This document shows, piece after piece, positions 1 to 64,000 of a stretch of DNA of 64,000 nucleotides (its first letter is position 1; each line of letters opens with the position of its first letter). Origin of the DNA: Octopus vulgaris (lineage: Eukaryota). Both the position numbers and the translations under genes were made by a program. A model generated the notes under the pieces. That model did not search any database, was not told the DNA's origin, and saw only the letters and a program-made list of their open reading frames with translations. The stretch spans positions 29,636,001 to 29,700,000 of the forward strand of contig OX597838.1 of NCBI GenBank assembly GCA_951406725.2, in the 5' to 3' direction.

Positions 1-543
1 AACTTTAATACCAGCTACTCCATTCTTCATTTATTATTTATGTGTATGACATTGTCCACCTGTTCCAGCATGAGATCTTATGTGGCTTTTTAGATCAGAC
101 ATACTTTTAAAAAGATGTCCTCATATATTGCACACAAAGTGGTGTCTGATCTTGATGAACTTTGAAATGCTTCCTCAGATTCTTCAGATCTCTTTGAGAT
201 TGGCAAGGGAAACAGGTAGGTATGTTCTAGCACCCACTATGTTCCCTTAAGCACTCCCCACACCTAATCCTCTTAAAACCCATCCCCCCTTATCACTCTT
301 CTAACTACGGCATTACTCTGCTGCTGCAATTACTTGAGAACAGAACTGGCACACATTCACCCCCAACTTCTTTTTGCATTACCAGCTGGCCCCTTCTGCC
401 CTCACTGGAACTGCTTCCTATTAAGTCAACCCTTCCCACACTTTTATTTACTGATCACTGATTTTTAGTTATCTCTGAGCTAGACCGTTCTTGGGAAAAT
501 GAGCCAAAGTAATAAAAGATAGAATGATGACGTCCGAACCAAC

Positions 544-3138
544 CTTTGGTTGCTGTGTGCTGCGATGATGGCCAATTTGTTTGCTGGTTTCATCATGAGA
601 TGGGAGTTGGCAAAAACCAACATGCTGTCTAAATACCGGAATATATTAAACTGTAAAGAAACAAAAACATAATTAATTAATTACGAACAGCATTTGTCAA
701 TCCCTGTGACTCAAATTTGTTACTTCATTAATAATTATTATCATCATCATCATTTAGCATCTGCTTGCCATGCTGGCAATGGTTGGACAGTTTGGCTGAC
801 ACTGGTAAGCTGCACCAGATTGCAATCTGATTTGATATGGTTTCTACTGCTGGATGCCCTTCCTAACGCCAACGACTCCAAGAGTGTAGTGGGTGCTTTT
901 TACATGTCACCAGCATTTGCCATGACTACCGTTTCACTTGGTTTGGGGAGTCTTCACAAGCACAGCATATTGCCAAAGGTTTTGGTCATTTACCATTGCC
1001 TCCATGAGGCCCAACATTCAAAGGGTGCTCTTAACATGCCACTGGCACAGGTGCCTATTATGTGACACCGGCATGGACCACAACTATGGTTTCACATAGC
1101 TTCATGAGTCTTCTCAAGCACAGCATATCACCAAAGGCTTCAGTCACTTCTGATTGCTTCTGTGAGGCCCAATGTTCATAAAAATATTGATTTCAAATTT
1201 TGGCACAAGGCCATCAATTTCGGAGGAGTGGGTAAGTCAATTACGCTGACCCTAGTACACAACTGGTACTTATTTTTATTGCCCCCACCCCCAAGAATGA
1301 AGGACAAAATCAAACTTGGTGGAATTCCAGACATAAAAGTAATGATTTAAAGAATTTGAGAGAAAGAAGGACCAGCAGGTATTCTGAAATGGAATTGGTA
1401 ACAAAGTGGCCCAAGAAGTGATGGCTATATGGTGCAGAACTTGTCAGTAGACCTGATAATAACTCTGTTTGCCAGCAAATGAGGCACCTGTTTTTCACCT
1501 GCAAAACGTAAACAATTCAGAAACAATGTCTGGTCCTGAATGCTTGCAACAGCCTGGGCCCCTGTACTAAAGACCCCCTAAAGGGCCTAAAGATGCATTT
1601 ACACTGATTGAAGAGATTAGGTCAATTAGCTGAAATACACTAAGGTATAAGGAAGCCAGTTTTTTTCTCACCTGTGAGTTTTCTTCAAGAAAACACTGAC
1701 CCCACCATACTGGGTCGGTATCAATAATGACAACCAACAAACTGCATTCAATTTCTATAAGAAAATAAGGAAAAAAAATAGAGTGGCCATTAAAAGAGTG
1801 AAATGAGAATGAGAGACGATAAAACAAATTCACATCATAAGATACTGAAGAGGTATGGAAACATTCATACACACACCCGTGCCGGTGGCACGTAAAAAGC
1901 ACCCACTACTCTCGGAGTGGTTGGCGTTAGGAAGGACATCCAGCTGTAGAAACTGCCAGATCAAGAGTGCAGCCATCTGGTTCGCCAGCCCTCAGTCAAA
2001 ATCGTGCAACCCATGCTAGCATGGAAAGCGGACGTTAAACGATGATGACCTACTGATAGGCAAACTAAATACACACGATCGAAAATTATTGATGACACCT
2101 GTCCAAAGTGGCACACCATGAAATGAAACCTGGAAACACGGTTGCGAAGCGAATTTCCAAACCACACGGTCGTACCTCACAAATAATCTATGGATTTGTA
2201 CAATTTTAAAATTCGTTTTGTATTATTATTCTCAATAAAGATACAACTCCACACATTCTTGCATACACTTTTGCTCCTTGCCACTAAAACGAATTCACAT
2301 TCCTACTTTAAACATAACACAAGTTCACAAATTTAGAAGAACACAGACACTGAAATCAATGCAGTATTTGAGTGGTTCTTATTGTTTCCAAAGGGCCAGG
2401 ACCATATTCCAAACCGAATGCAAATTGTCCTAGCAAAATTGCTCGAGGTTCAGTTCTCATTGCCAAGTTCTTCTCAGAAGTTTCAAATCTCGAGACAATT
2501 CTTTCAACCATATCCTCCAGCAGTAAAAATAAACTTTGTGCTTAAAGTCAGACTTCAACACTTGTGTCCCACCCCAAGATTTACCGATTTTTCTTAGTTA
2601 AGATCCCGTTTATTGCATCTTTTACCTATTCAGAGCGAAAGGTTGCCAATGGTAGCAATGTACTACTAAATTAAGTCCCATCAACTCTATTTATCTCCTT
2701 ACAAAACCTGGCTCTGTTTCTAAATGGATTGACAAATATTCATTAGCGAGTCTGATTATATAAGATGCCATTTTTAATAATTACAGTTCTTGATATTCCG
2801 AGTTCAAATCCAACCGGTGTTAACTTTACCTTCTTCCCTCCAGGGACGATAAAATAAAGTACAGGGGCCGCTTTAATATTCGTATAAAGCATCCTAGATC
2901 AGAGCAGAATTATAGCAGACAAAAAGATAAAAGGCAGAAGGATTCGTAATCGCTGGAAAGTCAACAAAAGTTGTTCCTCATAAGTCCAACCTCTTTTAAT
3001 TAACAACGCTAATTACGAAATGTAAAATTTAAACGAGAACTTTTGTGGGGGTTTTCTACGAATAAAATACCAAATTCTTTTATATCAGATTTAGTAATTA
3101 CGAGAGGGAAGTTAAATAAGCTACTTACCGCTGGGCAT
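544..3138 (-). CDS. GTF2H3: General transcription factor IIH subunit 3 (TFIIH p34), first three coding exons; continues beyond the left edge
   Basis: Exons 3138-3129, 1754-1672, 650-544, all GT-AG with compatible phases. Spliced: MPSEIECSLLVVIIDTDPVWWGQCFLEENSQFNIFRYLDSMLVFANSHLMMKPANKLAIIAAHSNQ, matching the p34/Tfb4 vWA-like N-terminus (LLVIxxDxxPxWWG; NSHLxMxxxNKLAxIA). Confidence 0.93.
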
Positions 3139-3390
3139 TTTCGCGGAAAATCCTTCCGGACTTTCTGGAGACGACTTCACAAGCGAAATGTACACAAAAA
3201 GCGGCGTGGGAATGAAACTAGGTGGATACCGATTGTAACACCGCCACTGATTGGTTAGTATCAGAATATTTATCCAATAGCAACGAATGTTACGGATTCT
3301 TTGGCTGTATGTCCTATTAATTAATTTAGTAATGTGCTTCGCGTGTCTCTCCAACGAAGTCTGTCCTGGAACTTCTTCTCTTGCTGCACA
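3139..3390. promoter_or_regulatory. Bidirectional promoter shared by GTF2H3 and EIF2B1
   Basis: 252 bp between the divergent ATGs (3138 minus, 3391 plus); locally CpG-rich and repeat-free; E2F-like TTTCGCGG near 3139, ETS-like CCGGAAG (minus) near 3153-3159, opposed CCAAT boxes at 3250-3254 and 3274-3278. Motif roles are inferred. Confidence 0.8.
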
Positions 3391-6300
3391 ATGAAGACCA
3401 AAGAAGGTAAGATAAACGTATTAATTAAAAGAAATATAAATATATAAAATGTTAATTTTTTTTCAAACAATTAAGCCATCGATCTAGTTTCTACTCTGTT
3501 GATATATTTTACCTGCTAAAAGGCAATTAAAACTTGTTAATAGCTTTCACCCTTAACAGCTTGCATCATCCTTTCACTTCATTAAACTATGTGTCTGTAC
3601 TATTTCTTCTTGTTCTCTAGTTCCAGCCGTGACCATCCCTTCTACTTCTTTCTCAGGCTGTAGGGTGACGTTTGTAGTGTATCTGAAAGGAATTTGGCAC
3701 TGTTATTCCCAGTGGGTCTAATAACCACTTAGACTGTCCCTCGTATTGTGATTTTGTTGCAGTTTCTGCTTGTTTTTCCTTAGGTTAGGTCACTCATCAA
3801 ATGGACCTATGATCAGAGACGTTCTAGTCATTGCCACCCTCTTTTTTTATCGATACAATTAATTTAATATCAGATTTTGTAATGTATTTAAAAAAAAACT
3901 GGCAATATATGCGTGAGTGGTTGTATGGTAAGTAACTTGCTTACGAACCACATGGTTCCAGGTTCAGCCCCACTGCGTGGCACCGAGTGGATTTGGTAGA
4001 CGGAAACTGAAAGAAGCCCGTTGTATGTTTATATATATATATATATGTGTGTGTGTGTATTTGTGTTCGTCCTCCCTCCATCGTTTGACACCCGATGCTG
4101 GTGTGTTTACGTCCCCATAACTTAGCGGTTCGGCAAAAGTAACCGATAATAAAAGTACTAGGCTTCCAAAGAATAAGTCCTGGGGTCGATTTGCTCGACT
4201 AAAGGCCGTGCTCCAGCATGGCCGCAGTCAAATGACTGAAACAAGTGAAAGAGTAAAAGAAAAAAAAAACAACAGGCAATAGTATGTGAGTTGAGGGATA
4301 TTTAGTTGTTATTTCTGATAGGTTAACCAATCGCAAGTTTTCCCCTTGTCGACTGGTTTCCATTACGGTTGATCCCATACGCAGTTCTATCCTAAGGCAT
4401 GGTTACACTGGGCCCTTGCCCCGGACCCTCACGGGTTTCAGATCCCATTTTGATTTCTGTATGCTGTAGCTTCCAGTCGATGTGAGACGGCCTTGTCTAC
4501 ACATGAAGGATGAGCAGAACAAATAGTTCAGAAGTTCGCTTCGCAATCACTTCATCTCGATTCGATCTCGCTACGTAGCATCTTCGACATACGTTTTCTA
4601 GCATAGCATCGGATGGACTCAAGCCTTGTAATGGAAATTGGGTAGACAGAAACTGTATGGATACCCATCGGGTGGAGTGTACTTGTAATTCAGTGTCCAA
4701 CCTTCTCACACACCCTTACATGTGTCAGTGATACACCCGGCCACTTACCCATTAATTCAATGAGTCGGGTAATTTGGTTGATCGAATCTTCCTCGTCGAA
4801 ATCGACGTTGATCCATTCACTTTCCGGTGTTAGTGTAAATTCTTCACCGAAATGAATTTATAAAGACTTTTGTTGCGTGTGATTTGTATTGTATATTTAT
4901 TACGTCTGAGAATATATACCGTTTTGTGTTCATATCGATGTTTCGGTTGTTTTATTTTGTAACTGGAAAAACAATAAAACTAAAGAACAGCTAAACTTGA
5001 AATATTGTTTTGAAATTATTCTTTTGAAGGATGGTCGGGATTCCTGAAAACTATACCGTTTTGATTTCATATGCATTATAATATTCTTCCCACTTGGTAA
5101 CTGGTCTGCTTTAAGGGTGAATCCTGCTCAGAATGGCGCAATGATTGTGAAGAATATAAAATCTCCCCAGTGAACACAACGGTACAGATTTGTAGTGGGA
5201 GGGAAGTGGACATAGATATGGGCAACGTTTTCCGAGAAGCGGGCCACAGTACTAATAGAATTCAAGGTAATTTTTCGTTAGGTGTGCTTTTCAGGAAGTC
5301 CCTAGTTGCCAATCACTGGGCTATTAAATCTATATTTAAGTATCAATGGTCCCAAGTTTTTGCTGTGAACGAACGCAGATATTCGTTACCGTGTAAATTG
5401 CGCTTTTCTGTGCAACGTATGTACGCATTGCACAGCAACCCATCGTCAATTAAACGAAGGAAAAATTGGATTCTATGTTGAAAACGTGTGCACACATGTT
5501 TTTCTTTTGTACGCCAATTGTAAAATCTGTGTACGGGTGTACAGCCTTGCGAGAGCATCGTCAATATATATATATGTATATATCCTCATCACCATAGTTT
5601 AACGTCCGTTTTCCATGCTAGCATGGGTTGGACGGTTTGACTGGGGTCTGGGAAGCCAGGAGGCCATAGTTCGAAACGTACAGTATTATCCATCACTGCT
5701 AATCTTACCACTTGGTTTCACGCAAGGAATACAATGGAGTGTTAGGTAACAATCCTATTATATAACCTTACGCTCATCAGAGTTATATATATTATAGGCA
5801 TTTACTCTTTTACCTTGTTTCAGTCATTTGACTGTGACCATACTGGAGCACCGCCTTTAGTCGAGAAAATTACCCAGGACTTACTCTTTGTAAGCCTCGG
5901 ACTTATTCTATTGGTCTCTTTTGCTGAACCGCTAAGTTACGGGGACGTAAGTCCTGGGGTCGATTTGCTCGACTAAAGACGGTACTCCAGCATGGCTGCA
6001 GTCAGATGACTGAAACAAGTAAAAGAGTAAGCACCAAAAAATTAGATAAATGTTGAATTATAATTAAATTATGATTAATTAAATTATAATTATTATATAC
6101 CTGCCATATTCTATAGGCACAGGTGAGACTACGTGGTAATAATATGTTAACATCCCAACTACCTGGTGAACAGGTTTGGTAGATGGAAACTTAAAGAAGC
6201 CCATCATGCGTGTGTGTGTGTCATCTTGACATTTCCTGTATTCTACAAAAACGTGTCTAACGAGGGAGAAATATTACCTTGCTTGGAAACAGACACATTT

Positions 6301-9300
6301 TGGCAACTTGAAAGGCATCCAGCCATAGAAAACCTGTCTTGGTAAACTCCTGTCTGACCCATTCAAGCATGGAAAAATGGATGTTATGATGATCACGATT
6401 ACTTTTGGGGGCATTTTTGATAATAGCTGCAAAATTTGTGGGTTTTTGTAAGATAAAAAAAGAAAAAAATGCCATGAACATCATCATTACTATCATCATG
6501 ATGAAAGCCATAAAATTTTAAGGGGGTTTTTTTTCCATCCCCCCAGTGTTTATTTATTTATTTTCTTTTTTTGTTTGTTTGTTTCTAATTGTTTCTGTTA
6601 TTCTCTCCATCAGACATTCTCAAATATTTTGATGAAGGAATCCGAAATGAACCGGAAAATTCTACTGCTGTAGCAGCTGTGAAGACTTTACTTGAAATCG
6701 TCAAAGGAAGTGATGGTAAATTGCTTTCTTTCCTTTTCCTAACACAACATTTCGGCTGATATACCCTCCAGCCTTCATCAGGTTGTTTTGTGGAATCAGG
6801 TGTCTTGAGGAATGAGAACACCAGTTCGAAATTTCCCCCAAGACACCTGATGAAGGCTGAATAATAATAATAATGATAATAATAACAACATCAAAAAATA
6901 CCTTAGGAATGAGAACCCAGGTTTGAAATTTCCCCAAGACACCAAAAGAAGGCTGGAGGGTATATCAGCTGAAACGTTGTGTTAACACCAAACAAGATGA
7001 CAAATATCTGTCAAATGTCACTTGATCACTTTGACCGACCAGTCCGTCCGTCAGGCGTCCATTTGACACCGCTGGTCACAGCACGCTGTCCACTCCTCTC
7101 TGGATCGCGCCTTTCTCATCCACGTGATCCCAATCGTCCTCTTGAAATCGTCACTCCACCGTCGTGGAGGTCTTCCAGGTGGTCTTTTACGCTCACGCGG
7201 GTACCACTCGATATCTGCGTGCGTCCACCGATTATCGGTGAGCCGTGCGACGTGTCCAGCCCATCTATACTTGCTGCGAGTATACTCTGCGATGACATCT
7301 CTCACGCCGGACTTCTTTCTGATGATCTTGCTACTTATGTGCTCTCTCAACGAGATACCAAACATTGACCTTTCCATGGCTCTTTGAGCCGTTATCAGTC
7401 TTTGCTCTTATCTCTTTGTCAAATGTAAATAATGTAAACCAATCTCTAATCTTCATTTTTTTAATCTTTTATTTTTTTATTTTCTTTCAAGCCACCACAT
7501 TAACTGAACTGTTACGAAGTCTAGAAGATGCAGAGAAATACCTCGATGTACGGGATGAGAATGGAATATCAGTGCGTTCTGCTTGTCAGTTATACCTTCG
7601 CTTCATTACATTTACTTCATTAGAATTCCAGGTAAGTTCATCAAAGATTTCCATGTTTATTTATTTATTAATTTTTTATTTTTTTTGTATTTCTCCAAAA
7701 ACTTGGTGTGCGAAATTATCGGAAATGACTGGTCCAGTGGAGAACAGGGGCCAGAAATCAATTGTTCGTCTGAATTATATCAGATGTCTTGGGTCCATAA
7801 AATCGCTGGTTCCAAATGTGGTGGGGAGGTACCATTTCTGCTGGTGGGGCAGGGGTAAGGGTAGGCAATGGGAAATTTTAAACAGGGATGAAGGGTCGGT
7901 GCCTACATAGTTGTACAGGGGTGTTAAAAAATTCTATATGTGGCTGAAGATTGCTCAACATTTTAAAACTGATGTAATACTTAGAGTGTTTAATAAAATG
8001 AAGTAGCATGAAACGATTGTACTACACTACCTTGGCTATCCTTGTTGCTTATTTTGATTATAATCACTCCATTTGATTTATATGGATAATACCATACCAA
8101 ATTCTGGTGCCTTTAACTTAAGTACCATATTCATCTGAATCACGTGAGCATGGGAGGAGTGAGAGAGAGAGAGTGACAGAGTAATAGGATAGAATAGTGG
8201 GAGAAGAGGAAGTAAAAGAATGAGAGGGGAAAAAGAGATAAAAACGAAAGAGAAAAGAGATTGTATGGAGTGTGCATTAGAATTATTAAGATAAAAGTTA
8301 CTTGGAAGAGGACAAGATTCCTGGTGGTTTGCTGTGCTTGAAAAGACACGTCATGCTAAGTGAAAGCGTAGTTGCCCTTGCATAGAGGCTCGTCCCCTGA
8401 AACCCTCTCCAGCTGAGCATCCCTAACCTTGCGGGCTTGTAGGTGCTGGTGCCACATAGAAAGCACATGTGCCAGTGCCTCGTAAAAGCACCCAGTACAC
8501 TCTGTAAAGTGGTTGGTTTTAGGAAGGGCACCAAGCTGTAGAAATCATGCCAAAACAGACATAGAACCTGAACAGCCCTTCAGCTGGTCAGCTCTTCTCG
8601 AACCATCCAACCCATGCTGGACGTTAATTGATGATGATGATGATATATAAATCTCTGTTGATTCACCAGAAGTAATAAATTACAGGACTCAATACAAGTG
8701 TAGGATACTCTTTAATACATTATAACTGAAAGGCTCCAGTTTGCAGTAGTCTGGGTGAATATTCAGAGGAAAACCAGGCTTGGTTTAGTGGCTGATGATC
8801 AGAAATGAGCAATTTGGAGGACTTGAAATCAGAGGCTTTCAATTATAATGTGTGTGTGTGTTACCATCAATTAACATCTTCCTTCCATGCTGGCATGGGT
8901 TGGACAGTTCAACAGGAGCCTACACCAGACTTCTGTGACTGTTATGGCAGGATTTTTACTGCTGGATGCCCTTCCCAACACCAACCACTCAGCAGAGTGG
9001 ACTGAATGCTTTTTATGTGGCTCGGGCGAGGTCAGTTTTGACAGAGTTTTTGCAGTTGAGTGTCCTTCCAAATGCCAACTACTTTACAGTGTGGACTGAA
9101 TGCTTTTAAGTGGCACCAGCACTAGCTGGATCGCCAAAGAACTTTGCAAGACAAAAAGGGGAGGTGGGGGCATTGGAGGAGGTGATCATGTATCAGGTAA
9201 TGAAAGGTTTGAATGTGACAGAGAGACAGAAACAGGTGTTTTGCTGTAGAGAAGGTATAAGGTTACCTGGCCAGAGAGAGAGAGAGAGTAATCAAGAATG

Positions 9301-12300
9301 AGGACAAAAACTGGTCCTGCATTTTGTGGTGAAATGTTACCTTGCTTAGAAACAAGCAAAGGTTGGCAACAGGAAAGGCATCCGAGCAGAGAAAATTTGC
9401 CTCAAATTGCATCTGGACCTTGCAAGCATGAAAATGCGGATCTTAAAATGATGTAATTTTTCTCTTCAGTTTTCATTTTTATTTAAGATTTCAAGATTTC
9501 TTTCTGCTAAATTAAAGGATTTCCAAGAATGCCGTAGACGATTAGTTGAGCGTGGAGAACTGTTCTTGGAGAAGGTGACCAAATCTCGTGACAAGATAAG
9601 CAAATTGTGCAAACCTTTTCTTCGGGATGGAATGGTAAGTCTGAACTTATATATATATATATATTATACATACATACTGCTTGAGAAGACCTGTTGAGGC
9701 AAGTGAAATCATTGTCGTGGTCAATGCCAGTGCTGCCTGACTGGCACTTGTGCTGGTGGCACGTAAAAAGCACCCACTACATTCTCGGAGTGGTTGGCAT
9801 TAGGAAGGGCATCCAGCTGTAGAAACCTTGCCAGATCAGATTGGAGCCTGGCACGGTCTCCTGGCTTGCCAGTCCTCAGTCAAACCGTTCAACCCATGCC
9901 AGCATAGAAAGCAGACGTTAAACGATGATGATGATGATGATGATACATATATGGCAAAACAGGCTCAGAAGTCTGGTGTAGTCTTCTGCCTGGCAGGTTC
10001 CTGTCAGACAGTCTAACCCATTCCAGTGTGGAATGCTAAGCACTTTGCCCGACATGCTTACAACTCTGCCAGCTCACCATCTTAACCAGAAGAAATATTG
10101 CAAGGAATTTTGTCTGAAGTTCTTCCATGCAAATGATTGATTTCTTATCAATTGGCACCTGTGCCAGTGGAACGTAAGAAGCACCATTTTAGTGTGATCG
10201 TTGCCAGTGCTGCCGGACTGGCTCCCGTGCCAGTGGCACATAAAAAGCACTGTTCGAGTTTAGTCAATGCTAGTGCCGGCTGACTGGTCCCGTGCCGGTG
10301 GCACGTAAAAAGCACTATTGAAGGGCCTTGATGTTCGCCGGTAAAGTTGAGGGAATTTGACTGCTATTTCTAGCAGGTCAAATGACTATGTAAAGGCTCT
10401 TTCATATGACAGTTGTAAGTCTTGTTGCTTAGCAACCAAGACAATTCTGAGTGAAGGAGGTTTTTTTGCTGCTTTTTTAGCAGGACGAGTGACCACAAAA
10501 TCTCCTTCCCATGATAGTTGTCAGTCTCATTGGTTTACAACCAAGTGATTGAAGGAGATTTTGGCTGCTGTTTCTAGCAGATCAAGTGGCCACATAAAAG
10601 CTCCCTTATAAGACAGATGTCATTAATTTGTTGTTTAGCAAGCAGGGCAACTCTAACTGAGAGAAGTTTTAACTGCTTTTTCTAGCAGGTCAAATGACTG
10701 CACACAGTCTCTCTCACTTTACAGTTGTTAATCTCAGCAACCAATTGATTGAAGGAGATTTTGGCTGCTATTTCTAGCAAATCAAGTGGCTACCTAGAGG
10801 ATGCCTTATCAGTTCATTGAGGAAATGGCAGGGTTGCGTTCTGACAGTTTGTGTGAGTATATATGTATGGACAGCACAGTATTTAAAATAATCCCTCTTT
10901 CATGTGTCTCCCTATTCTCCATTCCACAGACTATACTCACCCATTCTCGGTCCCGTGTAGTGCTACAAGTCCTGAAGGAAGCAGCCCGCGACAAGAAGCG
11001 TTTCAATGTGTTCGTCACAGAATCAAGGCCAAACGAAAGCGGGTAAAAACAGTTTCTCTTTAACTGTTTTAATACTAATTCTACCATTACAAAAATAGTT
11101 CCATGGATAACTTCCGTTGCACCTTATATCAGTACAAACATCTGGTGTCTTATCAAGAACGGCAAATTAGTTTTTGACCTCCATCTAAAGCTACATGAGG
11201 AAAAGAGGAAAGAAATAGTTATTATCAGTTTTTGAGTTATTAAAGGAGAGATGAAGGGCTCTCAGAAGATTTTGTAATTTCTAAATAATGTATTTTCCAG
11301 CACACAAGTCATTGTAGTACATAGTGAAAACATATGTAAACATTCCAAATTTGTCGCTATTTTTCCAAATTCTGCTACATTTCACATGGAATTTTTGGTC
11401 CTCCCAAAGTCGTCTCGGTGTATAAGTTGACCCAGGGGTGGACTGCGAGTATCAAGGGCCCTATGGCATAACTTTACCGGGCTCCTTTGAATGTGTGTTT
11501 TGGTAGAGTTAACATGTAGTGTGGAGGCTCCTCGGAGCTCCAGGCCCTCGGGCAGTGCCCGAATGACCGACGGCTCAGTCCACCCCTGACTTGAACTCCC
11601 TCATACAAATTGATGTTGTATCCAGTGTAAACATTCAAACATTGTCATTCATTATCATCGTTATCATCCTCTAGCATCCGTTTTCCATGCTGGTGTGAGT
11701 TGGACGGTTTGACCAGAGCTGGCAAGCCAGAGAGCTGCAGCAGGCTTCTGTCTAATTTGGCTTGGTTTCTATGGTTGGATGCCCTTTTTACGTGGCGCCA
11801 GCACCACATGACTCTTGCAAGCCAATCCTCCTTAGCATGGGGAACAGCCTTAATACTTCTGCTGTGAAAGATGGGTCTTCTTGTGTACAGCAATCATCAT
11901 CATCATCATTTAACGTCCGTTGTCTATTCTGGCATGGATTGGACGGTTTGACCAGGGCTGGCATGCTGGAAGGCTGCACCAGACCCCAGTCTGATTTGGC
12001 ACGGTTTCTACAGCCAGATGCCCTTCCTAACGCCAACCACTCCAAGTGTGTAATGGGTGATTTTACATTTTTACATGCCACCAGCACAGGTGCCATATGC
12101 ATGACACTGGGGTGTCATTTGCGTGCCACCTGTATCTGCCACGACCGTGATTTTGCTTGGTTTGATGGGTCTTCTCAAGCAGTCTAATTCAACATGGTTT
12201 TCTATGGCTGGGTGCCCTTCCTAATACCAACCACTCCAAGAGTGCAATGACTGCTTTTACATGCCACTGGCACAGGTGCCATTTGTGTGGTGCCAGGTGT

Positions 12301-15300
12301 CTCAGTACTTTGTCATCTCATCTCAAAAGGTTCAATGTCTTCAGATCGTCCTTCAGTACTTCGTTCCATGTCTTCCTGGGTCTCCCTCTTTGATGTGTCC
12401 CATCTAGTTTAAGAGATTGGCACTTCTTTACGGAGATGTCAGCATCCATCTTCTCCAGATGACCAAACCAGCACAATTTCTCTTGCACCCTATCTCTACT
12501 TCCTAAACAAGATAAGCCTAACTTCTCTCTCAATACACTTTGTTGAACATGTACAATTACCAACGTGTTCTGGATGAAAATTTCAACTTGTATGTCGGAA
12601 TACAGAGTAAATGTTTTTTGTTGTTGTTCTGAGTCTTTCTCTCTCTCTCTCTTTTCACAGACGTGTTTTGTGCAATGAGCTAAAGAAAGCAAACATCCCT
12701 ACTCTGTTAATTCTAGATGCTGCTGTGAGGTGAGTATATGAATAATTAGTATGATTTTAATTACTGGCATTAATTATCTTTATGACAATAATCATGTTAT
12801 TAAGGAACTAATGAGTTATGAATAATGCTTAAGTATATATATATGTGTATATATATTTATTTCTTTACTACCCACAAGGGGCTAAACACAGAGGGGACAA
12901 ACAAGGACAGACAAAGGGATTAAGTCTATTACATCGATTCCAGTGCGTAACTAGTACTTAATTTATCGACCCCGAAAGGATGAAAGGCAAAGTCGACCTC
13001 AGCGGAATTTGAACTCGGAACGCAACGACAGACGAAATACGGCTACGAATTTCGTCCGGCGTGCTAACGTTTCTGCCAGCTCGCCACCTTATATATATGT
13101 GTATATATCTATATATGTTTGTATATAATTATCTCTCTCTCTTTGTCTATATCTATGTACAGTCCACGAAGGAGATCCAGAGAATCTCAGTATAAAAGAC
13201 ACTTAGTAGTGCTCACAAAGATTCAAGCTTAGATTCCAAAGTCTTTATAGGGGATTGATTCCACAGGGTAAAGAATGACTATAAGAGGGATCAAGTTGAG
13301 TGGATATAGGGGCAGTTATATATATATATTAACCCTTTAGCATTCAGATCATTCTGTTAAATGAAATGCTTATTTATTTATATGAAATTAATCCTGGATT
13401 ATCTTGTATTTTTGAGATTTTGATGTTATAACTGACATTGTAGGGTAGGTGTGAGAGGCAAGATCTGGCCGGTTTAAATGCTAAAGGGTTAAATATAATA
13501 CTTTGGGCATGAAACACAAAATATAAAATAATAATGAAATTATTGTATACAGTGCTCAGGTGCACCACAACTTGTCAGAGTATGGATGGAAGCACTCCGT
13601 CGGTTACGACGACGAGGGTTCCGGTTGATCCGAATCAACGGAACAGCCTGCTCGTGAAATTAACGTGTAAGTGGCTGAGCACTCCACAGACACGTGTACC
13701 CTTAATGTAGTTCTCGGGGATATTCAGCGTGACACAGAGAGTGACAAGGCCGGCCCCTTGAAATACAGGCACAACAGAAACAGGAAGTAAGAGTGAGAGA
13801 AAGTTGTGGTGAAAGAGTACAGCAGGGATCACCACCATCCCCTGCCGGAGCCTCGTGGAGCTTTAGGCGTTTTCACTCAATAAACACTCACAACGCCCGG
13901 TCTGGGAATCGAAACCGCGATCCTATGACCGCGAGTCCGCTGCCCTAACCACTGGGCCATTGCGCCTCCACACTTGTCAGAGTATATGCAGTAATGTACA
14001 AATGTCTGGAAAGCGAACAATGCATGAGTCAGATACATGCTTGTGTGTGTATGGAGGGGAGGAGAAAATCAGGTGTAGTGTTGGCGAATCTCAGAAAGCA
14101 TGGAAGTCTTGAAGGATGCAGTGCTCCGACAACTAACAACTGATGCCGGCAGTTTGTTCCATGCTTCAGCAACTCTCAGCGTGAAAAAATGTTTCCTGAA
14201 GTCATGGGAGCTGTGCTGTTTTCTGGCTTTGTAAATATGTCCACGGGTGTTAGATGGGTGTATACATGAAGTCGGCTGCTGCGACTTTCCATCTAGATTG
14301 GTGTGCTATTTCTTGCAGAGAATAAGTTTGGAACCCAGACAACTGCAGAAAGCCATCAGAGAAATAGGTCTGACAGCTGAAACTAGCTCAACTATGGTTG
14401 ATAAGAGACCACAAATGGAGCCCATCAATAGGTAAAGACTAGCTCAAGTCCTCGCTGCCCCACTCAGGCGAAGCGTATACACTAAAGGGTGAAATGCGGT
14501 TCTATATTTAAGAGATGAGGAATTATGTACGTTGTTTACATTTGACGGATATTTGTCCTCATCTTGTTTGTTGTTAACACAACAATTTGGCTGATATACC
14601 CTCCAGCGTTCATCAGGTGTCTTGGGGGAATTTCGAACCTGGGCATATGGCTTAGTGGTTAAGAGCGCGGGCTACTAACCCCAAGATTCTGAGTTCGATT
14701 CCAGGCAGTGACCTGAATAATAATAATAATAACAACATCGAAAAATACCTTAGGAATGAGAACCCAGGTTCGAAATTTCCCCAAGACACCTGATGAAGGC
14801 TGGAGGGCGTATCAGCCGAAACGGTGTGTCAACAACAAACAAGATGAGGACAAATATCCATGCAATGTAAATAATATAAAGGGTGAAATGTTTGTGACCC
14901 CGAGACACCTACTGCTGAGATGGAAAGGTTTCCAGCATTGCATTAGATTTAGAAGAGCTTGCAAAACCTCTCAGTAGCTCTTGCAGTTTTTGAATGGGGC
15001 AGACCATCTTTCATGTTTATTTTACCTGTGTGCACCTGTATTCTTTTACAGTTCTGTCATGCCAGATGTTGATCTGGTTCTTGTTGGTGCTGAAAGTGTT
15101 GTAGAAAGTGGTGGAATCATCAACAGGGTAATGTATTGCTTTTTTCCTCTTTTCTTTCTTTCTTTTTTTTTTTTTTTTTACCAATTCTTAGTTGTCTTTT
15201 ATTTGTTAGATGAATCAGATGGAGTCATGCTATGTCCTCTCTCTGCCTGCTCTAACCCTACTACAGTGGCCTCTGCTCATCGGAACTACATCTTGATTAT

Positions 15301-18300
15301 ATTAAACCTTTAACATTTAAACGAATCATGCTTGGCTTAAATATTCTACCTGTTTTATGTTCAGACTGGCCAGATGTGGCCTCTCACACCTATCTACAAT
15401 GTCCTTCTAAAATTACACAATCACATCATCAAAATCTCAAAACTGTGAAATAATACATAATTAATGCAAAACAATGTAAATAAATAAATATTACATTTGA
15501 CAGAATAATCTGAATGCTAAAGGGTTAAAAATTAATTAAAATACAATAAGCAGTGTATCCGTTAAGAAATAGTGGCACGTAAAAAGCATCATCCGTATGT
15601 GGCCGATGCCAGCCCCGCCTTGGCTGGCTTCTGTGTTGGTGGCACATAAAAACCACCAACTGATTGTGGTCATTGCCGGCCTCCCTTGGCGCCTGTGCAG
15701 GTGGTACGTAAAAAGCACCATCCGTATGTGGTCGATGCCAGCGCCACCTTGACTGGCTTCCATGCCGGTGGCATGTAAAAAGCACCAACCAATCGTGGCC
15801 GTTGCCAGCCTCTCCTGGCACCTGTGCTGGGGGCACGTAAAAAGCACCCACTACACTCACGGAGTGGTTGGTGTTAGGAAGGGCATCCAGCTGTAGAAAC
15901 ACTGCCAGATCAGACTGGAGCCAGGTGCAGCCTCCTGGCTTCCCAGACCCCGGTCGAACCGTCCAACCCATGCTAGCATGGAAAACAGACGTTAAATGAT
16001 GATGATTTCATGATTTTTTTTCTTTTATATATTTACTAGCAGTATCGCCCGGCGTTGCTCAGGTTTGTAAGGGAAATAACTATAAAGCATTTTTAGAGAG
16101 TTATAGCCAAAAAATAGCAAAAAAATGGAAAAAAATTATGGTAAATTTTTTTTTGAGAGTTAAAAAAGGATGGAGTTGCGTCCCCTAGACAGCTTGTGGT
16201 TCGTGTTTCTGATTCTGGACCCCATGTCGAATTTATCAATTTTTTTCAGAACTGGGGGAACTTTTCAAAATTTTGGCTGCGTTAGTTTTGAATTATGACA
16301 TTGGGCTATGTGTGTGTCAAGTTTCATCAGAATCGGTTGAAAGCCGTGGTCAGGGTGAGGGTACAAGCAAACAGACACACAGAAACACGCACAGACAAAC
16401 TGCCGTTTATATATAGAGAGATTTATGATGACCATTTCTTTTCATTGAATTTCTAGATTGGTACCTTCAACATTGCTCTTGCTGCCAAAGCCTTCAACAA
16501 ACCTGTTTATGTCGTGGCCGAATTCTTCAAGTTTGCTCGGTTCTTCCCCCTCACTCAAAAAGACCTCCCCAAGAAATTTGAAGTAAGTCTATTTCCAGAT
16601 CGGCACACTTCACCCCCCTTTTTTTTTTTTTGTCAATTAGTTTTTGTTGTTTAATTCCATGTCAGCTTTAAGATCTGATAAATGTATAATGATAGGTTGT
16701 TCCAACCAGGGCCATCCATAAAAGAAAGAAACAGAAATTTCTAGCTAGAATGATAACACTGCCAAAAAGGTGCAGATGTGGTTTTGGGTTCCATCCTGCT
16801 GTGTGGCACCTTGTCCAGTTGTTTTCTGTTGTATCCTAGAGCTGACTAAAGCCTTGTGAGTAGATTTGGTAAATGGAAACTGAAAGAAGCCCATTGTATA
16901 TGTGTCCTTGTCTTGAGATTGCACAAAAGTTGTAAATGCACATCACTGCCATCTGTTTCCAATATGCTGCAAAAACATGTCGGGCCATGGGGGAATATTA
17001 CCTTGACTTGAAACAGATGAGGGTTAACTACAGAAAGAGTATCTGGCTGTAGAAAATCTGCCTCATCGAATTCCATCTGACCCATGCATGCATGGGAAAA
17101 TAGTTGATGTTTTTTATTTCTTTATTGCCCACAAGGGGCTAAACATAGAGGGGACAAACAAGGACAGACAAACGGATTAAGTCATTTATATCGACCCCAG
17201 TGCGTAACTGGTACTTAATTTATCGACCCCGAAAGGATGAAAGGCAAAGTCAACCTTGGCGGAATTTGAACTCAGAATGTAGTGACACAAAATACCGCTA
17301 AGCATTTCGCCTGGTATGCTAACGTTTCTTATTTCTTTATTGCCCACAGGGGGCTAAACATAGAGGGGACAAACAAAGGGATTAAGTTGATTGCATCAAT
17401 CCCAGTGCGTAACTGGTACTTAATTTATCAACACACCACAGAGTGGGCTGAGTGCTATTTACGTGGCACTCGCACAGACAAGGTCAGTTTTGGTGGGGTT
17501 TTTTACAGCTGGATGCCTTTCCAAATGCCAACCAGTTTACATTGTGGACTGGGTGCTTTTAAGTGGCACCTACACTGGTTGGGGTCACCAAGTGACTTTG
17601 CAAGAAAAAGAGTCTTTGAGAGGAAAGTGGGGCATTGGAGGAAGGAATCTTGTTGCATAACAAAATACTGCATCCCTACAAGTCCTTATTACTTATAAAT
17701 CTTCTATAAATACATAAAAACCCCTTGGGTATAATTTATATAAATTTGTGTTTGTGTGAATTTGTAAATACACATTTATAAATTTCTTTGGCCATTTGTG
17801 CATGTGATGTGTAGTGTATGAATAGAAGACATTTAGAAGAAATTTAGGAGTGGCTGTGTGGTAAGTAGCTTGCTTACCAACCACATGGTTCCGGGTTCAG
17901 TCCAACTGCATGGCACCTTAGGCAAGTGTCTGCTACTATAGCCTTGGGCCGACCAAAGCCTTGTGAGTTGATTTGGTAGATGGAAACTGAAAGAAGTCCG
18001 TCGTATATATGTATATATATATGTGTATATGTGTTTGTATGTCTGTGTTTGTCCCCCCAACATCGCTTGACAGCCGATGCTGGTGTGTTTACGTCCCCGT
18101 CACTTAGCGGATCGGCAAAAGAGACCGATGGAATAAGTACTAGGCTTACAAGAATAAGTCCTGGGGTCGACTTGTTCGACTAAAGGCAGTGCCCTGGCAT
18201 GGCCGCAGTCAAATGACTGAAACAAGTAAAAGAGTATATGGTGATGATGCTCTGCCGATTATGCCACGCCCTTGTAACCTGTAGGTTTTTCTTTTTCCTG

Positions 18301-18478
18301 CTAATATTTGTTTTCTTATTCTTCATTTCAGTACAAAGCATCCTTGGAAAATGACACGGATTTGAAACATCCGGCAGTTGACTATACTCCCCCCAATTAC
18401 ATGACACTGTTGTTCACAGATCTTGGAATCTTATTACCATCGGCCGTTAGTGACGAACTTATTAAACTTTACAGCTAA
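3391..18478 (+). CDS. EIF2B1: Translation initiation factor eIF2B subunit alpha, complete, 9 exons, 301 aa
   Basis: Exons 3391-3406, 6614-6715, 7492-7631, 9518-9634, 10930-11042, 12661-12729, 15052-15127, 16457-16582, 18332-18478 (906 nt, in frame, GT-AG). Motifs [71 protein letters not shown]. Confidence 0.97.
6741..7018. mobile_element. Cluster of H1 hammerhead-repeat copies (one inverted, two direct, damaged)
   Basis: Minus copy CTGATGAAGGCTG..CAGCCGAAATGTT at about 6741-6790; plus copies near 6841 (truncated after CTGATGAAGGCTG) and 6940 (core reads CCAAAAGA). Confidence 0.7.
7019..7416 (-). mobile_element. 5'-truncated RTE-clade LINE with target-site duplication
   Basis: Open frame 7377-7051 with [38 protein letters not shown] (RTE C-terminus); TGTCAAATGT duplicated at 7009-7018 and 7417-7426. 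Confidence 0.85.
10340..10810. repeat. Diverged tandem repeat, about 5 units of roughly 100 bp
   Basis: Recurring GGAGATTTTGGCTGCTATTTCTAGCAG..CAA(A/G)TG(A/G)C..AGCAACCAA. Confidence 0.7.
11433..11588. mobile_element. hAT-like MITE
   Basis: TIR CAGGGGTGGACTG / CAGTCCACCCCTG; flanks AGTTGACC and ACTTGAAC (6/8 match, decayed 8-bp TSD). Confidence 0.7.
12300..12545 (-). mobile_element. RTE LINE 3' remnant
   Basis: [34 protein letters not shown]; related piece near 25900-26060 plus. Confidence 0.75.
13333..13488. mobile_element. piggyBac-like MITE
   Basis: TTAA|CCCTTTAGCATT..AATGCTAAAGGG|TTAA; relatives near 15305-15525, 47135-47350, 51480-51560. Confidence 0.8.
13584..13971 (-). mobile_element. 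Full-length tRNA-derived SINE (family D) inserted in a CR1-like 3' end
   Basis: Head TGGCCCAGTGG..GGTTTCGATTCCC on minus; 14-bp TSD ACTTGTCAGAGTAT at 13570-13583 and 13972-13985. Confidence 0.85.
13986..14250 (-). mobile_element. CR1/L2-like LINE 3' remnant
   Basis: Minus strand reads [31 protein letters not shown], the typical CR1-group ORF2 C-terminus. Confidence 0.7.
14497..14876 (+). mobile_element. Composite non-autonomous retroelement: inverted 3' fragment + tRNA-like head + hammerhead (H1) tail
   Basis: 14-bp direct repeat TAAAGGGTGAAATG at 14483-14496 and 14877-14890; A box TGGCTTAGTGG 14648-14658; B box GTTCGATTCC 14693-14702; hammerhead fold 14785-14830; inverted copy of the tail at 14497-14643. 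Confidence 0.75.
15570..16005 (+). mobile_element. Repeat family C (GGAAGGGCATCCAGCTGTAGAAAC..(GAT)n tail) with internal roughly 60-bp tandem units
   Basis: Same motif set near 750-1170, 1875-2050, 9680-9945, 11650-12300, 28730-29100, 35130-35660, 36120-36575, 54190-54530. Confidence 0.75.
16034..16421 (+). mobile_element. Non-autonomous Helitron/Helentron-like element
   Basis: Starts ACTAGCAGTATCGCCCGGCGTTGCTC, has AAGTTTCATCAGAATCGGTT, an ACAG-rich microsatellite and ends TTTATATATAGAGAGAT in a T-rich site; resemblance to HINE-type elements from memory. Confidence 0.55.
17845..18235 (+). mobile_element. tRNA-derived SINE family A (most abundant repeat), representative copy
   Basis: GGAGTGGCTGTGTGGTAAG..GGTTCAGTCC head, central (TA/TG)n, GACTGAAACAAGTAAAAGAG tail; other copies near 3910-4260, 22481-22820, 23605-23870, 36990-37375, 47445-47890, 51100-51460, 63075-63520. 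Confidence 0.85.
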
Positions 18479-18524
18479 ACTAAATTAAAAGTTTTAAAAA
18501 GAAAACAGAAAAGAAAAGGACACC

Positions 18525-18530
18525 AATAAA
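18525..18530 (+). promoter_or_regulatory. Probable EIF2B1 polyadenylation signal
   Basis: AATAAA about 47 nt after the TAA stop. Confidence 0.6.
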
Positions 18531-19074
18531 ACTTATTTTAATAACATTTGAGAAACTGAGTTCTTTCCATCACAGAAAACAGAAGTGATTTTGCAACATT
18601 GTGTGTTTGTGAGTAGGTAAAGGTTAGCAACAGGAAAGGCATCCAACCATAACCCCAAAATAGGCTTCAAATTTTGGCACAAGGCCAGCAAATTTTGGGG
18701 AAGGGGTTAAGCTGAAACCTATTTTGGGGTTATGGTTGGATGCCTTTCCTGTTGCTAACCTTCTGTTAAACGTCTGTTTTCCATGCTGGCATGGGTTGGA
18801 TGGTTTGATATGAGTTGGCAAGCCAGGGAGCTGCACCAGGTACCAATAGTTTCTGTTTTGACATGGTTTCTATGGCTCGATGCCCTTCCTAACGCCAACC
18901 AATTTACATTGTTGTCCTGAGTACATCATGTGTGGCGCTGCTTCTGGTAGCTCTATAAGAGGTACCAGCGTGGGTGCTTTTCATCTGGCTCCAGCACAAT
19001 CTTTGTTTGTCGAATCACTTTGTGGTTCAAAAAAGATCATCAAAATAAGAACCTGAAAAACAAATGCTGTTTGT

Positions 19075-19870
19075 GAGTGCCTGTGTGGTAAGTAGCTTGC
19101 TTACGAACCACATGGTTCCGGGTTCAGTCCCACTGCGTGGCACCTTGGGCAAGTGTCTTCTACTATAGCCTTGGGCCAACCAAAGCCTTGAGTGGATTTG
19201 GTAGATGGAAACTGAAAGAAGCCCATCATATATATATATATAGGTGCAGGAGTGGCTGCGTGGTAAGTGGCTTGCTTACAAACCACAGGGTTCCGGGTTC
19301 AGTCCCACTGCGTGGCACCTTGGGCAAGTGTCTTCTACTATAGCCTCGGGCCGACCAATGCCTTGTGAGTGGATTTGGTAGACGGAAACTGAAAGAAGCC
19401 TGTCGTATATATGTATATATATGTATGTGTGTGTCTGTGTTTGTTCCCCTAGCATTGCTTGACAACCGATGCTGGTGTGTTTACATCCCCGTTACTTAGC
19501 GGTTCGGCAAAAAGAGACCGATAGAATAAGTACTGGGCTTACAAAAAGAATAAGTCCCGGGGTCAAGTTGCTCGACTAAAAGGCGGTGCTCCAGCATGGC
19601 CGCAGTCAAATGACAAACAAGTAAATGAGTAAAAGAGAGTAAAGAGTATATATATATGTTTGTGTATCTGTGTTTGTCCCCACTAACATTGCTTGACAAC
19701 CGATGCTGGTGTGTTTACGTCCCCGTAACTTAGCAGTTCGGCAAAAGAGACCGATAGAATGAGTACTAGGCTTACAAAGAATAAGTCCTCAGGTCGATTT
19801 GCTCGATCAAAGGCAGTGCTCCAGCATGGTCACAGTCACATGGCTGAAACAAGTGAAAGAGAGTAAAGAG
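19075..19870 (+). mobile_element. Tandem cluster of family A SINEs between the convergent EIF2B1 and TADA2A 3' ends
   Basis: Two 5' halves followed by two 3' halves of the same SINE. Confidence 0.8.
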
Positions 19871-20092
19871 TGCCTGTATGTCTTCGACTTCACAGTTTGA
19901 CAAATAAAGAACAATAAAATAAGAACTGTTAGTACTAAACTGAAGAAGGCAAAGCCCCAGCATGGCCGTAATCCAGTGACTCAAAATCAGTAAAAGAATA
20001 AAGTAAAAATTAAACAAAGAGAGGCATGAAAAAATATATAAACTATTTATCTTTAGCAAAAAAAAAGTTATTTTTCAAAAACCACAAAATTT

Positions 20093-23000
20093 TCAGGGTG
20101 GGGCTTTTTTAATGATATTTTCTTGCACCAAAAAGTCATATAATTTCCTGGTTTTGTTGACATCAATTTTGATTAATGTCCTGGCTTGGGCCAACTTGAG
20201 GCTTCCTTCAAACTTTTGGCTCTCCTGCTGCAGGAGACGTTTAAATTCCAAATAAGCGTCCGGTACGAGTCGTACAACTGCACAAAGCTGAAAATTGTAA
20301 AGAGGGGGGAAAAGAAAATTACAATTAAAATAAAAATTATGAGAGAGAGAGAGAGACTTCATTTGGAAAAAGATTCACATACTTTAAGAGTTTACATTTT
20401 TTCCCCTCTATTTAGTTGCTCAACATGCTAGAAATAGATACAAAATCTCCCTCAAATTACATAAGGTGTAATTTGAGGGAGATTTTGTATTGAAGAAGTG
20501 GCTCAAAGAACAGTCAACAGAGTTTTACAGGGTAGAGATACATGCTCTCATTCGAAGGTGGAACATTGCTATTGAGAAGTAGGGATGTGATCCACGGAGG
20601 ACCAGCTTCATTTTGATGTATGATACATGTTCCTGTGTCGATAATTATACCTGTCCTAAACAAAATGGCATTACTTTTTGACTTGTCCTCGTAGTTGGCA
20701 CAACTAAAAGGATGAAAGGCAAAGTCGACCTTGGTGGGAGTTGAACTCAGAAATGTAAGACCAAGATGAAATGCCACTAAGCATTTTGCCTAGCATGTTA
20801 ATGATTCTGCCAGCTCACCACAATACTAATAATAATAATAATTGTCTTGGTATAAAAGATGGGCTACAGTAAATATTCTGCTCAATACCACAGATTTGCT
20901 TGTCAGTTGTTTGACCTTAACCAGTTGAGCATGTCCCTTAGTGGCTGATGCATCTCTGATCACAAGCAGAAGTAGTGGGGGAGCATCATAGCCATGTGTT
21001 GAGAGGGATTCTTTGGGGTTTGAATAATTCACCTCTGGAAACATGGGTGGTTTTTTCAACATCCTTAAACAACCCTTATTCAGGGACCGTTTGAGCGGGA
21101 TGGGCTACTCAACCTGAAGAAAATTCTAACTGGGGCCCCACCTGCAAGGTCATGTACTGTTTATCTTGATATGAGATCACCATGTCGCGCACATATGGTT
21201 GTGATGCATGTGCCTGGTGTACCTTTATCAGACGGGTAGTCATGATAGGTATATTGGGCTTCGTATATTTTACCCCAGTGTCACTTTGATGGCATGAACT
21301 GCTCTCTCAATTTAAAGACTCCGCCGGTTATGACGACGAGGGTCCCAGCTGATACGATCAACGGAACAGCTTGCTCGTGAAATTAACGTTCAAATGGCTG
21401 AGCATTCCACAGACACGCGTACCCTTAACGTAGTTCTCGGGGATAATCAGCGTGACACAGAGAGTGACAAGGCTGACCCTTTGAAATACAAGTACAACTC
21501 ATTTTTGCCAGCTGAGTGGACTGGAGCAACGTGAAATAAAGTGTCTTGCTCAAGGACACAACGCGTCGCCGGGAATCGAACTCACAACCTTACGATCATG
21601 AGCCGAATGCCCTAACCACTAAGCCACGCGCCCTCACTCTGCTCTCTCAATAATAATAATACCAACAACAACAACAACAACAATGACAAATAATTGAATT
21701 CCTACTTCTTTTTCTTTTGGCAATAACTTGTCATAACCAGGCAGACCCGTGATTTCGAGAGGAGGGGCTGAACGGCGAGCTGAAAAATTAAGAAAAAAAT
21801 ATAAGATTTTGTTGTTAAAATTTATTTGCTATACACAAAATATTTAAATTTTTTTATACAATTCCTAATAATATTCTTTTGTACTCTAGGCACAAGGCCC
21901 GAAATTTTTGGGGAGGTGGGGGAGGGGGTGACCCCAGTACACAAATAGTACTTAATTTATCGACCCCCAAAAGAATGAAAGGCAAAGTCGACCTCGGTGG
22001 AATTTGAACTCAGAACGTAAAGACAGATGAAATACCGCTAAGCATTTCACCCGGTGTGCTAACGGTTCTGCCAGCTCGCCACCTTAATTCCTAATATTAT
22101 TGAATCATAAAAACATCAAATGGCTCTGAGTAGAAGAGGGATGAAAGGGGTCCAAAGGTAACAAAAAATGGTTGGGAACCACTGAATTACATCGTTTTGA
22201 AATAGGAAGAGATTGTCTCAAAAAATCAGGGTTGGTATCAAAAAGGTTAATTAAATTAATTCGGCAAGGTACAGCTGTCACAAAATAAACAAAACCAAAA
22301 TTGAAAATGAATTTAAATCGCAATGGAAGGAGGGTGACTTACGAGCTGTCGGCAAAGCAACGTTTTGGCCTTTTGAAATGTGCTCCAGCACGGCCTGTCT
22401 CTGTAAGAAAGTCTTGCAGGCTGCATCATTCTGGAACCAGAAACAGGAAAAAAAATACCATTAGAATATTTTGACAAACTAGGCGCAGGAGTGGCTGTGT
22501 GGTAAGTAGCTTGCTAACCAACCACATGGTTCCTGGTTCAGTCCCACTGCGTGGCATCTTGGGCAAGTGTCTTCTGCTATAGCCCCGGGCCGACCAAAGC
22601 CTTGTGAGTGGATTTGGTAGACGGAAACTGAAAGAAGCCCGTCGTATATATGTATGTATATATATGTGTGTGTGTTTGAGTGTCTGTGTTTGTCCCCCCT
22701 AACATTGTTTGACAACCAATGCTGGTGTGTGTACTGGGCTTACAAAGAATAAGTCCCGGGGAGATTAAAAGGTGGTGCACCAGCATGGCCGCAGTCAAAA
22801 TGACTGAAACAAGTAAAAAGAAAAAAAACCAACAAAAAAACTCATAAACAAATGTATCTCCTCGCTTTCCCTTCACAGGATTTGAAGACTGGAATGTAAT
22901 GCGCCATGAAGGGCTGGACGATTTGAAACTTGTAGAAGATAGAGAGAAAATGATGTTCTTGCAACTCAATTGTAAACAATAGCCTCATTGTAGGATTGAA

Positions 23001-26000
23001 CCTGAAAACATGTGCTTTAGAATCAAACTTCTCAGTCGTGCAGCCAGATAACATTAAAGATTCCCAGAGTTCTGATATGAACATGTTTGTAGCCAAAAGG
23101 TCTTTGAACTCACCTGAATGTTGGACAAAACCTCAGAAAGCAGGTGATGTTCTTGTTTCTCTAAGTCTCTTCGAGACTTCAGTTGGTTGAAATTCTTTAT
23201 CTGGTGCCGTAAACGTAAACCGTTTTCCCGATATTCCTGCAACTTTCGGATTTCATTCCTGAGTTCTTCGCCATCTGGGAAGAATGAAAAAGACGAATGA
23301 CTAAATGGAAATATGAATGAAACATGTTGGGTTACGATTCCAAATTGAGAATGGAAGATATCTGAGTGGATTTCATGTAAAAATGGAATAATAATAATAA
23401 TAATAATGGTTTCAAATTTTGACAAGTTTGGGAGATGGGTTTCAGTCAATTACATCAACCCCAGAGCATAACTGGTATTTATTTTTTATCGACCCTGAAA
23501 GGAATAAAAGCAAAACCAACCTTGGTGGAATTTGAACTCAGAACGTAAGGACAAACGAAATGACGCTAAGCAAATACACACACACACACACACACACATA
23601 CATATTCTTTTACTCTTTTACTTGTTTCAGTCATTTGACTGCGGCCATGCTGGAGCACCGCCTTTAGTCGAGCAAATCGACCCTGGGACTTATTCTTTGT
23701 AAGCCCAGTACTTATTCTATCAGTCTCTTTTGCCGAACCGCTAAGTGACGGGGACGTAAACACACCAGCATCGGTTGTCAAACAATGCTAGGGGGACAAA
23801 CACAGACACACAAACACATATATACATACATATATATGACGGGCTTCTTTCAGTTTCCGTCTACCAAGGAGATACCTCCACACACACACGCACACAATGG
23901 GCTTCTTTCAAGTTTCCACTAACCAAATCAACTTGCAAGGCTTTGACTGAGATACACACACACACAACAGGCTTCCACACAGTTTCTGTCTATTAAATTC
24001 ACTTGCAAGTCATGGGTCAACTTGGGGCTTCAGTAGAAGAACTTGCCCAAGGTGCTGCCACAGCTGGATTGAATCTGAAACCATCCTAAACCAGACAGCC
24101 ATACCTCCACCTATTTGGCTACTGTTCCTAACATTGATTTTGATGATGATGATGATGGTGGTGATGATGATGACGATGGTGGTGGTGGTGGTGGTGGTGA
24201 TGATGACGATGATGATGACGATGGTGGTGGTGATGGTGGTGGTGGTGGTGGTGGTGATGATGATGATGGTGGTGGTGATGGCGATGATGATGATGATGGT
24301 GGTGATGGTGGTGATGGTGATGGTGGTGGTGATGGTGGTGGTGGTGGTGATGATGATGATGATGATGGTGGTGATGATGATGATGGTGATGATGATGGTG
24401 GTGGTGATGATGACGATGATGATGACGACGGTGATGATGATGGTGGTGATGACGATGATGATGATGGTGGTGGTGATGATGACGATGATGGTGGTGGTAG
24501 TGATGATGATGAATGTAGTGGTGGTGGTGATGATGATGATGATGGTGGTAGTGGTGGTGGTGGTGATGATGACGATGATGATGATGGTGGTAGTGGTGAT
24601 GATGACGATGATGATGGTGGTAGTGGTGGTGATGATGATAATAATGATGGTGGTGGTGTGATGATGATGGTGGTAGTGATGATGATGATAATGATGGTGG
24701 TGGTGATGATGACGACGGTGATGATGATGGTGGTGATGATGGTGGTGGTGATGATGATGATGATGATGATGATGATAATGATGACGATGATGGTGGTGGT
24801 GATGAATGGCTTGGCATGAGGAAGCTGGATCGCCGTTGCTACTCACAGTGCAGAGATTCGATGTACAGATCAAATTCCGTCGGTGGCAGGAGTCGGTTAA
24901 ACACATTGAGGGCAGACACCGTGTGTCGGACTATTCTGTCATAATGACGGTTGAAACCTGGCACAAGAAGATAAAACGTACAAAATTATATTTTCCATAA
25001 TTAATAGCAACGGAAGGAGTATTCATATCAAACGGTAATATTTATCAGAAATACTAAATTTCTAAATCTCTCGTAGAGACATGTACGGTGGTGGGGCGAT
25101 AGGATGGTTGTATACTGTCAATCTAACACGAACGTGACAGTAGGGGGGTACACCACCGCTGTTTAGCCCTAGGAAACATCGAACGCCTCCTGATGGCTTT
25201 GACATATTTTTCCCTGTGTCCTTATATACATTTACGAAGGAGAGACAAACACTCCCGGCCGCCAGAACTGCATCTAGGGACACGCGTTTCAGGATCGTTG
25301 TCCTTCATCGGCCTAGAGTAGCAGACACCGGTCAGCTGGCGATATTTGTCTCAACTTCGTATTGTATATATCTATAATTCAGTGAAGTCTATTCACTGAT
25401 TATCAAAATAAGAAATACTAAATTTCTAAATCTCTCGTAGAGACATGTATGGTGGTGGGGCGATAGAATGGTTGTATACTGTCAATCTAACACGAATGTG
25501 ACAGTAGGGGGGGGGTACACCACTGCTGTTTAGCCCTAGGAAGCAGGAAAAATGTGTCAAAGCCATCAGGAGGCGTCGAAGCTTCCTAGGGCTAAACAGC
25601 GGTGGTGTATCCCCCCCTACTGTCACGTTCGGGGTAATATTTATCCCCATTTAAAAGTGGCTGTTGTGTTAGGACACAGAATACTGCAATAGTTATCATA
25701 AGAGAACCTCTTATATGGACTTGTGGTGCATATAAGCACTCGTGTTCATATCACTAGTGAGAGATAATCACCCACTACTGCTACCGGAACTACTGGATCA
25801 CATGATTTCGACCTTCCTTGGCCTTGTCGATGGCAGGTATCCATGGCTAGAGATATCAGTGATTTCTTCATCAGTGATATATATATGTCAGTGTGCATGT
25901 ACGACGGTGTAAGCATCTCGTGAGAAAAGTTGAGTTTAAGAGGCATCAGATGTGGTGAGCAAGAGAGACAAATGCACTGGTAGGATCATGTGATGCGTAT

Positions 26001-29000
26001 GATGAGGACAGCTGTGTAAAGAAGTGCTGATCACTAACTGTGGAGGGAACCTGTGGAAGAGTGCCCTTCCAAGTAGCAAATATTTTACTCCCGCTTAAAA
26101 TGGTTGTTGTGTTAGAACACACAATACTGTGTTATGTAACAAGAGAGAACTTCTCATGGACTTTTGGTGCATATAAGCACTTGTGTTTATATCACTAGCA
26201 GAAGATAACCATCTCTATCACCACCACCAAAACTGCCAGATCAGATCACATAATTTCAGCCTTCCTTGGCCTTGTCAGTGGCAGACATCCGTGGGTAGAC
26301 ATAGCAGTGGTTCACCCATCAGTGATATAGAATCTGTGTTTATTTCCTCTATCCAAGGACAACAGCATGAATTAAAGAATGTACTCACTGGTAATTTTCC
26401 TGATGTTGATCAGACCATAATCCCGGATGATCCTAAAAATGAAAGAAGAAAAAAGCAAAGAATTAACAAAAACAATTTATATTTTACCTCTTAGTCACCA
26501 ATTGGCACTTCGTTGGTTACAAAGACAAGGATCCAGGTTAATACGTATTTCTTTACTACCCACAAGGGGCTAAACACAGAGAGGACAAACAAGCACAGAC
26601 AAACGGATTAAGTCGATTATATCGACCCCAATGCATAACTGGTACTTATTTAATCGACCCCGAAAGGATGAAAGGCAAAGTCGACCTCGGCGGAATTTGA
26701 ACTCAGAACGTAACGGCAGGCGAAATACAGCTACGCATTTTGCCCGGCGTGCTAACATTTCTGCCAGCTCGCCGCCAGGTTAATACGATCAACGGAACAG
26801 CCAGCTCATGAAATTAATGTGCAAGTGGCTGAGTATTCCACAGACACGTGTACAGTTGATATAGTTCTCATGGAGATTCAGTGTGACACAGAATGTGACA
26901 AGGCTGGCCCCCTTTGAATTACAGGTACAACTCATTTTTGTCAGCTGAGTGGACTGGAGCAACGTGAAATAAAGTGTCTTGCTCAAGGACACAATGTGTC
27001 ACCAGGAATTGAACTCATGACTTTATGTAAGTGAGATAAATATCCAAACCATTAAGCCATGTTCCTTCACTACCTCTTAGTTAGGAAGTTTAATTAAGAG
27101 GTAATTAGTAAGAGATAAGGAGACTAGGTGCATGGCTTAGTGGTGAATTGACCTTGTGATGAACTGGTGTCCCATCCAGGGAGATGGTGTTGTAATCTGA
27201 ACTCCTTAAATACCATAGCAACTGAGTTAAGCTCCGACTGGTGCCACTTTAAAAGCACCCAGTACATTTCTGTAAAGTGGTTGGTGTTAGGAAGGGCGTC
27301 CAGCTGTAGAAACAATGCCAAACCAGACTGGAACCTGGTGCAGCTCTCCAGATCGCCAGCTCTGGTCAAACCATCCAACCCATGCCAGCATGGAAAATGG
27401 ACTTTAAATGATGATGATGATGGCTTTGTCTGCATCTATGTTTATCAAAGTTATTTTACTAAATTCTTCAAATTCTTTCAAAATAAATTAAAAATAAAGG
27501 CAGTGGATTTCAACCAAATTAGGGCAGCAAACGGTTTAAAGGATCTCCAAGACTGGTAAGGAAGGGGTGTAGGAAGTTATCCTAAAACTGGAAGCCTTGA
27601 TCTGAATCCTCAAAATTCTTCACACGGCACTTTTTGCCGTCCCTAAATCTCAACCAAACACCAATGCTGTAATGTGACAGCAACAACAACAACACTATTA
27701 GAAACAACAGCAACAGCACCAGCTGCAGCAACCTACTTTTTGCGTCGCCATCGTTCTTTTATGCATTCTCTGTAAATATGGATAACGGCCAGCTTCAGTT
27801 CTGTGGACAGAAAAGAAAAACAAATGAGGACTCAATTAGAGTTATCATCATCAACATCATTATCTATTTCTTTACTACCCACAAGGGGCTAAACACAGAA
27901 GAGACAAACAAGGACAGACAGACGGATTAAGTCAATTATATCGACCCCAGTGCGTAACTGGTACTTAATTTATCGACCCCGAAAGGATGAAAGTCAAAGT
28001 CGACCTCAGCGGAATTTGAACTCAGAACGTAAAGACACATGAAATACCTATTTCTTTACTACCCACAAGGGGCTAAACACAGAAGAGACAAACAAGGACA
28101 GACAGACGGATTAAGTCGATTATATCGACTCCAGTGCATAACTGGTACTTAATTTAACGACCCCGAAAGGATGAAAGGCAAAGTCGACCTCGGCGGAATT
28201 TGAACTCAGAACATAAAGACAGATGAAATGGCGCCAAGCATGATTGGAATTCTGCCCCAGCACACCATTTTAAGAAGTAAAAAGCATCAAAATCTGGCAA
28301 CTTCCGCTATTTGCTGCTCACAACCGAATCGATATCGAAACGAATAAGATGGAAGCTATATTGTTTTTACTGACCCGTTAAGAAGTTGTGGTCCTCTTTC
28401 TCTGCATCCTCGATGTCATCCTCATCTGTCTCCTGCTCACCCTCTTCTTTGTTCTCCTGTTCGTTGTTGTCGTCGGTGTCAAAGGTCATATCTTTTAGTT
28501 CCAATTCTATGAAGTTATTGTATTCCACATTGAAATCTCCAGCTGCCGCCGAGTAGCCACCCATTTCCAAGAACAAGGGGCTGCCGTCCTGTGGGCGGGG
28601 AGGGTCATCGGATACTGGAAGGATGAGGTTTTAGAAACAACAAAGATGGTTAACGAATACATAACGAGCAGAGAAAAAGACAAAAGTAACACAAATGATT
28701 GATTTAATTACAATGGAAATTGTAGATGTGATACCAGTGCCAGTGGCATGTAAGAGAACCATCCGAACGTGGCCGTTGCCAGCGCCGCCCCGACTGGCCT
28801 CCGTGCTAGTGGTATGTAAAAAGCACCATCTGATCGTGGCCATTGCCAGCCTCGCCTGGCCTCCGTGCCGGTGGTACATAAAAAGCACCATCCAATCATG
28901 GCCGTTTGCCAGCCTCCTCTGGCACATAAAAAGCACTCACTACATTCACGGAGTGGTTGGCATTAGGAAGGGCATCCAGCCGTAGAAACATTGCCAGATC

Positions 29001-32000
29001 AGACTGGGCCTGGTGCAGCCTTCTGGCTTCCCAGACCCCAGTTCAACCGTCCAACCCATGCTAGCATGGAAAACGGATGCTAAACGATGATGATGATGAT
29101 TGTCATTATTTTAATGTCCCCTTTTCAATACTTGCATGGGGTCGGCAGAGTCTAGAGACACAGATTTTTCTCTTGCCAACTCACATCTGTTTCTCAGCAA
29201 GACGATATTTCCATGTGGCCAGACATGTTTTCAAAGAATATTCGAAATGAACGACACTGCTTGTATGACAGTGACACTCATTTACAGCTTTCATGCAACG
29301 GCAAGACAAAGAAACACAAACATATACACGCTTTCACACACGTATATCATCATCATCATTTAACGTCCGTTGTCCATGCTGGCATGAGTTGGACGGTTTG
29401 ACCAGAGCTGGCACACTGGAAGGCTGCATCAGACTCTAATCTGATTTGGCATGGTTTTCTATGGCTGGATGCCCTTCCTAATGCCAACCACTCTGAGAGT
29501 GTAGTGAGTGCTTTTACATGCCCCCAGCATAGCTCATCTTGATGGGTCTTCTTCTCAAGCATGAGATAATGCCAAAGGTCTTGGTCATTGCATCCGTGAG
29601 GCCCAATGCTTGAAAGGAACTCAGCCACTTTGCCTCTGAAAGGCCCAACACTCAAAAGGAGCTCAGCCACTATTCCCCTGAGAGGCCCAATGCTTGAAAG
29701 GAACTCAGCCACTTTGCCTCCGAGAGGCCCAATGCACAAAAGGAGCTCAGCCACTTTGCCCCTGAGAGGCTCAATGCTTGAAAGGAGCTCAGCCACTTTT
29801 CCCCTGAGAGGCCCAATGCTCAAAAGAAGCTAAGCCACTTTGCCCCTGAGAAGCCCAATGCTCAAAAGGAGCTCAGCCACTTTGCCTCTGAGAGGCCCAA
29901 CACTCAAAAGGAGCTCAGCCACTTTTCCCCTGAGAGGCCCAATGCTCGAAAGGAGCTCAGCCACTTTGCCTCTGAGAGGCCCAATGCTCAAAAGGAGCTC
30001 AGTCACATTTCCCCTGAAAGGCCCAGTGCTCAAAAGGAGCTCAGCCACTTTGCCTCTGAGAGGCCCAACACTCAAAAGGAGCTCAGCCACTTTGCCTCTG
30101 AGAGGCACAACACTCAAAAGGAGCTCAGCCACTTTGCCTCTGAGAGGCACAACACTCAAAGGGAGCTCAGTCACTTTGCCTCTGAGAGGCCCAGTGCTCA
30201 AAAGGAGCTCAGCTACTTTGCCTCTGAGAGGCCCAACACTCAAAAGGAGTTCGGCCACTTTGCCTCCAGGAGGCCCAACGCTCAAAAGGAACTCCACCAC
30301 TTTTTTTCTTAATTTCTGCCATGCTATGAAAACCAATAACAATGAGGTGTTATACTTACATTTAAATGCAACAGGGGACGGGTAGTAGGCTTGGTTGAAC
30401 TCAGGAAAAGCTGGAAAGAAACAAGTATACGGGTATAATCCTTAAATCCTTAAAAGTGTTTTAGCCCGAAGGCTGCGGCCATGCTGGGGCACCTGTTTTC
30501 TTTTAATGATATGTGTGGAAAACACATTTGAGCAATACAAGCGAGCAATTAGGCAAAATATGTTAAGGTGATGGTCAATAAATGAAAACAAAGGGAAAAG
30601 ATATTACATTGGCTTAAGTTACAGGGATGCAAGCAAACCAACACCGGTTGTCAAGTGGTGGTGGTGGGGGACAAACACAGACACAAAGGCAGACAGGCAC
30701 AGACAGACAGATTGATAGATAGACATATAGATAGATAGACATATAGATAGACAGACAGATAGACAGACAGATAGACAGACAGACAGATAGACAGACAGAT
30801 AGATAGACAGATAGATAGATAGGCAGGCAGACAGGCAGGCTTCTTTCAGTTTCTGTCAACCAGATCCACTCTCAAGGCTTTAGCCAGCCCAAGGTTATAG
30901 AAGACATTTGCCCAGAGCGCCACGCAGTGGGACAGAACCCAAAACCATGTGGCTGGTAAGCAAGCTTCTTGTCCCACAGCCAACTTGTCTCTCTCACTCT
31001 CTCTCTCTCTACCTTTTTCTGTCTAATTGCTGCTCTCTTTCTGTCAGTGTCTCCCTCTTTCGAGAAGCAAGACAGACAGACAGACAGAGAGAGGCAGGTA
31101 TTGAGAGCCCAAGGCAAGGTAGATCAAGGACAATTTGTTTGTTTGTTCCTTCTTGAGTCACGCCTTGCTCATAGGGCCGGTTTCCTGGTTTCCTTGGCAT
31201 ATAGGTTCCCCACCTGGACAGGACGCCAGTCCGTCGCAGGTGAGCTGCAAGATGCAGAAGGAAAGAATGAGAGAAAGTTGTGGTGAAAGAGTCAGCAGAA
31301 CTTCGCCTTTACCTTCTGCCAGAGCCGTGTGGAGCCTAGGTGTTTCGCTCATAAACACATACATCGCCCGGTCTGAGATTTGAACCCGTGACTCCTCGAC
31401 CGCAAATCCACTGCTCTAACCACTAGGCCATGTGCCTCCACAGATCAAGGACGATGGTACCCAACGTGTCTCTTCTTTCACAGGATGACAAAATATGATA
31501 AAGGAGTAGGCGCGGGCATGGCTGTGTGGTTAAGGAGCTTGCTTCCTAGCTACATGGTTTTGGGTTCAGTCCCACTGCATGGCACTTTGGGTAGGTGTCT
31601 TCCGCTATAGCCTCGAGCCGACTGGAGCTTTGTGATTGAATTCGGTAGGTGGAAGTTACTGCCGTGTTTGTATGTGTGCGTATAGCTGCTCAGTGCTTCT
31701 CCGAAAGAGAGAGAGAGGGAAACTTGGCAGTTGTTTCTAGCACAACAAGCAACCACATATTTGCTTCCTTAGTGGCTCAAGACCATGGTACTGTACTACT
31801 AGTGATTGTCGGTGGGGGTCATTCATTTGCATCCACAGTAGTCACACCACTGTGTGTGGGAAGGGCCGGACACTTAATTCCACATTACCCCAGTTTGCCC
31901 ACCACCATCATTATTTCATCCCTGCTTTCTATGCTGGCATGGGTGGAATGAGTTGTAGGAAAGAGTTGAAACAATCAATGAGTAAAAGGATCGTGTCGTG

Positions 32001-34553
32001 CTCCAATGTCTCAATTTTGACATAGATTCTAAGGCTGGGTGCCCCTTCCTAATGCCAATCATTTTACAGTATACTGGGGGGGGGAGGGGGCTTTTTTGTT
32101 TGTGGCCCCAACACTGAGGTAGTTATGTTGTAACCCACAAATGACACAGTCTGTTGCAGGTAAGCTGGCTGGAATCTTTGGCACTTATTTTCAGGTGTGA
32201 TATAAGCACCAAAATTCCTGACCATGTTACCAGCAACAGACTTTATCATTTTTCTTTTTTTCTTTTGTTATTTTATCTAGTTTCAGCTCACGAGCTGTGG
32301 CCATACTGGGGCACCACCATTCGGTGTTGCTACATGATTTTACTTCACGAATGCTTTTTAGCAATTGACATTTGGTGCATGAGAGAGTTTGATGCAGCTG
32401 CCCTCATCTGCACCTCCTGCCGTGAAGTTGGTTCATCTGGGACACCTGACAGGAAGAGATCCAGTTTTATTTTAAAAACATCTGCTGTACAACTGAGGCT
32501 ATGCTCTGGTCCTTACAAAGGTTCTTACAACTCCCAAGACTTAGACAAGGGGTGTGAATAAATGTCGAGTGTACAAAAAGGGAATGGGTTAATAAATATA
32601 CTCACATGGTAACTGTTTGTTGGGGTTTTCAACGAAGCAGTTGAGATAATGGCGCTCACATTCTTGTTTGCTTTTAGTTTTTAGCTGCTGAGCAATATCT
32701 GACCTGGAGAGAGAGAGAGTGAGAGTGTGAGTGAATGAGTGATCGAGTGAGTGAGTGAGGGATGGTACAGTTACAGAAGAGGAATGAGTGAGGATGGAAC
32801 CTGAAAAGGAAAGTGAGTTGGTGCATGAGGGGAATAGTGAGAGAGAGTGAGAGAGTCAGTGAAGGTAGAGACAGAGAAGGGAAGTGAGTGAATGAGTGAG
32901 AGAAGGTACAACCAGAGAGGAGTTGAATGAGTGAAGACATAAGGCGTTGAGTTGGCAGACACGTTAGCACAATTGGGCAAAGTGCTTAGCGGTATTTCGT
33001 CTGTCTTTACATTCTGAGCTCAAATTCTGCTGAGGACAACTTTGCCTTTCATTCTTTCAGTGTCAATAAATTATGTACCAGTTGCATACTGGAGTCGGTC
33101 TAATTGACTGGCCCCTTTCCTCAAAATTTCAGGCCTTGAGCCTAGAGTAGAAAAGAATGATTGAAGGCATATCTAGAGAGAAGTTAGTGATTTAGGGAGT
33201 GGAAACTACTAGTGTAGTTGGGAGGAGGAGAGTCTACCCTGGGCGGCACTTTTAAGGTCATGACACTTTTGTGGGGTCCAGGAGCAGCAAATGGAAGGGC
33301 TGCCCCAGGTGGCACACAACCAGAGAGGGTGGGGGAGTATTTTAGTGTGTGAGGACATAGTCAGAGGGAGTGGCTGGTTGAACGGCTCAAGGTGACTCTG
33401 ATTGGCTGTATGCAAATGAGTTCATTACTGGGGTCCAGAACTCTCGTGGGAAAAAAAAAATTCGCACATGGTCCAACCTGATACCTCCCTCCATCCCTCC
33501 CAATCTTCCATTTGTGTTTTTAGGTCTTCAACTTGGCATCTAACATCTGCAAGTTGTCGTATATACGTCTTCCAGCCACTGTGGTACCATGATTTGGTAT
33601 CCACAAAAACAAATTGTTCACAAGTTCTTCTTTAATTCTCCAGCAATGGCCAGCAAACCTCAATCTCCACCCTTGGATGGTTGATGAGAGAGTAGGCACA
33701 TTCCCATATAACCGTTATTTCGTTGGGTGCTCCCTCCAAGAGATGTTGAGCACTGCATGTAGCATTCTAATGCAGGCACCATCCAGCATGCGCCAGAGTC
33801 TCTCAGTGAGAGTCCAAGTTGGAGATCCATATACAAGCACAGATTCAACAATTGCTCTGAAGGACTGTCTCTTCAATTTATCTGGTACGGTTGACTTCCA
33901 TATTGTTCTAAGACCATCCAAAGCTGCCCAAGCCTTAGCAATGCGCGATTTAATATCTTTTTCAGTGGACACAATATTGCTGCCAAGTTATAAAAATCAA
34001 CTGTCCCCAGTCAAGAAAAGTTTTAATTTAAAATCATTCTTATTCAAAGAGAAGCTAAATGATATATAAGCATTGTAGAAAACATGAAAAAGAATTTTTT
34101 TGTTTCCTTACCAATTTCCAAATCCAAATTCTGATATGAGAGAAAGAAGTTTTAATTCTTCAGCAGCAGTCCATGATGATTCAAAGAGTGGAATGTCATC
34201 TCTCTGATTGAAAACAAAAAGAAAACACAGATGCAAAGAGTGACAGAATGAAGTGTAGGGAGGGGAGAGACAGGATGAGTAGATACATAAAGGGAACTGG
34301 TGTAGGGCATAGCATAGGGGCTTCAAACGAAAAAGTGATGTAAGGAGGGGTAAGAAGAGCCAAGTTGTGAGGGAGAACATGAGACAACCAAGATATGGCA
34401 GGAGATTTCCAGAATTATTACAGCATCAGTATCTTCTCTCTCTCTTTCTCTTCCCCTCTCTCTCTTTCTCTTCCCCTCTCTCTCTTTCTCTTCCCCTCTC
34501 TCTCTTTCTCTTCCTGTTTCTCTCATTCTCTTCCCCTCTCTCTCTTTCTCTTC

Positions 34554-34584
<31 letters not shown>

Positions 34585-35877
34585 TTCTCTTCCTCTCTTT
34601 CTCTTTCTCTTCCCCTCTCTCTCTCTAGATCAGACTTTCTGTAGCCAGTTCTTATCTGCTCTCTGTCTTCCTAAGTTTCTTTCCTTCAGTATCCCTGTCG
34701 TCATCGACTGTTGAAGGCTTTGTCTTTACATATGATGTCAAATGAACTAAGCCCGTTGCCTCATCCTTCCAACATTAACCCTTTCATTACCAACCCAGCC
34801 AAAACCAGCTCTGGCTCTGTAGTATAAATGTCTTATTTTCAAAAGTTCTGTATTAAAATCTTCCACCAAACCTTAGTCACAATTTATGTTCCTAACACCA
34901 GCTTAATGATAACTGAGTTATTGTACTAAATTCTTTGTTATATTTAAAGTAATTGAAAGAAACACAGAGCATCTCAAAATAAATACGGTAATGAAAGGGT
35001 TAAGATGTTTTCTAGTTGTTTCTGCTTGTCTAAAGACTTCAGCATTTGTTCTGCTTATCTAAGACAACTTCAGCATTTTCTAAAGAATCACATTTCTCTT
35101 GCATTTTACGTGGCACAAGCACAAGAAAATCATCATCATCGTTTAACGTCCGCTTTCCATGCTGACATGGGTTGGACAGTTTGACTGGGGACTTGTGATA
35201 TCTTGTTTCAGTGATTCATACTATAAAATGGTTAGCATTTGGAAGCGTGCTCAGCCATAGAAACAATGCCAAAGTAGATACTGGCACATAATGCAGTCCT
35301 CTGACCTGTGACTCTATCCTCCGACTGGCAAAGTTTCTACAGCTGGATGCTCTTCCTAACGCCAGCCACTCCAAGAGTGTAGTGGCTGCTTTTACATGCC
35401 ACCGGCACGAGGGCGAGTCAGGTGGTTCTGGCAATGACCATGCTCAAAAGGTGTTTTTTTATGTGCTACCTGCATGGGAGCCTGTCCGGCACCACTGGCA
35501 ATGACCATGCTCAAATGTTGTTTTATACATGCCACCAGCACATGTGTCGGTAAGGCGACGCTGGCAACGATCATGCTCGAATGGTGCTTTTCATGTGTCA
35601 CCGGCACGGGAGACAATCCGTGGCCCTGGCAACGACTGCATCCGAGCGTAATCGTTGCCGTCCAGCAGAAGAAAATACATTGTAAAGAATACCGAAGCCT
35701 TACCACAAAATTGTAAGAATGGTTGTTTTGGTGTTCTCCTATTTCGGTTCCACGAGCGAAACAATTCAGACATAAAAGCAGAGGATTCGGACATGAAAGG
35801 CAACGGACGTAAGGTTCTTTTAACTGTTGTGAACAGATTGGACATTGTAGTTTGGTCTCTTCATCACTGTCCTCCAT
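20093..35877 (-). CDS. TADA2A: Transcriptional adaptor 2-alpha (ADA2a, ATAC complex), complete, 12 coding exons, 463 aa
   Basis: Exons 35877-35704, 34203-34112, 32703-32606, 30410-30360, 28614-28375, 27800-27737, 26432-26389, 24957-24847, 23274-23114, 22430-22343, 21779-21706, 20287-20093 (1392 nt, in frame). ZZ finger (CPIC..CLSC..CLNCF..H..H), SANT (WTAAEELKLL..FGFGNW), DDPPRP, IIRDYGLIN, RRSAPPLEITGLPG, C-terminal SWIRM (LAQARTLIKIDVNKTRKLYDFL). Start in gccATGG context; acceptor at 35891 implies an upstream non-coding exon. Confidence 0.95.
21312..21638 (-). mobile_element. tRNA-derived SINE (family D variant) with TSD
   Basis: Head TGGCTTAGTGG..GAGTTCGATTCCC; TSD CTGCTCTCTCAAT at 21299-21311 and 21639-21651; related pieces near 26790-27070, 38280-38525, 41330-41580. 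Confidence 0.8.
24140..24805. repeat. Mixed (GAT/GGT)n trinucleotide tract, intronic
   Basis: Directly visible; explains the poly-H/D/M ORFs. Confidence 0.95.
25047..25632 (-). mobile_element. Penelope-like non-coding insertion (unit + partial tandem + inverted end) with hammerhead family H2
   Basis: 13-bp direct repeat GGTAATATTTATC at 25034-25046 and 25633-25645; about 130 bp repeated at 25047 and 25411, inverted at about 25544-25632; hammerhead fold at 25273-25317. Confidence 0.75.
25273..25317 (-). ncRNA. Type I hammerhead motif H2 with U4C core variant
   Basis: TCTAGG CCGATGA AGGA caacga TCCT GAAA C gcgt G TC CCTAGA: perfect 6-bp stem I, 4-bp stem II, GUC triplet. Confidence 0.65.
26233..26284 (-). 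ncRNA. Decayed type I hammerhead motif H3 (more damaged paralog near 25790-25836)
   Basis: CTGCCA CTGACAA GGCC aaggaa GGCT GAAA TTA tgtgatc TGA TC TGGCAG: perfect stem I, stems II and III formable, G8A in the core. Confidence 0.55.
29597..30300. repeat. 42-bp minisatellite, about 17 copies
   Basis: Unit GAGAGGCCCAATGCTCAAAAGGAGCTCAGCCACTTTGCCTCT; 14-aa periodicity in the ORF track. Confidence 0.95.
33500..33990 (-). mobile_element. Non-LTR (RTE-group) reverse transcriptase C-terminal remnant
   Basis: STEKDIKSRIAKAWAAL..IWKS..FRAIVESVLVYGSPTWTLT..LDG..RML..LNISWREHPT. Confidence 0.8.
34779..34999. mobile_element. piggyBac-like MITE, second family
   Basis: TTAA|CCCTTTCATTACC..GGTAATGAAAGGG|TTAA, perfect 13-bp TIR. 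Confidence 0.85.
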
Positions 35878-38523
35878 GGCGCCATAAACTCTGGAAGAAA
35901 ATAAAAACAAAAATCCATTAACATGTTGAGACATACTGATTTCAAATTTTGACACAAGGCCAGCAATTTCGGGGAGATGAGGTAAGTTGATTACATCAAC
36001 CCCAGTACTTAACTGGTACTTAGTTTTATTCTCCCCGAAAAGATGAAAGGCAAAAATCAACCATGGCAGAATTTGAACATACTGAGACACATCAAAATGA
36101 TTTGTAGAAAATATTAACTTCAGTGGCACATAAAAGGCACAATTCGAGTGTGATCGTTACCAGCGTCACCTTACTGGCACTTGTGCCCATGGTAGTAGGG
36201 TGCCAAGAGCACCATTCGAGCGTGATCATTGCCAGAGCGGCTAACTGGCTTCCGTGCCAGTGGCACATAAAAGGGCACCATTCGACTGTGATCGTTACCA
36301 GCGTCGCCTTACTGGCACCTGTGCCGGTGGCATGTGTAAAAAGATTCGAGCGAGGTCATTGCCAATACCGCCTGACTGGACACCCCGTGCCGGTGGCACA
36401 TAAAAAGCACCCACTACACTCTCGGAGTGGTTGGCGTTAGGAAGGGCATCAAGCTGTAGAAACTCCTGCTAGATCAAGATTGGAGCCTGGGGCAGCCATC
36501 TGGTTCGCCAGTCCTCAGTCAAATCATGCAACCCATGCCAGCATGGAAAGCGGATGTTAAACAATGATGATGAATTTTAAAGGTGAAAAATATTTTAATA
36601 TTTTACATTTTTACAATTAACCTTTAATAAGGGAAAATGTTTATTCATCTTTAAAGACGGCATCAACAGCAGAGGTTTGGAAGTGCTGCCCCTCAACTAT
36701 CCCCGCTTAATGGGAAAAGAAACAGCTTCCTTTTTTTCTTGCCTAGATATCTTGTTTCAGTGATTCATACTATAAAATAGTTAGCATTTGGCAGCGTGCC
36801 CAGCCATAGAAACAATGCCAAAGTAGATACTGGCACATAATGCAGTCCTCTGATCTGTGACTCTATCCTCTGACTCATGTCAGCATGAAAGTCAAACATT
36901 AAACCAGTAGTCCCCAAACCTGGGGTCTGCAAAGGTAGTACTGGGGGTCCATGAACTAAATTCAAAATTTCATATATATTTATATATGCATAGGAGTGGC
37001 TGTGTGGTAAGTAGCTTGCTTACCAACCACATGGTTCCGGGTTCAGTCCCACTGCGTGGCACCTTGGGCAAAATGTCTTCTACTATAGCCTCAGGCTGAC
37101 CAAAGCCTTGTGAGTGGATTTGGTAGACGGAACCTGAAAGCCTGTCGTATATATATGTGTGTGTGTGTGTGTTCGTCCCGTCCCCCCCCATCATCGCTTG
37201 ACAACTGATGCTGATGTGTTTATGTCCCTGTAACTTAGCAGTTCGGCAAAAGAGACTGATAGATTAAGTACAAGGCTTACAATGAATAAGTCCTGGAGTT
37301 AATTTTCTCGGCTAAAGGCGGTGCTCCAGCATGACCACAGTCAAATGACTGAAACAAGTAAAGAGAGTAAAGAGTATATATATATATATATACTCTTTAC
37401 TCTTTGTACATATATATATAAGAATATCCTGAGGTCTGTGGAAAAACTCATTTAAAGAAAAAGGGGTTCTTGGAAGTGAAGGGGTTGGGAACCACTGCAT
37501 CAAACGATGATGATGATGACGATATTGTGTAATGTGACCTTCCACCCTCCTCCCCACCACCACCACCTCCAGGACAGTAGGATATGACCTGTAAACGATG
37601 TCGCGGCTATATTTTACTTCCTTTCTGTAAAAACTGCAACCTACCCTTATTGTAACGTAAAGAGCTGCAAAAGCATAGACTCAATTGACTAAACACTCAG
37701 CACCGAATTGGCAACGAAACCCTCCGTCATTTACTTCCACCAACTATATGTAAACGAAGTCTACATTCATATATAAATGAGTAACAGTTATATCATGGCG
37801 AAGTCATTTGAAACACACAAACATACTGTTCTAATACCTAATGCTAAGGTTAGTGAAAGTGGTATGTAATGGCCTGGCTCTCATTCCCTTACGACGGCGA
37901 GTGTCCCAGCTGATATAATCAACAGAACAGTCAGTTCATGAAATTCATGTGTAAGTGGCTGAGCACTCCACTGACACGCATACCCGTAAGAGAAATTCTG
38001 TGTGAGAGGGGGAAAAAAATCACATCTTCTCAATTATAAATTTATTAACATTTCGAACCCCTTTGTAACTTTTGAGCCACCCTATATATATGTATGCAGT
38101 ACGATTTGTCAGTGAATAGGTCACGGTCTCAAAGCGACGAAAATATTTTGACAAATTAAACTTAAATGTTGAAGTGAATCTAACGGCTTTTGTGTGTTTC
38201 TTAAATGGCTTACAAACACCTTCCACGCTGCAATTGTTTTCGTTCCAGCACACGATCTCAAATCAAATATATATATATATATTCGGCTCATGATCGTAGA
38301 GTTGTGAGTTCGATTTACGACGGCGCGTTGGGCCTTTGAGCAAACACTTTATTCACATCGATCCAGTTCACTCAATTGGCAAAAATGAGTAGTATTTCAA
38401 AGGGCCAGCCTTGTCATATTGTGCCACGCTGAATCTCCTTACGTGTGTCTGTGGAGTGCTCAGCCACTTACACCATAATTTCCCAAGCAGGCTGTTCCAT
38501 CGGATCAACTGGAACCCTCATCG

Positions 38524-38575
<52 letters not shown>

Positions 38576-38637
38576 ATTCGTTAGCTACTGCACGCATTTT
38601 TTTCTCTCCTTCTTTCTGTGTTTTTCTCTCTCTGTGT

Positions 38638-38676
38638 ATCTTTCTGTTGAAGAGCGTAGGCTCGAAACGTTAAAGA
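38638..38676 (+). ncRNA. Minimal hammerhead-like motif H4 (A6U); related decayed copy near 50203-50236
   Basis: TCTTT CTGTTGA A GAGC gtag GCTC GAAA CG TT AAAGA, same architecture as H1, in a roughly 200-bp repeat between (TA)n tracts. Confidence 0.55.
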
Positions 38677-40399
38677 CTTGGTTTATTTATATTTCCTGAG
38701 CGCCATACTAATACAATTGTTCGTTTGTTTTCCACCTGCCTTCGTCTTTTGTTTATTTTCATAAAGCTTCCCGTTATATATATATATATATATATATCCA
38801 TTCGTAACTAGCGGGATGAAATGCTCATTTACAGATTTTAAAAATATATATTTTGAAAAACTCGGAAACCATCACCCCGACAACAGATACTCAGAACTAG
38901 TTAAATCTATTGAAATATTAGCAAATTGAAATTAACCAAAATAGCTAAAATATCAACAAAAGATGTTAATTTTGTTTAAAAAAACCCTGAAGTTGAGCAG
39001 CCAATTTCTACGCTAAGTACAGATTGTCAAACGGAAAATTGTGATAAATTTCAATAATTATCGTATTTTTATGCAATTGTTAATTTACTTAGGAAAAAAT
39101 ATGATTTTCCTATCCTTCTGGGTGCATAAAATTACGCTTTTTAAGTTTAAAAAAAAACAACTCCAAAGTTTCGTTACTTAAACTGAAGTTCTGCCCCCAA
39201 AATTATTCAAAATAAAATACACCAACCTTTTAGGGTCCAGGTTGAAATTAAATTAAATTAAACAAAATTTCAAACTGCATGCATGAATCGCAGCAAACAA
39301 GATGTATTCCTCAACACTATTTAATTCATTTCCTGCCAATAAATAAACATTAATTCTGTTTCTTTTCTTAAGAATTTCTCTGGTTTTGCGCGAAATGTTT
39401 TCGCGTCAAAACATTGATGTTCCTCAACCAGCACTGAAGAGTAGAAACACAACAGTAAGTTAGAGTCATGTCCCTTTATATGTTTCGGTTTTGTTATTTA
39501 GCCCAAGGTCAACCTTATTTGGGTAGGCCTACGATGGAAGACGTTCTAGTCGGGATCATTCCGTCTTGTTCAAACTTGACTACATTATCCTTTCGGATGA
39601 GTCAAGTACTGGGGTCGATGTAATCGACTGATCCCCTCTCCCAAATTTCAGACGTGCCTATAGACAATAGAGTGTGATTTGAGGAGAACTTGGGGGCTGT
39701 TTCTTGCAAAACGAGCGACCAGGTTGAGGTTTATTCACTGATCGTGGGAGTTACGATATTTGTTCTAAAACCAAATACTGGAGTCGATAAAATAAATACC
39801 AGTAATATACACGTGTATAACGAGGAGGCATCTATATACTTGCTAGAAACAGCAACCAAATGTCCTTCAAATCATACTCTAACGTCTAAAATGTGGAACG
39901 ATGTGTTAGTGTAGTTTGTTTGAAAACAAACAAGGACAGACAAAGGTATTAAATCGATTACATCGACCCCAGTGCGTAACTGGTACTTAATTTATCGACC
40001 TCGAAAGGATGAAAGGTAAAGTCGACCTCGGCGGAATTTGAACTCAGAACGTAACGGCAGACGAAATACGGCTACGCATTTCGCCCGGCGTGCTAACGAT
40101 TCAGCCAGCTCCCCTCCTTACAGCCCTTAATGCATCCACCTTAAGGCGGAGAGCTGGCAGAATTGTTAACGCCGGGCAAAATGCTTAGCGGCATTTCGTC
40201 CGTCTTCGTGTTCTGAGTTCAAATTCTGCAGAGGTTGACTTTGCCTTTCATCCTTTCTCGGTTGACAAATAAGTACCAGTGGAACACTGGAGGTAGATGT
40301 AATTGATTTAATTCGGTCCCACGAACCTGCTGGCCTTGTGCCGAAATTTGAAATCAGTAATCCTTTCCACTATAGGCACGTCTGAAATTTGGGAGAAGG

Positions 40400-41280
40400 G
40401 ATCAGTCGATTACATCGACCCTCCTGTGCATAACTGGTACTTATTTAATCGACCCCGAAAGGATGAAATGCAAAGTCGACCTCGGTGGAATTTGAACTCA
40501 GAACATAAAGACAGACGAAATACCTATTTCTTTACTACCCACAAGGGGCTAAACAAGGACAGACAAACGGATTAAGTCGATTACATCGACCCTCCAGTGC
40601 ATAACTGGTACTTATTTAATCGACCCCGAAAGGATAAAAGGCAAAGTCGACCTCGGCGGAATTTGAACTCAGAATGTAACGCCAGACGTAATACCTATTT
40701 CTTTATTACCCACAAGGGGCTAAACAAGGACAGACAAACGGATTAAGTCGATTACATCGACCCTCCAGTGCATAACTGGTACTTATTTAATCGACCCCGA
40801 AAGGATAAAAGGCAAAGTCGACCTCGGCGGAATTTGAACTCAGAATGTAACGCCAGACGTAATACCTATTTCTTTATTACCCACAAGGGGCTAAACACAG
40901 AGCGGACAAACAAGGACAGACATAGGTATTAAGTCGATTTCATCGACCCCAGTGCGTAACTGGTACTTATTTAATCGACCCCGAAAGGATGAAAGGTAAA
41001 GTCGACCTCGGCGGAATTTGAACTCACAACGTAACGCAGACGAAATACCTATTTCTTTACTACCCACAAGGAGCTAAACACAGAGCGGACAAATAAGGAC
41101 AGACATAGGTATTAAGTCGATTTCATCGACCCCAGTGCGTAACTGGTACTTATTTAATCGACCCCGAAAGGATGAAAGGTAAAGTCGACCTCGGCGGAAT
41201 TTGAACTCACAACGTAACGCAGACGAAATACCGCTAAGCATTTCGCCCGGCGTGCTAAAGTTTTTGCCAGCTCGCCACCA
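40400..41280 (-). repeat. Tandem array (about 5 units of 170-180 bp) of SINE family B
   Basis: Repeated AACTGGTACTTATTTAATCGACCCCGAAAGGATGAAAGGCAAAGTCGACCTCGGCGGAATTTGAACTC; the core resembles the Meta-SINE domain as I recall it. Other copies near 12860-13090, 17115-17430, 26545-26775, 27865-28230, 57870-58465, 61995-62225. Confidence 0.8.
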
Positions 41281-42226
41281 TAAATTGGAATCAATAATAG
41301 TCCACCCTACATCTCTGTTTATCTCGTTGTGGCACTCTGTCGGTTACGACGACGTGCGTTCCAGTTGATCCGACCAACGGAACAGCCTGCTCGTGAAATT
41401 AACGTGTAAGTGGCTGAGCACTCCACAGACACGTGTACCCAACAGGAAGAAAGACTGAAAGAGTACAGCAGGGTTCGCTACCACCCCCTGCCAGAGCCTC
41501 GTGGAGCTTTAAATACTCACGATGCCCGGTGTGGAAATCGAAACCGCTACCCTAACCACTGGACCATTGCGTCTCCTCTTCTTATCTAAAACGCGGTATA
41601 ATGCCTCTATTAATTATCTTGCTAACGATTGTATTGATATGCAAATTAGGCCAGGTTAATGAGAGCGTGTGCAACATAATGAATAGCTATAGGGTGTTAT
41701 GTTCTCTGAAGGAAATATATAACTCAATTCTGATAAAGAAATCAATAAATCCTGAATGAGAATGGAGCTAGGAGTAATGGTAATTCAGCGATGATTTTAT
41801 GTTCCCCACAACTCTAAAACGCCTTATTAATTAGAATTCCTTAGATTACCAGGGCAGATGTCCCTCCAGCACAAGGAACCCATCTTCCATAAAGCATCGT
41901 TTGGGTATAGGTCTTTGCTTCAAGAGTTTGCATCACTCCTCAAACGCTAGTCTTGCGAATTGGCAAGGGTGATTTCTAGGCACCGAGGAGGTCCGGCATT
42001 CTTCTAGTTGCATCAATCCACTGCTCCACATTGGCACTTTGGCACTTTATGATCGACTCCCGAAAAGATGACAAGCAAAGTCGACTTTGATGAGATTTGA
42101 GCTCATAGCATAGAGGGAGAGAACAAATACTGCGAGGTAACCAGATGCTCAAACGACTCGGCCAATTTCACACACACACACAGAAAGAGAAAGACGCAGC
42201 AACACACGTTTACTGGTACTACTTAA

Positions 42227-42419
42227 AAAGAGTGGTCCCGGTGCGCGCATCCGCGCTAGCTAGTCGATCCTACAACGATTACCTAGCAAAGTAAATAAAA
42301 CACAAAATAAATAAATTTTTTTAAACAAAGTAAATAAAACACAAAGTAAAGATCGACTAGTCACGACTAGCTAGCGCGGATGCGCGAGTACGCGAGTGCG
42401 CGCACCGAGACCACTCTTC
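42227..42419. mobile_element. CpG-rich MITE, Kolobok-like
   Basis: TTAA on both sides; TIR AAGAGTGGTC(C/T)CGGTGCGCGCA with RR..YY termini; inner inverted repeat CGCGCATCCGCGCTAGCTAGTCG. Confidence 0.65.
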
Positions 42420-43089
42420 TTAAATAGTTCCCGTTTACTTATTCGCTCAGCCACTTGGAGATTCACCCTTGATCGACCAGGCAGTAATGATAGTAATCTT
42501 TTCTACTATATGCAGGGGAGGGGGGTTAGTCGGTTACATTCGACCCCAGTACTCAACTGGTACATATTTTATCGACCCCGAAAGGAAGAAAGGCAAAGCC
42601 AACCTCGGCGGAATTTGAACTCAGACCCGGCGTGCTAACGATACTGCCAGCTCGCCGACTTAAAAAGAAAGAAAGAAAATTCTCGTTCATAACTAGAAAT
42701 TCTAAGTAACGATTGGGTAAGTTATCTGTTTCGAATGAGCACACAGACACACACACACACACACACACACTCATTAAATAATAAAGTATATATTTATAAA
42801 CAATCATTATTTAAAAACAAAAATACGACAATATGCCTATGTAAACCTCCGACTAACTCCTCCTTGTTACCCTTGCTTAAACCGGAGAAAAAACATCGGA
42901 TCCCTCACATGTGATAACAGTAACTCGATCACAACACCTAATACCGTAGAGGTCAGCTTCTACTTTGCAGTAAAACCCAAATTACATAATCTCTAGAATC
43001 GATTAAATCGATCCTGTTTAATACTAGCGAAGTAAATGCCAATACAATTCATTTTTCATCGATCCACCCGGCTTAATTTTCCGAATTCA

Positions 43090-43240
43090 TCGCCCAATGT
43101 CAAAAACGAAGTCCTCTCACAGGCTCCGGTGTCTTTAATTATACGGAGAACGTTTTATTGTCCGACACCGGTTGGCGGTGTCCTATGAATTTCCCAATAT
43201 TCCGTTCAATGCGTTTATCTTTTCACGGTAAGAATTGGTT
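43090..43240. promoter_or_regulatory. Candidate promoter and first non-coding exon of DHX36, possibly bidirectional
   Basis: Repeat-free CpG-richer patch; plus-strand donor CG|GTAAGA at 43228 and minus-strand donor CT|GTGAGA at 43120; the DHX36 ATG exon has an acceptor (46733) so needs an upstream exon. Confidence 0.45.
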
Positions 43241-44394
43241 TTTCCGTTTCTCTTGGATTCTTTCTGGGAATTATCTGAAATCATTTGTCTTTATGTGGAT
43301 GGCAATTTTGATTTTAATTTGTTATTTACATCACATTCTTTATCTCGAATATTTTTTTTGATATCTAAATATTTTATTTTTCGCCGAAAAGAGAAAATTT
43401 CTTGCCACAAATAAACGATCATATTTTGGCATTTAAATGACGGTTCGTTTTCGTATCCACCTCCAAATGTTTATACATCGGGGCTAAACAAAACAGTTAC
43501 GTTAAATATTTATTTATTTTTTCCTCCTCTTCTGCCAAGCCAAAATAATAAGAAAAATAACATTAAGACATTTTAACTAAAAATTGAGAAGCGAAACCGA
43601 TAAACTGCCGGGTTTTGTCATGAAATTTTATTTTCGTCTTTTCAACGACTAAAAAATGAGATTGGGCAATGTTTATGCCGTTTTTGCTTATTTTCCCCTA
43701 TTTTATTCAATCAGCAGAATTAGACGCAAAACCGAAAGTAAAAAGACTTGAATTTGGGATCAAACTGCAACTATGTGCTTCTTTTGTTGTTGTTTTAAGT
43801 GCACGCAGACTCTGATTACGCATCCGTATAAAAAAAGCATGCCAATCGTGACCATCTCGTCTTATATTTTTATTCAGGTTTTGTGTATCTAGTTCTACAT
43901 TATTTCGTGTATTCCTTCTTGCAGACGTGGCTTCGTGATCCAGAAATTGGTTTCGCTACTGCGTCCCTGCGTGTGGCACTTTGTTTAAATGTCTTCTGCC
44001 ACAGTTTTGTGTCGACTTGGAGGCTTTTGGAGTGAAATTTTGGTGAATGGATCTTTATAATCGGTGGCACTGTTCTTAGGTGGGAATCTGAATAAATCTC
44101 ACCGTTTAACACCTGGTCCGTGGGTACCTTTGTTGCCAGAATTCATGCCAAGTCTCTGGCCTGAGAATAACTTCTATTCTTTCTTCCTACCAGTCTCAAA
44201 GGCACCAATAATGGTCATGGGTGTTGCCAAGCCAACAAAAAACACAGTCAAACTTCCACAAAGAATCTTTACAGTAGATTTATCTCTAAAAACTCTTAAT
44301 TCCTTGTGTGACACCTTGGGCCAGTGTCTTCTACTATAGCCTCAGACCTTGTGGGTGGGTTTGGTAGACAGACACTAAAAGCCCATCATGTTTA

Positions 44395-44444
<50 letters not shown>

Positions 44445-44599
44445 TTGTATTTATTTGTATTAAAAAAACACAAATTTCCACACGAAAGCATGTGATCTCT
44501 GCCCTTGGCATGTAGCTTCAACCGTGTTTTTCTGACGTGAATTTGCTACCCAGGTATTGGTTAACCGAATTATCCATACTAAGATAATTCATTCAACTA

Positions 44600-44648
<49 letters not shown>

Positions 44649-46741
44649 CAATAAGAAAATGGAGGGGATCAATAGGTGGTTCATCAACTTTTAGACATTA
44701 TATTATGACAATTTATTTATTTACTAAAATGACAATTATAACAATATACATACATGTATAACATGTCATGCTTTACATATATAATATATATAAAAATATC
44801 AGTAATTATTAAACATATAGCAATATATATATATTAAAGAAAAAAAGAAAACAAAACCAAGGTAGGGCAGGCTTATCAGATCTTCTTGATCTGATGGTCT
44901 GATAAGCCTCTCCTGCCTTGATTTTTCCTTTTCTTTTAATTCGTACTCACTTGGAAGCCTGCTTATGGACCCTTAGCTTCAGTCTCCATTGTGAACCTGG
45001 ATCTGAACAGATGACCAATTACAGCACTTATGTAGCGTACATATTGGTTTAGATCATCAGTGACCTAAATCCTTCCTATTCCATATATATATATATATAT
45101 ATATATATCATCATCATCATTTAGCGTCCACTTTCCATGCTAGCATGGGTTGGACGGTTCAACTGGGGTCTGTGAAGCCAGAAGGCTGCATCAGTCCCAG
45201 TCTGACCTGGCAGTGTTTCTACGGCTGGATGCCCTTCCTAACGCCAACCACTCCATGAGTGTAGTGGGTGTTTTTAACTACACTCACGGAGTGGTTGGCG
45301 TTATATATATGTGTGTGTGTGTGTGTGTAGGTGAGGGTGCTTTTGTGTCTCTTTTTGTCCCCTACCACTGCTTGACAACTGGTGTTGGTGTGTTTACATC
45401 CCCATAAAGCATTTTGTCAAAAAGACCAATAGAATAAGTAAAAGGCTTCAAAAAAAGTAAGATCTGGGGTCGATCCATTCAACTAAAAATTCCAGGTGGT
45501 GCCCCAGCATGGCCATGACTGAAACAAATAAAAACAGTAAAAGTGAACTAACATTCTATGAAGAAATTAAAACACAGATTCATAGAATCTCTTCAAGACT
45601 AATTATTTCCATTGTTAATGAAGTGTCTCCATTCATAAAATGCTTAATTAATAAGCTACAGATTGCATCGTGCTAATGATTTTTTTAAATGAATGAAATA
45701 GGGCCATACATGATTACAACCAACTAGAAACAGTCAAAACTTTGTGATAAGTAAACAATATACCCATCATGACTACCCGTCTAATAAGGGTACACCAGGC
45801 ACATGCATCACAAACGTATGTGCACAACATGGTGATTTTCATATCAAGATAAACAGCACATGACCTTGCAGGTGGGGCCCAGTTAGAATTTTCATCAGGT
45901 CAAGAAGCCCACCTCACTCTAAAGGTCCCTGAATAAGGGTTGTTTAAGGATGATAAACGAAACACCCATGTTTCCAAAGATGAATTATCCAAACTTGTAA
46001 GAATTCCTTTCAACACAAGGCTATGATGCTCCCCCACTACTTCTGCTCATGATCAGAGATGCACATATCATCAGCCACCAAGGGACATGCTTAACTGGTT
46101 AAGTTCAAACAACTGACAATCAAATCTTTGGTATTGAGCAGAATATTTGCTTTAGCCCGTCTTTTATACCAAGACAAAATAATGTACATGATAACACTTC
46201 CAATCAGTTAAGATCATCAGCAGCCATGAGAGCCACTGCCTGGTACTGCATCAGAGCATTAATAATAATAATAATTATTATTAAGGTGGCATACTGGCAG
46301 ACCCATTAGCATGCTGGGTGAAATACTTAGCAGTATTTTGTTTGCCATTACGTTCTGAGTTCAAATTGCGCTGAGATCGACATTGCTTTTTGTCCTTTCA
46401 GGATCAATTAAATATGTACCAGTCAGGTACTGGGGTTGATGTGATAGCCCCAGGAGGCCACTGCCTCCAGCTGGCTATAGACACACTTTCTGCAAACTAC
46501 AGTAGCATCCACCCTTAGGGGTTAGTCATATTTCAATGGCAAATATACGTCACGATGTGTTGTAGATTTATTATTATTATTATTGTTATTATCATAATAT
46601 AATTCCTTAATTTTAATTTCAAATTTCTAATCCTATTATTTCATATTGTGACGAAATGAATTTCTCTTTTGCAATGAGTGTGATCTCTTGGAGAACCACA
46701 TGGGTGTATTGTATATTCTGTTGTTTATTCCAGCATTGAGA

Positions 46742-47679
46742 ATGTCATATCGGGAAAGAGGTCGCCGATCCTTTGATCAGGGCTATGGTGGAGGAAGACA
46801 CGGTGGAGGTGGCCACGGAAGAGGCGGTCGAAAGTACCAGGACTATGACAGTGCTGACAATGGTATGTTATTTTTACTCAAAGACGAATATGTGTGAGAG
46901 AAGAAATTTTTTAAAATGTTGTTTTATTGAAGATTTACTCCACTGAACAAGGCCAGGGTCCACAACCATTCCCAGATCTTAGATATCCGGTGGAGTTGTA
47001 TCGGATTAATAATAACTAAATCATTGTTATTAGTGATCAGACTTCAACTGTATCATATTCCCCAGACCAAGAGAAAGACTTTGGGGCACTGGCCTTGCTC
47101 TCTGGGTTTAAAACTGAATGCAGAAAACATTGACCCTTTAGCATTTAAACTGACCATATTTGGTCCAAATATTCTGTTTTATGTTCAAACTGGCCAGATC
47201 TGGCCTCTCATACCAGTCCTACAATGTCATTCTAAGATACCCTATCACATCATTAAAATTTCAAAGCTATCAGATAAATACATGGTTAATTCTAAACAAT
47301 GTGAATAAATAATTATTATATCTGTCAGAGTAATTTGAATGCTGAAGGGTTGAAAACTTATCTGGAAATAAGCCCCGAGGAGAAGAAAGCAAAAAAAAAA
47401 AGAAGAAAAAAAAAACAAACAAACAAACAATACTGCTTATCTTTTATTCTTTTGCTTGTTTCAGTCATTCGACTGCGGCCATGCTGGGGCACTGCCTTTA
47501 GTCAAACAAATCCACCCCAATACTTATTCTTTGTAAACCTGGTACTTATTCTATCAGTTTCTTTTGCTGAAATGCTAGGTTAAGGGTATGTTAACACACC
47601 AACATTGGTTGTCAAGTGGGGGGTGGGGGCAAACACAGACACACAAATACACACATTTGTATGTGTGTGTGTGTATATG

Positions 47680-47734
<55 letters not shown>

Positions 47735-50700
47735 GACTGGCTTCTTTCAGTTTCCGTCTACCAAAACCACTCACAAGGCTTTGGTTGGCCCTAGGCTATA
47801 GTAGAAGACATTTGCCTAAGGTGCCATGCAGTGGGACTGAACCCGGAACCATGTGGTTGGGAAGCAAGCTTCTTACCACACGGCCACTCTTGCACCTGTT
47901 AATTTTATTTTAATTATTTCAACAAGCACGATGGTGCTCCAGCATGACCACAGCTGCATGGCTGAAACGAATATAAGTATGTGAGACCACTGTGAATATG
48001 TTTCGATCTCAGGACCCCAACGGCAAACCTGCTCCCTGCCCCCACCCCAGGCTGTTATTTCTTCTTCAGATCCCAACAATTTCTGATCCTCTTCACATGT
48101 TCGGTGATTTGTTGTGCTTGAGAAAACTCACCCAGCTAAGTAAAATCCAGGTCGTAAAGGCCATGTCCTTCATGTCCATGACCCCTTACCCCCACCCTTC
48201 ACCCTACCCCACAACTCATCTTTCTGACGCCTCCCCCTGTCCTCCCCACCCATGGTCACCACTACCCATACTCCTTTTTCCTTCCGTTCTCCACCATGTA
48301 CCTCCAGCATGCAATATGTCCCCGTTGAATCCTTCGCCCACTTACCCTGTCCAGTCCCCTTGTCCACTTTAATATATTCTCCTGTGACATAGGTGTACAG
48401 CCCCTGTCACATCTTCACCTCTCTCCATGCACCCTCTCCTGCCATCTGAGGTAACCATGTTTCTCTGCAAGGCACCGTCGTTGTACCTCAAGACTACTCT
48501 ATCCACCCCACCCCCCATACACACACACTTCACTTGACATGTCTTGCCTTGTAGATTACATGGTGACCTCACTGGTGCTGGTGCCACATAAAAAAAAGCA
48601 CCCAACACACTCTGTAAAGGAAAGACATCCAGCTGTAGAATCCATGCCAAAACAAACAGCAGAGTTTGGTGTGGTCTTCTGACATGCCAGTTCCTGTCGA
48701 ACCGTCCAACCCATGCCAGCATGGAAAATGCACGTTAACCCTTTCGTTACTGTATTTTTTTTTTGAGATGCTCTGTGTTTCTTTCAATTACTTTAAATAT
48801 AACAAAGCATTTAGTAAAATAACTTTGTTATCATTAAGCTAGTGTTAGGAACATAAATTGTGACTAAGGTTTGGTGAAAGATTTTAATTCAAAACTTATG
48901 GAAACAAGACATTTGTACTCAGAGCCAGACCCAGTTTCAGCCAGGTTGGTATTGAAAGGGTTAAGAATTGTTCCTCTATTATATATTTCAACCCTTTTGT
49001 TACCATATTTCTGTTGAGATGCTCTGCGTTTCTTTCAATTAATTTTAAATATAACAAAGAATTTATAAAATAACTTGGTTATCATTAAGCTAGTGTTAGG
49101 AACATAAATTGTGACTAAGGTTTGGTGGAAGATTTTAATTCAAAACTTATGGAAACAAGACATTTGTACTCAGAGCCAGACCCAGTTTCAGCCAGGTTGG
49201 TATTGAAAGGGTTAAGAATTGTTCCTCTATTATATATTTCAACCCTTTTGTTACCATATTTCTGTTGAGATGCTCTGCGTTTCTTTCAATTAATTTTAAA
49301 TATAACAAAGAATTTATAAAATAACTTGGTTATCATTAAGCTAGTGTTAGGAACATAAATTGTGACTAAGGTTTGGTGGAAGATTTTAATTCAAAACTTA
49401 TGAAAACAAGACATTTATGTTACAGAGCCAGAACCGGTTTCAGCCAGGTTGGTATTGAAAGGGTTAAATGGTGATGAAGATCACACACACAGACACACAT
49501 ATCTTTTACCTTTTACTTGTTTCAATCGTTAGGCTGTGACCATGCTGGGGCACCACCTACAGACACAATTCTTACATCTACTTTTCCAAGCTGTCATGGC
49601 TGAAATAAGTTGATCACAACCCAACATCATTGCTTCCTTTAAGAGGATAATCCTAAGATTATCCCCCGTCACTTTTACCCACATCTTCTGTATATCCTCT
49701 CTGACAGCCTACTTCTACCTTGCAACGTTTCACACTTTTCTGCCCCCTTCTACAGGTGCCCCCTCTTTCTTGTACATTTATTTACGCTTTATATATTTCA
49801 GGAAGAGGTCGTAAAAATTTCGACCGAGACTTTGGTGGGAATCACATAAGAGGCAATCGAAGGCTTAACGATCAAGGCAATAATGACAGTGGTATGTTGT
49901 TGTTGTTGTTGTTACGAACTTCACACAGCATGGTGATGATGATGATGGTGTAGGCATGAGAGAGACTGCACTAAATGCTTAAGAGCATCATATATCCTGC
50001 TTTGCCTTTCTGCTTCTTATAATAATCCCTATAATAATTTTTCCTCTAATCTGTCTGTCACATAAATTTTGCTTTGGTTTGCACTTACTCACCTCTTTTT
50101 CCTTCCTTCCAGAATGTATGTATGAGTGTGTGACCGCGTGTGTGTATCGTTAACGATATTTTTTCTTCTATCTTCCCTTCCTTGGATCTTTCCTTTTCCT
50201 ATGTTTCTGCCGAAGAGCTCTGCTCAAAACGCTAAATCCTCCTTCTTTCTTTCCTTTCCTTAGCGTCTAATAACACTATACTTCTTCCACGTCCTCGCAT
50301 TGTTGTGTTTTCATGTTTGGATTAACTTTATATATATCTTTATATATATATATGAGGGTGAGTCAAAAAGTAATGTCATTTTGCTTAGGACAGGTATAAT
50401 TACCAACACAGGAACATGTATCATACATCAAAATGAAGCTGGTCCTCTGTGGATCACATCCCTACTTCTCAACATAGTCATCGTTTCTCTCAATAGCAAT
50501 GTGCCACCTTCAAATGAGAGCATGTATCCCTGCCCCGTAAAATTCTACTTAGCGTCTTCAGACTATCATCTCTTTGGCCCCATAAAAGAGGGTTTGAGAG
50601 GCAAACATATGTTTATATGCATATATCTATCTATCTCTCTCTCTATATATATATATATATCTTTATATATATATACAGACATACACACACACATATAGAC

Positions 50701-50768
50701 AGACATACATATAGATTGATATAAAGATTATTTGAGCAAGCAGATCTTTAAAATAAGGCATTCTAATC

Positions 50769-50804
<36 letters not shown>

Positions 50805-53019
50805 CATCATTTAGCGTCCGTTCTCCATGCTAGCATGGGTTGGACATATATATATACACACACACATACACAACAGACTTCTTTCAGTTTCCATCTACCA
50901 AATTCACTCACAAGGATTTGGTTGGCTTGAGGGTTATAGTAGAAGGCATTAAGACACTTGTGTAAGTTGCCACCCACACAGTGAGACTGAACCCAGAACC
51001 ATGTGGTTGGGAAGCAAGCTTCTTATCACACACCTGTGTCTGTCTGTGCTGATGGTTTTTACTCACATTATTTTGAATTAATCAAGCATTATCTCATACC
51101 CTTTTACTCTTTTACTTGTTTCAGTCATTTGACTGCGGCCATACTGGAGCACCGCCTTTAGTCGAGCAAATCGACTCCAGGACCTAGTACTTATTGTATT
51201 GGTCTCTTTTGCCGAACCGCTAAGTGACGGGGACGTAAACACACCAGCATCGGTTGTCAAGCGATGTTGGGGGAGAAACGCACATGCATATATATGAGAA
51301 GCTTCTTTCAGTTTCCATCTACCAAATCCACTCACAAGGCTTTGGTTGACCCAAGGCTATAGTAGAAGACACTTGCTCAAGGTGCCACACAGTGGGACTG
51401 AACCCGGAACGATGTGGTTGGTAAGCAAGCTACTTACCACACAGCTACTCCTGTGCCTGATGTGACTGCTTTCTTGTAGAATGACCTTGTAGAGTAGGTG
51501 TGAGAGGCTGGATCTGGCCAGGTGGAATATTTTGGCTGGTTTCAATGCGAAAGGGTTAAACAAAAAATTGATCAAACACAATAAGCTAGAAGGATGAAGA
51601 AGCAGTCCCCTGATTCCATTCATTTCTTTGACAGCAGATAATGGTCCTCACAGACATCCACCTGGCTTGAAAGGGAAAGAGATTGGATTATGGTACAGTC
51701 GACGCAGTCGCGCCAAGAAGGAAATGCAAGACAAACAGCAGGTATGACCTCCTCTGCACAACATTTTCCCTTTTTTTTCTGTTTAAAATTCTTCTCTCTC
51801 TCTCTTTTTCTCTCTCTCTCTCTATATATATATATCTTTTTTCTCTCTCTCTCTCTTTCTCTTTCCTCTCTCTTTCTCTTTCCTCTCTCTTTCTCTTTTT
51901 CCCTCTCTCTCTCTCTCTCTCACTCTCTCTCCTTGAGAGTGAAGTATATTCACACACTGCTGCTGTTATTGTTATTGTATAACCCCAGGTCAGTTCTAAT
52001 CCACCTTTGACCCATAGTGAAAAGCCAGCGGCAGCAGTGGCAACAGCTTCATCCTGTATCCAAGAATTTAATTTCTTCCTTTGCTGAATGCTTCCTTTAT
52101 GGTGACGTCATTGATGACTCTGTAGACCAATTCTTGCACAGAAGAATCAGTGGCGTTGACTGCATGGCAATGTTGTTGTTGGAGGACGAGGTTGATTCCA
52201 TCGGGCCTTTCTTTCCTGTCGTTTGATTTCTTCCTTTTCTCTTCTGGAGGCTTTGAATTTTTGTGTCCCAATAATGGTGATGGAACACCACTACTTGGTA
52301 CATACTCGTGCTTGTGTTTCAAACAATTCAGGTTCAATCCCAGCGGCTTTCGGTGTCGATTTGAGTCGGTCCTTGCACATTGGAAGAGGGCTACCCTGTG
52401 GTCTTTTCCCTGAAGTGAACTCGCTGAATAAGACTCAATGTGGGAACTCTGACTCTTCTATCCTTGCTACATGTCTTGACCATCAAACATGATGTTTCAC
52501 AATCAGCAACTTGATACTTTGACTCTTGGATCTTTCCGGGACTTTGTTGTTGGTCAGATTATCTTTCATTCAGGCATGGTCTATCTAAGACTAACTCTAT
52601 GTAATGTGTGATTTTTATCTAACCCCTGGCAAACCCCCTTAAGAACAAGTGTTTCTCTCTGTCTCTTTAATAATTAATGTCTCCCTGTGTCTCTTTAGCT
52701 GATTCTCTCTCTCTTTTTCCCTCCTTTCTGTCTCCTTAATAGTTGATGTCTTCCTATGTCTCTCTCTTTCTCTATTTCTTTTTCTCTCTCTCTTTCTTTC
52801 TCTATTTCTTTTTCTCTCTCTCTCTCTTTCTTTCTCTCTCTCTTTCTCTTTCATTCTTTCTCTCTCTCTCTTTCATTCTCTCTTTCTTTCTCTCTCTCTT
52901 TGTCTCTTTTCTTTCTCTCTCTCTTTCATTCTCTCTCTTTCTTTCTCTCTTTCTCTCTCTCTCTCATGTCTCCTTAACTGATATATGTGTGCCTCTTAAA
53001 ACCAATGTCTGTCTGTCTG

Positions 53020-53067
<48 letters not shown>

Positions 53068-55498
53068 TCTTTGATAACTGATGTCTCCCTGTCCGTGTGT
53101 CTCCTTAATAACCAATTTCATTCTCTCATTAACAGCGTCCAATGATAAAAATGGACAGTCGGCAGGAAAATAACATCCGGGACATCTTGGATCAGTTTGG
53201 ATCCGGCCCATCCAGCAGCTCTCACCCTCATCAGTACCACCCCAGTTCCCACCACACCACCGACATCAGGGATTGCCGTGACAACGACAGAACACAGAAA
53301 GCCTCGTCGGACGACTGGTTCAACATGGACTCAGCCCACGAGGAGACCAAACCCAACAGCAGCAGCAAGTCATTGGAATCTCCCGTTTGGCACACCCCGT
53401 CTCCAAGAATCAAGGAAAATGCTTATAATAAAGATGGCGACAACGACGAGGGTGAAGTTGGTCACGATGACAATGATAATGTCGAAATGTCATCGCAGTT
53501 GGCCGAGAGAAGCAACAGCTGTGACATCTTGGCTTCTGTCACAGAAGTGATGAAGTTTTACAAAGAAGAAACCGATTATGGAATTGATCCAGCATCAGAT
53601 GACTTCGGTAATTGTTAGACTGCCATTTTTTTGTTTTTGGAATTTTTTTTTCTTACTCTTTTTACTCTTTTTACTTGTTTCAGTCATTTGACTGCGGCCA
53701 TGCTGGAGCACCGCCTTTAGTCGAGCAACTGGACCCCGGGACTTATTCTTTTGTAAGCCCAGTACTTATTCTATCGGTCTCTTTTGCCGAACCGCTAAGT
53801 GACGGGGACGTAAACACACCAGCATCGGTTGTCAAGCAATGCTAGGGGGACAAACACAGACACACAAACACACACACACATATATATATATACATATATA
53901 CGACAGGCTTCTTTCAGTTTCTGTCTACCAAATCCACTCACAAGGCATTGGTCGGCCCGGGGCTATAGCAGAAGACACTTGCCCAAGATGCCACGCAGTG
54001 GGACTGAACCCGGAACCATGTGGCTGGTTAGCAAGCTACTTACCAAACAGCCACTCCTGCGCCTTTTGGGAATTTTTTTTTTTTAGTTCCCCCCCCCCCC
54101 GCCAGTCTTTTAATATCTTTCTTGTGATACCCACCTATCTGTATCTAACTCGGGTGTAAAACCTGCTTAATTTTATGTTTCCTCTGATTCATCATCATCA
54201 TCGTTTAACGTCCGCTTTCCATGTTGGTATGGGTTGGACGATTTTGACTGAGGGCTGGCGAACCAGATGGCTGCACCAGGCTCCAATCTTGATCTGGCAG
54301 AGTTTCTACAGCTTGATGCCCTTCCTAACGCCAACCACTCCGAGAGTGTAGTGGGTGCTTTTACGTGCCACTCGCACAAGGGCCAGTCAGGCGGTACTGG
54401 CAACGGCTATACTCAAGTGGCGTTTTTTTTACATGCCACCTGCACAGGAGCCAGCCCAGTGGCACTGGCAACGACCTCGCTCGAATGTTTTTCACGTGCC
54501 ACCGGCACAAGTGCCAGTAAGGTGACACTGGTAAAAGGCAACCAAAAGAGGTTGCACTTTGACCTCGTAAAACCCTCACCTAAAACCCTCTCCAACTACG
54601 ACCACCCAAACAGACCCATGGGTTGGAAGGTTGTCACCTGGGTGTAGGGGAATCACCAACAATTAAATCTTCCATTACTTTCAAAATTCTTGATCGTCTT
54701 TCAAAATTACTTGAAACTTAGATATTGTATTTCACTAGAAATATAGCAAAAAGGGTTAATTCTGTTTTTCTTTCTCTCCCTCTTTCCTCTCTTTCCCTCT
54801 CACCAGAGAAATGGAGGAAGAGAGAGAGAGAGCATCTCATTGTGTATTTTTCTTATTTTTATTTTTTCTTTCTTTCATCTCTTTCCTTTTCTTCATTTTT
54901 CTTTTCCTTTCATTTCACTACACTTCACTTTTTCTTCCTCCTTTTCCTCTCTTCTTTCCTCCTCCTTCCTCCTCCCTCTTTCCCCTTCCTCTTCTTCCTC
55001 CCCCTTGTTCCTCATTCCTCCCCATCATACTTACACTTTCCTCCCACCCCACTTTTTCTCAATATTTTTCCTTTGGTTCTTTCAGTGCCAAGTTCCAGTA
55101 TCAAATGCAATCCCACGCTGGATGCAGCATACCAGAAGGACCTCCAAGAACGGTCAAAGAGTACCAGCTACCAAAAAATGCTTCAATTTCGGAAGAAATT
55201 GCCATCATACGACATGAGAAAGGTTAGCAACACTTTGGAACATTTTACCCATCACACCCACCACCACCAACTCGTTTTGTTTTTGTTTTAGCATTATGTA
55301 TGTATGTATGTATGTATGTATGTATGTATGTATGTATGTATGCATGTATGTATGTATGTATTTTGTATGTATGCATATATGTATGTATGTATGAATGTAT
55401 GTATGTATGTATGTATGTATGTTTATGTATGTATGTATGTATGTATGTATGTATTATGTATGTATGTATGTATGTATGTATGTATTATGTATGTATGC

Positions 55499-55531
<33 letters not shown>

Positions 55532-55666
55532 CGTATTATGTATGTATGTATGTATGTATGAATGTATTATGTATGTATGCATATATGTATGTATGTATGC
55601 ATGTATGTATGTACGTATTATGTATGTATGTATGTATGTATGTATGAATGTATTTTGTATGTATGC

Positions 55667-55697
<31 letters not shown>

Positions 55698-56036
55698 AAT
55701 GTATGTATGTATGTATGTATGTATGTATGTATGTATGTATGTATGTATGTATGTATGTATGTATGTATGTATGTATGTATGTATGTATGTATGTATGTAT
55801 GTATGTATGTATGTATGTATGTATGTACCATTTCTGCTCGACACAGGCGAAATTTACGGAAGAGGGAACTGTTCGATTAGCTTGACCCCAGCACGCAACT
55901 GGTACTTAATTTATCGACACCGAAAGGATAAAAGCAAAGTCGACCTCGGTGGAATTTGAACTCAGAAAGTAAAGACAGACGAAATGCTGCACCCTGCTGT
56001 GTGAGGGGCAAATGTGCTGACGTCATCGTCCTAGGT

Positions 56037-56075
<39 letters not shown>

Positions 56076-56142
56076 GACACACATACATATACACACATAC
56101 GAACACAGATATATACCTACATATGTACATTATATATATAGC

Positions 56143-56206
<64 letters not shown>

Positions 56207-57759
56207 AAAGGGCTTAGTAAAATAATTACTTTGCCGCATACTGAACTCATTAGAAATAGCAGCTAAAAAACTTTTTTTAAAGCTATTTCTAATATAAAAA
56301 AATCTCATCATATAGTGTTTGCTTAATTCAACTCACAAAAGTTTGAGGGGTAAGGACATCAAAAAATCAAATGCAAAGGTTATTTGAAGACGTACGTTTC
56401 AAGATTAGTCAAAACATTACTTCTATCATCAGCTCAGAAACTCCTTGGTTTGGATTTGGAAACACTGAAAGTAAGAGCATACCCTTTCGGCTTCATCGCT
56501 TTCGAAGATCTGCTCCTAACTAACAGTGCCAACAAACTCAAATAAGCAAGCGAAGAATTTCTGTTCTCCCCTTTCCACCAGCGTGGGTTAAAATCATCAA
56601 AACGCAACTTCTTATTTCGGTAAAATCCGAAGCATTAATTGAAGGAGATTAATTATAATTTCAACAATTGGGGTAAAATTAATTAATTATTAATCAATTT
56701 CACCAAGTGTTCAGTATGCAAAGGGACCATTTAAGGCGAATTCAAATTATTACATTATATAAAAGGGCTTAGTAAAATAAATTACTTTGCCGCATACTAA
56801 GACTCATTAGAAATAGCAGCTAAAAAACTTTTTTAAAAGCTATTTCTAATACTTAAAATATCTCACTCATATAGTGTTTGCTTAATTCAACTCACAAAAG
56901 TTTAGGGGGTAAGGACATCAAAAAATCAAATGCAAAGGTTATTTGAGAACGTACGTTTCAAGATTAGTCAAAACGACACTTCTATCATCAGCTCCAAACT
57001 CCCTTGGTTTGGATTTGGAAACACTGAAAGTAAGAACATACCCTTTCGGCTTCTCATCGCTTTCGAAGATCTGCTCCTAACTAACGGTGCCAACAAGCTC
57101 GATAAACAGCGAAGAATTTCTGTTCTCCCCTTTCCACCAGCGTGGGTTAAAATCATCAAACACTATGCTTATTTCGGTAAAATCCGAAGCATTAATTAGA
57201 GGAGATTAATTATAATTTCGACAATTGAGGGTAAAATTAATTAATTATTAATCAATTTCACCAAGTGGTATGCAAAGGGACCATTTAAGGCGAATTCAAA
57301 TTATTAATGATTTTTAACCCACGCTGGTGGAAGAGGAGAACAATTCTTCATGCTTGCTTATTTGGTTGTTGGCACTGTTAGTTGGTAGGAGCAGATCTTC
57401 ATCTTTCAGTGTTTCCAAATCCAAACAAGAGGTTCTGAGCTGATGATAGAAGTGTCGTTTTGATAATCTTGAGCAGTACACGTTCTCAAATAACCTTTTT
57501 GCATTTGATTTTTTGATGTCCTTACCCTAAACTTTTGTGAGTTGAGCAATAAACACTATATGATGAGATTTTTCTTTAAGAAATAGCTTTAAAAAAAGTT
57601 TTTTTAGCTACTATTTCTAATGAAATTCAGTATGCGGCAAAAGCAATTTATTTTACTAAGTACTTTTTTATATAATGTAATAATTTGAATTCGCTACTCC
57701 TTGCTAGACACTTGGTGAAATTGTTAATAATTAATTAATTTTACCCTCAATTGTTGAAA

Positions 57760-57815
<56 letters not shown>

Positions 57816-59160
57816 AAAAAGAAGGTTAAATTTAATTATAAGTAATTGTATTTCTTTTATTCTTTTAGTTTTTTCAGTCATTTGAAGCCAAGGTCGAATT
57901 TGCCTTTCATCTTTCGGGATGATAAATTAAGTACCTATTTCTTTACTACCCTACAAGGGGCTAAACATAGAGGGGACAAACAAGGATAGACACACGGATT
58001 AAGTCGATTACACCGATCCCGGGATGTAACTTCTGGTACTTATTTAATCGACCCCGAAAGGATGAAAGGCAAAGTCGACCTCGGCGGAATTTGAACTCAC
58101 AACGGCGCGGCAGACGAAATACGGCTACGCATTTCGCCCGGCGCTAACGTTTCTGCCAGCTCACCGCCTTAATAAATTGAGTACCAGCTACGCACTGGGG
58201 TCAATATAATCAACTAACCCGTTTGTCTGTCCTTGTTTGTCCTCTCTGTGTTTAGCCCCTTGTGGGTACTAAAGAAATAAGTATTTCGTCTGCCGTTACG
58301 TTCTGAGTTCAAATTTCGTCGAGGTCGACTTTACCTTTCATCCTTTCGGGGTCGATAAATTAAGTACCAGTTACGCACTGAGGTCGATGTAATCGACTTA
58401 ATCCGTTTGTCTGTCCTGTTGTCCCCTCTATGTTTAGCCACTTGTGAGCAGTAAAGAAATAAGAAATTCTTCATTTTTATAGCACAGTTGTACAGTAGGT
58501 GGGGGAGGCAGGTTACATGGAAGACCTTCGGTTACCTTCTCCAGCAGCTACCTTATACCCAGCAGTATCAAGACAATTGTGGGAGACAGCTTTCTCTTGG
58601 AATAACCATATTCCTTAGCAAATCATCGATAATCGGAGCGATGATTGCAGCAGTGTTCAAACATTCCATTGAACGTTTTTTAGAGGATTCTTAACCGAAC
58701 CTATAAGTACATAACAATTTTGTTTTTGTCGTGACCTCATTTTCATCAACGATTAAAAATATGTTTTGGCCAGCCAGACAACTCTTTATAATTATTTACA
58801 TTATTTACATTTGATGGATATTTTGACCTCATCTTGTTTGTTGTTAACACAACGTTTCGGCTGATATACCCTCCAGCCTTCATCAGGTGTCTTGAGGGAA
58901 ATTTCGAACCATGGTTCTCGTTCGTCTTCACAACTGGTTCGTTTATTTACATCCCCATAACTTACTGGTTTCACAAGAAGAAACTGATAGAATAAGTACC
59001 AGGCTTATCAAAAAATAAAAAGCACTATGCAGTGTCTCATATTTTGTTTGCCCCCACACTGTGCTCTATCAATTTATCTTTGTGTGCGTGTGTGTGTGTG
59101 TGTGTGTGCGTGTGTGTGTGTGTATGTTTGTGTATACATATATTTTTATATACATATATG

Positions 59161-59217
<57 letters not shown>

Positions 59218-62200
59218 ACACACATATATATATAACATAGTTCTTGAACCGGTACTTCAAGTAACGACTAGGGTAGGGTAACTGACTGCTTATTGTGATC
59301 ATTCGTCTTTTGGTTTCCTGTAGCTTTGCTCTCTTTTACAAACCCAGTGAACATATATTTCCTATTTCAAAGAGAAATTCAAACCATAGATATAAGACCC
59401 AAGTTAAAAAGTGCCAACAATTCACTTCTCTGGTTGACATTAGATGCCCCACCCACAACAAGGGCCTTAACTCTCACATTTAGAGCTCCATGACCTTCAT
59501 TTTTTAGGGCAAATCTTTTTAACAGGTTCAATAACACTGGAATTATGGAATATGCGAATAAAAATCAGTAGTATGGGATACATGTGGCACGATTACAATT
59601 TTTTAGGGTGTGTAAAGAGGGACAAAGCCCTCATCTGCAATATTGATGAAATTCGAAACATAGAAATTCCAGCTCATAACAGAAAATATAACAAGAAAGT
59701 CTAATTCTTCAATTGAATGTAACCGGTGCTCCAGCATGGCCACAGTCAAATGACTGAAACAAGTAAAAGAGAGTATGTAATAAAAGGTTTTTCAAAGAAA
59801 TTTAAAGTGCTTTTGTGATGACTGTAAACCTACTTTTGGGGCCACCCTGTATACATATATACATTTGTTCATTCATACTTGTATAACAATTGCAGGTACC
59901 TCAATTTATCTTGGACGACTACTTAGAACAAGGAATGGGCTCAACGTGTAGCATCATCTGTACACAACCTCGGCGAATCAGCGCTGTTTCTGTAAGTAAA
60001 TAATTCCTCTCTCCATCTCTCTCTCTTCCTCTCTCTCTCTTCATCTCTCTCTCTTCCTCTCTCTCTCTTCCTCTCTCTCTCTTCCTCTCTCTCTCTCTTT
60101 CTTCTCCAAATATCGCCTCACTCCACACGCATATCTTGCTTAAAACAGTCATTATAACAAACCACAAATGAAGCAGTTATGTAGTTGATCATTCTGTTAG
60201 AAATAGAAGCTAAATCTCCCTCATATCACATCTTGTGGTCATCTCATTAAATGCACTGCTAACACAGTAGGATACGGTTATTGACTTATAAAAATGTTTA
60301 ATACACTTAGTAGTATATTATGGTTGCTTAACGAAATACCATGTCCTTACAAGTTGTTAATATTTATGTACGAGCTTTCAAGTGTGTGTTTAATCTGTAA
60401 AATTGGTTTATCCAATAATGTTATACCACTATATTAGTGTATATATAAGTTTGTGGATAATAATATATATTATATTATGGAGATGTACTTGCATAGCGAG
60501 CGACTTGATCTGAGATCGTGTGCTGGAACGAAAACAATTGCAGCGTGGAAGGTGTTTATAAGCCATTTAAGAAACACACAAAACCATTAGATTCACTTCA
60601 ACATTTATATTTAATTTGTCAAAATTATATATTATAATAATATATTAGTGTATATATGAGTTTGTGGATAATAATATATTATATATTATACCGCTATATT
60701 TAGTGCATATATGAGTTTGTGGATAATAATATATTATCTCTAACCGCTCAGTCGAAGTCGACTCTCGGTTACTTGTTGGATCAGTGTCCTCCAGTCAATT
60801 CTATCCTGGGCCGCTTCTTTCAGATTGGCTATATCCATTCCGGTATCACTCTTGATGGTGTAAGCCAGCGGGTTCTTGGTCGGCCTCTTCCTCTCTTGCC
60901 ACTGACCATTCCGAGCATGATGTCCTTCTCCAGGGAGTTTCTCCGCATAATATGACCGAAATATGCCAATCTATGCTTGGTGATCCTAACTTCTAGCGAC
61001 ATTTTTGGCCTTATCTGCTTAAGGACTTCTCCAACACCATTAGTGTATATATGAGTTTGGATAATAATATATTATATATTATACCGCTATATTTAGTGGC
61101 TAATGAGTTCGTGGATAATAAATGGGTTGGATGGGTCCTGATGAAGGAGCAAAAACTCCAGAAGTATGGCATATATGCCCATTAACAATTTTTCATCTTC
61201 AATCTCATCGTTGTTGTTTACATCAGGCGTCTCGGATATGAAACGTCATTACGAAAATCAGTGCTGGCTTTAATCTTTATAGAAAATCTGTAGAGATAAC
61301 GTTGAGAAGTGATTTAAATCGCACTGCTAACACAGGAGAACAGAATATCCACTTAATATATTTTGTAGCATATGATGGTTGCATTACGAAAAATGGGGTC
61401 CCTACGGGTCATTGATATTTATGTACCTATTCTTATGCTTCGACTGGACAAATGCCAGCAACACTTCCTGGCTTTTGGGTACCTCCAGCAGAGTCCCATC
61501 TGTTGCAAAAATTCAGGCCCTGTCTTCAATCTAGAGAGACATTTCATCCCTTTCTCCTCCCAGTAAAAGGGCCTCTTATATGGGGTCAGAGATACAGTGT
61601 CTAGGGGAAAAAAGGTGGAATGGTCATGGCTGGAAAACCTTTTGATCATAGGTTTTTGCTCAATCAGGAGTAGTAACAAGAAGCTTAATGACCACAGCTG
61701 ATGCAATCACTAAGGCATTTCTCATTTTCTCCACCACCACCACCCTCACCACTGCCCCTACCCTCACCACCACCACCACCTCCACTCTCTCTATATAAAC
61801 CATCTGTGAAAAAAATCACTGCTGTCCAAACCGTTTCCTCTCTTTCTTTCCTAAATTGTTTCGTTGAATTTGATGGGAAGGTTTTGCAAGGGGTGGGGGT
61901 ACAGTGGTCAAGACCTTTGCAAGAGGTCACACTCCCAGTCGTTGATGAAATTGGATGACCTTTGCTGGCCCTTTGACAAAACTGGTGACCTTGATGAGCT
62001 GGCAGAATCATTAGCACTCTGGGCGAAATGCTTAGCGGTATTTCGTCTGCTGTTATGTTCTGAGTTCAAATTCCACCGAGGTCGACTTTGCCTTTCATCC
62101 TTTCGGGGTCGATAAATTAAGTACCAGTTGTGCACTGGGGTCGATGTAATCGACTTAATCCCTTTGTCTGTCCTAGTTTGTCCACTCTATGTTTAGCCCC

Positions 62201-63031
62201 TTGTGGGTAATAAAGAAATAGGTAATGTTCCATTTAAAATGGAGGCTGGACATGTCCGTGTGTCAGTTAGTGATTGAATGCCAATCTGTTTAGTGGCAGA
62301 AATGATCAATAAAATAAGCGCCAGAGTTAAACATAGGGTTGCTTTGTTTGACTAAATTCTTTAAGGTTGTGCTCCAGCATGGCCACAGTCCAATGACTGA
62401 AACGAGTTAAAGACAAAAAGGAAAAAAAGAGATCAAATATTAAGTTTTAGAATAACTTCTCTGCCCTGCCTTTGGGAAAGAAACATCTTTTTATTTCTCC
62501 CCCACCACCACCATCACCACTATCATCACCACTATCACCATCACCATCACCACCACCACCACTATCACCATCACCACCACCACCATCATCACCACCATCA
62601 TCATCATCATCATCATCATCACCACCACTATCACCATCACCACCACCATCACCATCACAACCACCATCATCACCACCACTATCACCACCACTATCACCAC
62701 CACTATCACCATCACCACCACCACCATCACCACCACTATCACCATCACCACTACTATCACCATCACCACCATCACAACCACTACCATCACCACCATCACC
62801 ACCACTATCACCACCACCACCATCATCACCACCACCATCACCACCACCATCATCACCATCACCACCACCACCACCACCACCACCACCACCACCACCACCA
62901 CCACCATCACCACCACCGTTCTGATTGTATTTCTTCTTTCTTTCTGTGAAGGTTGCTCAAAGAGTTGCCGATGAACGTGACGTAGCATGTGGACAGGGCA
63001 GCGAAGTGGGGTTCCAGATTCGCTTGGAAAG
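46742..63031 (+). CDS. DHX36: DEAH-box G-quadruplex helicase DHX36 (RHAU), 5' part; Walker A exon not found; continues beyond the right edge
   Basis: Exons 46742-46862, 49802-49891, 51635-51741, 53136-53607, 55086-55222, 59896-59991, 62952-63031 with compatible phases. Gly/Arg-rich start, DHX36-specific motif [43 protein letters not shown] (motif Ia), [17 protein letters not shown]. Confidence 0.93.
48739..49463. mobile_element. Three tandem copies of the second piggyBac-like MITE
   Basis: Copies 48739-48960, 48992-49211, 49243-49463 separated by an identical spacer. Confidence 0.85.
50352..50610 (+). mobile_element. Mariner remnant (TIR plus transposase C-terminal fragment); second piece at about 20515-20692 minus
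   Basis: GAGGGTGAGTCAAAAAGTAATG end; translation [17 protein letters not shown] matches the mariner DLAPSDYHLF region. Confidence 0.75.
52010..52560 (-). mobile_element. Decayed RTE LINE 3' remnant
   Basis: Minus strand [34 protein letters not shown] with stops. Confidence 0.65.
53660..54063 (-). mobile_element. Full-length family A SINE
   Basis: Complete head to tail on minus; flanked by near-identical TTTTGG(G)AATTTTTTTT. Confidence 0.85.
55296..55826. repeat. (TATG)n microsatellite
   Basis: Directly visible. Confidence 0.97.
56200..57760 (-). mobile_element. Penelope-like tandem (2 x about 555 bp) plus inverted copy, each with hammerhead-like motif H5
   Basis: Units start near 56201 and 56756; inverted copy about 57305-57760; (TA)n on both flanks. 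Minus strand 56995-56944: GAG CTGATGA tagaagtgtcgttttgactaatctt GAAA CGTACG TT CTC. Confidence 0.65.
58846..58893 (-). ncRNA. Minimal type I hammerhead ribozyme motif, family H1, best-preserved copy
   Basis: Minus strand: GACAC CTGATGA A GGCTG gagggtatat CAGCC GAAA CG TT GTGTT: stem I GACAC/GUGUU, full core, 5-bp stem II, palindromic ACGU in place of stem III. Confidence 0.75.
60745..61030 (-). mobile_element. RTE LINE 3' remnant
   Basis: Minus strand [36 protein letters not shown]. Confidence 0.75.
62500..62918. repeat. Mixed (CAC/CAT)n trinucleotide tract, intronic
   Basis: Directly visible, ending about 35 nt before a DHX36 acceptor. Confidence 0.95.
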
Positions 63032-63282
63032 GTTCGCTTCTCTTTTGCTTCTTGCTTGCTTGTTTCCTTGTTCTTTTACTCTTTTACTTGTTTCAGTCAT
63101 TTGACTACGGCCATGCTGGAGCATCGCCTTCAGTCAAACGAATCGACCCCAGGACTACTACTTTGTACGCCTAGTACTTATTCTATCGGTCCTTTTGCCG
63201 AACCGCTAAGTTACGGGGATGTAAACACACCAACATTGGTTGTCAAGCAATGGTGTGGGGACAAACACCAACACAAAAATAT

Positions 63283-63351
<69 letters not shown>

Positions 63352-63737
63352 TGTGTATATATACATACATGGCACACACACATGCAGTGGGCTTCTTTCA
63401 GTTTCCATCTACCAAATCTACTCACTAGGATTTGGTCGGCTCCAGGCTATAGCCCAAGGTGCCTCGCAGTGGGACTGAACCCAGAACCATGTGGTTGGGA
63501 AGCAACCTTCTTCCCACATATCTGTGCCTGCACCTTTTGTTTGTTTACTGTTTGGTTTTCTTATTTCTTTCTTTTTTTTTTTTATTTGATATTTTTTCTC
63601 TCTCCTTTCTCAAACAAATGAAATCATCAACAGTTGATTGGATTTAAAGTAGTTTTGAAGATTGAAATCTATCTCTTTTTCTATCTATCTATTTATGCCT
63701 CTTTCTGTATATGTTTCTCTTTTTCTGTCTATCTACA

Positions 63738-63809
<72 letters not shown>

Positions 63810-64000
63810 TTTATTTTAAGCAGCAGAAAATTCAATGATATCAGACAGTAAAAACTGTCTGATGAACGGCAGGAAACTCAGATCAGATTTTGTTGAATTT
63901 TCTGCTGTTAAAATAAAGCATATTACTCTACCACTGGTATTTGAGTACTCTTTTTTCCACCTTGTTTCACATTTATGTGTTTACTCCGGTATATATATAT

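What the first reader, a model, noticed from the sequence alone, without database searches (positions are those of the whole stretch)
58846..58893. Intact minimal hammerhead (H1) predicted to work as a dimer
Seen: GACAC-CUGAUGA-A-GGCUG..CAGCC-GAAA-CG-UU-GUGUU on the minus strand. Stem III is reduced to the palindrome ACGU, which cannot close intramolecularly but can pair between two copies, as described for minimal Penelope-associated hammerheads. There is one extra A between A9 and G10.1, an insertion known to be tolerated in a viroid hammerhead. Predicted cut after GUU (inference).
Basis: partly seen in the sequence, partly recalled or inferred. Interest (0 to 1): 0.7.

Follow-up and report, generated by a model that had tools for sequence, protein, structure and literature searches.

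The report
Octopus jumping-gene fragment with hammerhead ribozyme
This is a real, textbook-shaped self-cutting RNA motif, but it sits in a leftover and probably silent piece of a small octopus jumping gene; the more interesting point is that the complete jumping gene seems to join a tRNA-like promoter to the end of a Penelope-type retrotransposon.

Summary
The motif is real. At 58846-58891(-) it matches the published consensus of Penelope-type minimal hammerheads point for point; the 'extra A' is part of that consensus. It is the only intact example among 6 related repeat pieces at 3 loci of this Octopus window (0 of 400 shuffles gave one). This copy is most likely a fossil. It is 5'-truncated, has no Pol III boxes upstream and no tandem partner, lies antisense in a DHX36 intron, and is predicted to misfold in its own flanks. 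Among the copies the core is no better conserved than the flanks (7/71 vs 20/354 changes), and no covariation is seen. A complete relative at 14497-14876, bounded by a 14-bp target-site duplication, reads: inverted copy with a 33-nt extra tail, tRNA-like A/B-box head, (AAT)n, hammerhead-bearing end. That is Penelope insertion anatomy with a SINE head. Translated copies show the family in two Octopus species and the head joined to the end at a second locus. The best reading is a decayed piece of a tRNA-headed, non-autonomous, Penelope-mobilised element. No autonomous partner was found, and cleavage was not tested.

The parts
58846..58891 (-). Minimal type I hammerhead of Penelope type, core intact (copy F); predicted cut between 58851 and 58850
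   Evidence: published consensus
58790..58923 (-). Copy F: 5'-truncated end segment (pLTR-like) of the repeat; lacks the head and the AAT linker; no convincing target-site duplication; boundaries approximate
58895..58895 (-). U found only in copy F among the 5 pieces that cover this site; it completes a competing hairpin with loop II
58926..59018 (-). Fragment of a different abundant repeat, cut off where copy F begins
55223..59895 (+). Interval between mapped DHX36 exons (aa 251-296 and aa 321-356); copy F lies in it, antisense to the gene
14483..14496 (+). Left 14-bp target-site duplication of the complete element A
14497..14643 (-). Inverted 5'-truncated copy (A_inv) with a 33-nt tail (14497-14529) beyond the end of the forward copy; hammerhead core mutated
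14641..14715 (+). tRNA-like head with A box (14648-14658) and B box (14693-14701); shares 3 nt (14641-14643) with the inverted copy
   Evidence: (Rfam tRNA 16.6 bits, below the 29-bit cut-off)
14716..14753 (+). (AAT)n tract and short linker, also present at locus B
14754..14876 (+). Forward end segment (A_fwd) with hammerhead; position 16.1 changed
14877..14890 (+). Right 14-bp target-site duplication of element A
6740..6795 (-). Locus B, inverted piece (B_inv); palindrome changed and helix I interrupted
6808..6859 (+). Locus B, partial tandem piece (B_mid) that stops inside helix II
6860..7018 (+). Locus B, AAT tract, linker and forward end segment (B_fwd); core mutated; its tail resumes at 7417-7438 after an inserted LINE-like fragment

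Best explanation
58846-58891 is the inherited minimal hammerhead of a Penelope-type pseudo-LTR, carried by a decayed, 5'-truncated copy of a small non-autonomous Octopus retroelement. The full unit, seen at 14641-14876 (about 236 nt), is tRNA-like head + (AAT)n + linker + hammerhead + tail. Shown: the anatomy, the copies, the target-site duplication, the intronic antisense position. [quoted passage not shown] Reverse transcription starts at more than one site in the tail, which makes the 33-nt extension optional. Template switches at short microhomologies produce the inverted and partial-tandem 5' pieces. Uncleaved RNA is the usual template, because copies F, A_fwd and A_inv run 61, 51 and 84 nt past the cut site. 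The hammerhead would cleave only weakly, as a dimer or with protein help, in transcripts of master elements. Copy F itself is probably not transcribed in the ribozyme sense and is decaying neutrally; its core is intact by chance.
For: The motif fits the published PLE consensus, including U-rich 5' and A-rich 3' flanks. Six pieces lie at 3 loci, each 3-9 differences from the majority letter. Element A has an exact 14-bp duplication abutting both ends. An inverted truncated 5' copy and a 30-40 bp optional tail are described as PLE hallmarks (PMC8557442), and two internal RT starts explain the tail (PMC11167929). An A/B-box pair lies upstream of 1 of 6 pieces (A_fwd), and none lies within 1 kb of F. 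The unit has no run of four T. A second locus has the B-box half of the head joined to AAT, linker and end segment, preceded by an inverted tail piece: protein P0005, whose head peptide needs 3 changes in 36 nt to fit 14680 onward, against 8 for the next best place. The family shows up in O. sinensis and O. bimaculoides gene models. PLEs cover 6.83% of the O. vulgaris genome. Signs of neutral decay: 4 of the 4 other full-length motifs carry core or palindrome changes, CpG sites change more often (5/30 vs 29/532, p=0.028), and the core is not more conserved. In its flanks F folds helix II with probability 0.05-0.17, against 0.96-0.98 when 58895 is kept unpaired.
Against: No RT or GIY-YIG ORF was tied to this end segment: the open frame through it found 1 hit among 3 candidates, a host gene model rather than a PLE. 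Only one complete element is seen in DNA, and the second head junction is known only from a peptide of unnamed source. The tRNA match is below the Rfam cut-off. A 5-nt direct repeat flanks the head at locus A, which would also fit a separate insertion. Six pieces give little power for the conservation test. The misfolding is a thermodynamic prediction; the isolated 48-mer forms helices I and II with probability 0.76-1.0 per pair. No expression data were available.
Confidence: 0.75

Rival explanations
1. Copy F is a working ribozyme in place: an antisense RNA from the DHX36 intron pairs with a second copy in trans and cleaves.
For: It is the only piece of six that passes the descriptor. The dimer with ACGU/ACGU helix III is sterically nested and could be scored. 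A related PLE hammerhead cleaves when its protein binds (PMC11167929).
Against: No tandem partner and no A/B boxes; antisense to the host transcript; competing hairpin. The active dimer scores -22.9 kcal/mol against -25.8 for two monomers and -29.8 for the best cofold of the 48-mer, in a model that ignores core tertiary contacts. Published dimers of this class cleave poorly.
Confidence: 0.07
2. The pieces are plain solo pLTRs of an autonomous PLE. The tRNA-like head is an unrelated SINE fragment captured or inserted at locus A and is not a regular part of the family.
For: Most minimal hammerheads in animal genomes are dispersed single motifs from truncated PLEs. 5 of 6 pieces lack the head. 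A 5-nt direct repeat flanks the head. Similar heads belong to other repeats in the window.
Against: One 14-bp duplication encloses the inverted copy, head and forward copy together. P0005 shows the same head-AAT-linker junction at another locus. The head has no SINE body of its own. P0006 shares only the AAT tract and linker, so it neither helps nor hurts.
Confidence: 0.2
3. The element is an ordinary LINE-mobilised tRNA SINE that happens to carry an old hammerhead in its body.
For: A tRNA head, a 14-bp duplication and short repeats at the 3' end of F and B_fwd are SINE-like. SINEs are abundant in Octopus.
Against: Inverted pieces at 2 of 3 loci, a partial tandem, and an optional 33-nt tail match PLE insertions. 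The hammerhead sits 51-84 nt from the end, near the 3' end as in PLEs.
Confidence: 0.1
4. A chance match with no ribozyme ancestry.
For: Rfam gives no hammerhead hit; no covariation.
Against: 0 of 400 shuffles gave a strict hit; every consensus trait is met; the surrounding anatomy is PLE-like.
Confidence: 0.02

Closest known systems
Minimal type I hammerheads of metazoan Penelope-like elements (Cervera & De la Pena 2014, PMC4209133)
   Same: CUGANGAH core with the extra base, G10.1-C11.1, helix II of 6 bp, helix I of 5 bp, palindromic 15.2/16.2, mostly dispersed single copies, some pairs on opposite strands 100-700 bp apart.
   Different: No Octopus example in the supplement searched (0 occurrences); no PLE ORF shown here; the full unit carries a tRNA-like head.
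Poseidon PLE of Anolis carolinensis, PAc (Frangieh et al. 2024, PMC11167929)
   Same: Hammerhead upstream of an optional 30-40 bp tail; insertions retain sequence past the cut site.
   Different: PAc is autonomous and its ORF starts in stem II. The open frame through this end segment matched no PLE protein.
Hydra-1_Obim hammerhead of Octopus bimaculoides (Craig et al. 2021, PMC8557442, File S2)
   Same: A PLE hammerhead in the same genus.
   Different: Different sequence, with a full 4-bp stem III, so not this family.
SINE-like hammerhead repeats of Schistosoma and animal non-LTR retrozymes (PMC6765202; PMC7229834; bioRxiv 2026.07.22.740005)
   Same: Short, non-coding and hammerhead-bearing; a Pol III promoter in Schistosoma; proposed to depend on PLEs.
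   Different: Those are mainly head-to-tail tandem arrays. Here the copies are dispersed, inverted or truncated, with a minimal core, and none has two intact hammerheads in tandem.
Non-autonomous Chlamys elements such as MRC1 (PMC8557442)
   Same: Non-autonomous PLE passengers that share the 3' end with an autonomous partner.
   Different: Algal; most Chlamys lack canonical hammerheads; no tRNA head is mentioned in the passages seen.
Octopus tRNA-derived SINEs (Ohshima & Okada 1994; seen only as reference entries and one sentence on OR2 in PMC4758252)
   Same: tRNA-like head, same genus.
   Different: Could not be compared. This element may already be catalogued as a SINE without its hammerhead having been noted.

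Membership tests
PLE-type minimal hammerhead | Core boxes CUGANGA and GAAA with U16.1 and H17 | tested here: met
PLE-type minimal hammerhead | Extra base between 9 and 10.1; G10.1-C11.1 pair | tested here: met
PLE-type minimal hammerhead | No intramolecular helix III; palindromic 15.2/16.2 | tested here: met
   ACGU at 58852-58855
PLE-type minimal hammerhead | Covariation in helices I and II across the family | tested here: inconclusive
   0 of 11 pairs change on both sides in 6 rows; too few and too similar to be informative
PLE-type minimal hammerhead | Self-cleavage as a dimer | not testable with these tools
   needs an in vitro assay
Penelope-like element insertion | Partial tandem and/or inverted 5'-truncated copy next to the 5' end | tested here: met
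   loci A and B, 2 of 3 loci; not at F
Penelope-like element insertion | Optional 30-40 bp tail at one end | tested here: met
   33 nt at 14497-14529
Autonomous Penelope-like element | RT plus GIY-YIG ORF between pLTRs | tested here: not met
   no ORF inside element A or next to F; not filed as autonomous
Non-autonomous PLE passenger | 3' end shared with an autonomous PLE in the same genome | tested here: inconclusive
   peptide search found no PLE; no Octopus DNA collection was available
tRNA-derived SINE | 5' tRNA-like head with A and B boxes | tested here: met
   at locus A only; absent at F
tRNA-derived SINE | Pol III transcription and a LINE-derived 3' tail | not testable with these tools
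   no T4 run inside the unit; no LINE library to compare
Non-LTR retrozyme | At least two consecutive tandem units with complete hammerheads | tested here: not met
   definition

The most novel reading that the evidence does not exclude
Octopus genomes carry a SINE-like family with a tRNA-derived Pol III promoter that is mobilised by a Penelope-like element rather than a LINE. It keeps the partner's minimal hammerhead and tail as its recognition end, and it inserts with PLE-style inverted copies and target-site duplications. This would be a compact unit of about 236 nt that defines the cis-requirements of PLE mobilisation. The five searches aimed at such an element and a broader one listed no paper describing it, but Repbase, Dfam and subscription papers could not be checked.
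Probability: 0.5. Interest if true: 0.6.

Novelty: new member of a known kind. Interest (0 to 1): 0.35.

Why it matters
The hammerhead itself is ordinary: thousands of such motifs per genome are reported across animals (PMC4209133), and this copy is probably inert. Its value is as a marker of a small element that seems to join a SINE promoter to a Penelope end. If confirmed genome-wide, that would extend the SINE-LINE partnership to PLEs. It would also give a short natural substrate for the open question of whether PLE hammerheads matter for transposition: do intact cores spread better than broken ones?

Tried and rejected
Rfam: no hammerhead family at E<=10; the many microRNA hits are microsatellite artefacts. 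ARAGORN: 0 tRNA genes in the window. Exact 25-nt scan of the bacterial and archaeal genome collection: 0 loci; the viral and metagenome collections stayed unchecked. Target-site duplication at F: the best flank repeat was 9 nt and overlapped the element's own tail, so rejected; none at locus B as a whole. Search for an autonomous partner through the open frame of the end segment: 1 hit among 3 candidates, a host gene model. The accession list for that protein could not be obtained, so its transcript support is unchecked. Short motif searches in two supplements found 0 matches; the Craig et al. file is held cut, and the file searched for the O. vulgaris paper is only 5,371 characters long. Luense et al. 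2017 was not held and is known here only through citations. Supplements of the 2026 bioRxiv preprint were not seen and may list related families. Tandem retrozyme reading: rejected. Dimer energies from nearest-neighbour folding: helix III adds nothing in that model (-22.9 vs -23.2 kcal/mol), so they are treated as uninformative.

Full report
Observation. The minus strand of 58846-58893 holds the motif as described. Helix I has 5 bp, the core CUGAUGA is followed by one extra A, and helix II has 6 bp with an 8-nt loop. GAAA-C-G-U-U follows, with the predicted cut between 58851 and 58850. A descriptor search of both strands found this single hit; 0 of 400 shuffles gave a strict hit and 1 of 400 a relaxed one. 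Rfam found no hammerhead family at E<=10.

Class. Cervera and De la Pena 2014 (PMC4209133; I read main-text parts 1-2 of 4, a supplement search and supplement part 1 of 3) give the metazoan PLE consensus as U-rich flank, helix I, CUGANGAH, G...C, GAAAN, palindrome, NUH, helix I, AU-rich flank. The motif meets each element. They list the base between 9 and 10.1 as a conserved trait. They report no cleavage for a monomer and low cleavage for dimers and trimers, and say most such motifs are dispersed single copies from truncated PLEs. The word Octopus does not occur in their supplement.

Host context. One exon in the window matched DHX36 of Octopus sinensis at 99% (1 hit among 187 candidates), so the window is from an Octopus species. 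DHX36 exons map on the plus strand. The motif lies between the exons ending at 55222 and starting near 59896, so it is antisense to the host transcript. The exon for aa 297-321 was not found in the window.

The repeat. The motif belongs to a segment of about 130 bp, present as six pieces at three loci: F 58790-58923(-); A 14497-14643(-) and 14754-14876(+); B 6740-6795(-), 6808-6859(+) and 6907-7018(+). Locus A is complete. An exact 14-bp duplication (14483-14496, 14877-14890) encloses an inverted copy, a tRNA-like head with A and B boxes, an (AAT)n tract, a linker and a forward copy. The inverted copy runs 33 nt beyond the end of the forward copy and joins the head through a 3-nt overlap. The head scores 16.6 bits against Rfam tRNA, below the cut-off, and resembles other A/B-box heads in the window. 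The forward unit has no T4 run. Craig et al. 2021 (PMC8557442; passages, supplement searches and part 2 of 59) describe partial tandems, inverted 5'-truncated copies and a 30-40 bp one-sided tail as PLE hallmarks. Their Octopus hammerhead (Hydra-1_Obim) is a different motif with a full stem III. Frangieh et al. 2024 (PMC11167929; passages and part 2 of 4) tie the tail to two internal RT start sites. They also found that the hammerhead cleaves only with protein, that cleavage is not needed for insertion in vitro, and that no RNA-seq reads end at the cut site. In line with that, copies F, A_fwd and A_inv extend 61, 51 and 84 nt past the cut site.

Copies elsewhere. No eukaryotic DNA collection was available, so I searched with reading frames across the element. 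The frame through the end segment gave 1 hit among 3 candidates: an O. sinensis gene model whose first 35 residues are this repeat read in the ribozyme sense (89% identity). It is not a PLE protein. The frame through head and linker gave 2 hits among 6 candidates. One is an O. bimaculoides tectonic-3 model ending in AAT tract, linker and end segment. The other, P0005, is of unnamed source and reads inverted tail piece, B-box half of the head, AAT tract, linker, end segment. Its head peptide fits 14680 onward with 3 base changes in 36, against 8 for the next best place in the window. Its tail peptide fits the inverted tail at 14516 with 3 changes in 24, against 4 for the next best, which is weaker support. 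The family therefore exists in at least two species, and the head junction recurs.

Is copy F functional? The evidence is against it. Of five pieces spanning the whole motif only F passes the descriptor; the other four each carry core or palindrome changes. Differences from the majority letter were 7/71 in core plus palindrome against 20/354 in flanks and loop (p=0.19), and 14/208 for the whole motif (p=0.59). CpG sites changed more often (5/30 vs 29/532, p=0.028) (pieces trimmed to their BLAST-supported spans). No pair of 11 covaries. This looks like neutral decay, though six pieces give little power. F has no A/B boxes within 1 kb upstream and no convincing duplication, and it starts where another repeat breaks off. 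As a bare 48-mer it folds helices I and II well. With 20-60 nt of its own 5' flank, helix II drops to probability 0.05-0.17 through a hairpin completed by a base private to F at 58895; keeping that base unpaired restores 0.96-0.98. The nearest related piece on the same strand is about 44 kb away and mutated.

Literature on novelty. Searches combining Penelope, SINE, tRNA and related terms listed 0, 1, 0, 1, 5 and 3 papers. None of the titles, abstract openings or passages seen describes a tRNA-headed PLE passenger. Cephalopod plus hammerhead ribozyme listed 2 papers. The nearest analogues are the Pol III-transcribed hammerhead repeats of Schistosoma (PMC6765202, passages) and the non-LTR retrozymes proposed to depend on PLEs (PMC7229834 passages; PMC7761336 passages; bioRxiv 2026.07.22.740005 part 1 of 5 and passages), which are tandem arrays. 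The O. vulgaris repeat paper (PMC13282606; passages and supplement search) gives PLEs 6.83% of the genome and does not use the word ribozyme in its main text. PMC10886601, PMC4758252, PMC3531059 and PMC8967140 (passages) added nothing on this family. Luense et al. 2017, De la Pena and Flores 2001 and Ohshima and Okada 1994 were seen only as citations. Repbase and Dfam could not be consulted, so the element may already be catalogued.

Verdict. This is a new Octopus member of a well-known motif class, in a copy that is most likely inert (confidence 0.75). The tRNA-headed, PLE-mobilised family is the lead worth following (probability 0.5). Overall interest 0.35.

Noticed in passing
window 55223-59895: The DHX36 exon for aa 297-321 (the stretch with the helicase GKT motif) is not found anywhere in the window, and 56196-57764 holds three similar blocks; possibly a local assembly fault or a deletion.
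   Followed up: partly
window 7019-7416 (-): 3' fragment of a LINE-like element, with a 118-codon open stretch and a 10-bp target-site duplication, inserted into the tail of B_fwd. The RTE label is recalled; Pfam gave no significant match.
   Followed up: partly
window 14497-14876: The inverted pair folds into a long hairpin (-200 kcal/mol, z=-20). It lies just upstream of an exon matching Pfam IF-2B (15053-15127), probably in an eIF2B-alpha intron, so it could be a dsRNA/A-to-I editing substrate (inference).
   Followed up: partly
protein P0004 (O. sinensis LOC115224785 isoform X2), outside the window: The gene model starts with 35 residues that are this repeat read in the ribozyme sense, ahead of a signal-peptide-like stretch of a Cys-rich membrane protein. 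It is a likely mis-predicted start, and a candidate mRNA that carries the hammerhead in its 5' region.
   Followed up: partly
protein P0006 (O. bimaculoides tectonic-3), outside the window: The model's C-terminus is read from the AAT tract and linker of this repeat and ends where the frame meets the core's UGA.
   Followed up: partly
window 57887-58476 and many other places (e.g. 27861-28229, 40404-41287): A very abundant repeat of about 180-300 bp, often in tandem or inverted pairs; recalled as an Octopus SINE, not tested.
   Followed up: no
window 21626, 27059, 31430 (-): Further tRNA-like A/B-box heads belonging to other repeats.
   Followed up: partly
window 35392-36156 (-): An open frame with a Cys/His-rich zinc-finger-like stretch, recalled as ADA2-like; not tested.
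   Followed up: no
window 29598-30303 (42-bp unit, about 17 copies) and 48763-49467 (251-bp unit): Tandem arrays; the first has long open frames on both strands.
   Followed up: no
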